Shown here: positions 1-39,474 of the stretch, in pieces | Layout: each line of letters starts with the position of its first letter | Numbering within the stretch: position 1 is the stretch's first letter | Sequence record: PZ618369.1 | DNA from: a phage | Length of the DNA stretch: 39,474 nt | Reading direction: 5' to 3' (one strand) | Translations under genes and position numbers: made by a program | The notes under the pieces: generated by a model | Told to the model about the DNA's origin: nothing | Database searches by the model: none | Seen by the model: only the letters and a program-made list of their open reading frames with translations

Positions 1-159
1 ATGGCAAAGACCAAAGCTGTGCTTAAAGCTCTGGTGACCAACCGAGCTACATACAGGTTTCTTGCTGCTGTTCTACTTGCTGCTGGCGTTACTGCTGGAA
101 GTAAGTGGGTCGGGTGGGTCGAGACTCTCGTATGCTCTCTGGTCTCTCAGTGTAATTAA
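1..159 (+). CDS. small hydrophobic protein at the gene 19.5 position (52 aa)
   Basis: ATG at window position 1, translated by hand to a 52-aa ORF with a central hydrophobic segment (LAAVLLAAGVTAG); an AGGAGG ribosome-binding site sits at 39460-39465 if the window is circular; position after gene 19 matches T7 gene 19.5. Confidence 0.4.
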   Translation: MAKTKAVLKALVTNRATYRFLAAVLLAAGVTAGSKWVGWVETLVCSLVSQCN

Positions 160-192
160 TGCAATCATGGTAACGATTCATGAGCGGAAGAC

Positions 193-235
193 CTAAGGTC
201 AGTACGTGGATAAAGACTCACTCTACTGACCTTAG
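193..235. repeat. perfect 12-bp inverted repeat (CTAAGGTCAGTA / TACTGACCTTAG), 19-nt spacer
   Basis: read directly from sequence. Confidence 0.7.
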
Positions 236-352
236 CTACTGTAGTCAAGGACTTTAGGTAACACCATTCAGGCTAACCTATGGTCTACCTACTGATTGGT
301 TCACTGGTCGTCATCCGATGGTCTCAGACCTACGGTCCTTGACCTACAGTAG
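236..352. repeat. imperfect 17/18-bp inverted repeat (CTACTGTAGTCAAGGAC ... GTCCTTGACCTACAGTAG) enclosing about 80 nt
   Basis: read directly from sequence; arms at 236-252 and 335-352. Confidence 0.55.
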
Positions 353-405
353 CTGGGTCCTTAAGGTAGGGACGATGAGTTTTGGACCAAAAGTTTGAGA
401 CCACA

Positions 406-600
406 TCTCACAGTTCAAGAACCTCAAGTCTCCCCATAGGCCTCCTTCAGTCCAGACCAAAGGCCATACCCCAGTCTATCATAAGGTTGGACAGATGGTC
501 AATACTTCAGGTCAACGATAGGTCATGACGATAGGTGGTGGTGGAGACGATAGGTAGGGACTATGGGTCTGTCTCTGAGTCTCCATCTGTATAACCATAA
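406..600. repeat. putative genome left terminus and direct terminal repeat (extent uncertain)
   Basis: TCTCACAGTT...CCCCATAGG at 406 onward resembles the T7 left-end sequence TCTCACAGTGTACGG...CCCCCATAGGGGG as I recall it; followed by CTCTGAGTCTCCATCTGT similar to the end of the T7 terminal repeat. Confidence 0.3.
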
Positions 601-740
601 GTCACTAACCATAGGTCCTACAACCATAGGTCCTACAACCATAGGTCCTACAACCATAGGTCCTACAACCTACAGTCTCAACCATAAGACACCAACACCT
701 ACAGTCATAGACCTACAGTTAATAGACACACAGCTATAGA
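585..740. repeat. tandem short-repeat array: four perfect 15-bp copies of CCATAGGTCCTACAA at 609-668 with degenerate flanking copies
   Basis: read directly from sequence; analogous to the short-repeat array after the left terminal repeat of T7. Confidence 0.8.
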
Positions 741-830
741 CTTAAGGTCAAAGACATGATAGTCAAAGACTATATCCTCTTACACCATGAGGCCGACGAT
801 AGCTTAATCAATATTATTTCAAATTACCTA

Positions 831-861
831 TTGACTATAGGTCTAGACTATGGCCTAATAG
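831..861 (+). promoter_or_regulatory. possible sigma70 early promoter (A1-like), weak -10
   Basis: TTGACT at 831-836; candidate -10 CTAATA/TAATAG 17-19 bp downstream. Confidence 0.3.
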
Positions 862-971
862 CTTCCGTCAACACGACACGGCAACAACCGGATAGTGAAG
901 ACGCCGGGTCATCCCGGTTAAGTAGACAGCCTGATAAGTCATACGAACAACAGGCAGATGACAGAAAGTAG

Positions 972-1008
972 TTGACAAGATGTACCGACTTAAAGTAGTA
1001 TGTACCAC
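972..1008 (+). promoter_or_regulatory. sigma70 early promoter (T7 A3-like)
   Basis: TTGACA at 972-977, TAGTAT 18 bp downstream, followed by GTACCACAT as in T7 A3 as recalled. Confidence 0.55.
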
Positions 1009-1123
1009 ATCGAAACAACAGTGATGACCAACACTGAAATGGTCTACCTGAAGTCCTCTGACTGAAGGGAATGCTCTTTAACAATCTGGATAACTCTTAA
1101 TGTGCGCCGATAGCGACTAACTA

Positions 1124-1178
1124 CAGGGTCTTTGAGTCTACCGCGAGACGGGCTTGACTTGAGCGACTGAAGGCCCTG
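1124..1178 (+). promoter_or_regulatory. imperfect hairpin, candidate RNase III processing site (R0.3-like)
   Basis: arms CAGGGTCTTTGAGTC and GACTGAAGGCCCTG; preceded by GCTCTTTAACAATCTGG, identical to the T7 sequence upstream of gene 0.3 as recalled. Confidence 0.4.
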
Positions 1179-1216
1179 ACTGATAGTCACTACTAACTAA
1201 CTAAAGGATACACATC

Positions 1217-1669
1217 ATGATTTACACTAACGAACCAGCCAACGTCTTCTATGTGCTCGTGTCTGCCGCTCGTGCTGAACATAGCGATACGCAAAACATG
1301 GTACGCCAGTTAGACCTTAAGGCGCTGCTGCAAGCCGAACCTGAATACTACGGCGTACTTGAGTGTACGGGTCTTGAGGGATGCTACCGCGAAGAGGGTC
1401 AGGACGCTGTAAGCACTGAGCGGACCTACCGTGTGCGCTGTGAGAAGCGCGCTCAGGCAATCAACGTGGCTCGTCTGGCCTGTAACGACTTTGAGCAAGA
1501 CTGCGTGATGGTCTACAAGTCTCAGACTCACACGGCTGGACTGATGTTCTGCAAGGGGCTGGACGGCTACAAGACTACACGTCTGAACGGGTCATTCCAG
1601 CAGGTCGATGCGCCTAAAGGTGAATGCTACACGAAAGATGCTGAAGGTCGCTTCTGGGAGGTGGTGTAA
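1217..1669 (+). CDS. 0.3: S-adenosylmethionine hydrolase/lyase (T3-type anti-restriction protein)
   Basis: 150-aa ORF; MIYTNEPANVFYVLVSA...TGLEGCYRE...VRCEKRAQAINVARLACN...CVMVYKSQTHTAGL closely matches recalled T3 SAMase; first gene after the early promoters. Confidence 0.85.
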   Translation: MIYTNEPANVFYVLVSAARAEHSDTQNMVRQLDLKALLQAEPEYYGVLECTGLEGCYREEGQDAVSTERTYRVRCEKRAQAINVARLACNDFEQDCVMVYKSQTHTAGLMFCKGLDGYKTTRLNGSFQQVDAPKGECYTKDAEGRFWEVV

Positions 1670-1896
1670 TGTCTAAGGTCAAAGACGTAGTGTCCTCTCG
1701 CACTCACAAGCTGGCTGAGAGCTGGCTTAGTGTCAGAATTGAGACGGATGTAGATAATTGCAAGTGGGTGACGATAGTCTCTCACATCCACCTAAATCAG
1801 GAGACTCTCCTGCCGCACTGTTACAGCCATGAGTTCACAGACTCTGAGATACTGCGTGACAGTGACTTCCTGAAATACTATGCGAGGTTCCGCTAA
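1669..1896 (+). CDS. hypothetical early protein (75 aa)
   Basis: ORF start overlaps the gene 0.3 stop (TAATG); early-region position. Confidence 0.5.
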   Translation: MSKVKDVVSSRTHKLAESWLSVRIETDVDNCKWVTIVSHIHLNQETLLPHCYSHEFTDSEILRDSDFLKYYARFR

Positions 1897-1897
1897 T

Positions 1898-2023
1898 ATG
1901 TACACGATAAGCTATAGCAGCGAGCAGGCGTTCTACGATGGTCTCGTGGAGCTGATGAAGCGCGGGGCCTGCTACACGGCTAACCACCATGCGCTGACCA
2001 TAACGCTGACAGGTGGATACTAA
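1898..2023 (+). CDS. hypothetical small early protein (41 aa)
   Basis: ATG 2 nt after the preceding stop; hand translation MYTISYSSEQAFYDGLVELMKRGACY...; no homology evidence. Confidence 0.25.
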   Translation: MYTISYSSEQAFYDGLVELMKRGACYTANHHALTITLTGGY

Positions 2024-2046
2024 TAGGTTTACGAGTGCCAGACTAC

Positions 2047-2070
2047 AGGTCCTTTGACTGAAGGGCCTGA
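2047..2070 (+). promoter_or_regulatory. hairpin (9-bp stem, 6-nt loop), candidate RNase III site upstream of gene 0.7
   Basis: CAGGTCCTT-TGACTG-AAGGGCCTG; same sequence family as the element at 1124-1178. Confidence 0.35.
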
Positions 2071-2108
2071 CTGATTGTCACTTAACCACATGAGAAGGAA
2101 ACAACCGT

Positions 2109-2843
2109 ATGAACGCACACGATAAAGTAATCATGAACAACCTTATGTCTCAGCTTCACGCTATCATCTGCGAGGAGTGCTACAAGATTGAAGCCTCTTG
2201 CGCTGGCATAGCAGGTCAGCCACGCTGGAGAGCCTTTGAGATACTGGCACGGGAACATGGTTACAAGCTGTTAGGCTTAGGGCATTTCGCTGCCGCCTTT
2301 GAGCATGAGGACCTTCCGGGATATGCAATCAAGGTGGGCTTTAAGAAGGACGACTCAGGCGCTGCATATGCGGCATTCTGCCGAGAGAATGAGGGAATGG
2401 CTGGACTTCCAGTCATCCATCTTGTCAAGCGATTTAGCAGGGCGTACATGGTGGCTATGGATAAGTACCGCTCACTGGATGAAATTGGCGGGGACTACTG
2501 CCGGGACGGTGAGACCTATGAACAGCGAGTCTTAAACGTGTCGTGGCGTGTAGTAAACGCGGTGATAGACCACTGCGAGATGCCGTCAACCGCGCTGTAT
2601 TGGTGGCTGGATAGTGCGGCCCGCTCTGAGTTCGCTTACTTAGAGGCCCAGTACATTAAAGACCTTGCGCAGACTGCACGTAAGATTCATACGTTCTTCT
2701 ACGGTCTGGCATCGTTCGACACGCACCGGGCTAACGTGATGGTAGATAACAGCGGGCGCTTGATAATCACTGACCCAGTGTCTTGGACTCAGGCAGACCA
2801 TCAAGACGAGTTGCAAGGCATACTCAACACAATAGCTGAGTGA
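2109..2843 (+). CDS. 0.7: serine/threonine protein kinase gp0.7, kinase domain only (244 aa)
   Basis: GLGHFAAAFEHEDLPGYAIKVGFKKDDSGAAYAAFCR matches recalled T7 gp0.7 (GNGHFSAAYSH...[20 protein letters not shown]); about 115 aa shorter than T7 gp0.7. Confidence 0.85.
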   Translation: MNAHDKVIMNNLMSQLHAIICEECYKIEASCAGIAGQPRWRAFEILAREHGYKLLGLGHFAAAFEHEDLPGYAIKVGFKKDDSGAAYAAFCRENEGMAGLPVIHLVKRFSRAYMVAMDKYRSLDEIGGDYCRDGETYEQRVLNVSWRVVNAVIDHCEMPSTALYWWLDSAARSEFAYLEAQYIKDLAQTARKIHTFFYGLASFDTHRANVMVDNSGRLIITDPVSWTQADHQDELQGILNTIAE

Positions 2844-2909
2844 TAGACGAGAGGCCACTACATCTAGTGGTCTCAAAGATTATTTCTCACAACATATAGG
2901 AGCGTCGCC

Positions 2910-3071
2910 ATGAAAGCATTGTTAACTTACATCACAATCATCGCACTCTGGGTTACTGCTGTGGCTACCGATGGCAATGCTGGTCACTGGGGCTGGCTGG
3001 CGGTCGACATCATTATGTCGCCTGTAGGAGTGGTGCGCGGCCTGCTGATTCTCTTCGGGCTTGCGGGATGA
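2910..3071 (+). CDS. small membrane protein (53 aa, two predicted TM segments)
   Basis: hand translation MKALLTYITIIALWVTAVATDG...VVRGLLILFGLAG; RBS TAGGAG upstream; stop overlaps next start (ATGA). Confidence 0.45.
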   Translation: MKALLTYITIIALWVTAVATDGNAGHWGWLAVDIIMSPVGVVRGLLILFGLAG

Positions 3072-3268
3072 TTATGGGCTGGGCACTTCTGGTCATCGGC
3101 TACGGGTTAATACTCGCAGTCCTCACGAAAGACATCGTGAAAGCACGTAAAGTCTACCGCTTCCAGTATGTATCGCTGGGGCGCTGGACTGTACGTCAAC
3201 CTAACGGACGATTCATGCGCAACCTCGCGAACGTCTGGGATATAGCAACTCTTGGGAGCAAACTGTAA
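3068..3268 (+). CDS. small membrane protein (66 aa, N-terminal TM segment)
   Basis: ORF track; N-terminus MIMGWALLVIGYGLILAVL is hydrophobic; translationally coupled to both neighbours. Confidence 0.5.
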   Translation: MIMGWALLVIGYGLILAVLTKDIVKARKVYRFQYVSLGRWTVRQPNGRFMRNLANVWDIATLGSKL

Positions 3269-3594
3269 TGAACAAGGCATACGGGATTAATCTGGTACAC
3301 TCTATGGACGCAGACCTTAATCTGCTTTCAGCACTGGCTACGGGCTACCGTCACGGGACCTCAAGTCACACCATTCGTCAACAGCAGGAGCGCGACCGGG
3401 TGCTACAAGTAAGACTCCGGGCTGAGGGCCATAAGTCCGAGCTGATGTGTCTGGCGTATGGTGGACGACCAATCACCGACGATGGTAAACTTCTGGTCTC
3501 AGGCTGGAAGGCGATAGACCAACGGTCAACCATCAAGCACACGACTCGCGGTGACTTCAGTCATCTTCACGCTAACCCTCTGATATGCAAGTAA
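3268..3594 (+). CDS. hypothetical protein (108 aa)
   Basis: ORF track; start overlaps preceding stop (TAATG); no recognisable motif. Confidence 0.55.
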   Translation: MNKAYGINLVHSMDADLNLLSALATGYRHGTSSHTIRQQQERDRVLQVRLRAEGHKSELMCLAYGGRPITDDGKLLVSGWKAIDQRSTIKHTTRGDFSHLHANPLICK

Positions 3595-3602
3595 TTCTGA
3601 CT

Positions 3603-3621
3603 TAACTATCACTATAGGACT
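3603..3621 (+). promoter_or_regulatory. phage RNAP promoter upstream of gene 1 (TTAACTATCACTATAGGAC), +1 G near 3617
   Basis: matches the window's own promoter consensus. Confidence 0.6.
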
Positions 3622-3691
3622 CAAGGTCTAAGACTCCAAGTGAAAGACCAAAGAGACTTTAAGTGAAAGACTAATAACAAGGACTTTAAGT

Positions 3692-6373
3692 ATGAGCGTC
3701 ATCTCTATTGACAAACACGACTTCTCTGACGTGTCGAATGCCATTGAGCCATTTAACCTGCTGGCTGACCACTACGGGCAAGACCTTGCAGTCAAGCAGC
3801 TTCAGCTTGAGCATGAGGCATACACTGAAGGCGAGCGACGTTTCATCAAGAACCTTGAGCGCCAGACTGAGCGCGGGGAACTGGCAGACAATCAGGTCGC
3901 CAAGCCTTTGATGCAGACTCTGGTCCCTAAGATTGCGCAAGCCGTCAAGGAGTGGCACGAAGGAAAAGACGGGAAGCTGTCAACCTCTCGCCCAAGCGTA
4001 GCGTTTACCATGCTGAGCACTGATGAGAAGGCTGTCAAAGACCGCTCTCTGCTCATCTCCTGTGGGTCTGCTGCGGTTATCATACTGAAGGTCATCCTCT
4101 CCAAGCTGGTCAAGCCTGAAGGGATACCGATTACACCGATGGCCTCAGCGATAGGCCGCACACTTGAAGATGAAATCCGCTTCGGTCGCATTCGTGACAA
4201 GGAGCGGGAGCACTTCAAGAAGGCGATAGCTGAGAACCTGAACAAGCGAGCCGGGGCATCCTACAAGAAAGCCTACATGCAAGCGGTTGAAACCTCCATG
4301 CTGGAGCAGGGTCAACTGGAAGATGCGTGGGGAAATTGGAGTCCTACCGAGGCGGTACACGTTGGCATCAAGATGCTTGAGATTGTCATCCAGTCTACAC
4401 AACTTGTCGAGCTTAAGCGTTATGGTGCTGGCAATGCATCGGCTGACGTTGAGATGGTCCACCTGTCAGACTTCTGGGTAAAGAAGATGGCACAACGTGG
4501 ATTCAGCCTCGCGGGTATCGCGCCAGTATATCAACCTTGCGTAGTACCACCTAAGCCGTGGACTGGTGTCGTGGGTGGTGGGTATTGGGCCAAAGGTCGC
4601 AGACCGTTGCCGCTGATTCGATTAGGGTCTAAGTCTGCGGTGGCACGTTACGAAGACGTGTACATGCCTGAAGTCTACGACGCTGTGAACATCATTCAGA
4701 ATACACCTTGGAAAGTGAACAAGAAGGTTCTGGACGTGGTGAACATGGTCGAGAAGCTGAACAACACACCTATTAAAGACATCCCGCAAATGGAACCACT
4801 GAAGCCTGAGGACTATGCAGGTGAGACTGAAGAGGAACTCAAGGCATGGAAGAAAGCTGCTGCTGGTATCTATCGTCGCGAGAAGGCCCGAAAGTCACGC
4901 AGATTGTCACTGAGCTTTATCGTTAACCAAGCGAACAAGTTTTCTCAGTTTAAGGCCATCTGGTTTCCGTACAACATGGATTGGCGAGGTCGCGTCTACG
5001 CTGTACCGATGTTCAACCCTCAGGGTAACGACATGCAAAAAGGCCTCCTGACTCTTGCGGTCGGCAAGCCTATTGGTTCCGATGGCTTCAAATGGCTGAA
5101 GGTACACGGTGCAAACTGTGCGGGTGTAGATAAAGTAACCTTCGAGGAGCGCATTAAGTGGGTGGAAGACAACCATGACAACATCATGGCTACCGCTAAA
5201 GCACCGATGGATAGCATTGAGTGGTGGGGCAAGTTAGGCTCCCCGTTCTGCTTCCTTGCGTTCTGCTTCGAGTATGCTGGCGTAATGCATCACGGATTGT
5301 CTTACTCATGCTCGCTGCCGATAGCGTTCGATGGGTCATGCTCTGGGATTCAGCACTTCAGCGCGATGCTTCGTGACCACATCGGTGGACATGCAGTAAA
5401 CCTGACGCCTTCCGGTAAGGTCCAAGACATCTACCGCATCGTGTCTGACCGCATTGAGGAGGAACTTAAAGTCCTGCTGGTTAACGGTACGGACAACGAG
5501 ATGGTGACTCAAGAGGACAAGAAAACAGGTGAGATTACCGAGCGTCTTAAGCTGGGGACACGAGAGCTTGCGCGCCAGTGGCTTACCTATGGTATGTCAC
5601 GAGAGGTCACTAAGCGTTCGGTCATGACTCTGGCATACGGGTCGAAAGAGTATGGATTCGCAGACCAAGTGTACGAGGATATCGTGATGCCAGCGATTGA
5701 CTCAGGGTCTGGCGCTATGTTCACCGAGCCAAGCCAAGCATCTCGCTTCATGGCTAAGATGATTTGGGAAGCTGTTAGTGTGACCGTAGTTGCTGCGGTT
5801 GATGCGATGAAGTGGCTTCAAGGTGCTGCCAAGCTGCTGGCTGCTGAAGTGAGTGACAAGAAGACAGGCGAAATCCTGAAGCCGTGCCTTCCTGTACATT
5901 GGGTCACACCCGATGGTTTCCCGGTCTGGCAGGAATACCGAAAGAAAGATACCACTCGTCTGAACCTGATGTTCTTAGGGTCATTCAACCTTCAGCCTAC
6001 CGTCAACAGAGGCACGAAGAAAGAGTTGGACAAGCACAAGCAGGAGTCAGGCATTAGCCCGAACTTCGTCCACTCACAAGATGGTAGCCACCTCCGCAAG
6101 ACTGTAGTCCACACGCACCGCAAGTATGGCGTGATGTCCTTCGCAGTGATTCACGATAGCTTCGGGACCATCCCGGCTGACGCTGAGTATCTGTTCCGTG
6201 GCGTCCGTGAGACGATGGTAGAGACCTACCGCGACAACGATGTGCTGCTTGACTTCTACGAGCAGTTTGAATACCAGCTTCACGAGAGCCAGCGCGACAA
6301 GTTGCCTGAGCTTCCGAAGAAAGGTAAACTGAATATCGAAGACATCTTGTCTTCAGACTTTGCATTTGCTTAA
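3692..6373 (+). CDS. 1: DNA-directed RNA polymerase, single subunit (893 aa)
   Basis: palm motifs and C-terminus ...HDSFGTIPADA...ILSSDFAFA match recalled T7 RNAP; size and position. Confidence 0.97.
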   Translation: MSVISIDKHDFSDVSNAIEPFNLLADHYGQDLAVKQLQLEHEAYTEGERRFIKNLERQTERGELADNQVAKPLMQTLVPKIAQAVKEWHEGKDGKLSTSRPSVAFTMLSTDEKAVKDRSLLISCGSAAVIILKVILSKLVKPEGIPITPMASAIGRTLEDEIRFGRIRDKEREHFKKAIAENLNKRAGASYKKAYMQAVETSMLEQGQLEDAWGNWSPTEAVHVGIKMLEIVIQSTQLVELKRYGAGNASADVEMVHLSDFWVKKMAQRGFSLAGIAPVYQPCVVPPKPWTGVVGGGYWAKGRRPLPLIRLGSKSAVARYEDVYMPEVYDAVNIIQNTPWKVNKKVLDVVNMVEKLNNTPIKDIPQMEPLKPEDYAGETEEELKAWKKAAAGIYRREKARKSRRLSLSFIVNQANKFSQFKAIWFPYNMDWRGRVYAVPMFNPQGNDMQKGLLTLAVGKPIGSDGFKWLKVHGANCAGVDKVTFEERIKWVEDNHDNIMATAKAPMDSIEWWGKLGSPFCFLAFCFEYAGVMHHGLSYSCSLPIAFDGSCSGIQHFSAMLRDHIGGHAVNLTPSGKVQDIYRIVSDRIEEELKVLLVNGTDNEMVTQEDKKTGEITERLKLGTRELARQWLTYGMSREVTKRSVMTLAYGSKEYGFADQVYEDIVMPAIDSGSGAMFTEPSQASRFMAKMIWEAVSVTVVAAVDAMKWLQGAAKLLAAEVSDKKTGEILKPCLPVHWVTPDGFPVWQEYRKKDTTRLNLMFLGSFNLQPTVNRGTKKELDKHKQESGISPNFVHSQDGSHLRKTVVHTHRKYGVMSFAVIHDSFGTIPADAEYLFRGVRETMVETYRDNDVLLDFYEQFEYQLHESQRDKLPELPKKGKLNIEDILSSDFAFA

Positions 6374-6385
6374 CAGGAGATAGTT

Positions 6386-6586
6386 ATGAAATTTGCACAC
6401 AAGCAGACTGGCGTTAATGGTGGGACTCAAATCGTGACCGTAACAGAACACAACGGGAAGGGTCTGGTGAAGACCACGGTCATCCCCACCGAGATGTCAA
6501 AGCAGCTTAACGTCCCGTTCAAGTGGCTGGTTAAGCAGGTTGAGCAGACACACGAGCAAGCTCTTAAAGAGGCGGCAACCAAATGA
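6386..6586 (+). CDS. hypothetical protein (66 aa), gene 1.05 region
   Basis: ORF track; lies between gene 1 and the phi1.1-type promoter where T7 has no gene. Confidence 0.55.
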   Translation: MKFAHKQTGVNGGTQIVTVTEHNGKGLVKTTVIPTEMSKQLNVPFKWLVKQVEQTHEQALKEAATK

Positions 6587-6660
6587 CAGACCTACAGTTA
6601 CTGGCCCTGTGGCTGGGAGCACTAGCAGTATTCACTCTAATCCAACGCAGAAGAGGTTAA
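6583..6660 (+). CDS. possible small hydrophobic peptide (25 aa)
   Basis: hand translation MTDLQLLALWLGALAVFTLIQRRRG; ATGA overlap with preceding ORF; very short, speculative. Confidence 0.2.
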   Translation: MTDLQLLALWLGALAVFTLIQRRRG

Positions 6661-6664
6661 CCCT

Positions 6665-7144
6665 ATGTTTGGTAAGTCAAAACTCAAAGCACAAATCAAA
6701 GAGTTGAGCATGAAGGCGGCATACTTGGAGCGAGTAGTAATAGTCATGGATAAGGACAACGAGAGGCTGAAGGTTAAACTTGCTGAATCAGAGCGTAAGC
6801 GCCTAACACCACCAGCGGCTGTATTTAGCAAGCGTATGGTAGGCATCAAGTTCAAGGCACTGTTCAACGGGATGTACCAACCGACTGAGTTCAAGACTGG
6901 ACCGGGTAACTGCGGTAAGAACGTTAAGCACTTCACAACATCGAAGACTGAGCGCACTATTACCATTCACCAGCACCACGTAGACGGGTCTCAGAAAGAC
7001 TTTGAGTATCGACTGAGCGACATCGACGGTCGAATCCAGTATGACTACGAGCTGGTTAAGGTCTATGGTGAGGAGGCTGAACAGGAACGTATAAACCAAG
7101 TCTTCCGCAACAGACAGCGCTTACACCCTAAACTATCACTATAG
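6665..7144 (+). CDS. hypothetical protein (159 aa), heptad-like charged N-terminus (possible coiled coil)
   Basis: ORF track; stop codon TAG lies inside the following promoter (CACTATAGG). Confidence 0.55.
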   Translation: MFGKSKLKAQIKELSMKAAYLERVVIVMDKDNERLKVKLAESERKRLTPPAAVFSKRMVGIKFKALFNGMYQPTEFKTGPGNCGKNVKHFTTSKTERTITIHQHHVDGSQKDFEYRLSDIDGRIQYDYELVKVYGEEAEQERINQVFRNRQRLHPKLSL

Positions 7145-7148
7145 GATT
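7129..7148 (+). promoter_or_regulatory. phage RNAP promoter (phi1.1-type), TAAACTATCACTATAGGA, +1 G near 7144
   Basis: consensus match. Confidence 0.75.
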
Positions 7149-7190
7149 AGACTCAAGGTCATGACTAAAGTCGTGGCCTTCATGATTAAC
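7148..7190 (+). promoter_or_regulatory. conserved hairpin element AGACTCAAGGTCAT...GTGGCCTT(C/T)ATG, candidate RNase III site
   Basis: stem AAGGTCA/TGGCCTT with one G-U pair; the same element recurs at 14217 and 36872; resembles the AAGGTC...GTGGCCTTAGTCAT motif of T7 RNase III sites as recalled. Confidence 0.5.
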
Positions 7191-7220
7191 CCTAACGTAA
7201 ACTACTGGAGATTCAACCAT

Positions 7221-7400
7221 ATGTATCAGAACACTATCAACTTCGAGCGCATCCGTGAACGTCAGAAGACTGAAGGTTATATTCCGAAGGGACGCAAGCT
7301 GAACAAGACCAAGCGTGGCGGTGGTGTCAAGGGAGCTTTCCGTAATGCTGAGGGTAAAGACTCTCTGGTAAACCAAGAGAAGTATTTCGTAGGAGCGTAA
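7221..7400 (+). CDS. 1.1: gp1.1-like small basic protein (59 aa)
   Basis: KGRKLNKTKR matches recalled T7 gp1.1 (TKGRKLNKTKRDRSHKR); start taken at the ATG downstream of the hairpin rather than the ORF-track start at 7161. Confidence 0.6.
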   Translation: MYQNTINFERIRERQKTEGYIPKGRKLNKTKRGGGVKGAFRNAEGKDSLVNQEKYFVGA

Positions 7401-7402
7401 AC

Positions 7403-7690
7403 ATGAGCATGTTCTCAAGAGCGCATAGCGGCAACCTGAACACTCTTCGTACAGCCATCCACAACTGGCAGACCGAGACGGACTACAATGCAGAGGTCAG
7501 CACTTGGTTTGACCAAGTGATGCACAGGACTTGTATCAAAGCTGTAATAGTCCACGTTCACACACGAGAGGTCCTCATTGAGAAGGACTTCACGGAGTAC
7601 CCGAATATCCACGACGAAGATGTGCAGACCGTAGCGGTTGCCACTTGGTTTAACAAACAGTTCAACGACTACACTGGTCGATTCCTTTAA
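7403..7690 (+). CDS. 1.2: gp1.2-like protein (putative host dGTPase inhibitor)
   Basis: position immediately before the ligase gene; N-terminal HSGNL resembles T7 gp1.2 YSGNL (weak). Confidence 0.6.
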   Translation: MSMFSRAHSGNLNTLRTAIHNWQTETDYNAEVSTWFDQVMHRTCIKAVIVHVHTREVLIEKDFTEYPNIHDEDVQTVAVATWFNKQFNDYTGRFL

Positions 7691-7707
7691 TTCTGGAGAC
7701 ATTAACG

Positions 7708-8793
7708 ATGATAACTATTAAAACTAACCCGCACCGCGCTGTAGATTACTCTGAGTCTGGCGTTAAGAAGGCTCTGGAAGCTGCCGGGTCGCTGGAAGCT
7801 GAAGTGAAGTACGATGGTGTCCGGTTGAATCTTCTGGTCTTCCCTACTGGTGAGACTCAATGGTTGAGTCGTGAGTCTAAACCTCTCCCAGCTCTTGAGT
7901 GGCTGTCAGTCCTTACCAACATCGACAACATCGTTGATGACCAGCAAAAAGCTAGCGACTGGCGGTGGTTCCTTAAGCAGGCGGGCTACGAAGGCATGGG
8001 CCTGATGATTGATGGTGAGGTCATGGTTCCTGCAACCGACTTCAACACTTCCTCAGGTCTAGTCCGTACCATGTGGTCAGACACTAAGAACTACGCTTGG
8101 AATGGCAACCCAGATGCTGACATCGACACCAAGAAGAAGCATAAGGTCCCTTTCCATCTGGCAACCGACCACATCCGCGTGGTTGTCTACGGTATCGTTG
8201 ACCTTAACGTCATCAACGACCCGAAAGCCGAAGGTCCTATCCATAGCGTCACACGCCTGAAGGCCGAAGCTATCGTCCCTCTCCTCCAGAAATACTTCCC
8301 GGAAATCGACTGGGTTCTGTCTGAGTCACACACGGTCTATGACCTTGAGTCGCTCAACTCCCTGTACGAAGAGAAGCGTCTGGAAGGACACGAGGGTCTG
8401 GTAGTCAAGGACCCACTGGGTAAATACAAGCGTGGCAAGAAGTCAGGAATGTGGAAGATGAAGCCTGAGGAGACCATCGACGGGACCGTATGTGGCCTCG
8501 TGTGGGGGACTCCTGGTAAGGCCAACGAAGGCAAGGTCATTGGCTTTGAGGTACTGCTGGAGGACGGCATGGTAGTGAATGCGTGCGGACTGACTGAGGA
8601 GCAGAAGGATGAGTTCACCGCTTCCGTTCTAAACTGGCGTAAGGGGTTATGCTCAAGCACTATTTATGGAAACCCGTTTGCGGGTAATCAGGTGGAAGTC
8701 CTATTCATGGAGCGCTTCCCTGATGGCTCCCTTCGTCATCCCAGCTTCAAGTGCTGGCGTGGAACGGAAGACAATCCAACCGTTAAGAGCTAA
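7708..8793 (+). CDS. 1.3: ATP-dependent DNA ligase (361 aa)
   Basis: KYDGVR adenylation motif; EGHEGLVVKDP, KRGKKSGMWKMKPE and DGSLRHPSF match recalled T7 ligase. Confidence 0.95.
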   Translation: MITIKTNPHRAVDYSESGVKKALEAAGSLEAEVKYDGVRLNLLVFPTGETQWLSRESKPLPALEWLSVLTNIDNIVDDQQKASDWRWFLKQAGYEGMGLMIDGEVMVPATDFNTSSGLVRTMWSDTKNYAWNGNPDADIDTKKKHKVPFHLATDHIRVVVYGIVDLNVINDPKAEGPIHSVTRLKAEAIVPLLQKYFPEIDWVLSESHTVYDLESLNSLYEEKRLEGHEGLVVKDPLGKYKRGKKSGMWKMKPEETIDGTVCGLVWGTPGKANEGKVIGFEVLLEDGMVVNACGLTEEQKDEFTASVLNWRKGLCSSTIYGNPFAGNQVEVLFMERFPDGSLRHPSFKCWRGTEDNPTVKS

Positions 8794-8804
8794 CTAAACG
8801 TCAA

Positions 8805-8840
8805 CCCAGTGGTCTTCGGACTGCTGGGTTTCTTTGCGTT
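8805..8840 (+). terminator. intrinsic terminator (early terminator TE equivalent)
   Basis: CCCAGTGGTC-TTCG-GACTGCTGGG, a 10-bp stem with two G-U pairs and a UUCG loop, followed by TTTCTTTGCGTTT; located just after the ligase gene as TE is in T7. Confidence 0.7.
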
Positions 8841-8859
8841 TGGGGATCCAGCCTGACCC

Positions 8860-8878
8860 TAATTTATCACTATAGGAC
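8860..8878 (+). promoter_or_regulatory. phage RNAP promoter variant (TAATTTATCACTATAGGA)
   Basis: differs from consensus at two upstream positions. Confidence 0.55.
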
Positions 8879-8908
8879 AACCATAACTTCGACCTAAGGA
8901 GGCCGACC

Positions 8909-9169
8909 ATGTTTAAGAACTTAATGTTCAACCGTTATTCCAATACCTTCCACCTGTCCAACAACCCGTTCGCTTGCATTAAGCGTAACGAGAAGCTGGG
9001 CTACTTCGGGAAGGCCGTTAAGCTGTCACCTACAGTCTACGCTCTTATTACTCCCGGCAAAGCTGAAGAGGCTCGCCAGAAGCGTGAGACCAACGTACCT
9101 GTGGTCTACACTAAGTGGCCTCGAGTTCGTCTGTTCGTTGAGTTCGTGAAGGAGGTGGTCAATGATTAA
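8909..9169 (+). CDS. hypothetical protein at gene 1.6 position (86 aa)
   Basis: ORF track; synteny only. Confidence 0.6.
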   Translation: MFKNLMFNRYSNTFHLSNNPFACIKRNEKLGYFGKAVKLSPTVYALITPGKAEEARQKRETNVPVVYTKWPRVRLFVEFVKEVVND

Positions 9170-9611
9170 CCATAAACCAACTGCTGCCCAAGAACTTCTG
9201 GAACTTAACTTTAACGTAAGAGACGAAGCTAGCTGCGGTAAGGGGATAATCTGCAAGGGACTATCATGTGATCGATGTCCAATGGTAGGTCAGCTGTCAG
9301 GTGATGGAGAGTACAAGACCCTTCGTGACTTACGGGCCTCTGTGGGAACAGTGGGAACGTGCAGCGAAGACGATGGTGTACGCAAGCCTCCCCACTATCA
9401 GGTCTTTGACGGTGTGGAATCCATTGAGATTATCGCTCGGTCTATGACTGTCAGCGAGTTCCGTGGTTTCTGCATGGGCAACGTCCTGAAGTATCGACTA
9501 CGAGCTGGTAAGAAGTCAGAGCTGGCGACTATGGAGAAGGACCTGAACAAAGCAACCTTCTATCAGGAGCTGTTCGACCTACATAAAGGTAAGTGCTATG
9601 CTGCCGAGTGA
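9162..9611 (+). CDS. 1.7: gp1.7-like nucleotide kinase (149 aa)
   Basis: C-terminal PHYQVFDGVESIEIIARSMTVSEFRGFCMGNVLKYRLRAGKKSELA matches recalled T7 gp1.7 (PSHYMLFDDIEAIEVIARSMTVEQFKGYCFGNILKYRLRAGKKSELA); N-terminus shorter than T7. Confidence 0.8.
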   Translation: MINHKPTAAQELLELNFNVRDEASCGKGIICKGLSCDRCPMVGQLSGDGEYKTLRDLRASVGTVGTCSEDDGVRKPPHYQVFDGVESIEIIARSMTVSEFRGFCMGNVLKYRLRAGKKSELATMEKDLNKATFYQELFDLHKGKCYAAE

Positions 9612-9693
9612 GTGGTGCCGGGAGATGTACGAGAAGACTCTCAACCCGGACTACATTACGTTATACAACCAATGGAAGGAGCGCGGTTTGTGA
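9598..9693 (+). CDS. possible gp1.8-like small protein (31 aa)
   Basis: hand translation [31 protein letters not shown]; overlaps neighbouring genes at both ends. Confidence 0.3.
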
Positions 9694-9848
9694 CTGAGGT
9701 TGAGAAGAAATACATCGTGGAGCTTGAGGGTCGAGTTCAGTCCTTCGAGGTTCCGGTGTACGCAAAGTCTCTTGAAGAGGCTACCCTGAAGTCCCAAGAG
9801 TATGAGGACGCTGGGTTTGTGGTCGGACGGATTCGTCCTGAGACCTAA
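9690..9848 (+). CDS. 2: gp2-like host RNA polymerase inhibitor
   Basis: [15 protein letters not shown]...GFVVGRIRP matches recalled T7 gp2 (HSFEVPIYAETLDEA...GFEVTRVRP); GTG start 8 nt after AAGGAG, alternative ATG at 9672. Confidence 0.7.
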
Positions 9849-9866
9849 ACTATCACTGTAGGGCAG
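9846..9866 (+). promoter_or_regulatory. phage RNAP promoter variant (TAAACTATCACTGTAGGG)
   Basis: A to G change at -3; phi2.5 position. Confidence 0.55.
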
Positions 9867-9905
9867 ACGTCCAGTTAGTAACTTTAAATTAGGAGATTTA
9901 CACCA

Positions 9906-10604
9906 ATGGCTAAAGAGCAACTGAAGACTTTCACCACTCCGGTAGCTGGTATCGTTGAGCCTTACGCATGGCTAAACAAAGCAGACACCAAGTTTAACGA
10001 TCGTGGTGAGCACAAAGTCAACCTGACATTCGACCTGAGCAACCCGAAGGTCCGTAAGATGATTGATGTCTTACAGAAGATTCATGACGATGCGTATGCG
10101 AAAGCACTCGCAGACCACGAGAAGAACCCACCTCAGGTTCAGCGTGGCAAGAAGCCTATTGAACCACGAGAAGGCGACATGCCGTGGATTGAGAATGGTG
10201 ATGGTACTGTTACCCTGAAGTTTAAATGCTTTGCGTCTTACCTGAAGGATGGTAAGTCAGAGCCTATCGTATTACGGTTCTACGACACCGATGCTAAGTT
10301 AATCCGTGACGTCCCGAATATTGGTGCTGGCTCCAAACTGAAGGTCAAGTTTAAAGTCCTGCCGTTCAAGTGGAACGCTGCTACTGGTGCAAGCGTTAAG
10401 CTGCAGCTTGAGTCCTGCCTTCTGGTAGAGCTGAAGGAATGGAAAGGTGATGGTGCTGGTGGAGATGGTGGCTGGGGTGATGATGAAGACCTAGGCACTG
10501 GATACAAAGCGTCAACCGATGGTGACTTCGGTGACGATGACTTCGGTGACGATGGTTCCGAAGGCAGTGACGACTCCAACTCTGGTGGCGATTACGACTT
10601 CTAA
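9906..10604 (+). CDS. 2.5: single-stranded DNA-binding protein gp2.5 (232 aa)
   Basis: RGKKPIEPREGDMPW, GAGSKLKVKFKVLPFKWNAATGASVKLQLES and acidic C-terminus ending DF match recalled T7 gp2.5. Confidence 0.92.
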   Translation: MAKEQLKTFTTPVAGIVEPYAWLNKADTKFNDRGEHKVNLTFDLSNPKVRKMIDVLQKIHDDAYAKALADHEKNPPQVQRGKKPIEPREGDMPWIENGDGTVTLKFKCFASYLKDGKSEPIVLRFYDTDAKLIRDVPNIGAGSKLKVKFKVLPFKWNAATGASVKLQLESCLLVELKEWKGDGAGGDGGWGDDEDLGTGYKASTDGDFGDDDFGDDGSEGSDDSNSGGDYDF

Positions 10605-11056
10605 TGGCCCAATGGTCTGCAAAACGGGGGCACTCTGTGGGTGCCTACCGCTCTGGACTTGAAGCCAAGAACCAGCAGTGGCTGGAACAGAACGGCGTCA
10701 AAGCGGAGTACGAAAGCCATTATATCAACTATGTGATTCCGGCTTCCGACCACAAGTACACACCAGATTTTATCCTTCCTAACGGTATCATCGTGGAGAC
10801 CAAAGGTATCTTCGACAGCGATGACCGTAAGAAGCACCTTCTGGTACGAGAACAGCACCCAGAGTTAGACATCCGGTTCGTGTTCTCAAGTTCACGCTCC
10901 AAGCTATACAAAGGGTCCCCGACCACGTATGGCGCATGGTGCGAAAAGAACGGCTTTAAGTTTGCCGATAAGTTCATCCCGGTTGAGTGGCTGCGAGAGG
11001 CGACTGTACGTCTGCCTTCCGGTATCCTCATCCCCAAGAAAGGAGTTAAGAAATGA
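10604..11056 (+). CDS. 3: endonuclease I (Holliday junction resolvase)
   Basis: YTPDFILPNGIIVETKGIFDSDDRKKHLLVREQHPELDIRFVFSSSRSKLYKGSPTTYG closely matches recalled T7 gp3. Confidence 0.92.
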   Translation: MAQWSAKRGHSVGAYRSGLEAKNQQWLEQNGVKAEYESHYINYVIPASDHKYTPDFILPNGIIVETKGIFDSDDRKKHLLVREQHPELDIRFVFSSSRSKLYKGSPTTYGAWCEKNGFKFADKFIPVEWLREATVRLPSGILIPKKGVKK

Positions 11057-11505
11057 CTCGTAAAGCAATCATTGTCGACCTTACCAATGGCGGCGCTTAC
11101 ACTGATAACTTCAAGGAGGGCCAAGAGGTCTTCGTTAAGTTCTGCCGTAAGTCCCTATTCACACGAGATGGGGACCTGTGGCATGTGTCACATGACGGAG
11201 TTAAGTGGAGTGATACAATGTACGGTAAGCGCCTGAAGTTCGTGGACAGCCCTGCAAAACCTGAGGTAATCCTAGCTTCGAGCGTACAGCCTGTGACTGT
11301 GAAGCGTGAAGTCCTTACCATCGACAAGATTGGTGTAGGCCAGACGTTCATCGTCCACGGTAAACCTGAGGAAGTTTACGTTAAGATTAGCAACTCACAC
11401 GTCTTCAACCATAAGCGTCTCCAGATGCACACCACGGACGCACAACGCTTCACCCAGCACCTGAATCTGGTGGTCGTAGAATTGGTGGTGTACAATGGTA
11501 AGTAA
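11053..11505 (+). CDS. hypothetical protein (150 aa) inserted between genes 3 and 3.5
   Basis: ORF track; ATGA overlap with gene 3 and an 11-nt overlap with gene 3.5; no counterpart in T7 at this position. Confidence 0.6.
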   Translation: MTRKAIIVDLTNGGAYTDNFKEGQEVFVKFCRKSLFTRDGDLWHVSHDGVKWSDTMYGKRLKFVDSPAKPEVILASSVQPVTVKREVLTIDKIGVGQTFIVHGKPEEVYVKISNSHVFNHKRLQMHTTDAQRFTQHLNLVVVELVVYNGK

Positions 11506-11953
11506 GGTACAGTTCAACCCACGGTCCCGGACTGACGCTATCTTCGTTCACTGTTCGGCTACCAAGCCAGAGATGAACATCGGGGTAGAGACCATCCGTA
11601 TGTGGCACAAGCAGCAGGGCTGGCTGGACGTAGGCTACCACTTTATCATCAAGCGCGATGGTACTGTGGAAGAGGGTCGCCCGGTCAATGTCGTAGGGTC
11701 ACACGTTAAGGACTGGAACTCCAAGTCCGTAGGCGTCTGCCTTGTAGGTGGAATCAACGCTAAGGGTAAGTTTGAAGCTAACTTCACTCCAGCCCAGATG
11801 AACTCCCTGCGTAACAAGCTGGCTGACCTGAAGGCCCTGTATCCTCAGGCAGAAATCAAAGCACACCATGACGTAGCACCTAAGGCGTGTCCAAGTTTCG
11901 ACTTGCAACGCTGGCTGTCTACCAATGAACTGGTCACTTCCGACCATGGATAA
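11495..11953 (+). CDS. 3.5: N-acetylmuramoyl-L-alanine amidase (T7 lysozyme, RNAP inhibitor)
   Basis: TDAIFVHCSATKP...WLDVGYHFIIKRDGTVEEGR...HHDVAPKACPSFDL matches recalled T7 gp3.5. Confidence 0.95.
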   Translation: MVSKVQFNPRSRTDAIFVHCSATKPEMNIGVETIRMWHKQQGWLDVGYHFIIKRDGTVEEGRPVNVVGSHVKDWNSKSVGVCLVGGINAKGKFEANFTPAQMNSLRNKLADLKALYPQAEIKAHHDVAPKACPSFDLQRWLSTNELVTSDHG

Positions 11954-12038
11954 GATAGACTTTCTGCTTATCCTTCTGTTATCAGGAGCAATCACCTTCG
12001 TAGGATGGTGGTTCTTCCCTGAACACTTTGAACTTTAA
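11946..12038 (+). CDS. possible small membrane peptide (30 aa)
   Basis: hand translation MDKIDFLLILLLSGAITFVGWWFFPEHFEL; overlaps the end of gene 3.5; speculative. Confidence 0.25.
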   Translation: MDKIDFLLILLLSGAITFVGWWFFPEHFEL

Positions 12039-12052
12039 AGGAGAACAACTCA

Positions 12053-12268
12053 GTGATTAAACTTATTGAATTTCTTGGTCGTCTGGTGGTGCGTGGCTAT
12101 CGTCGTGCTGCGGTTATGGAACGAAAGGTAGCAGAGAAGGCTGCTGAAGGTGCGGCTGATGCTGCTGCTCTGGCTGACAAGCTGACCATCGAGTCACTGG
12201 AAGCTGGTATGAAGGCACGTCAAGCCGACACCAAAGCTGACCAGTTGGCTCAGTTCTTCAAAGCCTAA
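12053..12268 (+). CDS. hypothetical protein (71 aa, GTG start), Ala-rich C-terminal half
   Basis: ORF track; RBS AAGGAG upstream of GTG; stop lies inside the following promoter. Confidence 0.45.
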   Translation: MIKLIEFLGRLVVRGYRRAAVMERKVAEKAAEGAADAAALADKLTIESLEAGMKARQADTKADQLAQFFKA

Positions 12269-12285
12269 ACTATCACCTTAGGGAT
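12266..12285 (+). promoter_or_regulatory. phage RNAP promoter variant (TAAACTATCACCTTAGGGA)
   Basis: two changes at -4/-3; upstream of gene 4. Confidence 0.5.
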
Positions 12286-12333
12286 GGGACCATGAGTCCT
12301 GTCCCTTTGTTAGCATTTATGATTAAGGAGTGA

Positions 12334-14037
<1,704 letters not shown>

Positions 14038-14048
14038 GGAGGAATACA

Positions 14049-14213
14049 TTGCTAAGAAAACTTAAAGCTCGCTACCATCGGTTCATGTACAAATGGTGGA
14101 GCGATGAAGCAGCCTGCCTGTCTAACATTCTGGGAGACCAAAGGTTCGACTCTAAGGCATGGAAGAAAGCTAACCGGAAGTTTATGTATCACTTCTTGCG
14201 TACAGACTTCTAG
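14049..14213 (+). CDS. hypothetical small basic protein (gene 4.3-4.7 region), start uncertain
   Basis: in frame with ORF track 14016..14213; TTG 6 nt after AAGGAGG proposed as start. Confidence 0.35.
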   Translation: MLRKLKARYHRFMYKWWSDEAACLSNILGDQRFDSKAWKKANRKFMYHFLRTDF

Positions 14214-14216
14214 GTC

Positions 14217-14258
14217 TAGACTCAAGGTCATTCACATCGAGTGGCCTTTATGATTAGA
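14217..14258 (+). promoter_or_regulatory. conserved hairpin element, second copy (candidate RNase III site)
   Basis: TAGACTCAAGGTCATTCACATCGAGTGGCCTTTATGATTAGACT. Confidence 0.5.
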
Positions 14259-14277
14259 CTAAAGCGGAGGATTAACC

Positions 14278-16449
14278 ATGTTTGACCTTAAGAGTATCTG
14301 GGGTTCTGACATCGAGACCAACGGTCTCCTTGATACAGTCTCCCAGTTCCACTGTGGGGTCCTGATTAACGCCGAGTCGAATGAGACCCTTAAGTACGGG
14401 GTAGCTCCGATGGTCGGTATCGTCGGTGGCTTCAAAGAGTATGTTCATAAAGTGGAAGAGATTGCCGCATCACCTGATGGTATGCTTGTCTTCCATAACG
14501 GTATCAACTATGACGTCCCGGCTATAGACAAGCTGAAGCGTCTGTACTTTGGGAAACGTTTTAACTTCCCGAAACACAAGATGATTGATACCTTGGTGCT
14601 GGGCCGCTTGATGTATCCAAACATTAAGTTCTCAGACATAGGCGCGGTGAAAGCTGGTCATCTGTCACCTAATATGATGGGACGTCAGTCTCTTGAGGCT
14701 TGGGGTTATCGTCTCGGTGAGATGAAAGGTGAGTACAAACACGATTACGTTGCCAAGTGCAAGGCTGAAGGTATCGAATATAAGGCCGGGGACGAATGGC
14801 TGTTCCCGTCTCAGGAGATGCTGGACTATAACGTTCAAGACGTTGTGGTCACACTGGCGTTGTTCAAGAAGTTCCTGACTGACAAGTATTACTTCCAGTC
14901 TGAACAGTTCGCTTTCGACCAGATTTATGCGTTGCGTCTGGAACATGATGCTGCGTGGACCTGTGCGAAGATGGAACGTAACGGCTATCCGATGAACACC
15001 GAGATGGTCGAAGGCTTATATCGTGAACTCACCGTCAAACGTGCAGAGCTGCTGGACAAGCTGCGTTCGACTTTCGGTAGCTGGTACGCACCAAAGGGAG
15101 GCAAGGAGTTCTTCAAGCACCCCCGGACAGGCAAGGACCTTCCGAAGTATCCGAGAGTCGTGTATCCTAAGGTAGGGTCAGTATTCAAGAAGCCGAAGAA
15201 CAAAGCTCAACGCTTAGGTCTGGAGCCTTGCGAGTTCGACTCACGAGACATGATGGAGGGAGCACCGTTCACACCTATCACTTACGTTGAGTTCAATCCG
15301 GGGAGCGGAGACCACTTAGCGAAAGTCTTGATGGAGCGTGGCTGGGAGCCTGTAGACTTCACTGACACCGGGAAACCTGTAGTCGATGACGAGACGTTAG
15401 AACACGTTAAGCTACCAGACGCAGAGGCTCAGGCTTGCGTAGAGCTAGTTCGTGAGTATCTGGTAGTCCAGAAGCGCATCGGTCAGGCGGCTGAAGGTAA
15501 GAACGCATGGTTGAAACTTGTAGGTACAGACGGACGTATGCACGGTTCAATCAACCCATGCGGGGCAGTAACCGGACGTGCGACTCACAGTTCACCAAAC
15601 ATGGCTCAGGTCCCTGCTAACGGTGCTCCGTATGGTGAGATTTGCCGTGGAGCTTTCGGTGCAGCTTGGAACAAGACTAACGGTGAGCCAGACCCTTGGA
15701 TTCAGGTTGGTGTGGATGCTTCAGGTCTTGAGCTGCGCTGTCTGGGGAACAGAGCGGCTCCGTTTGATGGTGGAGACTATGCGAAGACTGTGGTCGAAGG
15801 TGACATCCACTGGGCCAACGCAGTAAACGCTGGGTTAGCACCTAACGTCCCACGCGATAAGTCTAACCATGACCATGATGCTTTCCGTAACAACGCTAAG
15901 ACGTTCATCTATGCGTTCCTGTATGGTGCAGGGGCCGCTAAGATTGGACTGATAGTTGGCGGTGGTAAGAAGGAAGGTGCTGCCCTGATGAAGAAATTCA
16001 TTGAGGGTACACCAGCTATCAAGGATCTGCGAGAGGCTGTGCAGAACACGCTCATCTCAGAGTCCAAATGGGTAGACGGTGAGAACATAGTGAAGTGGAA
16101 ACGTCGATGGCTGAAAGGTCTGGACGGTCGCCGCATTCACATCCGGTCGCCACACTCAGCACTTAACGCTCTACTTCAGGGTGATGGTGCGGTTGTCTGT
16201 AAGCACTGGATTGTCGAGACCGAGCGTATGCTCGAAGAGGCAGGGTATGTCCACGGCTGGGAAGGAGACTTCGCGTACATGGCTTGGGTTCACGATGAGC
16301 TACAGATTGCGTGTCGTACTCAGGAGATTGCCGAAGAAGTCGTCAAGATTGCTCAACTTGCTATGCGTAAGGTGGGTGAGTTCTATAACTTTAAATGTGT
16401 CCTTGATACCGAAGGTAAGATTGGACCAACGTGGAAGGAGTGTCACTAA
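14278..16449 (+). CDS. 5: DNA polymerase (723 aa)
   Basis: exo motif DIETNGL, YDVPA, pol motifs DASGLELR, KTFIYAFLYGAG and MAWVHDE; collinear with recalled T7 gp5. Confidence 0.97.
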   Translation: MFDLKSIWGSDIETNGLLDTVSQFHCGVLINAESNETLKYGVAPMVGIVGGFKEYVHKVEEIAASPDGMLVFHNGINYDVPAIDKLKRLYFGKRFNFPKHKMIDTLVLGRLMYPNIKFSDIGAVKAGHLSPNMMGRQSLEAWGYRLGEMKGEYKHDYVAKCKAEGIEYKAGDEWLFPSQEMLDYNVQDVVVTLALFKKFLTDKYYFQSEQFAFDQIYALRLEHDAAWTCAKMERNGYPMNTEMVEGLYRELTVKRAELLDKLRSTFGSWYAPKGGKEFFKHPRTGKDLPKYPRVVYPKVGSVFKKPKNKAQRLGLEPCEFDSRDMMEGAPFTPITYVEFNPGSGDHLAKVLMERGWEPVDFTDTGKPVVDDETLEHVKLPDAEAQACVELVREYLVVQKRIGQAAEGKNAWLKLVGTDGRMHGSINPCGAVTGRATHSSPNMAQVPANGAPYGEICRGAFGAAWNKTNGEPDPWIQVGVDASGLELRCLGNRAAPFDGGDYAKTVVEGDIHWANAVNAGLAPNVPRDKSNHDHDAFRNNAKTFIYAFLYGAGAAKIGLIVGGGKKEGAALMKKFIEGTPAIKDLREAVQNTLISESKWVDGENIVKWKRRWLKGLDGRRIHIRSPHSALNALLQGDGAVVCKHWIVETERMLEEAGYVHGWEGDFAYMAWVHDELQIACRTQEIAEEVVKIAQLAMRKVGEFYNFKCVLDTEGKIGPTWKECH

Positions 16450-16637
16450 TGGGCCATTATGACATCGCATACGAAGAGTTCGCTGAAGAAACACGCAGGC
16501 GTGAAGAGCTACGTCAGTCGCGGTGCGAACATCCAGATTGGGTACTTGTCTACTGCACGCAGGATGGCAAGCCAAAAGTAACTCAGTGCAGACTGTGTGG
16601 AAAGACCAATCACATTGAATCAAAAGGAGAAATCTAA
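16449..16637 (+). CDS. small Cys-containing protein (62 aa), possible zinc ribbon
   Basis: ATG overlaps gene 5 stop; AAGGAG RBS; contains CEH...C...CRLCGK. Confidence 0.45.
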   Translation: MGHYDIAYEEFAEETRRREELRQSRCEHPDWVLVYCTQDGKPKVTQCRLCGKTNHIESKGEI

Positions 16638-16927
16638 TGGCTATGACCAAACGTATGCGAGTTTCGTTCTCGCTGGGTGCTGTGTTGTCAACTGAAAACG
16701 TGGAGAACTTCAAGAAGACTCTCTGCGAGCTGAGCCGTAAGGTCCTCAACGGAGAGAAGACCACTGGTTTTGAGCGTAAGGCGGTAGAGGTTGGTGTGAC
16801 TGAAGGCCTGGAAGCTGTAGTCGAACTGGTTTTCAAGAAAGGCATCGTAGATGGGCTGAAAGAAGACCTGAGCAGTTACGCTGACCAGACGAGCTTTGGT
16901 AACTTCCGGGTGGAGTTCAAGCAATGA
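16637..16927 (+). CDS. 5.5: gp5.5-like protein (H-NS-binding in T7)
   Basis: N-terminal MAMTKRMRVSF matches recalled T7 gp5.5 MAMTKKFKVSF; size 96 aa. Confidence 0.8.
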   Translation: MAMTKRMRVSFSLGAVLSTENVENFKKTLCELSRKVLNGEKTTGFERKAVEVGVTEGLEAVVELVFKKGIVDGLKEDLSSYADQTSFGNFRVEFKQ

Positions 16928-17133
16928 GTGAATACTTACGGGTCCTAGCGGCCCTTAAGTCCTGCCCGAAGACCTTTCAGTCAAACTATGTGCGCAACAA
17001 CGCTGCACTTGTTGCTGAGGCTGCGAGTCGTGGACATCTAAGCTGCCTGTCTATGGATGGGCGTAACAACGGTGCGTGGGAAATTACGTCTGCTGGCACC
17101 AAGTTCCTAAATCAACATGGAGGCTGTCTATGA
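16924..17133 (+). CDS. 5.7: gp5.7-like protein (69 aa)
   Basis: MSEYLRVLAALKSCPKTFQSNYVRNNAALVAEAASRGH matches recalled T7 gp5.7 almost residue for residue. Confidence 0.85.
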   Translation: MSEYLRVLAALKSCPKTFQSNYVRNNAALVAEAASRGHLSCLSMDGRNNGAWEITSAGTKFLNQHGGCL

Positions 17134-17408
17134 ATCAAGACGTATCAGGACGCGAACTTAAGGTAGGACAGAAGGTTGCTTTCTGTCTGGCTGGAAAATC
17201 CTACGCAATGTGTATAGGAGAAGTCGTCAGGGTAATGCCTAAGACGGTATCCATCAAGCATAAGACATTTATTCGCTGGAAAGGAGCTGCCGAGGAAGTC
17301 GAGACGGTGCGTGCATTCTCTTCAGTGTGTATCGTTGAGGAGCCGAAAGTTTCCTTGATGCCAGCTACAGTCGCTATGGCTACAGGAGGTCTGGACGATG
17401 GGTGCTGA
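17130..17408 (+). CDS. hypothetical protein (92 aa) at the gene 5.9 position
   Basis: ATG overlaps gene 5.7 stop; GGAGG RBS; no similarity to recalled T7 gp5.9. Confidence 0.5.
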   Translation: MNQDVSGRELKVGQKVAFCLAGKSYAMCIGEVVRVMPKTVSIKHKTFIRWKGAAEEVETVRAFSSVCIVEEPKVSLMPATVAMATGGLDDGC

Positions 17409-18270
17409 GAAGAAGAAGATAGCTCTTGTTCTTGATGGTGACTATCTGGTCTTCTCTTCTATGGCTGCTGCCGAGGACGAGACAGATTGGGGCGATGACA
17501 TCTGGACCCTTATCTGCGACCACGAGAAGGCTCGCCGTATACTTGAGAACACCATCGCTGAAATCGTTAAGAAGCGCAAGGCGTGGAAAGACGCTAAGAT
17601 TGTGATGTGCTTTACTGACGATAATAACTGGCGTAAGGACGTGCTTCCTACCTATAAGGCCAACCGTAAAGGTTCTCGCAAGCCTGTAGGTTACAAGAAG
17701 TTCGTAGCCGAAGTGATGGCTGACCAACGGTTCAACAGCTTCCTTCGTCCTACGCTTGAGGGTGATGACTGTATGGGTATCATCGGGACCCGACCTCAGA
17801 TTGTCGGATGTGACCATGCGGTTCTGGTGTCCTGTGACAAGGACTTCAAGACCATCCCGAACTGTGAGTTCTTCTGGTTAACAACTGGTGAAATCCTGAG
17901 TCATACGACTGCCGAGGCAGACTACTGGCACATGGAGCAGACCATCAAGGGCGACACTACAGATGGCTACGGTGGTATTCCGGGGATGGGTGAGGACACC
18001 ACTCGTGCGTTCCTTGACGAGCCGTACTACTTCGTGCAGGAGAGCCGTGAGCTTAAGACTGGTAAGAACAAAGGCCAGATTAAGACTGAGTGGAAGAAGT
18101 ATCCTAAGCGTGAAGACATGACGCTGTGGGACTGCATGGTGACTCTGGCTGCTAAAGCTGGGATGACCGAGGAGGAACTTCTGGTCCAAGCTCAGGTAGC
18201 TCGTATTTGTCGAGCATCTGACTATGACCCTAAGTCCAAGGAGGTCATCCTGTGGACACCATCCATGTAA
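17398..18270 (+). CDS. 6: 5'-3' exonuclease (290 aa)
   Basis: CDKDFKTIPNC and TIKGDTTDGYGGIPG match recalled T7 gp6. Confidence 0.93.
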   Translation: MGAEKKKIALVLDGDYLVFSSMAAAEDETDWGDDIWTLICDHEKARRILENTIAEIVKKRKAWKDAKIVMCFTDDNNWRKDVLPTYKANRKGSRKPVGYKKFVAEVMADQRFNSFLRPTLEGDDCMGIIGTRPQIVGCDHAVLVSCDKDFKTIPNCEFFWLTTGEILSHTTAEADYWHMEQTIKGDTTDGYGGIPGMGEDTTRAFLDEPYYFVQESRELKTGKNKGQIKTEWKKYPKREDMTLWDCMVTLAAKAGMTEEELLVQAQVARICRASDYDPKSKEVILWTPSM

Positions 18271-18398
18271 TTTACTGGGTCGGACTTCTGGCCCTTTACT
18301 GCATGTACAAGTGGTTTGGGTCAAACAACCGTCCTAAACACTGAGTCTAACCGATAGTCATATCCTATCAATCCAACAGTCATCCATAGGTGAAACAC

Positions 18399-18418
18399 TA
18401 AACTATCACTATAGGGAC
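18399..18418 (+). promoter_or_regulatory. phage RNAP promoter (phi6.5-type), TAAACTATCACTATAGGGA
   Basis: consensus match, +1 G near 18414. Confidence 0.8.
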
Positions 18419-18480
18419 TTTAGGACCTAAGATATGACTATAAGATAGACTTTAGTCTTAACTTAAAGAGGAGATTCAAG

Positions 18481-18753
18481 ATGGCGATTAATGCTATTGA
18501 AAACGTTGTTAAGCAGTTACAGGAAGAAAGGCTTGATGTCCCGAACATCTCCCAGTCTGCCATCCAGTTCCTGCACGTATTGTTCAACGCAAGCTACGCT
18601 GAGAAGATGGGAGCTATTAGTCTCCTCAAGCAGCAGGGCTACAGCGATGCGTTCATTGCTGGATTCATCAAGGGTCTCCAGTATTGCTCTGACACTCTCG
18701 ACGCTGCGATTGCTATGCGTCGTGAGCTGAAAGATACCGTTCAGTTTGATTAA
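18481..18753 (+). CDS. hypothetical protein at gene 6.5 position (90 aa)
   Basis: ORF track; synteny only. Confidence 0.6.
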   Translation: MAINAIENVVKQLQEERLDVPNISQSAIQFLHVLFNASYAEKMGAISLLKQQGYSDAFIAGFIKGLQYCSDTLDAAIAMRRELKDTVQFD

Positions 18754-18767
18754 CTGTAGGAGGGACT

Positions 18768-18992
18768 ATGTGTTTCAGTCCAAAGATTAGCACTCCGAAG
18801 CCTTCGGTCCAAGCGCCTGAACCAGCACCTCTGAGTGAGGAAGTTGCGTCAGTTGACATCGGGGCTGAATCGGATGTGGATACCAACGAGACCAAAGGTA
18901 TCAAAGACCTGAAGGTCAAGAAGGAGTCTGCACCTAAAGACAAATCGTCAGTAAGTCGCGCGATGCGTAACTCTGGCGTCAACATGGGGTAA
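18768..18992 (+). CDS. 6.7: gp6.7-like virion protein
   Basis: N-terminal MCFSPKISTPKP matches recalled T7 gp6.7 MCFSPKIKTPK. Confidence 0.8.
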   Translation: MCFSPKISTPKPSVQAPEPAPLSEEVASVDIGAESDVDTNETKGIKDLKVKKESAPKDKSSVSRAMRNSGVNMG

Positions 18993-18996
18993 GACA

Positions 18997-19401
18997 ATGC
19001 TGCCATATCTAAACTCACGCGAAGGTCGCCACATGTGCGCTTGTCGCCTCTGGGAAGACGGTCAGTCTAACTTCAAGTCATTCGAGGACTTCAAGGCTCA
19101 TACTTACCGTATGGCTGACGAGTTCGATGGTGAAGAGTACACAATCTACGATGTCTCAGGTCAACCAGTAGCGTACATCTACATGCTGGCTACCGCATCT
19201 TGGCACCGACCGACTCCCGGTCTTGACCTTTCAATCGTCGCCATTCGTCGTGACTCGCAGTCCTCCCGCAAGGTTCTTGAGACTGTCAGGCACATCGTAA
19301 ACGAAGAGTGCAAGCGTTGGGGTCTTGGCTGGTATTCTCGTGTCAAGCATGTTTCTGGGTCGGTAGACATCGTAACAACTAAGGAGATTAACCGTGGGTA
19401 A
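18997..19401 (+). CDS. hypothetical protein at gene 7 position (134 aa)
   Basis: ORF track; synteny only. Confidence 0.5.
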   Translation: MLPYLNSREGRHMCACRLWEDGQSNFKSFEDFKAHTYRMADEFDGEEYTIYDVSGQPVAYIYMLATASWHRPTPGLDLSIVAIRRDSQSSRKVLETVRHIVNEECKRWGLGWYSRVKHVSGSVDIVTTKEINRG

Positions 19402-19642
19402 ATCAATCAGTAAGGCTTTCAAGAAAGTAGTAAAAGGTGCGTTAGGGACAGTTGGTCTTGGAGCTAAGGAAGCACCTAAGGTTGTTGAGGCTCAGACCCC
19501 AGCAGCGCCAGTGGAAGTCCCGAACGACAAAGTGGAAGATGTGGATACTGAAGTGACCGCATCCGACGAGAAGAAAGTGAAGCGTTCCGGTAAGCGTAGC
19601 CTTCAGGTCTCTCGCACCTCTGGTGGCGGTATTTCTATTTAA
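19394..19642 (+). CDS. 7.3: gp7.3-like tail/host-range protein
   Basis: MGKSISKAFKKVVKG... and C-terminal SGKRSLQVSRTSGGGISI match recalled T7 gp7.3. Confidence 0.8.
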   Translation: MGKSISKAFKKVVKGALGTVGLGAKEAPKVVEAQTPAAPVEVPNDKVEDVDTEVTASDEKKVKRSGKRSLQVSRTSGGGISI

Positions 19643-19653
19643 GGAGGTGACGA

Positions 19654-21222
19654 ATGGCTGAACGTGAAGGGTTCGCTGCTGAAGGAGCCAAAGCGGTCTA
19701 TGACCGACTGAAGAACGGTAGACAGCCATATGAGACACGCGCTCAGAACTGTGCTGCTGTCACTATCCCGTCACTGTTTCCTAAGGAGTCCGACAACTCG
19801 TCCACTGAGTACACAACTCCGTGGCAAGCTGTGGGCGCTCGCTGCTTGAACAACTTGGCTGCAAAGCTGATGTTGGCATTATTCCCTCAGTCACCGTGGA
19901 TGCGACTGACAGTATCCGAATATGAGGCCAAGACCTTGAGTCAGGACTCAGAGGCGGCTGCTCGTGTTGACGAAGGGCTGGCTATGGTCGAGCGTGTGTT
20001 GATGGCCTACATGGAGACTAACAGTTTCCGAGTCCCATTGTTCGAGGCGCTGAAGCAGCTTATCGTCTCAGGTAACTGCCTGCTCTACATCCCTCCACCA
20101 GAACAAGGAACATACAGTCCTATGCGAATGTACCGCTTAGTGTCATACGTTGTTCAACGTGATGCTTTCGGTAACATCTTACAGATTGTGACTCTCGACA
20201 AGGTAGCGTTTAGTGCTCTACCGGAAGACGTGAAGTCTCAACTAAACGCAGACGACTATGAGCCTGACACAGAGCTGGAAGTGTATACGCACATTTACCG
20301 TCAGGACGACGAGTATCTGCGCTACGAGGAAGTGGAAGGTATTGAGGTAGCAGGGACCGAGGGTTCTTACCCACTGACTGCATGTCCGTACATCCCAGTA
20401 CGAATGGTTCGACTGGATGGTGAAGACTATGGTCGTTCTTACTGCGAGGAGTATCTGGGAGACCTGAACTCGCTGGAGACGATTACAGAAGCTATCACCA
20501 AAATGGCTAAGGTAGCCTCCAAGGTGGTGGGCCTCGTTAACCCGAACGGTATCACGCAACCTCGTCGTCTGAATAAGGCGGCTACAGGTGAGTTCGTGGC
20601 TGGTCGAGTTGAGGACATCAACTTCCTGCAACTGACGAAGGGTCAGGACTTTACGATTGCCAAGTCGGTGGCTGACGCTATCGAGCAACGTTTAGGCTGG
20701 GCCTTCCTTCTTAATAGTGCTGTTCAGCGTAATGCCGAGCGTGTCACTGCTGAAGAGATTCGTTATGTTGCTGGCGAACTGGAGGCGACCTTAGGTGGCG
20801 TGTACTCGGTACAGTCACAAGAGCTTCAGTTGCCTATAGTCCGTGTGCTGATGAACCAGCTTCAGTCTGCTGGCATGATTCCAGACCTTCCGAAAGAAGC
20901 GGTAGAGCCTACGGTATCCACTGGTCTGGAAGCGTTAGGTCGTGGTCAGGACTTGGAGAAGCTAACTCAGGCGGTTAACATGATGACTGGTCTTCAGCCG
21001 CTATCTCAGGACCCTGACATCAACTTGCCGACCCTTAAGCTGCGACTCCTGAACGCTCTGGGTATCGACACAGCTGGCCTACTCCTTACGCAAGACGAGA
21101 AGATTCAGCGCATGGCTGAGCAGTCGTCTCAACAGGCAGTTGTCCAAGGTGCTAGTGCTGCTGGTGCCAACATGGGTGCTGCTGTAGGTCAGGGAGCTGG
21201 TGAGGACATGGCTCAAGCCTAA
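19654..21222 (+). CDS. 8: portal (head-to-tail connector) protein
   Basis: RLKNGRQPYETRAQNCA, YRLVSYVVQRDAFGN and VRMVRLDGEDYGRSY match recalled T7 gp8. Confidence 0.97.
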   Translation: MAEREGFAAEGAKAVYDRLKNGRQPYETRAQNCAAVTIPSLFPKESDNSSTEYTTPWQAVGARCLNNLAAKLMLALFPQSPWMRLTVSEYEAKTLSQDSEAAARVDEGLAMVERVLMAYMETNSFRVPLFEALKQLIVSGNCLLYIPPPEQGTYSPMRMYRLVSYVVQRDAFGNILQIVTLDKVAFSALPEDVKSQLNADDYEPDTELEVYTHIYRQDDEYLRYEEVEGIEVAGTEGSYPLTACPYIPVRMVRLDGEDYGRSYCEEYLGDLNSLETITEAITKMAKVASKVVGLVNPNGITQPRRLNKAATGEFVAGRVEDINFLQLTKGQDFTIAKSVADAIEQRLGWAFLLNSAVQRNAERVTAEEIRYVAGELEATLGGVYSVQSQELQLPIVRVLMNQLQSAGMIPDLPKEAVEPTVSTGLEALGRGQDLEKLTQAVNMMTGLQPLSQDPDINLPTLKLRLLNALGIDTAGLLLTQDEKIQRMAEQSSQQAVVQGASAAGANMGAAVGQGAGEDMAQA

Positions 21223-21238
21223 ACTATCACTATAGGAA
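21219..21238 (+). promoter_or_regulatory. phage RNAP promoter (phi9-type), TAAACTATCACTATAGGA
   Basis: consensus match; followed by a 12-bp-stem hairpin (AACAACACAACC ... GGTTGTTGTGTT) in the leader. Confidence 0.75.
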
Positions 21239-21330
21239 CAACACAACTTGAGTGAGTGAACGCATAGCCAGCCGTAATGGGAGGGCAGGTTGTTGTGTTT
21301 CCCTATTAACTACCAAAGGAGAATGACTCA

Positions 21331-22215
21331 ATGTCTCAATCAGTTTATGCCGAGTTCGGCGTTAGCTCTAATGCAATCACTGGTTCCGTTGAGGACCTGA
21401 ACGAACACCAGAAGTCTATGCTTGAACAGGACGTAGCTGTTCGTGATGGCGACGACGCTATTACCTTCAAGCAACTGGAAGCCGAAAACGAAGAGGCGAC
21501 CGAAGAAGACGAGAACGTCGAAGAGACTGAAGGTGAAGAAGACCACGAGTCAGATGACGAAGAGTCTGAGACAGATGGTGAGCAGCCTGAGTTCATCGAA
21601 CTAGGTGATGCACCAAAAGAGCTGACTGAAAGTGTCACCGCTCTGGATGAAAACGAAGCTGCATTCGACGACATGGTGTCTTCTGCTGTAGAAGCTGGCA
21701 AGGTCACTGCTGATGAAATTACCGCTATCAAGGCTGAATACGCCAAGGACGGTAAGCTGTCTGACGCATCCTACGCTAAGTTGCAGGAAGCAGGCTACAC
21801 CAAGCGTTTCGTAGATTCGTTTGTCCGTGGTCAGGAAGCTCTTGCTGAACAGTATGCTGCTGGTGTGGTTCGCTACGCTGGTGGTGCTGAACAGTTTAAC
21901 CGCATCCTGTCACACCTTGAGTCCAACGACCCGTCAACTCGTGAAGCACTGGAAGCTGCTATCGTTCGTAAGGACATTGCTACTACCAAAGCTCTGCTGA
22001 ATCTGGCTGGCAAGACTCTGGGTAAAGCTGTTGGTGTTAAACCTCAGCGTACCATCACCACTCAGGCTAAACCTGTGGTCACACCTAAGGCTCCTCAGGC
22101 CGAAGCATTCAGCTCTAAGGCTGACATGATTAAGGCTATGAGTGACCCGCGATACCTGCGCGACACTAAATACACGATGGAAGTTCGCGCTAAGGTAGCT
22201 GCCTCAAGCCTGTAG
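21331..22215 (+). CDS. 9: capsid assembly (scaffolding) protein
   Basis: very acidic 294-aa protein immediately upstream of the major capsid gene. Confidence 0.9.
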   Translation: MSQSVYAEFGVSSNAITGSVEDLNEHQKSMLEQDVAVRDGDDAITFKQLEAENEEATEEDENVEETEGEEDHESDDEESETDGEQPEFIELGDAPKELTESVTALDENEAAFDDMVSSAVEAGKVTADEITAIKAEYAKDGKLSDASYAKLQEAGYTKRFVDSFVRGQEALAEQYAAGVVRYAGGAEQFNRILSHLESNDPSTREALEAAIVRKDIATTKALLNLAGKTLGKAVGVKPQRTITTQAKPVVTPKAPQAEAFSSKADMIKAMSDPRYLRDTKYTMEVRAKVAASSL

Positions 22216-22218
22216 GAC

Positions 22219-22240
22219 TAAACTATCACTATAGGGAGAC
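22219..22240 (+). promoter_or_regulatory. phage RNAP promoter (phi10-type), full consensus TAAACTATCACTATAGGGAGA
   Basis: only copy with the full GGGAGA start; transcript begins GGGAGACC...GGTTTCCC, which can form a 5' hairpin as in T7 phi10. Confidence 0.85.
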
Positions 22241-22341
22241 CAAGAGACAGACTCAAGGTTTCCCTATTACTTCAGTCCATACGGATTGGGCATACAGTAA
22301 GTAATAAACTTTATCTTTCAATTGAATAGGAGAATTATCAT

Positions 22342-23385
22342 ATGGCAAACGTTCCGGGTCAGAAAATTGGTACAGACCAAGGTAAAGGCAAATCCAGCTC
22401 CGACGCTCTTGCGTTGTTCCTGAAGGTATTTGCTGGTGAAGTCCTGACCGCATTCACTCGCCGCTCTGTAACTGCTGACAAGCATATTGTCCGTACCATT
22501 CAGAACGGTAAGTCTGCTCAGTTCCCGGTCATGGGTCGCACCTCCGGTGTGTATCTGGCTCCGGGTGAGCGACTGTCCGATAAACGTAAAGGTATCAAAC
22601 ATACCGAGAAAGTGATTACCATTGATGGTCTGCTGACTGCCGATGTGATGATTTTCGACATTGAAGACGCGATGAACCACTATGACGTGGCTGGTGAGTA
22701 TTCCAACCAGTTGGGTGAAGCTCTGGCTATCGCTGCCGATGGTGCGGTTCTGGCTGAAATGGCTATCCTGTGTAACCTCCCATCCGCATCCAACGAGAAC
22801 ATCGCGGGTCTGGGTACCGCGTCCGTACTGGAAGTTGGTAAGAAAGCTGACCTCGACACACCAGCTAAACTGGGTGAGGCAATCATCGGTCAACTGACCA
22901 TTGCTCGTGCGAAGCTGACCTCCAACTACGTTCCTGCTGGCGACCGTTACTTCTACACCACGCCGGACAACTACTCTGCAATCCTCGCGGCTCTGATGCC
23001 GAACGCTGCTAACTATGCTGCGCTGATTGACCCAGAGACTGGTAACATCCGTAACGTTATGGGCTTCGTTGTTGTTGAAGTTCCGCATCTGGTTCAGGGC
23101 GGTGCTGGTGAGACTCGTGGTGAAGATGGTATCTCTATCGCTTCCGGTCAGAAACACGCATTCCCGGCGACTGCTGCTGGCGACGTTAAAGTTGCTATGG
23201 ATAACGTTGTGGGTCTGTTCTCTCACCGTTCTGCTGTGGGTACTGTGAAGCTGCGTGATTTGGCGCTGGAACGTGACCGTGACGTCGATGCTCAGGGTGA
23301 CCTGATTGTTGGTAAGTACGCTATGGGTCACGGTGGTCTTCGTCCTGAAGCGGCTGGCGCACTGGTTTTCAGCTCAGCGGCGTAA
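22342..23385 (+). CDS. 10A: major capsid protein 10A (347 aa)
   Basis: GKSAQFPVMGRT, KHTEKVITIDGLLTADVMIFDIEDAMNHYDV and AMGHGGLRPEAAGA match recalled T7 gp10A. Confidence 0.97.
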   Translation: MANVPGQKIGTDQGKGKSSSDALALFLKVFAGEVLTAFTRRSVTADKHIVRTIQNGKSAQFPVMGRTSGVYLAPGERLSDKRKGIKHTEKVITIDGLLTADVMIFDIEDAMNHYDVAGEYSNQLGEALAIAADGAVLAEMAILCNLPSASNENIAGLGTASVLEVGKKADLDTPAKLGEAIIGQLTIARAKLTSNYVPAGDRYFYTTPDNYSAILAALMPNAANYAALIDPETGNIRNVMGFVVVEVPHLVQGGAGETRGEDGISIASGQKHAFPATAAGDVKVAMDNVVGLFSHRSAVGTVKLRDLALERDRDVDAQGDLIVGKYAMGHGGLRPEAAGALVFSSAA

Positions 23386-23516
23386 GCACCTTTAGCCAAC
23401 CTAACGTCGCTACAGTAGCGGCTGCACCTGAAGAGGAGACTCTAACTCCTCAACAGAAAGCTGCGCGTACTCGTGCTGCGAACAGGGCCGCTAAACTGGC
23501 TGAGTCAAACAACTAA
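22342..23516 (+). CDS. 10B: minor capsid protein 10B by programmed -1 frameshift (predicted)
   Basis: heptamer GGTTTTC at 23364-23370 as in T7 gene 10 as recalled; the -1 frame is open for 48 codons to TAA at 23514-23516 (translated by hand, no stops). Confidence 0.6.
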
Positions 23517-23520
23517 TTGA

Positions 23521-23558
23521 AACCCCTTGGGTGCCTTCGGGTGCTTGAGGGGTTTTTT
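23521..23558 (+). terminator. intrinsic terminator (T-phi equivalent)
   Basis: CCCCTTGGGTGCC-TTCG-GGTGCTTGAGGGG followed by TTTTTT; a 13-bp stem with several G-U pairs and a UUCG loop. Confidence 0.8.
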
Positions 23559-23579
23559 GCTTAAAGTGAGAGGAGACTT

Positions 23580-24146
23580 ATGGCTCAATACATTCCACTG
23601 AATGCTAACGATGACTTAGATGCCATCAACGATATGTTAGCCGCTATCGGTGAACCAGCAGTCCTACAGCTTGACGAGGGGAACGCTGACGTCTCGAACG
23701 CTCTACGTATCCTGCATCGCGTCAATCGTCAGGTCCAAGCTAAAGGCTGGAACTTTAACATCAACGAAGCAGCTGTCCTGACACCTGACATCCAAGACAA
23801 TAGGATTCGATTCTTGCCGTCATACCTTCGTGTAATGACCGCTGGGGCCACCAGCTACTACAGCAACATGGGTGGGTACCTGTACGACCTGTCCACCCAG
23901 TCAACCACTTTCACCGACCCTATCACGGTAGAGCTTGTGGAGATGAAGCCATTCTCCGAGATGCCTGTGGTCTTCAGGGACTACATCGTAACTAAAGCTA
24001 GCCGTGAGTTCAACGCTAAGTTCTTCGGTAGCCCAGAGTCAGAGCTATACCTTCGTGAGCAGGAAGCAGAACTCTATCAGCAGGTTATGGAGTACGAGAT
24101 GGACACTGGTCGCTACAACATGATGTCTGACATCGGGAGGGACTAA
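23580..24146 (+). CDS. 11: tail tubular protein A
   Basis: synteny and size (188 aa); first gene after the terminator. Confidence 0.85.
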   Translation: MAQYIPLNANDDLDAINDMLAAIGEPAVLQLDEGNADVSNALRILHRVNRQVQAKGWNFNINEAAVLTPDIQDNRIRFLPSYLRVMTAGATSYYSNMGGYLYDLSTQSTTFTDPITVELVEMKPFSEMPVVFRDYIVTKASREFNAKFFGSPESELYLREQEAELYQQVMEYEMDTGRYNMMSDIGRD

Positions 24147-24373
24147 TGGCTAGTCACAACCTGAAGATTCACCGCCAGCACTTTGGTCCGGTACAGCTAG
24201 GTCTAAAGACAGCAGAGCTGAGACTTAACGACCGGGACTTTAAGGTTGGCGATTGGCTTATCCTGAATGAATGGGACAACGGGTATACTGGACAACAGGT
24301 AGCACGTAAGGTTGTCCACATTGCTGACGTTGGTGACATCGCTGAGGGATACGTTCTAATGAGTATGATTTAA
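24146..24373 (+). CDS. ASCH/PUA-like (DUF3850-like) small protein (75 aa) inserted between genes 11 and 12
   Basis: HNLKIHRQHFGPVQLGLKTAELRLNDRDFKVGDWLILNEWD...YTG fits my recollection of the DUF3850 signature; ATG overlaps the gene 11 stop. Confidence 0.55.
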   Translation: MASHNLKIHRQHFGPVQLGLKTAELRLNDRDFKVGDWLILNEWDNGYTGQQVARKVVHIADVGDIAEGYVLMSMI

Positions 24374-24382
24374 GGAGGGCCT

Positions 24383-26740
24383 ATGCCGCTAATTACTCAA
24401 TCAATCAAGAACCTTAAAGGCGGCATTAGCCAGCAGCCTGACATACTGAGGTTCTCAGACCAAGGCGAGGCACAGATTAACTGCTGGTCATCCGAGAGTG
24501 ATGGCCTCCAGAAGCGCCCACCTACAGTCTTCAAGCGCCGACTTAACATCGACGTGGGGAGCAACCCTAAGTTCCACCTTATTAACCGTGACGAGCAGGA
24601 GCAGTATTATATCGTATTCAATGGGTCCAACATTCAGGTAGTTGACTTGAGTGGTACTCAATACCCAGTGTCAGGTGCAGTAGACTACGTTAAGTCATCC
24701 AACCCACGGGATGAAATCCGTGTCGTTACCGTGGCAGACTATACGTTCGTAGTTAACCGTAAGGTTGTCGTCAAAGGTGGAAGCGAGAAGTCACACTCTG
24801 GCTATAACCGCAAAGCACGAGCTTTAATTAACCTTCGCGGTGGACAGTACGGTAGAACCCTTAAGGTTGGAATCAACGGAGGAGTCAAGGTCTCGCATAA
24901 GCTACCAGCAGGTAATGATGCCGAGAATGACCCACCTAAGGTTGACGCTCAGGCCATAGGTTCAGCTCTGAGAGACCTTCTTGTTGCTGCCTATCCAGAC
25001 TTCACGTTCGACCTTGGGTCTGGCTTCCTGTTAATCACGGCCCCTTCAGGGACTGACATTAACTCAGTAGAGACGGAGGATGGCTACGCTAACCAGCTAA
25101 TCAGCCCAGTCCTAGACACAGTGCAGACAATCTCTAAGTTGCCTCTTGCTGCCCCTAATGGATATATCATTAAGATTCAGGGTGAGACCAACAGTAGCGC
25201 TGATGAATATTACGTGATGTATGACTCCAACACTAAGACTTGGAAGGAGACAGTGGAGCCGGGAGTGGTCACTGGGTTCGATAATGCAACAATGCCACAT
25301 GCTCTGGTGCGACAAGCTGATGGCTCCTTTGAGTTCAAGACGCTGGAATGGTCTAAGCGTGGTGCTGGTAATGACGACACAAACCCTATGCCTAGCTTCG
25401 TGGATGCTGTGATTAACGATGTGTTCTTCTACAGGAACAGACTTGGGTTCTTGTCAGGAGAGAACGTAATCATGAGCCGTTCAGCCAGCTACTTTTCGTT
25501 CTTCCCTAAGAGTGTGGCGACATTGAGTGATGATGATCCTATTGACGTAGCTGTAAGTCACCCTAGAATCTCAATCCTTAAGTATGCCGTTCCGTTTAGC
25601 GAGCAGCTACTACTTTGGTCAGATGAGGTGCAGTTCGTGATGACAAGCTCAGGGGTCCTTACCTCGAAGTCTATCCAGCTTGATGTAGGCTCAGAGTTTG
25701 CCTTAGGTGATAATGCCAGACCGTTCGCTGTAGGACGCTCAGTCTTCTTCTCAGCGCCTCGTGGGTCATTCACCAGCATTAAGCGATACTTCGCTGTAGC
25801 AGATGTGTCTGACGTGAAGGATTCTGATGATATCACGGGCCACGTGCTGTCCTATATCCCTAACGGGGTGTTTGACATTCACGGAACAGGGACTGAGAAC
25901 TACATCTGCGTCAACTCTACAGGTGCTTACAACCGAATCTACATCTACAAGTTCTTGTTTAAGGACGGCGTACAGCTTCAAGCCTCTTGGTCGCACTGGG
26001 AGTTCCCTAAAGCTGATAAGATTCTGGCGTCTGCGTCGATTGGCTCTACCATGTTCATTGTTCGTCAGCACCAAGGCGGCGTAGACCTTGAGCACCTTAA
26101 GTTCATCAAGGAGGCAACTGACTTTCCATTAGAGCCATATAGACTCCACGTTGACTCCAAGGTGTCTATGGTAATCCCAATTGGCTCATATAACGCTGAC
26201 ACCTATAAGACTACGGTCGACATCGGTTCTGCTTATGGTGGAAACGCTCCGTCTCCCGGTCGGTACTATCTGATTGACAGTCAGGGTGCCTATGTGGACC
26301 TTGGTGAATTGACCGACATCTCAACTGTGGTTATGCTCAATGGCGATTGGTCGGGACGTACAGTGTTCATCGGACGGTCTTATCTGATGTCCTACAAGTT
26401 CTCACGGTTCCTGATTAAGATTGAAGACGAGAGCGGCACTCAGTCTGAGGACACTGGACGTCTACAACTTCGTAGGGCTTGGGTCAACTACAAGGACACT
26501 GGCGCTCTTAGACTCATTGTCAGAAATGGTGAGCGGGAGTTCGTGAACACCTTTAATGGGTACACCCTTGGTCAGCAAACCATCGGTACTACAAACATTG
26601 GTGACGGGCAGTATCGCTTCGCCATGAATGGTAACGCATTAACCACGAGTCTAACCTTAGAGTCCGACTATCCTACCCCAGTGTCCATCGTTGGGTGTGG
26701 CTGGGAGGCGTCATACGCTAAGAAAGCTCGTTCCGTCTAA
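24383..26740 (+). CDS. 12: tail tubular protein B
   Basis: synteny and size (785 aa vs 794 in T7). Confidence 0.9.
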   Translation: MPLITQSIKNLKGGISQQPDILRFSDQGEAQINCWSSESDGLQKRPPTVFKRRLNIDVGSNPKFHLINRDEQEQYYIVFNGSNIQVVDLSGTQYPVSGAVDYVKSSNPRDEIRVVTVADYTFVVNRKVVVKGGSEKSHSGYNRKARALINLRGGQYGRTLKVGINGGVKVSHKLPAGNDAENDPPKVDAQAIGSALRDLLVAAYPDFTFDLGSGFLLITAPSGTDINSVETEDGYANQLISPVLDTVQTISKLPLAAPNGYIIKIQGETNSSADEYYVMYDSNTKTWKETVEPGVVTGFDNATMPHALVRQADGSFEFKTLEWSKRGAGNDDTNPMPSFVDAVINDVFFYRNRLGFLSGENVIMSRSASYFSFFPKSVATLSDDDPIDVAVSHPRISILKYAVPFSEQLLLWSDEVQFVMTSSGVLTSKSIQLDVGSEFALGDNARPFAVGRSVFFSAPRGSFTSIKRYFAVADVSDVKDSDDITGHVLSYIPNGVFDIHGTGTENYICVNSTGAYNRIYIYKFLFKDGVQLQASWSHWEFPKADKILASASIGSTMFIVRQHQGGVDLEHLKFIKEATDFPLEPYRLHVDSKVSMVIPIGSYNADTYKTTVDIGSAYGGNAPSPGRYYLIDSQGAYVDLGELTDISTVVMLNGDWSGRTVFIGRSYLMSYKFSRFLIKIEDESGTQSEDTGRLQLRRAWVNYKDTGALRLIVRNGEREFVNTFNGYTLGQQTIGTTNIGDGQYRFAMNGNALTTSLTLESDYPTPVSIVGCGWEASYAKKARSV

Positions 26741-26747
26741 CTTATTG

Positions 26748-26797
26748 AAGGGCCTATAGATTTACCTTAACTATCACTATAGGGACTATAGGCCCTT
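26748..26797. repeat. perfect 12-bp inverted repeat (AAGGGCCTATAG / CTATAGGCCCTT) bracketing the phi13 promoter
   Basis: read directly from sequence; 26-nt spacer contains the promoter. Confidence 0.6.
26767..26786 (+). promoter_or_regulatory. phage RNAP promoter (phi13-type), TTAACTATCACTATAGGGA
   Basis: consensus match, +1 G near 26782. Confidence 0.8.
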
Positions 26798-26816
26798 AAG
26801 GTTATAAGGAGACTTT

Positions 26817-27287
26817 ATGTATATTCGCAAGGCTACGGAACCAGATGTCCAATACTTTCTGTGGCATCTTTCAGCAGATGATGTTAATGAGTGCAAAGCA
26901 AACTATGGGTCAACAGTTGGTCTCTCTGAAAGACTGCTTAAGCACCTATCTCCGTCATCTGTGGTTTTAACGAACGGTGTAGGCGAACACTTCGCCTATG
27001 GTGGAAACCAAGGGGACAACGTATGGTTCTTGACTTCCGGTCTGGTCCACAAGCTGAGACCTAAAGAGAAGCGAGAGTTCATAAAGCGTATCTCTGAGTA
27101 CAGGGACTTAATGTTAGACCAATACGGGACCATCTGGAACTACGTGTGGTCAGGCAATAAGTCTCACATTAAATTCTTGAAGTTACTTGGGGCTAAGTTC
27201 CATGATGATTGGACTATCAGCCCGGTAACTGGTGAGCGTTTTCAATTATTCACTATCTCTAAGGGGGACGTATGTGTGAACCCGTAA
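26817..27287 (+). CDS. 13: internal virion protein A
   Basis: synteny and size (156 aa). Confidence 0.7.
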   Translation: MYIRKATEPDVQYFLWHLSADDVNECKANYGSTVGLSERLLKHLSPSSVVLTNGVGEHFAYGGNQGDNVWFLTSGLVHKLRPKEKREFIKRISEYRDLMLDQYGTIWNYVWSGNKSHIKFLKLLGAKFHDDWTISPVTGERFQLFTISKGDVCVNP

Positions 27288-27859
27288 GTATCGGCATGGG
27301 TATCATGGCTGTAGCCGGGGCCACTATGTCCGCATCCCAACAGGCCAAGGCCGAAGGTGCAGCAATTGACGCTCAGAACCGACAGGCTCAGGAAATGGTT
27401 AAGCAGATGAACTACTCTGACGCCAACCTGAAGATGCAGGAGCGCGACCTGAAGGAGCAGCAGATGGCTGAACTGACAGAGACCACGCTTAACGGTATCC
27501 GCAATCAGGGTATGGTCCGAGCTGCGGTGGCTGAGTCCGGTCTGGAAGGTAACTCTATGGACAGGATTGAACGTCAGGTCGAAGGAGATACAGTCAAGGA
27601 GCGAGCAGGGATTACCGAAAGTTACAACCGCGACTATGCGGCTATCTTCGGGAACCGTATAGCCAACATTGAGAACACCAAGTCTGCTATTCGTGGTCAA
27701 GGTAAAATCATCAAGACTAGCCCACTGGCTCATGCACTTAATGTTGCTAACGCCGGGATGCAGGGATACGCTGCTGGTAAGTCAATCTCTGGGGCATCAA
27801 GCTCTGGTGGTTCTGCACCGATTAGTGCTGCTAAAGGCACACCTACAGGTCATAGCTAA
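27272..27859 (+). CDS. 14: internal virion protein B
   Basis: MCEP...SMDRIERQVEGDTVKE...NRDYAAIFG resembles recalled T7 gp14 (MCWAA...SMDRIKRVTEGQ...RRDYQAIFA). Confidence 0.8.
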   Translation: MCEPVSIGMGIMAVAGATMSASQQAKAEGAAIDAQNRQAQEMVKQMNYSDANLKMQERDLKEQQMAELTETTLNGIRNQGMVRAAVAESGLEGNSMDRIERQVEGDTVKERAGITESYNRDYAAIFGNRIANIENTKSAIRGQGKIIKTSPLAHALNVANAGMQGYAAGKSISGASSSGGSAPISAAKGTPTGHS

Positions 27860-27870
27860 GAGGAGGACTA

Positions 27871-30153
27871 ATGGCTAGTAATATTGAATCAGCTCTGGCT
27901 AATCGGACTATGGGTCGTGGCAGAGCTCCGGGTAAAACTATCGCCGTCAACTATCAAGCAGCCAGCGTTCAGGCTCCGACTGGTGACTCCGGTCTGGCTC
28001 GTGCATTAACCAACTTCGTTGAGTCTGGGACTGGATTGTACAAGCAGTTCAAAGACGAGGAGAAGACACGGGCCGACGAGCGGTCTAACGAGATTATCCG
28101 TAAGCTGACACCTCAGCAAAGACGTGAGGCTATCCAGAACGGCACACTGCTGTATCAGGACGACCCTTACGCTATGGAAGCACTTCGAGTCAAGACTGGA
28201 CGTAACGCTGCCTTTGCGGTGGATGACGAGATTAACGTTAAGATTCAGAATGGTGAGTTCCGCACACGTCAGGAAATGGAAGAATATCGCCACCAGCGAC
28301 TTCAAGACGCAGCTAAGTCCTATGCTGAAGAGGCTGGTATTAACCCTACCGATGAGTTCTTCCAGCGAGGGTTCAACGATAACATCACAGACCGCAACAT
28401 CGCTATCTATGGGTCCTTCAATAAGTATTTCAGTAAGCAGTCTGAAGAGACAGCAATGTTGAATACTCGTATTGAGATGAACTCATTCCTGAACGATGGA
28501 GACCTGATGCGTTCACCTGAGTCAGGTAAGACCTTCATGGCCTACCTTCGTGATGGACTGACTACTGCTGCTATCCCTTCGGACCAGCGAGCACGGGAGG
28601 TAATTACCCAGACGGTCCGTGACGCAATCCAGAAGTCTGGTGGCTCAAACTTCCTACAGCAAGTACGAGGCGAGCGAATCACACTTAACGGTGTGGATGC
28701 TACAGTCGAAGAGATTGTAGGACCTGACGTCTTCAATGCTGCTATGGTAGAGGCTCAAGGCACTGAGTACAAACTGGTGGCTAAATATCAGGAAGACTTA
28801 GCGCTTGGAGTTCAGTCTGCTATTCTTCAGGATGACCCAACCATCGGTCTGGCCCAGATTCAGAAGCTCAAGGAGCAGAACAACCTGCTTCAACCGGGTG
28901 AAGAACTCACACCTCAGCGTCAGATGCTTATTAATGCCGAAGCCAGCCTACTGGAAGCGGTCAAGCGTAAGTCTGCTGAACAGGCAAAAGAGAACACTAA
29001 GTTAATCCAGACTCAGAACAAGCAACTGGTCATCGACCAAGTGTATCAGCGACGTCTGGCTGGGGACAACGTGTCAACCAACTATGAGGACCTTCCTGTC
29101 TCTGAGGCTACAGGAGAGTTCAAACGTTCAGACATGAACAACTATGCGTCTGCCAAGCTACAGCAGATTGACCAGATGGACATCCCTGAGGCAGCTAAGG
29201 ACGCTCAGAAGGTGGCATTGTTAAGAGCTGACACTAACAACGGTCCGTTCCGTAATGCCTTCCAGACGCTGACTCAGGACGCTGCTGGTGAGTGGCAAGC
29301 TGCTGTCATCCGTGGACAGTACGACCCAGACAAGATGCAACGCTTCGAGTCTCTTCGTCGTGCCTACACTCAGGACCCTTCAAGTTTCGCTGCTCTGTAT
29401 CCTGACCAAGCTCAGTTGTTCTCTACGTTCGACCAGATGGACAAGATGGGTCTGGACCCTCAGACGATGATTGAAGCTGATAAGCAAGCTGCAAGTCAAA
29501 GCCGTGAGATGCGCATGGAGTCAGACAAGGCGTGGCAGGAGTTGAAGAACGACTCCAAGAACACCCAGTTGTCTCGTCTCCCAACGTCTCTTGACTCAAG
29601 TGCTCGTAAGGTCTGGGACTCATGGTACTATCGTACAGGTAACGCTGACGCTGCAACTCAGCAGACTCAACGCTGGCTGAATGAAAATACCGTAACGTTC
29701 CAGTCTGAAGGCTCTGACGGTAAGTCCATCGGCATGGTGTCAAAGCACCAGCTTATGGTTGGGGATAACCCAGAGTCGTGGCAGGTTGGTCGAGACATTA
29801 TCGACACAGCTCGTCAGCAGCTCATTAAGGCCAACCCTTGGGTAGTGAACTCTCAGTTGTCAGTTGTTGAGCAGAACGGCTCTATCTTCCTCCAAGACGC
29901 TACAGGGACTATTCGTATTCGCTACGATAAAGAACTTGTAGGTAAACTCTACCGTGAACAACAGCAGAAGGCACAAGATGCCGCATACGCTCAGGCAGAA
30001 CGTGACGCTAACAAGCGAGCGCGTATCGTCGGGACTAAAGCTGCTGGTGACAAACGTCGAGCTGACCGAGAGGCCACCATCGAGAAGCGCGGAGGGATGT
30101 ACAATGACGTCTCATTGGAGGGTATCGCAAACGTACTAATCGGTAAGGAGTAA
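27871..30153 (+). CDS. 15: internal virion protein C
   Basis: synteny and size (760 aa vs 747 in T7). Confidence 0.8.
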   Translation: MASNIESALANRTMGRGRAPGKTIAVNYQAASVQAPTGDSGLARALTNFVESGTGLYKQFKDEEKTRADERSNEIIRKLTPQQRREAIQNGTLLYQDDPYAMEALRVKTGRNAAFAVDDEINVKIQNGEFRTRQEMEEYRHQRLQDAAKSYAEEAGINPTDEFFQRGFNDNITDRNIAIYGSFNKYFSKQSEETAMLNTRIEMNSFLNDGDLMRSPESGKTFMAYLRDGLTTAAIPSDQRAREVITQTVRDAIQKSGGSNFLQQVRGERITLNGVDATVEEIVGPDVFNAAMVEAQGTEYKLVAKYQEDLALGVQSAILQDDPTIGLAQIQKLKEQNNLLQPGEELTPQRQMLINAEASLLEAVKRKSAEQAKENTKLIQTQNKQLVIDQVYQRRLAGDNVSTNYEDLPVSEATGEFKRSDMNNYASAKLQQIDQMDIPEAAKDAQKVALLRADTNNGPFRNAFQTLTQDAAGEWQAAVIRGQYDPDKMQRFESLRRAYTQDPSSFAALYPDQAQLFSTFDQMDKMGLDPQTMIEADKQAASQSREMRMESDKAWQELKNDSKNTQLSRLPTSLDSSARKVWDSWYYRTGNADAATQQTQRWLNENTVTFQSEGSDGKSIGMVSKHQLMVGDNPESWQVGRDIIDTARQQLIKANPWVVNSQLSVVEQNGSIFLQDATGTIRIRYDKELVGKLYREQQQKAQDAAYAQAERDANKRARIVGTKAAGDKRRADREATIEKRGGMYNDVSLEGIANVLIGKE

Positions 30154-30157
30154 CATA

Positions 30158-33100
30158 ATGGCGACTCGTGGTATTCGCAATAACAATCCGGGTAACATCC
30201 GGGTAAGTAAGGACCAATGGGAAGGAATGACTGGGGATGATGGTGCATTCGTCACCTTTGATAGTCCAGAGTCTGGCGTCCGAGCTTTAGGTAAAAACCT
30301 GCTGTCCTACGGTCGCCAAGGTTATGACTCCATCGAGAAGATTATCAACAGATGGGCTCCTCCTAACGAGAACGACACTCAGGCTTATATTGACTCTGTG
30401 GTGGCTGCGACTGGTATTCCAGCTACCCAGAGTCTCGACCTCTCGAACCCGGACACCCTGTCTTCTCTGGCTCAAGCTATCAGCTTCCATGAGACAGGCT
30501 CCCGGTACAATCCTGAAGTATATCAGAAGGGAGTCGCACGAGCACTAAACGGTATCAGCCCAAAGACTCCACCAGTAAGCGCTAACGTATTTGACGCACT
30601 CACGGAAGGACTCAAGGCTAAACCTAAAGTAGCTCTGGGAGGGAACCTTCCGACCGCTGCTGGTCTGAACATTGAGGGTCAAGCACCTGAAGCTCCAAAC
30701 GAATCGTTCGGTGAGATGTTCTATAAGGCTACTGGCGAGACAATGCAGGAACGAGAGGACCGCTCTACGTGGTTCGGTTTCGGTGCTGCTACAGAAGCTG
30801 AAGTGAAGAACTCTATGGTCGGCGTGGCTATCCGCGCTGGTCAGACCGAGGACTCACTTGATGTAATTGGCGATGTGTTCAACCCGACCCGCTGGAACAA
30901 CCATAAGTGGACTCGTGATGAGCTGGACCAGATTCGTAACGCTGGGGTTCTGCCTCAGTATTACGGAGTCATTACTGGTGGCTCTCCTCAGAACCTGACC
31001 GAGCTGATTAACTTGGCGCTTGAGAACCAGAAGTTGGATCAAGAGAAGGCCAAGGCCGGGATTGGTGCTCAGTTAGCTGCTGGCGTGATTGGTGCTGGTG
31101 TAGACCCGCTGACCTACGTTCCTATCGCTGGACAGGTTGGTAAAGGTGGTAAGCTGGTCAACAAGATGTTCACCGTGGCTGCTCAATCTGGAGCGCTGGC
31201 TGGTGTGTCTGAGATGGCTCGTACCTCAGTGGCTGGCGGTGATGCTCATGTGGCTGAAGCTATCCTCGGAGGTGCTCTCTTCGGTGGCGGAATGACCGCT
31301 ATCGCTGACGGCTTAGGAAGAGCCTTAGGTCGCAACACTAACGAGTTCGCTGGCCCGGCTACACGTCTGGAAGCTCGTGAGACTGCTCGTAACGTTGATG
31401 GTCAGGACCTGTCTCGTCTCCCTATTCAGGAAGGTGAGCAGACCTTTAGTCATCAAGGCGTTAAGTTCGCTGACGTTCAGAATGAGCCGGGTAGTGTACG
31501 ACTGGAGGATGGTTCAATCCTGATTGGTGAGAACCCTCTGAACCCTAAGACACGTCAGGTCTTTGACGAAGTGATTGAGCCTGAACGTGCAGCCGCTGGT
31601 GTGAACCTTGGTGGGCTGACTGAGATTGGACTGAAGCTGCTTCGGTCCGAGAACCCTGAGATTCGCGGAGTCGCTGCTGACTTAGTGCGTTCACCGACTG
31701 GTATGCAGTCAGGAGCCTCAGGTAAAATTGGGACCACTGCGTCAGACGTGTTCGAGAGACTTCGTGCTGTGGACCATCGGTTCTACAACGACATCGACGA
31801 TGCTGTTACTGAGGCACTCAAGGACCCCTACTTCCAGACAGCATTCTGGCGAGACTCTGGCGCATTCCGTCAGGACATCTACCAGCGTGTGTCTATGGCT
31901 ATTGAAGATGGCAGTGGGAACCTGAAGGCTGAACTGACTCCGGGAGAACTGAAAGTCTATGGCCTGCTGAAGAATCAGTTTGACGCAAAGCGTGAGATGA
32001 TGGAGAACCCAGCTATGTTTGGTCGTCCAGACGCTAAGTCTATCTTCCCCGGCAGTCGCTTCAAGGGAACCTACGTCCCGCATGTGTATAGCAATCAGAT
32101 GAAGGAGCTGTACATCAAGGAGCTTGGAAGCCCAGAGGCACTACAGGAGGCCATCAAGAAGTCATGGTTGACCAGCTATGCGTCTCGACCTGAAGTCAAG
32201 AAACGTGTGGACGAGGCACTCTTAGAGGCTGACCCTACGTTGACTGCAGATGGACTTGCGGCTGCGGTCGATAAGTACGCTAACGATAAGGCTTACGGTA
32301 TCTCTCACACCGAGCAGTTCGAACGTTCATCCGTAATGGAAGAGAACATCAATGGTCTGGTGGGTCTGGAGAACAACAGCTTCCTTGAGGCTCGTAACCT
32401 GTTCGATAGCGACATGTCAATCGTCTTACCTAACGGTCAGACCTTCAGTGTCAACAATCTGCGTGAGTGGGACATGGATAAGATTGTCCCTGCTTATAAC
32501 CGTCGAGTTAATGGTGACATTGCTATCATGGCTGGTACAGGAAAGACTACGAAGGACATGAAGGACTTGGTTGAGACCTTGATGAACAAGGCTGGGGATG
32601 ACGGTAAGTTGAAAGGTGAAGTATCTACCTTACGTGACACCCTGAAGATTCTAACTGGTCGTGCTCGACGTGATGGCGCTGATGATGCGGCCTTCGCTAC
32701 CGTGATGCGCACGATGACAGACCTATCGTTCTTCGCTAAAAATGCCTACATGGGTGTGCAGAACTTAACGGAGATTGGTGGTATGCTGGCTCGTGGTAAC
32801 GTTCGTGCATTGCTACATGGAGTTCCTATGTTCCGTGACCTAGCCTTCCGTAACAAGAAGGTAGGGGCCTCAGAGATTAAGGACCTGCACAATGTTATCT
32901 TCGGTAAGGAACTGGATGACTCAATCCGTCCGTCTAAACAGGATGTCATCGACCGTCTGCGGTCTTACAGTGACCTAGGTCGTGGTGCAGCCACAGCTCT
33001 GGGGACTGCCAAGTATTACACTGGTGAACTTGCAGTACGCTCGCCGTTCACTAAAGTCCTCAACGGTACGACAAACTACCTGTTAGATGCTGGACGTCAA

Positions 33101-34045
33101 GGCTTCCTGTCTGACATCGTGGAGCATAGTCTGACTGGCAGTAAGCGTCGGTTCGATGACCGCTGGCTGAAGACCGCTGGTATCTCTGACGAGCAGTGGA
33201 AGGGCATTAAGTCCCTAATCCGTGAGTCAGTGACTCGTGGTCCAGACGGGAAGTACACCATCAAGGATAAGAAGGCGTTCAGTCAGGACCCAAGGGCTAT
33301 GGACTTATGGCGTATGGGTGACACCATCGCTGATGAAACGTTACTCCGGCCCCACAAGCTGTCTAACATGGACGCCAAGGCTTATGGTCCTCTCGCTAAG
33401 ACTGTCCTTCAGTTTAAGAACTTCGTCATCAAGTCCATAAACGGTAGAACCATGCGTACCTTCTATAACGCCACGAAGAACAACCGAGCGATTGACGCTG
33501 CACTATCGACCGTGATGTCTATGGGTCTGGCTGGTATCTACTACATGGCTCAGGCGCACGTCAAGGCTTATGCTATGCAGGATGGTCGAGACCGTGACTA
33601 CCTTAAGCAAGCTCTGGACCCGACGATGATTGGTTATGCGGCTCTGTCTCGTAGTTCACATCTGGGTGGCCCACTCGGGGTAGCTAACATTCTGGGTGGC
33701 ATCGCTGGGTATGAGGACACCAAGATGCTCCGTTCGTCTATCCTACCTCGTTCGCCTACAGAGAAGCCTGAACGTGCCATCTCGTATGGTGCAGCTACAA
33801 GTGGCCCTGTGATGAATGTTGTTGGTAACTTCTTGGAGCAGGTTCCAGCTTTTGGATATGCTGCTAACGTTGGTGCTTCGGCTTACAACTTGGCTGGCTA
33901 CCTCAAGGCTGATACTCGGGTAAACGAGAGAGACTACATGACCGGGATGTATAACACCTTCCGTGAACTGGTTCCGAACGACCCGATTACTCAGAAGTTG
34001 CTACTGGGAACGTTTGAGGAGCAAGGTATCCACATCAAGGACTAA
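30158..34045 (+). CDS. 16: internal virion protein D (ejection protein), 1295 aa, with a non-T7-type N-terminal domain
   Basis: from about residue 200 onward collinear with recalled T7 gp16 (STWFGFGAATEAE, VLPQYYGVITGGSPQNL, RLEARETARN, SPTGMQSGASGK, YGISHTEQF, NSFLEARNLFDSD, LVPNDPITQKLL); first ~190 aa not recognisable as the T7 lytic transglycosylase domain. Confidence 0.92.
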   Translation: MATRGIRNNNPGNIRVSKDQWEGMTGDDGAFVTFDSPESGVRALGKNLLSYGRQGYDSIEKIINRWAPPNENDTQAYIDSVVAATGIPATQSLDLSNPDTLSSLAQAISFHETGSRYNPEVYQKGVARALNGISPKTPPVSANVFDALTEGLKAKPKVALGGNLPTAAGLNIEGQAPEAPNESFGEMFYKATGETMQEREDRSTWFGFGAATEAEVKNSMVGVAIRAGQTEDSLDVIGDVFNPTRWNNHKWTRDELDQIRNAGVLPQYYGVITGGSPQNLTELINLALENQKLDQEKAKAGIGAQLAAGVIGAGVDPLTYVPIAGQVGKGGKLVNKMFTVAAQSGALAGVSEMARTSVAGGDAHVAEAILGGALFGGGMTAIADGLGRALGRNTNEFAGPATRLEARETARNVDGQDLSRLPIQEGEQTFSHQGVKFADVQNEPGSVRLEDGSILIGENPLNPKTRQVFDEVIEPERAAAGVNLGGLTEIGLKLLRSENPEIRGVAADLVRSPTGMQSGASGKIGTTASDVFERLRAVDHRFYNDIDDAVTEALKDPYFQTAFWRDSGAFRQDIYQRVSMAIEDGSGNLKAELTPGELKVYGLLKNQFDAKREMMENPAMFGRPDAKSIFPGSRFKGTYVPHVYSNQMKELYIKELGSPEALQEAIKKSWLTSYASRPEVKKRVDEALLEADPTLTADGLAAAVDKYANDKAYGISHTEQFERSSVMEENINGLVGLENNSFLEARNLFDSDMSIVLPNGQTFSVNNLREWDMDKIVPAYNRRVNGDIAIMAGTGKTTKDMKDLVETLMNKAGDDGKLKGEVSTLRDTLKILTGRARRDGADDAAFATVMRTMTDLSFFAKNAYMGVQNLTEIGGMLARGNVRALLHGVPMFRDLAFRNKKVGASEIKDLHNVIFGKELDDSIRPSKQDVIDRLRSYSDLGRGAATALGTAKYYTGELAVRSPFTKVLNGTTNYLLDAGRQGFLSDIVEHSLTGSKRRFDDRWLKTAGISDEQWKGIKSLIRESVTRGPDGKYTIKDKKAFSQDPRAMDLWRMGDTIADETLLRPHKLSNMDAKAYGPLAKTVLQFKNFVIKSINGRTMRTFYNATKNNRAIDAALSTVMSMGLAGIYYMAQAHVKAYAMQDGRDRDYLKQALDPTMIGYAALSRSSHLGGPLGVANILGGIAGYEDTKMLRSSILPRSPTEKPERAISYGAATSGPVMNVVGNFLEQVPAFGYAANVGASAYNLAGYLKADTRVNERDYMTGMYNTFRELVPNDPITQKLLLGTFEEQGIHIKD

Positions 34046-34062
34046 ACTATCACTATAGGAAA
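34043..34062 (+). promoter_or_regulatory. phage RNAP promoter (phi17-type), TAAACTATCACTATAGGA
   Basis: consensus match, +1 G near 34058; leader contains hairpin GGAGAC...GTCTCC. Confidence 0.75.
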
Positions 34063-34108
34063 CGGAGACGCTACCATAGGTCTCCATTTAAATCACAAAG
34101 GAGGCATA

Positions 34109-36295
34109 ATGTCCACGATTACACAATTCCCTGCAGGAAACACTCAGTACAGGATTGAGTTCGACTACCTATCCAGAACGTTTGTTGTTGTTACGCTGGT
34201 GAATAGCTCTAACCCTACCCTGAACCGTGTACTGGAAGTTGGTCGAGATTACCGATTCCTTAATCCAACGATGATTGAGATGTTGGTTGACCAATCAGGT
34301 TTCGACATCGTTCGTATTCACCGTCAGACTGGAACTGACTTAGTGGTAGACTTCAGAAATGGCTCAGTGTTGACAGCCAGTGACCTGACCAATGCAGAGC
34401 TTCAGGCTATCCATATTGCAGAAGAGGGCAGAGACCAAACGGTTGACTTAGCGAAGGAATATGCTGATGCTGCTGGTACCTCTGCCGGCAACGCTAAGGA
34501 TAGCGAGGACGAAGCACGACGAATCGCTGAGGATATCAAGGCATCTGGTCGAATTGGCTATATTACCCGTCGCTCCTTCGAGAAAGGCTTCAACGTTATA
34601 ACATGGAACGAGGTACTGCTATGGGAAGAGGATGGTGAGTATTACCGTTGGGATGGTACGCTTCCAAAGAACGTTCCTGCTGGTTCAACTCCTGAAACTT
34701 CCGGTGGGATTGGGGTAGGTGCGTGGGTTCTCGTAGGCGATGCTTCACTTCGTATCGCACTAGCTTCTGAAGTAGGGGCATCAATGGTGTCCCGTAACGG
34801 CTCACCCCTAGGCAGAATCATTCGTGCATCACTCTTCGAATACCTTACCGAATCAGATCAGCGAGCATTACTTACTACTTCTGGAGCAGTAGTTGCAGCG
34901 GATTATGCGTTAAAAGCAGCTATAGCTGCTGGAGTTATGGTCCTTGATATACCACGGAACCTAGGGATTATTGAACTTGGTAGAGATCCAGCGACGCTTC
35001 CATTGGGGTTCTCGCTTATAGGATGGGGCTGCCGTCGACCTTATACTGTATCAGATGACAGTAGCTTCCTTAATTGCGGGGTAGTTATCCGCGTAGCAGC
35101 TGGGGCAAGTTTTCCTTTTTATTCAACTGGTCGTCATGTGTTCCGGGATATTGTTTTTGACGGGCGGGATAAAACAACGTATCTTTTTTATTCCACAGAT
35201 AGGTATGCTGAGTTCAACGGTACTCGACTAGAGGGGTGCGGAATTTACCGTTTTGCTATTGGTATTGGTTGGAATAAGGGAGGATCAGCAAGATACATCA
35301 CAACAGTGAAAGCACACTTTTGTTCCCTATCTGGAAATGGGGACGCAGTTAAAAATTTAATAGACTCTATGATGATTGGTTGCACAATCAATGCCAATGA
35401 CCGAGGCGTAGCTCTTGTCGGCGGGGCAAATAGTAACTTTTTCGGAGGATGCCGGAACGAATGGAACGCTGGTGATAACTGGTATGCGCATGAATCAATA
35501 GAAAACCAGATTTCAGGTGAACTGTGCGACAGGGCTGGGCGAGGCGGGGTAGTTGCTGGCAAGGATTCGTCATGGATTGTAACCGGAGTTGTCGTCGCTC
35601 GCAGTGGTGCTAATCAACCAATGAATGATAACTACTCAGCAAACTTTGTTATTATTGATAACGGTAAAATCGTAATCTCTGGGGTGAGAACCAGAAACGG
35701 AGCTAACGAGTGGGGTCAGGGTGGGACAAATTCTCCATCGTTTAACGTATCGGTTCTCGGTTCTGGTAATGGGACACTCCTGGTATCTGGAAGTGATATG
35801 ACCGGTTTTGTTACTTCGGTAATTAACCAGAAGGCTCCTACATTAAATAAAGCTATAACCGGAAATCTCGGTATGGATGATGATGTAAATGTTGGAATGT
35901 CTCAGGTTATTAAAGGAAGACGGATTATTGGTTCACAGTCATCGGGTAGATTGCAAGACACTGTGGGAGCAACGTTATCATTCACTAAGCCCAATATTGC
36001 GCAAGATTTATATGCTACATACGTCACCAGAGCCATATTGATTGAGTGTAGAATTGGCAATACTGCACAAGGTGATTATATAAAAATACCTATAGGGGTA
36101 AGGCACGAAAACAATTTCTATCTTGATGTCATTACCAGTGGAATTGTCGCAAGCTCTGGAAGGATTGGTCTTTCAGGAACTGGGGTTACTGTTAGCTTAT
36201 CTATTGATAGTTCAACAGGTGACATCTCAGTTACGTTAACTAGCGTTGATGGGTTGGTGAGAGATGTTAATGTCTCTTTACTGCCATCAATTTAA
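34109..36295 (+). CDS. 17: tail fibre/tailspike: T7 gp17-like N-terminal adaptor fused to a beta-helix-like C-terminal domain (putative depolymerase)
   Basis: N-terminal ~150 aa resemble recalled T7 gp17 ([37 protein letters not shown]); the remainder is Gly/Asn/Ser/Val-rich with repetitive short strands and has visibly lower GC. Confidence 0.88.
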
Positions 36296-36412
36296 GAGTG
36301 AGAACGAAAGTCGAAACAGAACTGTGGTTGTGGAGGTAGAGGTTGACTACACGCTGACCAACGCATGTAATAACTTTGGGTCACGGACGACCCGCTTTAA
36401 ACTGGAGGTTTT

Positions 36413-36607
36413 ATGATTGAGTTAGACTTCAAGAATGAGGTCCTTAAAGCCTCTCCTATCGTCGGGACCGCTGCGGCTGATGGTGCCAGTCGGTTCTTCT
36501 TCGGGCTCACACTTAACGAATGGTTCTACGTTGCAGCTATCGCGTACACCGTTGTCCAGATTGGTGTGCTAGTCTATAAAACGATTAAAGGAGGTGGTAA
36601 AACATGA
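36413..36607 (+). CDS. 17.5: class II holin
   Basis: LKASPIVGTAAADGASRFFFGLTLNEWFYVAAIAYTVVQIG matches recalled T7 gp17.5. Confidence 0.85.
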   Translation: MIELDFKNEVLKASPIVGTAAADGASRFFFGLTLNEWFYVAAIAYTVVQIGVLVYKTIKGGGKT

Positions 36608-36867
36608 CGCAGATGGACTTAGAGAAGTTCCTCTTAATGCTGGATACTGAACGTGCTCGACTCATGCTGCAAGACCTGCGGGATGACTCTAAGCGTTCAC
36701 CTCAGCTCTACAACGCCATTGAGAAGCTGCTTGCTCGTCATAACTTTGTGTTAAGCAAGGTGTCTGTTGACGAGAAGACGCTGGCTGATATGGAGGCCCT
36801 GAACGCAGAGTACGATAAGGTGCTTTCAGCGACTGAGGATAATGACACAGGGTATGGCGTTCAATAA
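36604..36867 (+). CDS. 18: terminase small subunit
   Basis: synteny and size (87 aa vs 89 in T7). Confidence 0.8.
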   Translation: MTQMDLEKFLLMLDTERARLMLQDLRDDSKRSPQLYNAIEKLLARHNFVLSKVSVDEKTLADMEALNAEYDKVLSATEDNDTGYGVQ

Positions 36868-36871
36868 GTGT

Positions 36872-36915
36872 TAGACTCAAGGTCATTACTATATGTAGTG
36901 GCCTTTATGGTTAAC
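36872..36915 (+). promoter_or_regulatory. conserved hairpin element, third copy (candidate RNase III site)
   Basis: TTAGACTCAAGGTCATTACTATATGTAGTGGCCTTTATGGTTAAC. Confidence 0.5.
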
Positions 36916-36968
36916 ACTAACTAGTGGAGGCGACTCTACGTGAAATCTGATAAACCGGGAGGGCAACT

Positions 36969-37418
36969 ATGCTCGAATTTTTAAAGAGAGCGGCTCCGTG
37001 GTTACTTGCAGCAGTGATGTTTGCTGGTGGCTACCACACCGCTAACAATAAGTGGGAGGCTAAGGTCAATGCAGAATACACCTCGAATCTTAAGGCATCG
37101 GAAGATACAAGGCTTGCTGTCCAAGCTGAAGTCAACAAAGTGTCCAAACGGTTTCAGGACGAAATGTCCTCGTTGGAAGGCAGCACTGATAGGATTATTG
37201 CTGACCTTCAGTCTGACAATAAGCGGTTGCGCGTCCGAGTCAAACCAACGAGTGGAACCACGCAAAGTGACGGTCGATGCATCATTGATGGTTACGCCGA
37301 ACTTGACGAACGAGATGCTAAACGTCTTATCGCCATCGGAGTGAAAGGAGACAAGTGGATTAAGGCCCTTCAGGACACTGTGAGAGCCTTGCAGCAAGAT
37401 AAGGAGGTGACGCATTGA
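36969..37418 (+). CDS. 18.5: i-spanin (Rz-like)
   Basis: N-terminal TM segment ([11 protein letters not shown]), coiled-coil-like body, gene 18.5 position, embedded lipoprotein ORF. Confidence 0.8.
37069..37344 (+). CDS. 18.7: o-spanin (Rz1-like lipoprotein) embedded in the +1 frame of the i-spanin gene
   Basis: [25 protein letters not shown]...[17 protein letters not shown] matches recalled T7 gp18.7 ([25 protein letters not shown]...SLMVEPNLTTEMLNV); lipobox LTISGC; start codon uncertain. Confidence 0.7.
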   Translation: MQNTPRILRHRKIQGLLSKLKSTKCPNGFRTKCPRWKAALIGLLLTFSLTISGCASESNQRVEPRKVTVDASLMVTPNLTNEMLNVLSPSE

Positions 37419-39178
37419 GTAACGATTTAGTGGCGCGTCAGGCGCTAATGACTGCCCGTATGAAGGCAGACTTCGTGTTCTTCCTGTTCGTCCTGTGGAA
37501 AGCTCTGTCACTCCCAGTCCCGACTCGCTGTCAGATTGACATGGCGAAGAAGCTATCGGCTGGGGACAGCAGGCGCTTCATCCTGCAGGCGTTCCGTGGT
37601 ATCGGGAAGTCCTTCATTACATGTGCCTTCGTGGTCTGGAAGCTATGGAACAACCCAGACTTGAAGTTCATGATTGTGTCGGCCTCAAAGGAACGAGCCG
37701 ATGCGAACTCCATCTTCATCAAGCGAATCATCGACCTCATGCCACAGCTTCAGGAACTCAAACCTAAGCAGGGACAGCGAGATGCGGTTATCAGCTTCGA
37801 TGTTGGGCCAGCAAAGCCAGACCACTCACCTTCGGTTAAGTCCGTTGGTATCACTGGTCAGTTGACTGGTAGTCGTGCTGACATCCTTATTGCAGATGAC
37901 GTTGAGGTTCCAAACAACTCAGCGACTCAGGCTGCGCGAGACCGACTGTCAGAGCTTGTGAAAGAGTTCGACGCTATTCTGAAGCCGGGAGGTACAATCA
38001 TCTATCTGGGTACTCCTCAGAACGAGATGACCCTGTATCGTGAGTTGGAAGGCCGCGGGTACACCACTACTATCTGGCCCGCTCGTTATCCACGCGACAG
38101 GAAGGACTGGCAGTCTTACGGCGACCGTCTGGCTCCTATGCTTCAGGCAGAGCTTGAAGAGGACCCTGAGTCCTTCTACTGGCGTCCAACAGATGAGGTA
38201 CGATTCGAGGATACGGACCTGAAGGAACGTGAGCTGTCATACGGTAAAGCTGGCTTCGCTCTACAGTTCATGCTTAACCCGAACCTGAGTGATGCTGAGA
38301 AGTATCCTCTGAAGCTCCGTGACCTTATCGTAGCCGACTTGGACCCAGAGTCCAGCCCAATGGTCTACCAATGGTTGCCAAACACTCAGAACAAGCGTGA
38401 GGACGTTCCTAACGTTGGACTCATGGGTGACTCATACCACACGTATCAGACTGTAGGTTCTGCCTTCAGCTCGTACACCCAGAAGATTCTGGTCATTGAC
38501 CCTAGTGGTCGTGGTAAGGATGAAACTGGTTATGCGGTACTGTACCAGCTCAACGGCTACATCTTCGCTATGGAAGTTGGTGGTATGCGTGGTGGATATG
38601 AAGACTCTACGCTGGAAGCCTTGGCTAAGATTGGTCGTAAGTGGAAGGTCAACGAATACGTCATTGAGGGTAACTTCGGTGATGGTATGTACCTTGAGCT
38701 GTTCAAGCCTGTAGCGGCCCGTATCCATCCAGCGGCTGTAACTGAAGTGAAGAGTAAGGGTCAGAAAGAACTACGCATCTGTGACGTTCTGGAGCCTATC
38801 ATGGGGTCTCACCGTCTTATCGTCAACGCTGCTGCTATCGTCCAAGACTACCAGACAGCCTCTGATAAGGATGGTGTGCGTAACCATATCTACTCTCTCT
38901 TCTATCAGATGACCCGTATCTCTCGTGAACGTGGAGCCTTGGCACATGATGACCGACTTGATGCGCTGGCTATCGGTGTACAGTTCTTCGTTGAGTCTAT
39001 GGCTAAGGATGCCAACAAAGGTGAACGTGAAGTCACTGAGGAGTGGCTGGAGGAACAGATGGAGAACCCACGGAAAGGCTTCGAGTCCATCCACACTGAG
39101 TTCTGGGACAATGGGGTCAGGGTAACTCACGATACGGACGACGAGCTTGGATTAGGGTCATACGTTACGTTCCACTAG
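37415..39178 (+). CDS. 19: terminase large subunit
   Basis: 587 aa vs 586 in T7; synteny; last large gene before the right end. Confidence 0.95.
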
Positions 39179-39275
39179 CTGAATGAATAACTATAGGAGA
39201 AAGCTGCATGAATACGCAGTTAGTACCCTATAGTTACTACCAGTCTAACCTACTGTTTTACAAGGAGTTTGGACT

Positions 39276-39294
39276 TAACTATCACTATAGGGAA
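39276..39294 (+). promoter_or_regulatory. phage RNAP promoter (right-end phiOR-type), TTAACTATCACTATAGGGAAGA
   Basis: consensus match, +1 G near 39290; downstream of gene 19. Confidence 0.7.
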
Positions 39295-39474
39295 GACCCC
39301 CGGTTACTTATAGTATTACTGTAGTGAATATACATATGCAGACTTTATGCAAGACCTTAGGAGGCAGACTCCGAGTTCTTACCTAAGGCTTGCACCGATG
39401 GAAGGAGGGTGATATTAATCATAATCCCTCCAATACAGATAGTAAAGACCATAGATACAGGAGGTATGTAGCAT

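Follow-up and report, generated by a model that had tools for sequence, protein, structure and literature searches.

The capsid gene and the open −1 frame at its 3′ end

The window, i.e. the whole 39,474-nt stretch of phage DNA analyzed here, belongs to a K1F-like Kayfunavirus (Studiervirinae) of the T7 family: its capsid region is 96–99% identical to that of many Kayfunavirus genomes, and its right-hand 24.5 kb share 96.9% identity with Escherichia phage vB_EcoP_SP7 (Kayfunavirus). The features discussed below lie in and around gene 10:

22219–22241, plus strand: K1F-type phage RNA polymerase promoter ctaaactatcactatagggaga, directly 5′ of the capsid gene
22342–23385, plus strand: gene 10A, major capsid protein, zero frame (ORF list; 347 aa, 36.3 kDa)
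23349–23516, plus strand: open stretch in the −1 frame, 55 codons plus stop (translation)
23364–23370, plus strand: slippery heptamer G GTT TTC, putative −1 shift site (sequence; zero-frame context ctG GTT TTC)
23370–23516, plus strand: 10B-specific part, 48 codons (QLSGVSTFSQPNVATVAAAPEEETLTPQQKAARTRAANRAAKLAESNN) plus TAA (−1-frame translation)
23449–23502, plus strand: conserved core of the extension (LTPQQKAARTRAANRAAK), common to the 10B tails of T7, Berlinvirus and T3-like phages
23520–23559, plus strand: T-phi-type intrinsic terminator, hairpin plus T-run, including the CCCC at 23523–23526 (fold; conserved in relatives)

The product of the 10A ORF is a T7-family major capsid protein, as indicated by its match to the Pfam family Gp10A-like (PF21703, E = 2e-105). 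In the PDB, it matches the solved T7-like capsid chains 9vvq, 7y23 and 2xvr, and it is almost identical to chain 9vvq_I across 344 aligned residues (E = 2e-216). Besides the K1F-type promoter, a ribosome-binding site precedes the ORF; the promoter sequence agrees with the K1F consensus given in the ASO2B record. Further downstream, tail genes 11 and 12, which abut in K1F, are separated in the window by a 75-aa ORF (24146–24373, plus strand) that encodes a DUF3850/ASCH domain (Pfam E = 2e-19 and 1e-5).

The C-terminus of 10A reads ...GALVFSSAA and is encoded by the final codons GGC GCA CTG GTT TTC AGC TCA GCG GCG TAA, the stop codon occupying positions 23383–23385. The first G of the heptamer lies 19 nt before this stop and the first base of GTT 18 nt before it, so that the eighteen nucleotides given in the initial annotation are right within one base; 12 nt separate the end of the heptamer from the stop. 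The −1 frame is open only from position 23349, and a shift reaching the extension must therefore fall within the 37 nt between 23349 and 23385, where no in-frame heptamer other than G GTT TTC has a homopolymeric A-site triplet. Translation of the −1 frame from position 23370 gives exactly the 48 residues quoted in the initial annotation, up to the TAA at 23514–23516, and 44 of these codons lie past the 10A stop. The terminator, a 17-bp hairpin (AAACCCCTTGGGTGCC-TTCG-GGTGCTTGAGGGGTTTTTT) followed by a T-run, starts 3 nt after this TAA, at position 23520, which agrees with the earlier statement that the extension ends directly before a terminator. No ATG, GTG or TTG in the −1 frame of the extension yields an ORF of at least 20 aa; furthermore, the +1 frame closes at 23395, and readthrough in the zero frame would end after 10 codons. 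Since the extension has no start codon of its own and the other two frames close early, a −1 shift is the sole entry to it.

Predicted 10B product

A −1 shift at the heptamer would produce a 10B of 391 aa (40.9 kDa) consisting of residues 1–343 of 10A followed by the 48-residue tail, with ...GALVFQLSGVSTFSQPNVATVAAAPEEETLTPQQK as the predicted junction peptide (...PEAAGALVFQLSGVSTFSQPNVATVAAAPEEETLTPQQK as a tryptic peptide). The predicted 10B is indeed larger than 10A, as the initial annotation had it, but the difference of about 5 kDa given there is to be corrected to about 4.7 kDa (40.9 versus 36.3 kDa). In PHROG, the extension matches two 'head protein' families, phrog_12582 (E = 4e-10) and phrog_20538, both of which consist of tail ORFs mis-called as stand-alone genes. 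A tblastn search of phage records with the 48-aa tail gave no match, probably owing to the low-complexity filter. When the tail was modeled alone with AlphaFold2, its first half came out unstructured and residues 27–47 formed a helix (pLDDT about 87–93). The tail is thus predicted to comprise a flexible linker rich in Ala, Thr, Ser and Pro and a conserved basic helix (TPQQKAARTRAANRAAKLAE).

Homologous sites in K1F, T7, Kvp1 and T3-type phages

The closest well-studied counterpart of this locus is found in K1F, the type species of Kayfunavirus. It displays (i) the identical heptamer, likewise 19 nt before the 10A stop; (ii) an extension of which 46 of 48 residues are identical to those of the window, likewise with 44 −1-frame codons beyond the 10A stop; and (iii) the same terminator directly after the −1 stop. 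The two residue differences between the tails are QLS versus QPS and RAAK versus RADK. Altogether, the 202-nt region differs between the two phages by five substitutions and by one nucleotide in the length of the T-run, with nothing different in kind. In K1F, a −1 translational frameshift in gene 10 adds 44 triplets, and a g10b::gfp construct with GFP at the end of gene 10b gives stable fluorescent phages (PMC6277420). The same type of gene 10b fusion has served to display adhesins and SpyTag on K1F (PMC13370021; bioRxiv 10.1101/2024.10.11.617866). The K1F papers are at odds on whether 10B is essential (PMC6277420 versus bioRxiv 10.1101/2024.10.11.617866).

In T7, the homologous codons read GTG GTT TTC AAA GTG GAG TAA, with G_GUU_UUC at the same Val-Phe pair. 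The −1 frame of T7 encodes ...EETLTPAQEAARTRAANKARKEAELAAATAEQ, in which the tail motif EETLTPAQEAARTRAANKARK of T7 10B corresponds to EETLTPQQKAARTRAANRAAK in the window. The core LTPxQKAARTRAAN is common to the window, K1F, T7 and Kvp1, and the similarity with T7 extends to EETLTPxQxAARTRAANxA. The T7 tail is longer, with 53 codons past the 10A stop against 44 here; as in the window, however, its −1 stop lies just before a T-phi-type terminator with a conserved CCCC. The −1 frameshift at T7 gene 10A/10B was reportedly described by Condron, Atkins and Gesteland in 1991. It has an efficiency of about 10%, and the resulting 10B is made and incorporated into virions. A review of frameshifting ascribes the T7 gene 10 shift to the ribosome and lists the X_XX part of its site as G_GU (PMC5009743); together with the T7 codons given above, this bears out the statement in the initial annotation that GGTTTTC is the heptamer used in T7.

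More distant relatives show variations on this layout. Kluyvera phage Kvp1 (Berlinvirus) has the same heptamer and the same tail core but a different linker, its tail reading ...ELTPQQKAARTRAANKARKEAELAATE, and its record carries 10B as a joined CDS. Kvp1 10B has been shown by mass spectrometry, with a −1 slippage at TTTTCA; the peptides of its tail came from a band of greater size than that of the capsid protein (PMC2579914). Phages of the T3/phiYeO3-12 type (e.g. L008) have a 10B with a related tail, ...LTPQQKAAITRARNKALKS; there, the shift takes place at lysine codons, A_AAG (CCA AAG), without GGTTTTC.

Chance level and selection on the −1 frame

Taken by itself, the window says little about whether the heptamer is used. 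GGTTTTC occurs three times in the 39,474 nt against 3.7 expected, GTT and TTC are the most frequent Val and Phe codons in 10A, and a gene with the codon usage of 10A would encode L-V-F as CTG GTT TTC with a probability of about 0.3. A 44-codon open stretch has a probability of about 0.11–0.17 on the basis of composition and of 0.039 when −1-frame positions within long ORFs serve as the reference. A further null, based on the openness of the −1 frame past the stops of other genes, was discarded, as the next gene often occupies that frame. The heptamer and the open frame being near chance here, the case for a frameshift rests on the relatives and not on the statistics of the window.

We therefore turned to the 3′ ends of related capsid genes. 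Using a DNA search and pattern-based locus retrieval, 160 such ends were gathered from IMG/VR and GenBank, corresponding to 109 distinct sequences; among them, 42 distinct tails carrying TP[AQ]Q[KE]AA[RI]TRA were aligned. Within the 18-codon core of these 42 tails, the first, second and third positions of the −1-frame codons are variable at 6/18, 6/18 and 17/18 codons, respectively, with summed entropies of 4.45, 4.85 and 19.2. Between the window and L113, the core displays nine synonymous and no nonsynonymous differences, and its dN/dS in comparisons with other genera ranges from 0.06 to 0.19. This pattern indicates that the core of the extension is under purifying selection and hence translated in the −1 frame. 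The extension is typical of 10B, as the initial annotation had proposed, on grounds that go beyond its low complexity: it is homologous to the T7 10B tail and selected in the −1 frame.

The nature of the codons at the slip site correlates with what lies downstream in the −1 frame. A recognised −1-frame module is present in 63 of the 64 distinct relatives with GTT TTC (among the 109 distinct capsid 3′ ends) and in all three relatives with GTT TTT, as against none of the 21 with GTC TTC, GTC TTT or GTA TTC. In these module-less GTC/GTA relatives, the −1 frame either closes in sequence derived from the terminator, after a few to about 57 codons, or enters gene 11 by accident. A 2×2 comparison of GTT with all other Val codons before Phe yields a Fisher P of 3e-16, a value that is not corrected for phylogeny and is only indicative. 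Relatives that carry other modules and no GTT TTC have A_AAG sites, like T3 and phiYeO3-12.

Frame continuity is kept as well: beyond the 10A stop, the −1 frame stays open for at least 38 codons in 61 of the 62 distinct sequences with an in-frame G GTT TTC. In the remaining one, L013, the tail is intact in other respects but is cut off by the loss of a single nucleotide (TAAGC to TAGC). The deletion, seen in L013/L094 (IMGVR_UViG_2974615076_000001), falls at the 10A stop, about 20 nt past the heptamer, and reflects either a natural variant devoid of 10B, in which case the tail can be lost, or an assembly error. In three further sequences (L030, L104 and L117), the first G of the heptamer is replaced by C or A while GTT TTC is kept and the module is present. 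Because modules persist in these sequences despite the changed first G, comparison of the sites suggests that the A-site slip on U_UUC matters most.

These data bear on the possibility that the −1 frame is open by chance or as a relic undergoing decay, the heptamer merely reflecting preferred Val-Phe codons and no 10B being made. The window statistics are compatible with it (a heptamer count at chance level, GTT and TTC as top codons and an open-frame P of only 0.04–0.17), as are the loss of frame continuity in L013 and the lack of a local RNA stimulator (see below). However, it is hard to reconcile with the strong purifying selection on the −1-frame tail across genera, with the 46/48 identity to a K1F tail whose fusions decorate virions, and with the fact that the relatives without a −1 module have GTC or GTA and not GTT; we consider it very improbable. 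The locus has a zero-frame heptamer, an open −1 frame, a homologous and selected tail and a T7-family capsid gene, as do T7-type gene 10 sites.

The terminator and candidate stimulatory elements

The terminator hairpin is conserved in 19 relatives, three of its stem pairs showing compensatory changes, and its CCCC lies 159 nt after the start of the heptamer. In T7, the terminator CCCC, which lies over 200 nt downstream of the shift site, affects frameshifting by an unexplained route (PMC5009743); the distance is thus shorter in the window than in T7.

No local stem-loop or pseudoknot was found within 70–80 nt 3′ of the heptamer, where the predicted fold equals that of shuffled sequences (z = −0.04). 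Local structure 3′ of the site is likewise absent from all K1F-type relatives (z about 0), whereas it is significant in T7 (z about −2.3) and in Kvp1, which has a strong hairpin (z = −5). By inspection, there is no Shine-Dalgarno-like stimulator at a suitable distance upstream of the site. With G_GU as X_XX, the site is an imperfect version of X_XXY_YYZ and its intrinsic efficiency may therefore be low.

Two long-range pairings were considered as stimulators and rejected. The minimum free energy fold of the single sequence contains a helix between AGCUCAGC (23371–23378) and GGCUGAGU (23496–23503), which is broken by AGCCCAGC in K1F and most relatives. RNAalifold pairs the heptamer (23364–23370) with CAGAAAGCU at 23461–23467 (CAG AAA GCU, codons for Q-K-A, about 90 nt 3′), corresponding to columns 1–7 and 105–111 of alignment A1. 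Of 39 T7-type tails, 38 preserve this 7-nt complementarity, even where U-A has changed to U-G. However, the complement of the heptamer is missing in 20 of the 21 sequences without the T7-type tail motif, the pairing of the heptamer with CAGAAAGCU shows neither covariation nor compensatory changes, and shuffles score equally; the complementarity is probably a by-product of the coding constraint on both sides.

One may still conceive that the K1F-type clade frameshifts without a local hairpin or pseudoknot and depends on a long-range element, either the terminator region or the heptamer/Q-K-A complementarity, but we hold this to be doubtful. If it were true, this compact natural variant, with 159 nt to the CCCC and no local structure, would provide a clean system with which to address the puzzle of the T7 long-range stimulator.

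Proposed mechanism and alternative readings

Taking the comparisons together, the site is almost certainly the orthologue of the programmed −1 ribosomal frameshift site of T7 and K1F gene 10, whereby 10B would be made. As for actual frameshifting in this phage, its efficiency and the incorporation of 10B into the virion, we infer them from the relatives. The scenario would be as follows. Most ribosomes translating the capsid mRNA would read ...GALVF-SSAA-stop and produce 10A (347 aa), while a minority would slip back by one base on G_GUU_UUC through tandem slippage: (i) the P-site Val-tRNA would move from GUU to GGU, with two of three positions presumably still able to pair; (ii) the A-site Phe-tRNA would move from UUC to UUU; (iii) the next codon read would be CAG (23370–23372), and translation would go on in the −1 frame to give 10B (391 aa), ending at the TAA before the terminator. 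10B would then co-assemble into capsids as a minor species.

The same protein would arise if the phage RNA polymerase added or omitted a base in the T-run, without any slippage by the ribosome, and the two mechanisms are inseparable by sequence alone. A T4 run is indeed present in the heptamer. Productive transcriptional slippage, however, is known from runs of about 7 or more, and the T4 run falls far below these. Moreover, the layout is that of a ribosomal site on which two tRNAs re-pair, and what the relatives keep is GTT TTC and not just the T-run, the base upstream of it varying (C, A or G when L030, L104 and L117 are included). Given also that the T7 case is ascribed to ribosomal frameshifting (PMC5009743), transcriptional slippage is a most improbable source of 10B.

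A stand-alone 'minor capsid/head protein' gene encoding the tail, as might be read from the separate ORFs annotated 3′ of gene 10 in LL2 (gp37), NS1_31 and Dev2 (gp10.1) and from the existence of PHROG families, is excluded here because the −1 frame has no start codon giving at least 20 aa. It is also at odds with two observations: among 62 distinct sequences with an in-frame heptamer, the frame runs on unbroken from the slip site in 61, and in Kvp1 the peptides of the tail were recovered from a band exceeding the capsid protein in size (PMC2579914). We give it hardly any credence.

Different −1-frame modules among relatives

Across relatives, C-terminal modules of different kinds are found in the −1 frame at this position of the capsid gene. 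In many Kayfunaviruses, a module of about 88 codons (phrog_7473, E = 6e-37), continuous with G GTT TTC, replaces the T7-type tail; it is recorded as a separate 'minor capsid' or gp10.1 ORF. The module survey covered Kayfunavirus loci (L006, L007, L014, L017–L027, L074, L078 and L079) and further loci (L036, L040, L049, L052, L053, L055, L057, L058, L064 and L069). Other relatives carry one or two modules of Ig-like appearance (Big_2-type by eye) behind A_AAG sites. From these sequences, the slip site resembles a docking point at which capsid decorations can be exchanged.

A long extension is found in L054, L065 and L162 (IMG/VR 3300034349_000001 and 3300034127_000003), which have the heptamer G GTT TTT and a −1 frame open for more than 267 codons, past the end of the locus (from about position 1230 in L054). 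This extension begins with a Big_2 domain (Pfam E = 1.4e-11), followed by GDS...GTNN...DGTH motifs that by eye resemble those of an SGNH hydrolase; no Pfam match was obtained for the second half of the extension in L054. The frameshift may here serve to display an enzyme on the capsid.

Annotation of gene 10B

The feature described here is already known at the level of both the genus (K1F) and the family (T7 and Kvp1), and it adds little new biology. What remains is mainly an annotation gap: the correct annotation of 10B in the window is join(22342..23370,23370..23516). 10B is missing from the majority of GenBank records of close relatives; more specifically, none of OM867676, PQ133619, MT682707 and MZ726794 (L001–L004) annotates the joined product, and the records of some relatives call fragments of the tail as separate genes. 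Note that several records, as well as PDB entry 9vvq, give the 347-aa capsid protein itself the name 'minor capsid protein' or 'hypothetical protein'. Knowledge of the gene 10 frameshift dates back to 1991 in T7, and capsid display in K1F makes routine use of it; the practical value of the present analysis lies in annotation. The rule that emerges from the relatives, namely that a −1-frame module accompanies GTT TTC but neither GTC TTC nor GTA TTC, is usable for the automatic annotation of 10B in Studiervirinae.

Follow-up and report, generated by a model that had tools for sequence, protein, structure and literature searches.

Sequence record PZ618369.1 is a complete Kayfunavirus genome of 39,474 nt, analysed here over its full length (the window), from a K1F-like phage of the T7 family. 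Between its tail genes 11 and 12 we found an open reading frame (ORF) that runs from ATG to TAA at 24146-24373 on the plus strand, exactly where a preliminary description had placed it. Its product has 75 amino acids and a mass of 8.5 kDa (MASHNLKIHRQHFGPVQLGLKTAELRLNDRDFKVGDWLILNEWDNGYTGQQVARKVVHIADVGDIAEGYVLMSMI). We name the gene after its Pfam family, DUF3850; the orthologous gene of phage CR44b is called 11.05. The locus and its surroundings comprise the following features.

22219-22237, plus strand: phi10 promoter, the nearest upstream, matching the consensus TAAACTATCACTATAGGGA
23519-23562, plus strand: Tphi-like terminator upstream of gene 11, a hairpin with a U-run, from a terminator scan
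23580-24146, plus strand: gp11, tail tubular protein A (adaptor), 99% identical to EcoDS1 gene 11
24135-24148, plus strand: ribosome-binding site GGGAGGGA and TAATG stop/start overlap, read from the sequence
24146-24373, plus strand: DUF3850 gene ('11.05/11.5'), an ATG to TAA ORF, stop codon included
24203-24238, plus strand: codons of the conserved core G19-L-K21-T-A-E24-L-R26-L-N28-D29-R30 (ASCH octapeptide and NDR loop)
24374-24385, plus strand: spacer with gp12 Shine-Dalgarno and start codon, from alignment of the window, K1F, EcoDS1 and L007
24383-26740, plus strand: gp12, tail tubular protein B (nozzle), 97% identical to EcoDS1 gene 12
26767-26785, plus strand: phi13 promoter, the next downstream, from the TAAACTATCACTATAGGGA scan

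The DUF3850 gene and its operon

Chance ORFs as long as this one are frequent across the window. We regard the DUF3850 ORF as a real gene because it matches Pfam DUF3850 (PF12961; 70.1 bits against a cut-off of 22.9, E 1.9e-19, residues 4-73 aligned to profile positions 2-76 of 77) and PHROG 986 (2.8e-35), has a dN/dS of 0.147 across 16 related loci, and encodes a protein found in identical form on 378 contigs. The preliminary description had guessed a DUF3850/ASCH fold and proposed a profile search; when we ran it, the guess held, with both DUF3850 and ASCH (PF04266) above their curated gathering scores. No NCBIfam model matched the 75-aa protein, and the sole match among PADLOC-DB defence models was marginal and partial (PDC-M07B, E 0.0073, 14 bits). 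A homing endonuclease gene was rejected: the domains found were DUF3850 and ASCH only, with no HNH, Endonuclease_7, GIY-YIG or LAGLIDADG domain.

GenBank labels the exact same protein as 'DUF3850 domain-containing' or 'RNA-binding'; public annotation already places this known accessory gene among the tail genes. Conservation at this position, which the earlier description had proposed to check, is extensive: the gene is present here in about four of every five Kayfunavirus-type records, so calling it 'unexpected' was an overstatement. T7 was rightly said to have no gene between 11 and 12, just a 23-nt gap. In EcoDS1 (AS9_0040) and PE3-1 (PE3_037) the gene occupies the same site, with the TAATG overlap and a 75-aa protein that is 100% identical; as no difference of substance separates them, these close Kayfunavirus copies are the same gene. 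CR44b gene 11.05 shares the site, the TAATG and the 75-aa length, but its product is 45% identical (gp11 81%, gp12 75%) and its NDR motif has degenerated, with the N-D-R residues lost.

The L007 counterparts of gp11 and gp12 belong to the Pfam families Tube and Phage_nozzle, respectively. A Shine-Dalgarno sequence, GGGAGGGA, lies at 24135-24142 ahead of the DUF3850 gene, whose ATG (24146-24148) overlaps the gp11 stop codon TAA (24144-24146). This TAATG arrangement implies translational coupling of the DUF3850 gene to gp11, and the gp11-side junction is conserved in EcoDS1, K1F, L007 and CR44b. At the other end, the first base of the gp12 Shine-Dalgarno sequence AGGAGG (24373-24378) is the last base of the DUF3850 stop codon, and the gp12 start codon stands at 24383-24385.

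The phage promoter consensus TAAACTATCACTATAGGGA, which we derived from the EcoDS1 annotation, matched 10 times against 0.01 expected. Upstream of phi10 it found phi9 at 21220 and phi6.5 at 18399; between 22,237 and 26,767, a span that includes Tphi to phi13, the scan found no phage promoter. Scans for sigma-70 promoters and terminators stayed at chance level, Tphi excepted. The RNA at 23500-23580 folds with a minimum free energy of -28.9 kcal/mol for the whole 81-nt stretch (17-bp stem inside, z -3.4), and a terminator is annotated at the matching place in EcoDS1 and T7. Because no phage promoter lies between Tphi and phi13, the DUF3850 gene is made late with gp11 and gp12. On this promoter map, the sole source of transcripts for genes 11, DUF3850 and 12 is polymerase that starts at phi6.5, phi9 or phi10 and reads through Tphi.

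Fold, conserved core and family contexts

The protein forms a PUA-like beta-barrel in which strand 1 is followed by a helix, and its fold is that of the solved DUF3850 representative 3IUW, a structural-genomics entry for an 83-aa protein of a Gram-positive bacterium ('activating signal cointegrator' NP_814290, Enterococcus faecalis V583). It contains the whole DUF3850 core (H..LK, K-x-x-E-x-R-x-N-D-R, VGD and GYV). Its residues G19-L-K21-T-A-E24-L-R26 fit GxKxxExR, the ASCH signature octapeptide, a motif name from Iyer et al. 2006. The core motif aligns to 3IUW and to PF0470, in which SGKKRIEVR lines up with the octapeptide. The octapeptide has also been termed the 'conservative octapeptide' (PMC9599836).

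In 22 T7-type homologues, K21, T22, E24, R26, N28, D29 and R30 are invariant. K, E, R, D and R hold over 92 diverse family members, and among 34 viral members K, R, N, D and R are invariant and E nearly so. The conserved core from G19 to R30 presumably forms a ligand pocket. From this conservation and by analogy, we infer that H4, K21, E24, R26, N28-D29-R30, D36 and E42 make up a polar pocket that holds a nucleobase, probably flanked by the conserved aromatics F13, F32, Y47 and Y69. The protein has a pI of 6.4 and a net charge of -1, a poor fit to general nucleic-acid binding.

Canonical ASCH proteins, namely E. coli YqfB (an ac4C amidohydrolase, 9KYF), Zymomonas ZmASCH (an ssRNA nuclease, 5GUQ) and Pyrococcus PH0355/PF0470, have 102-148 residues, whereas the window protein has 75 and lacks their C-terminal helices. 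Readers of modified bases in the PUA clan, such as YTH (m6A), EVE/SRA (5mC/5hmC) and the PUA sensor of PUA-Cal-HAD (m6-dAMP), have no sequence similarity to DUF3850. ASCH domains have been predicted to read modified bases and are linked to N6A-methylases (PMC4738411; PMC7641849), and pockets of the PUA/ASCH clan bind nucleotides (bioRxiv 10.64898/2026.01.15.699771). In the DUF3850 literature we found no member with a tested activity or ligand, nor, in that on DUF3850 function, ASCH anti-defence and Kayfunavirus virion proteomics, any experiment on this gene.

For the family at large we chose an exhaustive profile search; a word-indexed protein search yielded no more than 31 homologues, all of them close T7-type ones. 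At E<=1e-3 the DUF3850 family numbers 16,078 clusters (50% identity), and at E<=1e-10 it still has 5,282; this very large family, for which a structure has been solved, is over-represented in phages and prophages. Across 80 IMG/VR loci and the other loci compared, placement among tail genes is confined to copies at least 69% identical to ours, the 45% identical CR44b copy being the exception. Elsewhere the family sits in early replication, recombination and methylase regions and never among tail genes: members adjoin P2 gene A, a DNA methyltransferase and ParB, and others lie beside primase or in a T1-like early region. A census of neighbours at 55 viral loci returned Dam (D12) methyltransferase, NinG, primase zinc fingers, HNH, Mu Gam, SNF2/DEAD, RusA and NUDIX.

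DUF3850 is also fused to ParB_N (with ParA adjacent), to a DnaA_C helix-turn-helix (HTH), to DUF551 and to a MazG-like pyrophosphohydrolase. Fusions of the ParB-CTPase-DUF3850 type are enriched in phages and prophages (PMC12704722). One example is the ParB-like protein of Clostridium phage Saumur, a CTP-binding protein of 471 aa from a ParA/ParB operon, which has the same domain (E 1.7e-26, residues 392-465) as its C-terminal module, whereas the DUF3850 protein of the window stands alone, in the tail operon of a lytic phage.

Presence, absence and selection

The DUF3850 gene is under purifying selection; the dN/dS values of gp11 and gp12 are 0.033 and 0.050. A precise 237-bp absence of the gene marks K1F and no fewer than 20 further Kayfunavirus isolates. 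The segment missing in K1F, read from the alignment of the window, K1F, EcoDS1 and L007 and from the junctions of nine gene-less phages, corresponds to bases 24149-24385 (gene plus spacer) and is the sole indel relative to K1F in the late block 17413-34744 (17 kb, ~94-95% identity). Gene-less records make up 26 of the 60 closest to the K1F junction (~21 distinct phages), and ~180 records hold an intact copy. Since many viable sister phages precisely lack the gene, it is dispensable. Natural near-isogenic phages with and without it make the locus convenient for learning the role of DUF3850, the Kayfunavirus copy being minimal (the domain alone, 75 aa) and its hosts a highly tractable phage group. 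The view of T7-like phages is unchanged by a DUF3850 gene between tail genes.

On gp11 and gp12 trees (no bootstrap), carriers and non-carriers are interleaved and recombination is evident; the deep outgroups L007 and L021 carry the gene. A single loss is not separable from repeated loss, since the two trees disagree and have no support values. Phage LI10P1 retains a deletion remnant of the gene. Beyond T7-like phages, Kagunavirus and other enterobacterial siphophages hold the nearest relatives (57-62% identity). The GC content of the gene, 0.478 against 0.503 for the genome, gives no clear signal of recent transfer.

The suggestion of a moron acquired by horizontal transfer thus stands in part. 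The gene is accessory, being present or absent among collinear close relatives through the 237-bp indel, and has its siphophage relatives; a classical moron with its own transcription signals was rejected, as there is no promoter or terminator of its own and its start overlaps the gp11 stop. We also rejected a link to the gene 0.3 allele, which is a T3-type SAM lyase in the window and Ocr in K1F: Ocr is found in carriers and non-carriers of the DUF3850 gene alike.

Proposed role and alternatives

At a probability of roughly 0.6, we read the locus as an accessory, non-structural late gene encoding a minimal stand-alone DUF3850 domain with a nucleobase pocket, not meant for tail building. The product most likely serves to read a base or a nucleotide and is not a structural protein. 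It would be a 75-residue PUA/ASCH-type beta-barrel, expressed late with genes 11 and 12 and taking no part in tail building. As in other ASCH/PUA-clan modules, the predicted polar pocket would hold a nucleobase, probably a modified one, either within a free nucleotide or flipped out of DNA or RNA. The replication, recombination and methylase contexts, together with the ParB-CTPase, DnaA-type HTH and MazG-like fusions, suggest that the target belongs to DNA or nucleotide metabolism, or to the conflict of phage and host, rather than to translation. That the gene sits in the tail operon is probably due to a gene boundary that tolerates insertions, and not to its function. Late expression is odd for an otherwise early-region family and speaks against our reading.

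An enzyme rather than a reader, that is, a minimal ASCH hydrolase acting on a modified nucleotide or nucleic acid, is unlikely. Such a protein could be an N-acyl-cytidine amidohydrolase (YqfB/EOLA1), an ssRNA nuclease (ZmASCH) or a base-excising glycosylase (BapA), serving nucleotide salvage in late DNA synthesis or removal of a host mark. YqfB uses a catalytic Lys21-Thr24-Glu74 triad plus Arg26 (PMC9599836). A triad of the YqfB/EOLA1 type was rejected on a mapping from the motif: Lys21 and Arg26 are present, but Glu24 replaces the nucleophile Thr24 and Glu74 has no clear equivalent in a chain that stops at 75. Residue equivalence with YqfB stays an inference, since the sequence profile found no significant match in the PDB to YqfB or any other characterised ASCH enzyme. 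The window protein also lacks the cleft-building helices of ZmASCH and BapA, each at least ~143 aa long.

We consider it improbable that the protein is an RNA-binding post-transcriptional regulator of late genes, setting, for example, how stable late mRNA is or in what proportion gp11 and gp12 are made. RNA metabolism was the role first predicted for the PUA/ASCH superfamily, ZmASCH binds ssRNA, PHROG 986 carries an RNA-binding label, and the gene lies inside the late polycistronic mRNA, translationally coupled to gp11. The 'RNA-binding' label in databases, however, is a homology transfer through PHROG 986, not an experiment. Moreover, gp12 has a strong Shine-Dalgarno sequence of its own, and in phages that lack the gene, direct coupling of gp12 to gp11 does no apparent harm. 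The protein, which is acidic, has no basic cleft-forming helices, and the family's neighbours elsewhere belong to DNA replication, recombination and methylation rather than to translation. A search of Rfam over 23300-24600 gave only a sub-threshold snoRNA match and no RNA element.

The odds are similarly low that the gene is a selfish passenger of little or no benefit to the phage, kept and spread because recombination and homing concentrate at this gene boundary; co-conversion with the endonuclease VII homing gene, an occasional neighbour, would be one route. Its presence and absence are scattered over the discordant flanking-gene trees, and conserved NDR residues have been lost in the CR44b copy. 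An Endonuclease_7 gene lies directly downstream in yong1 (a separate ORF, absent from the window) and in KM02, a remnant of it persists in LI10P1, and phage B1 has a 158-aa ORF at that position. Against this, dN/dS is 0.15, the motif is invariant in copies down to 47% identity (22-sequence T7-type alignment), ~180 records keep the gene intact, and DUF3850 has no nuclease motif. The homing gene is itself rare: of 40 matches, two have it in full and two are records of a single remnant, so it is unlikely to account for the distribution.

A long shot is a counter-defence decoy, in which the stand-alone phage DUF3850 would sequester or mask a modified base or nucleotide and so blind host sensors of the PUA/ASCH clan, such as PUA-Cal-HAD or type IV modification-dependent nucleases. 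A candidate ligand would be Dam-derived m6-dAMP, released as the T7-type gp3 and gp6 nucleases digest the host chromosome. The PUA-clan pocket, the links to Dam-type methylase and ParB, the presence/absence pattern and the scarcity of GATC sites in the phage DNA (10 against 157 expected) are compatible with such a decoy.

Least probable is a tail-assembly chaperone or minor tail or virion component acting with gp11 and gp12, since tails are built in the absence of the gene by T7, by K1F and by no fewer than 20 further Kayfunavirus isolates (gp11 and gp12 95-99% identical), the strong matches are to cytoplasmic ASCH proteins, the rest of the family never adjoins tail genes, and the virion mass-spectrometry notes for CR44b name gp11 and gp12 but not 11.05. 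A role tied to tail or particle assembly keeps a slim residual chance. The gene is found neither in the T7 structural set nor in all close relatives. Mass-spectrometry matches noted in the CR44b GenBank record are gp7.3, 8, 9, 10A, 11, 12, 14, 15, 16, 17 and 17.01; its 11.05 is a diverged orthologue, and band-based methods can miss an 8.5-kDa protein. In phage B1, band-based mass spectrometry, which did not list ORF40, missed gp11 and gp12 as well.

A late gene between the tail tubular genes

Our analysis shows that the window, a complete K1F-like phage genome (Autographiviridae, Studiervirinae, Kayfunavirus), carries a minimal DUF3850/ASCH barrel gene that is expressed late, coupled in translation to gp11, maintained by selection and yet dispensable. 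A 1.5-kb query around this gene showed 99% identity to Klebsiella phage SEA1f and 94-98% identity to many Escherichia and Salmonella phages.

Features around the DUF3850 gene (promoters from a consensus scan)
18399, 21220 and 22219: phi6.5, phi9 and phi10, the nearest phage promoters upstream
23519-23562: Tphi-type terminator, a strong hairpin with a U-run just 5' of gene 11
23580-24146: gp11, tail tubular protein A, the 5' neighbour
24146-24373, + strand: DUF3850 gene, ATG to TAA, 75 codons
24383-26740: gp12, tail tubular protein B, the 3' neighbour
26767: phi13, the next phage promoter downstream

ORFs of this length are unremarkable, with dozens of spurious ones in the window. We take this one to be a real gene because its product matches the whole Pfam DUF3850 model (70.1 bits, cut-off 22.9, E 1.9e-19), the Pfam ASCH model (26.2, above the cut-off of 21.2) and PHROG 986 (2.8e-35), because its dN/dS is 0.147 (Nei-Gojobori, 16 related loci), and because an identical 75-aa protein occurs on 378 public contigs. 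The preliminary description had given exactly this position and translation; its assignment to the DUF3850/ASCH family is borne out by both Pfam models, and T7, as it had said, carries no gene between 11 and 12, only a 23-nt gap. A 56-aa antisense ORF inside the gene (24169-24339, - strand) gave no indication of expression or of conservation of its own. NCBIfam, PADLOC and Rfam searches with the gene or locus returned nothing useful.

The last base of the gp11 TAA stop (24144-24146) is also the first of the ATG (24146-24148), giving the motif TAATG, and a ribosome-binding site, GGGAGGGA, lies five bases 5' of the start; this overlap implies translational coupling to gp11. The start of gp12 at 24383 is preceded by its own AGGAGG. 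Scanning with a consensus derived from the EcoDS1 annotation found ten phage promoters in the window (0.01 expected), and, as in T7 and EcoDS1, the Tphi terminator precedes gene 11. From the promoter positions and this hairpin, genes 11, DUF3850 and 12 are made only by Tphi read-through, as class III late messages. Compared with K1F, the record itself is permuted. Its opening ~580 bases correspond to the K1F right end (39053-39704) and window 406-1141 to the K1F left end (1-738), which places its start several hundred bases ahead of the K1F-type left end (window ends compared, 1-583 against 39275-39474).

The same gene is already present in GenBank and RefSeq Kayfunavirus records, 100% identical copies included, labelled as a 'hypothetical', 'DUF3850 domain-containing' or 'RNA-binding' protein. 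What we add is its precise presence/absence polymorphism within the genus, an indel and homing hot spot at the gp11/gp12 junction, and a tail-operon position atypical for a family otherwise found beside replication and modification genes.

Fold, family company and proposed function

Structure prediction, a check the preliminary description had proposed, gave a confident AlphaFold2 model from 22 homologues (mean pLDDT 85): a strand-helix-four-strand barrel, with YTH and EVE readers among its structural matches, ranked after others. The ASCH octapeptide reads G19-L-K21-T-A-E24-L-R26, followed by N28-D29-R30, and K21, E24, R26, D29, R30, H4, D36, L40 and G49 show no or almost no variation across three alignments of rising diversity. 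The 8.5-kDa protein is slightly acidic (pI 6.4), which suits a specific pocket more than a surface that would coat nucleic acid in general.

An exhaustive profile search placed 16,078 clusters (50% identity) in the DUF3850 family at E<=1e-3, of which 5,282 also pass E<=1e-10, and a minimal, naturally polymorphic copy offers a route to the function of this very large, uncharacterised phage protein family. Additional domains are common among family members, DUF551 occurring in 12 of 92 long ones. Other fusion partners are a MazG-like dATP/dGTP pyrophosphohydrolase, LexA-, Crp- or MarR-type HTH domains, in some members a DnaA-C HTH, and DUF7415 in P2-like phages; Clostridium phage Saumur joins a ParB N-terminal (CTPase) domain to DUF3850 and encodes ParA alongside. 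According to a 2025 PNAS study, phages and prophages show an enrichment of ParB-CTPase-DUF3850 fusions, one such phage fusion bound CTP when tested, and no other fusion type was consistently encoded beside parA (PMC12704722).

In a context survey that first covered 80 IMG/VR loci plus a set of other loci, only copies at least 69% identical to the window protein lay between gp11 and gp12 homologues; the one later exception was gene 11.05 of Citrobacter phage CR44b, at the same position with 45% identity. All other copies at 60% identity or below were located elsewhere: adjoining P2 gene A, in the vicinity of genes for a DNA methyltransferase and a ParB-domain protein, adjoining primase in Kagunavirus-like phages, or near polynucleotide kinase in the early region of T1-like phages. 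Immediate neighbours at 55 non-redundant viral loci included Dam-type D12 methyltransferase, NinG, primase zinc fingers, HNH nucleases, Mu Gam, SNF2/DEAD helicases, RusA, NUDIX and DUF1064; a terminase small subunit and a holin were each seen just once, and tail genes not at all. DUF3850 thus normally accompanies replication, recombination and modification genes, and the Kayfunavirus position is the exception. Beyond the T7-like phages, the nearest relatives (57-62% identity) form the N-terminal domains of enterobacterial siphophage proteins of 138-148 aa, which fits a possible capture from a shared enterobacterial phage gene pool; base composition gave no signal of recent transfer.

We propose, with a probability of roughly 60%, that the protein is non-structural and that its conserved pocket would hold a nucleobase, like other PUA-clan modules. 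The company the family keeps in other phages suggests a ligand that would come from DNA or nucleotide metabolism, or from host-phage conflict, and not from translation. Among related modules, the nucleic-acid-binding cleft of ZmASCH contains a pocket (PMC5615036), modified bases are read by YTH, EVE and SRA domains, type IV restriction enzymes use ASCH domains to sense modification (PMC4738411, PMC7641849), and a PUA-clan domain senses m6-dAMP (bioRxiv 10.64898/2026.01.15.699771). An ASCH-like protein excises 5hmC. It is very unlikely that the protein would act specifically as a decoy that captures a modified nucleotide, for example the m6-dAMP that T7-type phages would release on digesting the host chromosome. 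The Dam site GATC is strongly avoided over the whole window, with 10 sites where dinucleotide-preserving shuffles predict 157 +/- 14; this is a familiar trait of T7-like phages.

That the protein is a true enzyme is unlikely. The literature searched yielded no reported activity or ligand for DUF3850. The catalytic residues of YqfB are Lys21, Thr24, Arg26 and Glu74 (PMC9599836), whereas the DUF3850 protein has Glu at position 24 and ends at residue 75, which, with positions mapped from the motif, rules out a YqfB-type amidohydrolase. An RNA-binding regulator, as one database label has it, is quite unlikely, the family's company pointing away from translation.

Presence and absence at the gp11/gp12 junction

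The type phage K1F lacks the gene, and its gp11 stop overlaps the gp12 start. Alignment revealed a precise 237-bp difference: after a shared GGGAGGGACTAATG the window continues GCTAGT... and K1F directly CCGCT..., while the far junction in the window reads AAGGAGGGCCTATG, then CCGCT. Two similar RBS-ATG elements thus flank the segment, which is the sole indel in a late block (17413-34744) that is ~94-95% identical to K1F. With the K1F junction as query, we classified the 60 best of ~225 records (at least 80% identity). Twenty-six were uninterrupted, representing ~21 distinct phages (among them ZG49, YZ1, Zappy, SR04, Pipis, IME177, pO2, R1 and ST1749), and the nine sequenced junctions of phages without the gene were identical (9/9). 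The other 34 were interrupted, most by the 237-bp segment, with a larger insert in Hafnia phage yong1 and a remnant in two Kayfunavirus LI10P1 records. Copies at >=60% identity are present in ~181 phage records, so the gene occurs in roughly four in five; the conservation in relatives that the preliminary description had proposed to check holds for that fraction and fails for K1F and the other phages that lack the gene.

Neighbour-joining trees built from gp11 and from the gp12 N-terminus do not separate carriers of the gene from phages that lack it: the two kinds interleave, and the two trees are mutually discordant. Both deep outgroups carry it, one a metagenomic contig and the other a locus with an 85%-identical copy, as in phage GA2A. 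Because the trees have no support values, we hold only loosely that the gene may be ancestral in the clade, its loss being secondary and either repeated or spread by recombination. Co-variation with the gene 0.3 allele was rejected: Kayfunavirus isolates with Ocr include carriers and non-carriers of the DUF3850 gene, which makes the two loci independent. Gene 0.3 of the window (1217-1669) encodes a T3-type S-adenosylmethionine lyase (PF23780, 3.1e-39), and its K1F counterpart an Ocr-like DNA mimic.

The boundary between the DUF3850 gene and gp12 (window 24374-24382) is a homing and indel hot spot. Phages yong1 (990-1430 of its locus) and KM02 carry a 146-aa Endonuclease_7 gene there (PF02945, 2.6e-20), Enterobacter phage B1 has a 158-aa ORF41, and LI10P1 has its remnant (~748-877 of its locus). 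A deletion between two CACAAC microhomologies in LI10P1 took out most of the DUF3850 gene together with two thirds of the adjacent endonuclease VII gene, leaving an in-frame stump, MASHN joined to HETGEVRGLLCRHCNK.... The CR44b orthologue (22053-22277 of its locus) has diverged far more (45% identity) than gp11 (81%) or gp12 (75%); it lacks N28, D29 and R30, the loop reading KTCDLRPSIPE, which suggests relaxed or shifted function in that lineage. Both cases show decay at the locus. Kept copies are under purifying selection, weaker than on the tail genes (dN/dS 0.147 against 0.033 for gp11 and 0.050 for gp12). Given this selection, a selfish passenger at a recombination hot spot is a distinctly unlikely reading, and the endonuclease VII homing gene is too rare to have caused the DUF3850 distribution.

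Endonuclease genes also occur elsewhere in these genomes. In EcoDS1, genes 13 and 14 are separated by an endonuclease VII gene, 13.5 (6876-7277 of its locus), which shares 46% identity with the homing gene of yong1. The window and K1F lack it, and in both gp13 overlaps gp14 directly (window 26817-27287 and 27272-27859). The K1F DNA polymerase gene, annotated as a joined CDS, contains a ~600-bp insertion with an HNH endonuclease (K1F 14935-15535), and the window gene is uninterrupted at the corresponding site (16292-16294).

Virion composition and the tail spike

In the CR44b GenBank record, virion mass-spectrometry matches are noted for gp7.3, 8, 9, 10A, 11, 12, 14, 15, 16, 17 and 17.01, and none for gene 11.05, unlike its neighbours gp11 and gp12. 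A band-based analysis of phage B1, which has a 75-aa ORF40 at the gene's position, identified six structural proteins, ORF40 not among them, and missed gp11 and gp12 too. Taken together, these virion records and the infectious tails that many phages make without the gene argue against a structural role, and a tail-assembly factor is very unlikely.

The window differs from K1F in its tail spike (gene 17, 34109-36295), whose C-terminal receptor-binding part (window 34745-36325) has no match in K1F, which carries an endosialidase. Its 728-aa product opens with a T7-tail-fibre N-terminal domain and continues with a Tail_spike_N (TSP1/Gp66-type) domain in the window, and these features together point to a host capsule or O-antigen specificity unlike that of K1F.

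Follow-up and report, generated by a model that had tools for sequence, protein, structure and literature searches.

Introduction

In phage T7 the internal virion protein gp16 begins with a transglycosylase domain (residues 1-156) and a following 'molecular tape' (residues 157-228), which binds gp15 (PMC8954989). Interchangeable muralytic modules are a theme of the internal virion proteins of podophages (PMC5380687, PMC8954989). In the K1F-like Citrobacter phages SH3 and SH4, gp16 was found in virions by mass spectrometry as the 141-kDa 'internal virion protein D' (PMC4925675).

A different muralytic domain has been described in endolysins of the Enc34 type. The catalytic domain of Enc34 lyses outer-membrane-permeabilised E. 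coli, P. aeruginosa and Hafnia in a turbidity assay (PMC8943055). For M4Lys, removal of GlcNAc from muropeptides was observed by LC-MS (PMC7143992). That report contradicts itself on the activity, since its text speaks of a glucosaminidase plus endopeptidase and one figure legend of a muramidase (PMC7143992).

Results

The gp16 reading frame and its neighbours

The window, i.e. the whole stretch of 39,474 nucleotides that was analysed, is a Kayfunavirus genome (K1F-like, T7 supergroup). ORF 30158..34045 is gp16, internal virion protein D, and the gene order gp13-gp14-gp15-gp16-gp17 is the same as in T7 and K1F. The following features define the locus:

27272..27859, + strand: gp14 homolog, 195 aa, outer-membrane ejectosome component (phrog_805, E 2e-65)
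27871..30153, + strand: gp15 homolog, 760 aa, periplasmic-tunnel partner of gp16 (phrog_1339, E 0)
30145..30150, + strand: ribosome-binding site AAGGAG, 7 nt before the gp16 ATG, read off the sequence
30158..34045, + strand: gp16 ORF in a single reading frame, 1295 aa, N-terminus MATRGIRNNNPGNIRVSKDQWEG...

The whole length of gp16 is covered by phrog_342 (E 0). Among PDB entries, gp16 matched the T7 gp16 chains 7eyb, 7k5c and 6yt5 at E 0 and was near-identical to 9vvp_L (Gp29). The gp15 homolog matched 9vvp_I (Gp28) over its full length and T7 gp15 (7eyb_A) with E 6e-213; in entry 9VVP, for which our literature search found no paper, Gp28 is near-identical to the gp15 of the window, as Gp29 is to its gp16. 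Body homology and gene order mark gp16 as a probable component of a T7-type ejectosome. Promoter and terminator scans around gp16 gave nothing above shuffle expectation.

Both the ORF and the N-terminal peptide quoted in the original prediction are real. As with any reading of raw sequence, an unusual N-terminus might stem from a misplaced start, from a frameshift or from the fusion of a separate upstream gene during ORF calling, although nothing specific points to such an artefact here. Against it stands a single frame of 1295 codons that begins right behind the stop of gp15 (TAA at 30151-30153, read off the sequence) and has a good ribosome-binding site 7 nt before its start. Moreover, K1F gp16 and PDB chain 9vvp_L share length and N-terminus with the window's protein, and stand-alone members of the N-domain family described below open with the same M..RGIRNNNPGNIR motif. 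The artefact reading is refuted by these agreements, and its chance is negligible.

Similarity to T7 gp16 starts at residue 125-130

The stretch flagged earlier, 30158-30760, comprises gp16 codons 1-201. It had been claimed that gp16 is collinear with T7 gp16 from about residue 200. Collinearity was confirmed, but it begins further upstream. In BLASTP, residues 125-1295 aligned with T7 gp16 152-1315 (53% identity over 1180 aligned positions), and phmmer against the PDB placed the boundary identically. In a multi-phage alignment, collinearity starts at about residue 125-130 at a conserved GI[ST]PK motif, and the linker region retains both this motif and STWFGFG. A forced global pairwise alignment with T7 gave 33% identity at residues 125-200 and 55% at 201-1295; the 23% obtained at residues 1-124 is noise. 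The protein was divided as follows:

30158..30547, + strand: gp16 residues 1-130, Enc34/PHA02564-type peptidoglycan glycosidase domain, the swapped module
30548..30775, + strand: gp16 residues ~131-206, weakly conserved linker comparable to the T7 'molecular tape' (BLASTP, query 125-206 with T7 152-228)
30776..34045, + strand: gp16 body, residues ~207-1295, collinear with T7 gp16 (55% identity to T7 over 201-1295)

By analogy with T7, residues ~131-206 may serve as the tape.

The claim that the N-terminus does not resemble the T7 transglycosylase domain held. Residues 1-201 showed no significant BLASTP match to T7 1-200, the best having E 1.4 (query 104-125 with T7 102-126). The suggested Pfam check was run on the whole protein and on the first 201 residues, and Pfam SLT (PF01464) matched neither, even at E<=1; as a positive control, the same model matched T7 gp16 residues 15-127 with E 1.7e-31. 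Likewise, four NCBIfam transglycosylase models matched T7 gp16 and none matched the gp16 of the window. When the profile of the N-domain family was compared with that of seven N-domains from SLT-type gp16 proteins (hhalign), the probability was 0.4%, i.e. no relationship. In these seven SLT-type proteins E37 (ES motif), Q55 (GLMQ) and Y108-N109-x-G111 (AYNxG) are invariant; the E37, GLMQ and AYNxG motifs have no alignable counterpart in the window's gp16. Two candidate remnants of SLT homology, query 35-59 with T7 77-102 (hhalign) and the BLAST segment 104-125 with T7 102-126, were not significant and were rejected. The N-terminal module, about 125-130 residues long, is swapped at a structural domain boundary.

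The N-terminal domain belongs to the Enc34 family

The original prediction had treated the N-terminus as unrecognised. This proved wrong, as the domain is a member of the known and structurally solved Enc34-endolysin / CDD PHA02564 family (7Q47). Using phmmer, residues 3-124 matched residues 7-141 of the Enc34 ORF39 chain 7Q47 with E 4.3e-14, and tblastn found Chi-like and Enc34-like phage endolysins at E about 5e-12. Identity of the domain is 32% to Enc34 and about 34% to the Chi-like (M4Lys-type) endolysins. It has the all-helical fold of the Enc34 catalytic domain, and the N-terminal motif RGIRNNNPGNI is common to it and the Enc34/M4Lys-type endolysins. The active-site residues were located in the 7Q47 alignment, where the chain numbering is the published numbering plus 1:

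30353..30355, + strand: codon of W66, equivalent to Enc34 Trp79, a substrate-positioning aromatic residue (PMC8943055)
30386..30388, + strand: codon of Y77, equivalent to Enc34 Tyr95
30491..30493, + strand: codon of E112 in FHETGS, equivalent to the catalytic Glu131 in Enc34 RHENGS (PMC8943055)

Pfam-A and NCBIfam searches with the whole gp16, its first 201 residues and 27 family members returned no family for the N-domain; the sole hint was a GH73 Glucosaminidase match (E 0.0096) in one family member. Since these collections hold no model, the family assignment draws on PHROGs, one crystal structure and, via published papers, CDD. The match to Enc34, together with the missing Pfam, profile and BLASTP similarity to SLT N-domains, identifies the difference as a swap between two muralytic modules.

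We considered whether the N-domain might still be of the same lytic transglycosylase type as in T7 gp16, diverged past recognition. Several GenBank records name the protein 'peptidoglycan lytic exotransglycosylase' or 'peptidoglycan transglycosylase', and one catalytic carboxylate is identified in the domain, as in lytic transglycosylases. A distant common ancestry of the Enc34 family with GH23 (which includes lytic transglycosylases) and GH73 lysozyme-fold enzymes, with a permuted core, has been argued from the Glu/Tyr/aromatic triad (PMC8943055). However, this permuted helix order is itself a difference, with the catalytic glutamate on the last core helix (E112) and not the first (E37), and the SLT invariants and the SLT profile are absent as described above. 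In addition, the Enc34 authors name a GH73 glucosaminidase as the closest structural relative of their domain, and the product released by M4Lys is GlcNAc (PMC8943055, PMC7143992). A diverged lytic transglycosylase is thus quite unlikely, and the 'lytic exotransglycosylase' labels in GenBank are unsupported. The original prediction had named a standard transglycosylase domain with conserved catalytic glutamate as the case that would speak against it. The domain is not SLT; a conserved catalytic glutamate, E112, is nevertheless present.

Conservation of the active site and distribution of the domain

Across a family alignment of 27 homologs, Y77 and E112 never vary, and position 66 is occupied by either W or Y. 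All invariant positions of this alignment (23/23) are kept in the window's gp16. Matches to this gp16 were found in 240 phage records, mostly of Kayfunavirus, the gp16 of Klebsiella phage SEA1f being 98.3% identical at the nucleotide level. The same N-domain is present in about 220 Kayfunavirus-like records and in the Morganella phages of Minipunavirus, where the catalytic motif is intact (QENG). The swap is an ordinary one, common to all phages of the genus and already known, although it was not explicitly described in the literature searched, which did not include the 2005 report on the K1F genome (J Bacteriol).

These data also bear on the idea that the domain is inactive on gp16 and has another role, either as a 'wing' of the periplasmic tunnel that is structural or binds peptidoglycan, or as a packaging/ejection leader. 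T7 can do without its transglycosylase activity under standard conditions and needs it only when the wall is highly cross-linked (PMC8954989, citing Moak & Molineux), so that selection on catalysis could be weak. Yet the invariant positions are complete, E112 and Y77 among them, the domain is 99% conserved between the window and K1F, and Minipunavirus retains the catalytic motif at 45-48% identity. Conservation of this kind points to purifying selection at the active site and makes an inactive domain very unlikely.

We calculated a neighbour-joining tree of the gp16 body from 14 phages. Kayfunavirus and Minipunavirus were nested in a group that otherwise carries SLT, as do its outgroups; these other members and outgroups are Ghunavirus, Wuhanvirus and Melnykvirinae. 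The SLT-bearing neighbours suggest that SLT was replaced by the Enc34-type domain. The tree does not separate one from two acquisitions, because its internal branches are too short. Salmonella phage SWJM-03 was seen to be a Berlinvirus with an SLT-type gp16.

Discussion

Proposed function of the N-terminal domain

The explanation we prefer, with a probability of about 0.8 for the whole, is that residues 1-~130 of this Kayfunavirus gp16 form an Enc34/PHA02564 glycosidase which is catalytically competent, replaces SLT and cleaves the cell wall. The domain is all-helical and related to the lysozyme alpha-lobe in permuted form; E112 would be its single catalytic glutamate, assisted by Y77 and W66. 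It takes the place of the SLT lytic transglycosylase (catalytic E37) of T7 gp16. By analogy with T7, gp14, gp15 and gp16 would exit the capsid through portal and tail after adsorption. The gp16 N-domain would then reach the periplasm, cut glycan strands locally and make an opening in the wall. The tunnel across the periplasm would subsequently be built by gp15 and the 'tape' (~131-206), and the conserved body of gp16 would enter the inner membrane. Local wall cleavage during DNA ejection is probably the same job that the T7 domain has. The original prediction had proposed that a swapped wall-penetration domain changes how the ejectosome crosses peptidoglycan. The swap at a domain boundary stands; a changed crossing is unsupported, the task likely being the same.

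Judging from its relative M4Lys, the N-domain is probably a hydrolytic N-acetylglucosaminidase instead of a lytic transglycosylase. The bond cut would then be GlcNAc-beta-1,4-MurNAc, and not MurNAc-GlcNAc with formation of 1,6-anhydro-MurNAc. This bond specificity is uncertain, as it is transferred across only 32-34% identity.

One may further ask if the exchange of SLT for an Enc34-type glucosaminidase is adaptive rather than neutral and serves to breach walls that resist lytic transglycosylases and lysozymes. A hydrolase acting at GlcNAc-MurNAc has no need of a free MurNAc C6-OH and could therefore breach, for example, O-acetylated peptidoglycan. Both Morganella and Providencia, which are hosts of Minipunavirus phages with the Enc34-type domain, have such peptidoglycan. 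We regard an adaptive swap as unlikely; if it were true, DNA entry would depend on the state of the wall (temperature, stationary phase) in a manner unlike T7. The same reservation applies to a dual glycosidase/endopeptidase activity of the kind suggested for M4Lys.

The value of these results is mainly housekeeping and they will not surprise a specialist. The gp16 proteins of Kayfunavirus and Minipunavirus should be annotated with an Enc34/PHA02564-family virion-associated lysin, not as lytic transglycosylases, and E112 is the residue to mutate in this lysin. T7 and K1F form a natural pair for asking if the chemistry of wall cleavage matters to DNA entry. As K1F is employed in engineering and diagnostics, the correct identity of its wall-cutting domain is also of some practical use.

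Comparison with known systems

Escherichia phage K1F, the type species of Kayfunavirus, is the nearest described system. Its gp16 (YP_338126, NC_007456), named 'internal virion protein with endolysin domain' in RefSeq, likewise has 1295 aa, lies at the same genomic position and shares 198/201 N-terminal residues (99%) and 97% of the body with the window's protein, so that there is essentially no difference. The phages differ in gp17, which is a 1064-aa endosialidase in K1F, whereas the window's tailspike has 728 aa and a different C-terminal domain.

T7 gp16 (NP_042004; PDB 7EYB, 7K5C, 6YT5) is likewise built of an N-terminal muralytic module of ~125-155 residues, a linker and a large conserved body. 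Its module is a lytic transglycosylase (Pfam SLT, GH23) whose catalytic residue is E37 (PMC8954989), whereas that of the window is of the Enc34 type with E112; E37 sits near the N-terminus on the first helix, E112 on the last core helix.

Enc34 ORF39 of a Hafnia phage (PDB 7Q47) and M4Lys of Salmonella phage BSPM4 share family, fold and the conserved Glu, Tyr and Trp with the gp16 domain. Both are lysis-cassette endolysins that act late and have a transmembrane domain at the C-terminus. In contrast, the domain described here forms the N-terminal end of an ejection protein of the virion, 1295 aa long, and would attack the wall from outside when infection begins.

Among the Studiervirinae, Minipunavirus gp16 (Morganella phages MmP1, MP2 and Lilpapawes; Providencia phage PSTRCR_128) also carries the Enc34-type domain in place of SLT. 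The N-domains of Kayfunavirus and Minipunavirus are mutually the closest relatives outside the genus (45-48% identity; body 51%), although Minipunavirus is another genus with other hosts than the window's phage. In Burkholderia phage Bp-AMP3, of another subfamily, the large internal protein, a gp16 analog, has an N-terminal Enc34-type domain as well, but its body is only 18% identical. SP6 gp36 and K1-5 gp38 bear lysozyme modules on ejection proteins, in other subfamilies and from other domain families (PMC5380687, PMC8954989). Beside these, the gp16 swap is a further clean example of muralytic module exchange at a domain boundary of a podophage ejection protein.

Genomic context of gp16

The interval 30158-30760 covers codons 1-201 of one uninterrupted 1295-codon ORF, and the peptide that the original prediction had quoted for the gp16 N-terminus is identical to the start of its translation. 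Homologs of T7 gp13, gp14 and gp15 precede the gene and gp17 follows it.

7 nt upstream of the gp16 ATG: ribosome-binding site AAGGAG, next to the stop codon that ends the 760-aa ORF before gp16
30158..34045, plus strand: gp16
34109..36295, plus strand: gp17 tail fibre/spike, 728 aa

The order gp13-gp14-gp15-gp16-gp17 is the same in T7 and K1F. At the DNA level, the gp16 gene was 98.3% identical to that of Klebsiella phage SEA1f and matched 240 phage records (220 across at least 80% of its length), mostly Kayfunavirus (K1F-like) phages of Escherichia, Salmonella, Enterobacter and relatives. Within the window's first 25 kb, identity to Kayfunavirus genomes was ~91-95%. Based on gene order and these matches, we identify the window as an entire K1F-like genome and ORF 30158..34045 as its gp16 (internal virion protein D). 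Judged by body homology and gene order, the protein belongs to the T7 gp16 family. The ORFs of the gp13 (26817..27287, plus strand) and gp14 (27272..27859, plus strand) homologs overlap by 16 nt at the gp14 start, which is ordinary compact phage gene packing.

Comparison with T7 gp16

The N-terminus had been predicted to be unlike the T7 transglycosylase domain, with collinearity starting at about residue 200. The first part was borne out. No significant BLASTP alignment was obtained between window residues 1-201 and T7 1-200 (best E 1.4). The Pfam SLT profile (PF01464), which as a positive control matched T7 gp16 residues 15-127 (E 1.7e-31), gave no match on the window gp16, even at E≤1. Four NCBIfam transglycosylase models matched T7 gp16 and none matched the window protein. 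When the N-domain family was compared profile to profile with the N-domains of seven SLT-type gp16 proteins, the probability was 0.4%. Thus neither SLT profile nor SLT motifs were found in the N-domain; it is not the standard transglycosylase domain and, by these sequence comparisons, is placed outside the SLT family.

The collinearity is real, but it starts earlier than predicted, at about residue 125-130 (conserved GI[ST]PK motif). By BLASTP, window residues 125-1295 paired with T7 152-1315 at 53% identity, and phmmer against PDB chains gave the same boundary. In a forced global pairwise alignment, residues 125-200 were 33% and residues 201-1295 were 55% identical to T7. In T7 gp16, the transglycosylase domain comprises residues 1-156, and residues 157-228 form an extended, gp15-binding 'molecular tape' (PMC8954989). 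Therefore, the swap lies exactly at the structural domain boundary.

The N-domain resembles the Enc34 endolysin

A PDB sequence search matched gp16 residues 3-124 to chain 7Q47_A, the catalytic domain of the Hafnia phage Enc34 endolysin (E 4.3e-14). In PHROGs, the whole protein fell into phrog_342, 'internal virion protein with endolysin domain'. Its first ~170 residues gave matches to several lysin-bearing families: phrog_873 (E 4e-55), an endolysin family, a tape-measure family and one named 'tail injection transglycosylase'. For residues 1-130, the AlphaFold2 model made with 27 homologs as input had a mean pLDDT of 85.4 and five helices.

The Enc34 endolysin has the catalytic Glu131 and the conserved active-site aromatics Tyr95 and Trp79, and its purified domain lyses permeabilised Gram-negative cells (PMC8943055). 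With the 7Q47 chain numbered one higher than published, the HMMER alignment placed these residues at E112, Y77 and W66 of the window gp16. The motif around the catalytic Glu reads FHETGS versus RHENGS in Enc34. E112 and Y77 were invariant in the 27-sequence alignment, and position 66 was W or Y. All 23 invariant positions were present in the window gp16, including the RGIRNNNPGNIR motif at the extreme N-terminus. By sequence, modelled fold and catalytic residues, we assign the N-domain to the Enc34/PHA02564 family. The CDD family PHA02564 ('V virion protein') has been argued to be a highly diverged, helix-permuted relative of the GH73/GH23 lysozyme-fold enzymes (PMC8943055).

Annotation of gp16

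The sequence became public with K1F, whose gp16 bears the RefSeq name 'internal virion protein with endolysin domain'. For the domain family, both a structure and activity assays exist, and the PDB includes a protein near-identical to the window gp16. No explicit statement of the swap between T7 and K1F gp16 was found in the literature searched, which lay outside the K1F genome paper. Podophage ejection proteins are known to exchange muralytic modules (PMC8954989, PMC5380687). Near-identical gp16 genes in GenBank (matches H3, H6, H9, H13, H15, H19, H20) carry labels as different as 'peptidoglycan lytic exotransglycosylase', 'endo-type membrane-bound chitopentaose' and 'hypothetical protein'. 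The transglycosylase names on Kayfunavirus gp16 appear to be carried over from T7, and the N-domain family lends them no support. Many GenBank records misname gp16 as a lytic (exo)transglycosylase, so a small annotation correction is due.

Distribution and history of the domain

K1F gp16 has the same length as the window protein, with 198 of 201 residues identical across 30158-30760. A tblastn search with residues 1-125 returned 754 phage records; the ~223 with ≥60% identity were all gp16 of Kayfunavirus-like phages. The other matches were diverse. They included structural/head proteins in Salmonella and Escherichia phages of the phiV10 and SPC32H type; Pseudomonas phages resembling D3112 and MP29; endolysins (e.g. 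CAjan, SE1 (Nonagvirus), Siskin, FSL SP-030); and small genomes (10-16 kb) of Vibrio and Gluconobacter phages. In a full HMMER scan covering 1.84 billion cluster representatives, 17,743 proteins had the domain at E≤0.001. Some were stand-alone (130-230 aa); in others, of up to ~1400 aa, it formed an N-terminal, internal or C-terminal module. This lysin module is common and promiscuous among phages, and Pfam-A and NCBIfam have no model for it (30158..30547 and family-wide). Many proteins from the scan were long, with the domain internal or C-terminal, and one 762-aa representative (P0121) had four matched stretches.

The T7 SLT domain occurred in 1223 records, among them Teseptimavirus, Przondovirus, Berlinvirus, Elunavirus, Ghunavirus and Wuhanvirus. 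Minipunavirus is a second Studiervirinae genus with the Enc34-type domain on gp16 (Morganella phages MmP1, MP2 and Lilpapawes; Providencia phage PSTRCR_128); all its phages (Lilpapawes L003:4456-8385, H135-H140) carry this type and not SLT. With 45-48% identity, their N-domains are those most closely related to the Kayfunavirus N-domains. In an NJ tree of the gp16 body, both genera nest among SLT-bearing lineages, with SLT-bearing outgroups. The parsimonious reading is therefore that SLT was replaced by the Enc34-type domain; the tree does not separate one event from two. Burkholderia phage Bp-AMP3 (Okabevirinae; L005:4423-9297) has the domain (IRQNNPGNIR..., 44% identity) at the N-terminus of a much more distant protein of >1600 aa in gp16 position, annotated 'putative transglycosylase', whose body is just 18% identical to the window gp16. 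Here the same lysin module may have been fused independently onto an ejection protein.

Peptidoglycan of Morganella and Providencia is O-acetylated, a modification that blocks lytic transglycosylases, and host O-acetylation is a possible selective reason for the Minipunavirus swap. Kayfunavirus hosts are mostly without it. That the swap is adaptive, for example by easing entry through such resistant walls, seems to us improbable.

Other exchange sites

Gp16 of Kosakonia phage Kc166A (L004:4456-8850) and Shigella phage A7 (L009:4501-9435) share a coiled-coil-like insertion of ~150-300 aa (MKLDDAATRASDKVAEL.DVLTNAEKRVADRE.KLQNSKDRLASHEAKLKELEE...), placed at window gp16 residue 690 (~window 32227). 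It is not present in gp16 of the window, K1F or T7. Since the same insert occurs in one Kayfunavirus and one Berlinvirus, this suggests a second mosaic-exchange site within gp16.

Gp17 residues 1-226 matched the tail spike 9vvr_A (E 2e-131) and the T7 gp17 N-terminal adaptor, and residues 240-612 matched 7xy1_A, 'phage type I tail fiber' (E 1.5e-61). The protein is not the 1064-aa endosialidase that is K1F gp17; therefore, the receptor-binding module is exchanged relative to the type species.

Proposed role in ejection

The analysis established the homology, fold and position of the N-domain and showed its active site to be intact. Virion location is supported indirectly, as mass spectrometry revealed the 141-kDa protein D in the K1F-like Citrobacter phages SH3 and SH4 (PMC4925675), and chains Gp28 and Gp29 of PDB 9VVP are near-identical to the window gp15 and gp16.

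M4Lys, the related endolysin of Salmonella phage BSPM4, removes GlcNAc from muropeptides by LC-MS (N-acetylglucosaminidase), with possible additional endopeptidase activity (PMC7143992). With moderate confidence, and based on relatives at ~32-34% identity, the N-domain probably hydrolyses the GlcNAc-MurNAc bond, whereas the T7 type cleaves MurNAc-GlcNAc non-hydrolytically and forms a 1,6-anhydro ring. The predicted change in wall crossing is not supported in that form: the chemistry probably differs, judging from M4Lys, but local glycan cutting for the tunnel would most likely proceed as in T7. T7 needs its wall-cutting activity only with a highly cross-linked wall (PMC8954989), and the window N-domain is therefore probably also conditionally important. 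By analogy with T7 (PMC8954989), it would be carried into the periplasm together with gp14 and gp15 and would locally cleave glycan strands there. With the wall barrier removed, the gp15/gp16 tunnel could assemble, and the roles of the tape segment and conserved gp16 body would be those known from T7.

Follow-up and report, generated by a model that had tools for sequence, protein, structure and literature searches.

Gene 17 of this T7-like phage, a Kayfunavirus, encodes a mosaic tailspike of an ordinary kind, in which a native tail anchor is joined to a foreign β-helix module, a predicted depolymerase whose substrate is most likely a Klebsiella-type group-1 capsule, K25-like at a best guess. 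We give this joint reading a probability of about 0.85. The gene lies in a window of 39,474 nucleotides (the whole stretch of DNA analysed, record PZ618369.1), and it can be divided as follows.

34109..36295, plus strand: gene 17, chimeric tailspike of 728 aa, stop codon included, from the ORF list and matching the annotated SP7 and SEA1f genes
34136..34450, plus strand: T7 gp17-type tail-attachment (anchor) domain, aa 10-114, native backbone (Pfam PF03906, E 8.8e-16)
34565..34741, plus strand: Tail_spike_N (TSP1/Gp66-type), aa 153-211, native backbone (Pfam PF18668, E 5.4e-20)
34733..34789, plus strand: linker V-G-D-A-S-L-R...S-E-V-G-A-S-M-V, aa 209-227, the 5' recombination joint, placed by the switch in the nucleotide alignment
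34748..36325, plus strand: cassette acquired horizontally, aa 214 to the stop plus 3' flank (backbone break, foreign matches, GC 44.1% against 50.5%, GC3 0.34)
34820..35899, plus strand: predicted N-terminal cap helices and right-handed parallel β-helix body, aa ~238-597
35900..36292, plus strand: predicted C-terminal β-sandwich domain, aa ~598-728, the most AT-rich part (~40% GC)
36296..36324, plus strand: 29-nt scar made up of the RBS and first-codon stub of a small donor-side ORF, from comparison with donor lineages

The first ~213 residues are native Kayfunavirus sequence, in which the gp17-type domain would plug the spike into the tail and is followed by Tail_spike_N and the GDAxLR linker; by analogy with T7, each tail would carry six spike trimers. 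The anchor scores 58.4 bits against a Pfam cut-off of 25.2, and aa 6-116 is the sole stretch that aligns to the T7 gp17 structures 7boz and 8dsp; the T7-like N-terminus reported in the first-pass annotation is real. Structure 9vvr_A aligns almost identically to aa 1-226. The ~580 residues that follow had been treated as a single domain with a foreign part starting at 34560 (residue 151), but this overlooked the conserved Kayfunavirus Tail_spike_N domain at aa 153-211, which scores 71.7 bits against a cut-off of 25, is of the CBA120 TSP1/G7C gp66 type and matches the N-terminal regions of CBA120 TSP1, TSP3 and TSP4. Nucleotides 1-640 of the gene, which contain this domain, are common to ~170 phage records at 93-96% identity, and the compositional and phylogenetic change is found instead at nt 34748 (aa 214). 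Gene 17 shares with T7 gp17 both the tail-attachment domain and the gene position; however, in T7 gp17 that domain is followed by a shaft of coiled coil and a small tip that is not an enzyme, whereas here Tail_spike_N and the predicted depolymerase module take their place. Downstream of the gene, the ORF list gives a holin, the small terminase, Rz and the large terminase, without a second spike gene, and a promoter and terminator scan around gene 17 returned nothing exceeding shuffled expectation.

To what fold does the remainder of the protein belong? A full-length model built from 21 sequences, all ≥60% identical, was unusable (pLDDT 45), and the fold was therefore taken from a monomer model of aa 228-728 whose alignment included divergent branches. 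This model and both fold searches return β-helix proteins, and the central region of the module is predicted to be a right-handed parallel β-helix, as had been proposed from the sequence. The predicted C-terminal β-sandwich (pLDDT 60-84) aligns with that of 7xy1_A, which the module matches by profile with E 1.6e-199; the 'pouf' class is defined by a C-terminal domain with β-sheets parallel to the helix sheets. 7XY1 is a trimer (PMC12295037). No Pfam profile matches the module at E ≤ 0.01, Beta_helix PF13229 and Pect-lyase_RHGA_epim PF12708 included, and the β-helix assignment is therefore drawn from the model together with the homology to 7XY1; among 37 aligned relatives, 16 match PF13229 and 9 match PF12708. 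The Gly/Asn/Ser/Val enrichment described earlier is confirmed, these four residues making up 37.4% of aa 151-728 and 37.7% of aa 228-728 compared with 25.5% in the other 25 long ORFs, and the two peptides quoted as examples of repeated short strands are present at aa 423-448 and aa 495-525. The chance that the C-terminal region is instead a T7-type fibre, with a coiled-coil shaft and small tip domain, is vanishingly small: the N-terminal homology to T7 gp17 speaks for it, but T7 gp17 beyond residue 116 has no sequence or fold match in gene 17, and the model and both fold searches led us to reject the idea, since they show a β-helix and neither shaft nor tip.

Homology to the backbone of Kayfunavirus CLB_P1 ends at 34747 and restarts at 36326, which leaves a gap at 34748-36325 in the comparison of domain boundaries with related phages. 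In nucleotide alignment, the window tracks CLB_P1 as far as the GDAxLR codons and from there tracks SP5M, SBP, VLCpiS10a and an E. coli prophage. SP5M matches the window at 34643-36322 with 91.4% nucleotide identity (a match that starts within Tail_spike_N and runs 27 nt beyond the stop), SBP at 34775-36324 (88.9%), VLCpiS10a at 34764-36324 (75.5%) and the prophage at 34786-36324 (74.3%), and all four foreign lineages have a common 3' end at 36322-36324. The GDAxLR motif is found in all lineages compared, and the crossover would have occurred inside it. At the other end, the donor lineages have a small ORF 3' of the spike gene: VLCpiS10a and the E. coli prophage keep it whole, at 59-62 aa, and the copies in SBP and SP5M have decayed. 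In the scar carried by the window the ATG of this ORF has become ACG, and homology to the donor lineages ends at 36324. The sole match of this small ORF is a PHROG of unknown function. On account of the backbone breaks at both ends, the matches in unrelated phages, the foreign codon usage and the 29-nt donor stub, sequence comparison supports the earlier proposal that the C-terminal module was acquired horizontally, and the DNA from the linker to 29 nt beyond the stop was most probably imported by recombination from a phage gene pool of lower GC.

The AT-richness noted by eye is borne out by comparison of windows: GC of 34749-36295 is 44.2%, against 50.8 ± 1.3% in equal-sized windows elsewhere (z = -5.1), and it is the lowest among 1395 windows. 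GC is not uniform across the gene but declines gradually along it towards the 3' end, being lowest over the last 700 nt (~40%). Might the low GC reflect only the amino acid composition of a β-helix, or local selection, in a C-terminal part that is native? Tailspike genes are often AT-rich, and the native N-terminal part also has a somewhat low GC3 of 0.455. However, GC3 in the cassette falls by 22 points from the 0.564 ± 0.043 of other genes (minimum among them 0.476) while GC2 is above average, so the drop is one of codon usage and not of amino acid content. The sharp break in backbone homology at both ends, the recurrence of the cassette at 75-91% nucleotide identity in unrelated phage families, the different C-termini of the ~170 records that share the anchor, and the donor-ORF stub all argue in the same direction and make a native origin highly improbable. 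In SP5M, the GC of the module approximates that of its flanks (43.8 against 43.6), whereas in Kayfunavirus, SBP and the prophage the module lies 5-6 points under its flanks; the SP5M lineage is by composition the best-fitting candidate donor.

Although 171 phage records match gene 17, the whole gene is present in only two of them. These are Escherichia phage vB_EcoP_SP7 (MT682707), at 97.3% nucleotide identity and annotated 'tailspike protein', and Klebsiella phage SEA1f (OR287805), at 97.0% and annotated 'tailspike protein with depolymerase domain'. Their modules are 96% identical in amino acids to that of the window, and in both the gene sits between internal virion protein D and the holin, as here; the differences are a few percent of sequence divergence and the hosts, E. 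coli in one case and K. pneumoniae in the other. The cassette recurs in an N4-like podovirus, a myovirus, two VLCpiS-series Klebsiella phages and prophages of E. coli and Klebsiella, and the module is joined to at least 6 different N-termini. The podovirus is Escherichia phage vB_EcoP_SP5M (Gamaleyavirus), which has a wholly different virion and N-terminal attachment and is without the T7-type anchor, yet it shares both the module and an isolation host with SP7: these two unrelated phages were isolated on one ETEC strain, SP36 (PMC7471389).

The module belongs to the family of Kp9 gp42, PhiK64-1 S2-2 and FBKp24 gp300 ('classical, pouf-like'; DepoCatalog Class 1B). By tblastn, it is 35% identical to PhiK64-1 S2-2 over 96% coverage and 34% identical to vB_KpM_FBKp24 gp300 (YP_010298937) over 97% coverage, with E values of 1e-57 to 1e-65; identity rises to ~39% in the β-helix body, and the predicted class is the same. 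Among relatives with an experimentally established substrate, these two stand closest; both, however, belong to jumbo myoviruses that carry arrays of several spikes, and their N-termini differ from that of gene 17. Alignment of 48 representatives (23-79% identity) leaves only three invariant acidic positions, which we regard as candidate catalytic residues.

35363..35530, plus strand: span with the three invariant acidic residues, a candidate catalytic row
35363-35365, plus strand: D419, invariant acidic
35459-35461, plus strand: E451, invariant acidic
35528-35530, plus strand: D474, invariant acidic

The same three residues are invariant in A4, and their spacings of 32 and 23 residues would correspond to approximately one rung each. 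In the mechanism that we propose, a trimeric spike would bind a host surface polysaccharide and cut it endolytically through conserved acidic residues, for which these three are the candidates, and the virion could thereby bore its way down to the outer membrane. That the β-helix is a non-catalytic adhesin, binding polysaccharide without cleaving it, is improbable. It would fit with the lack of a direct Pfam glycosidase or lyase match for the module, and Kp9 gp42 proved inactive against K2 capsule, which, however, is not the polysaccharide it degrades (bioRxiv 10.1101/2024.05.19.594906). Against an adhesin stands the invariance of the three acidic residues down to 23% identity, together with the halos produced by recombinant S2-2, KP24gp300, 184_43, FKANgp232 and KLEO13gp10 (PMC13385381). 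The enzymatic, host-range-determining role first proposed for the module is thus in keeping with its validated homologues S2-2 and KP24gp300 and with the host shared by SP7 and SP5M, catalysis by gene 17 itself being predicted by extension from those homologues.

Which polysaccharide would be the substrate? S2-2 and KP24gp300 are K25 capsule depolymerases, validated as recombinant proteins, and the experimentally typed members of the family all degrade capsule: K25, KL111 and K22/K37 (PMC13385381). In a neighbor-joining tree, SF_KL25, K25PH129C1 and S2-2/gp300 bracket the clade that contains the module, at bootstrap values of 84-100. Our best guess is a shared K25 specificity, a bracketing argument based on two experimentally typed distant relatives and two phage names. 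A K39-named phage falls in the same wider clade, which indicates that specificity switches do occur there. The KL111-specific type A tailspike Kp9 gp42/KP192 tspA192 (PDB 7XY1, 7Y1C) is more distant, at 26-30% identity to the module and on a separate branch of the tree, and through its T4gp10-like branching domain it docks a further spike, tspB, whereas gene 17 is not followed by a second spike gene. The host serotype range mentioned in the first-pass annotation would most likely be one of capsule (K) type and not of O type.

Why might one module serve phages of both genera? The substrate would be a Klebsiella-type group-1 capsule that occurs in Klebsiella pneumoniae and in some E. coli, and for that reason the module probably sets host range in phages of both. 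A more far-reaching version of this proposal is that the module recognizes a K25-like group-1 capsule of K. pneumoniae and E. coli with a true cross-genus range, that the cassette and its small companion ORF move between a temperate phage that is widespread and at least 6 phage architectures, and that GDAxLR is a universal splice site; taken in all its parts, it is a tentative proposal that we would hold at somewhat less than even odds. If true, hosts with K25-like capsules could include porcine ETEC and carbapenem-resistant clinical isolates with Klebsiella-type K loci. Tailspikes built as mosaics, with β-helix depolymerase modules that can be exchanged, are a well-known textbook feature of phages, and because near-identical genes have already been annotated as tailspike or depolymerase, general understanding is unchanged. 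The practical value is modest but real: the exact boundaries (34748-36325) and the natural GDAxLR splice site are useful for host-range engineering in T7-like scaffolds, the analysis connects an uncharacterized clade with depolymerases whose K25 or KL111 specificity is experimentally established, and the finding of one module in phages of both genera matters for the treatment, by phage or by enzyme, of E. coli with Klebsiella-type capsules.

The genotypes of lysogens carrying a prophage spike 76% identical to the module bear on the choice between capsule and O-antigen. The E. coli lysogens number 67; in six that were sampled, the K locus was K-X in four and K-Y in two, and the lack of a single K locus counts against the capsule-type assignment; the O-antigen cluster was of the O9 family in five and of the O8 family in the sixth. 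E. coli O9 is equivalent to Klebsiella O3, and E. coli O8 to Klebsiella O5. It is conceivable, though unlikely, that the spike, with the domains and horizontal origin set out above, acts on the polymannose O-antigen common to E. coli and Klebsiella (O9/O3, or O8/O5) and not on a capsule; that equivalence would explain the spread across genera too. The predominance of O9 would agree with this, as would the fact that the two K loci are unrelated and one of them truncated, and one lysogen protein is labelled 'E. coli O9,9a:H10' by one source. However, O8 and O9 are mannans of different structure, and both are represented among the lysogens. Group-1 capsules as a rule co-occur with O8/O9, so that the O-type signal is confounded. 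The prophage version is, moreover, just 76% identical to the module of the window, and the uniform capsule activity of the typed family members described above again points away from O-antigen. A K25-like group-1 capsule is therefore favored as receptor over the O9/O3 mannan, and in line with this, lysogens account for 25 of the 60 sampled K-X genomes, against 0.66 expected.

How much of the tailspike gene of this phage is native to its own lineage? The window belongs to a Kayfunavirus (Autographiviridae, Studiervirinae), and its first 25 kb are about 91-95% identical at the nucleotide level to many members of that genus (SEA1f 94.7%, P762 93.5%). The spike lies at the gene 17 position of a T7-like phage, with a 1295-aa internal virion protein on one side and holin, small terminase, Rz and large terminase on the other. 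The reading of gene 17 as a tailspike with a swapped beta-helix is correct but ordinary. Modular exchange of beta-helix depolymerase domains is well established, near-identical genes are already annotated as tailspike or depolymerase, a structure has been solved for one family member, and specificities have been measured for others. Added here are the exact cassette limits, the splice site in the linker, a 29-nt donor scar, a Tail_spike_N domain, three candidate catalytic residues, and a predicted K25-like substrate with its cross-genus implications.

Features of gene 17 and its 3' border
34109-36295, + strand: gene 17 ORF, 728 aa, containing the whole feature of the first-pass annotation, whose start at 34560 is residue 151 of the protein
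34565-34741, + strand: Tail_spike_N domain (PF18668), aa 153-211 (Pfam, 71.7 bits)
36296-36324: 29-nt scar, remnant of a small ORF (its RBS and first codons), with ATG changed to ACG

Homology to T7 gp17 had been confined to roughly the first 150 residues, and this limit to the N-terminus holds: Pfam places Phage_T7_tail at aa 10-114, and the solved T7 gp17 N-termini align to aa 6-116 and to nothing beyond. The remainder, however, is not all one module. Residues 153-211 are the overlooked Tail_spike_N domain, which is conserved backbone separate from the AT-rich module (34748-36325, from aa 214), and the domain boundary at about aa 150 was therefore misplaced. In CBA120 and G7C-like phages, Tail_spike_N docks additional spikes; downstream of gene 17 the window genome has no second spike gene. 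The locus of the related CLB_P1 is split between two genes, a short gp17 of 325 aa and gp17.1 of 430 aa. The native part of gene 17 (34109-34747) has a GC3 of 0.455, below every other long gene (mean 0.564, minimum 0.476), and GC falls to 44.7-46% around 34000-34400, from which the anchor region may itself have been exchanged among phages.

To model the fold, AlphaFold2 was run on aa 228-728 with an alignment deepened by divergent branches, which had been recruited with a reconstructed segment of Kp9 gp42 and with a profile built from distant members. The model (pLDDT 84.1, exceeding 90 over most of residues 238-527; pTM 0.72) exhibits a short helical cap, a long series of strands of 3-6 residues each and, at the C-terminus, a beta-sandwich. 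Its top Foldseek match in the PDB is Kp9 gp42 (7xy1_A; E 1.4e-26, TM 0.80, 511 alignment columns), and a T7 shaft or tip is absent from both the model and the PDB matches, in agreement with the beta-helix that had been proposed from composition. Pfam gives no direct match for the module; among its aligned relatives, 16 of 37 match Beta_helix and 9 of 37 a pectate-lyase-like family. The Gly/Asn/Ser/Val enrichment is likewise real (37.4% for aa 151-728 vs 25.5% across the remaining 25 long ORFs), and both peptides quoted for it are found in the protein.

The AT-richness noted by eye is also evident, GC not being uniform: 34749-36295 has 44.2% GC against 50.8 +/- 1.3% in equal-sized intervals elsewhere (z = -5.1, the lowest of 1395). 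The module has a GC3 of 0.34, the other genes averaging 0.564 +/- 0.043 with a minimum of 0.476, and its GC2 exceeds the average; this pattern indicates foreign codon usage rather than a by-product of amino acid content. Further GC dips occur at 501-1000 and 18001-18500 (43.2% and 45.6%). With gene 17 as megablast query, nearly all of 171 phage records match nt 1-640 only, at 93-96%, and the entire gene is common only to SP7 (97.3%) and Klebsiella phage SEA1f (97.0%). In local BLAST against fetched loci, homology to Kayfunavirus CLB_P1 stops at 34747 and restarts at 36326, and the cassette has its matches in unrelated phages.

Cassette matches (window coordinates, nucleotide identity) and the associated small ORF
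34643-36322: SP5M, N4-like (Gamaleyavirus), 91.4%
34775-36324: SBP, myovirus (Jedunavirus), 88.9%
34764-36324: VLCpiS10a, 60-kb phage, 75.5%
34786-36324: E. coli prophage beside yecD/aspS, 74.3%
Fetched loci L003, 5541-5729, and L005, 16513-16692: small acidic ORF, MEDETELTEPPFETWFR..., directly following the spike gene of VLCpiS10a and of the E. coli prophage

The 5' crossover lies inside the linker motif V-G-D-A-x-L-R...S-x-x-G-A, found in every lineage compared, and the 3' end of the cassette, about 29 nt beyond the stop codon, is common to all foreign lineages. VLCpiS10a and the prophage keep the small ORF (59-62 aa) intact, and SBP and SP5M have degraded copies; the ORF matches PHROG 519 alone (unknown function, E about 1e-4) and might encode a spike-associated accessory protein dispensable for virulent phages. 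Backbone breaks, matches in unrelated phages, foreign GC3 and the scar together bear out the horizontal acquisition suggested in the first-pass annotation, and the Kayfunavirus is identified as recipient by the scar, by its codon usage and by how rarely the module occurs in this genus. Module GC (about 44%) equals that of the flanks in SP5M (43.6%) and is 5-6 points under the flanks in the Kayfunavirus, SBP and the prophage. An N4-like genome of roughly 43% GC is a plausible donor pool.

Searched exhaustively, 1.84 billion cluster representatives yield a family of modest size (185 members at E <= 1e-3, 54 at E <= 1e-30), in which the module is invariably C-terminal behind N-termini of widely differing length. 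By tblastn it is present in 100 records of sequenced phages, 94 of them Klebsiella phages, and its carriers are podo-, sipho-, myo- and jumbo viruses. Recombinant S2-2 of PhiK64-1 (35% identity to the module) and gp300 of FBKp24 (YP_010298937; 34%) both degrade K25 capsule. In DepoCatalog they fall, along with enzymes specific for KL111 and for K22/K37/KL111, into the 'Class 1B pouf-like' depolymerases, for which an inter-subunit active site is proposed and in which the C-terminal domain varies more than any other part (PMC13385381); in gene 17 this domain is the most AT-rich part. Kp9 gp42 is 98% identical to tspA192 of KP192, whose assignment to KL111 was based on host range and then confirmed with phages carrying swapped spikes (PMC12295037, PMC12692247).

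Neighbour-joining on the beta-helix body (375 columns, 200 bootstraps) groups the window with SP7, SEA1f, SP5M and SBP (100%); VLCpiS11a, VLCpiS10a and the prophage join next (100%), and the successive outgroups are AV124 + SF_KL25 (100%), K25PH129C1 (95%), and S2-2 and gp300 with K39PH122C2 (84%); Kp9 gp42 and K22PH164C1 branch outside this clade. Bracketed in this way by K25-associated relatives, the module would have a K25-like capsule as its substrate as a best guess, two of the four brackets being typed from phage names alone, and the K39-named phage within the clade indicates that specificity switches occur. AV124 (Escherichia, Mydovirus; locus L023, 700-2379) and SF_KL25 (Klebsiella, Webervirus; locus L020, 340-2379) have unrelated architectures and carry a sister version about 65% identical to that of the window; as one phage of the pair comes from E. 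coli and the other from Klebsiella, cross-genus sharing recurs in the family. Only eight positions are invariant across 48 representatives of 23-79% identity, and the three acidic ones, D419, E451 and D474, spaced by about one helix rung each, are proposed as a candidate catalytic row. Homology shows the N-terminal anchor to insert the spike into the tail, and the linker joins it to a presumably trimeric beta-helix. From what is known of the family, the beta-helix would bind host capsular polysaccharide and cleave it endolytically, bringing the tail to the outer membrane, with specificity probably located in the helix groove and C-terminal domain.

SP7 and SP5M, unrelated phages sharing the module, were both isolated on porcine ETEC strain SP36 (PMC7471389), and K. 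pneumoniae is the host of SEA1f (module 96% identical) and SBP (90%), so the receptor must occur in both genera. Hundreds of contigs from E. coli and K. pneumoniae carry the 76%-identical prophage version, as do 67 of 5426 complete E. coli genomes. The first lysogen studied has a Klebsiella-type group-1 capsule locus, here named K-X, which is present in 126 of the 5426; known lysogens make up 25 of 60 sampled K-X genomes vs 0.66 expected (P about 1e-35, inflated by clonal descent). In two lysogens of other lineages the K locus is of another type, K-Y, which is intact in B18271 but truncated in ST540 (locus L015, 8989-11932; NZ_CP007390.1), where wcaJ is followed directly by gnd and IS1; lacking wzy, glycosyltransferases and wzx, ST540 is probably acapsular. 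Both are O9, and O9/O3 mannan could be the receptor instead of capsule, the lysogen genotypes alone being compatible with either. Yet K-X lysogens have an O8-family cluster in some genomes and an O9-family cluster in others, which counts against one single O-antigen receptor, and mannan is less favoured because every experimentally typed member of the family is a capsule enzyme. Capsule is thus the favoured receptor. The K and O loci lie side by side and are hotspots of recombination, and the lysogens may have acquired their present serotype after lysogeny; Klebsiella-type capsule loci are documented in E. coli lineages (PMC12405470). In lysogen WCHEC035148, manC of the O8-family cluster is frameshifted (locus L008, 12940-14354; NZ_CP029369.1, 1804939-1806353), which may leave the strain without its polymannose O-antigen. 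Among its glycosyltransferases, the K-X locus of the same strain encodes a 'right-handed parallel beta-helix repeat-containing protein' (L008, 4825-5949; NZ_CP029369.1, 1796824-1797948).
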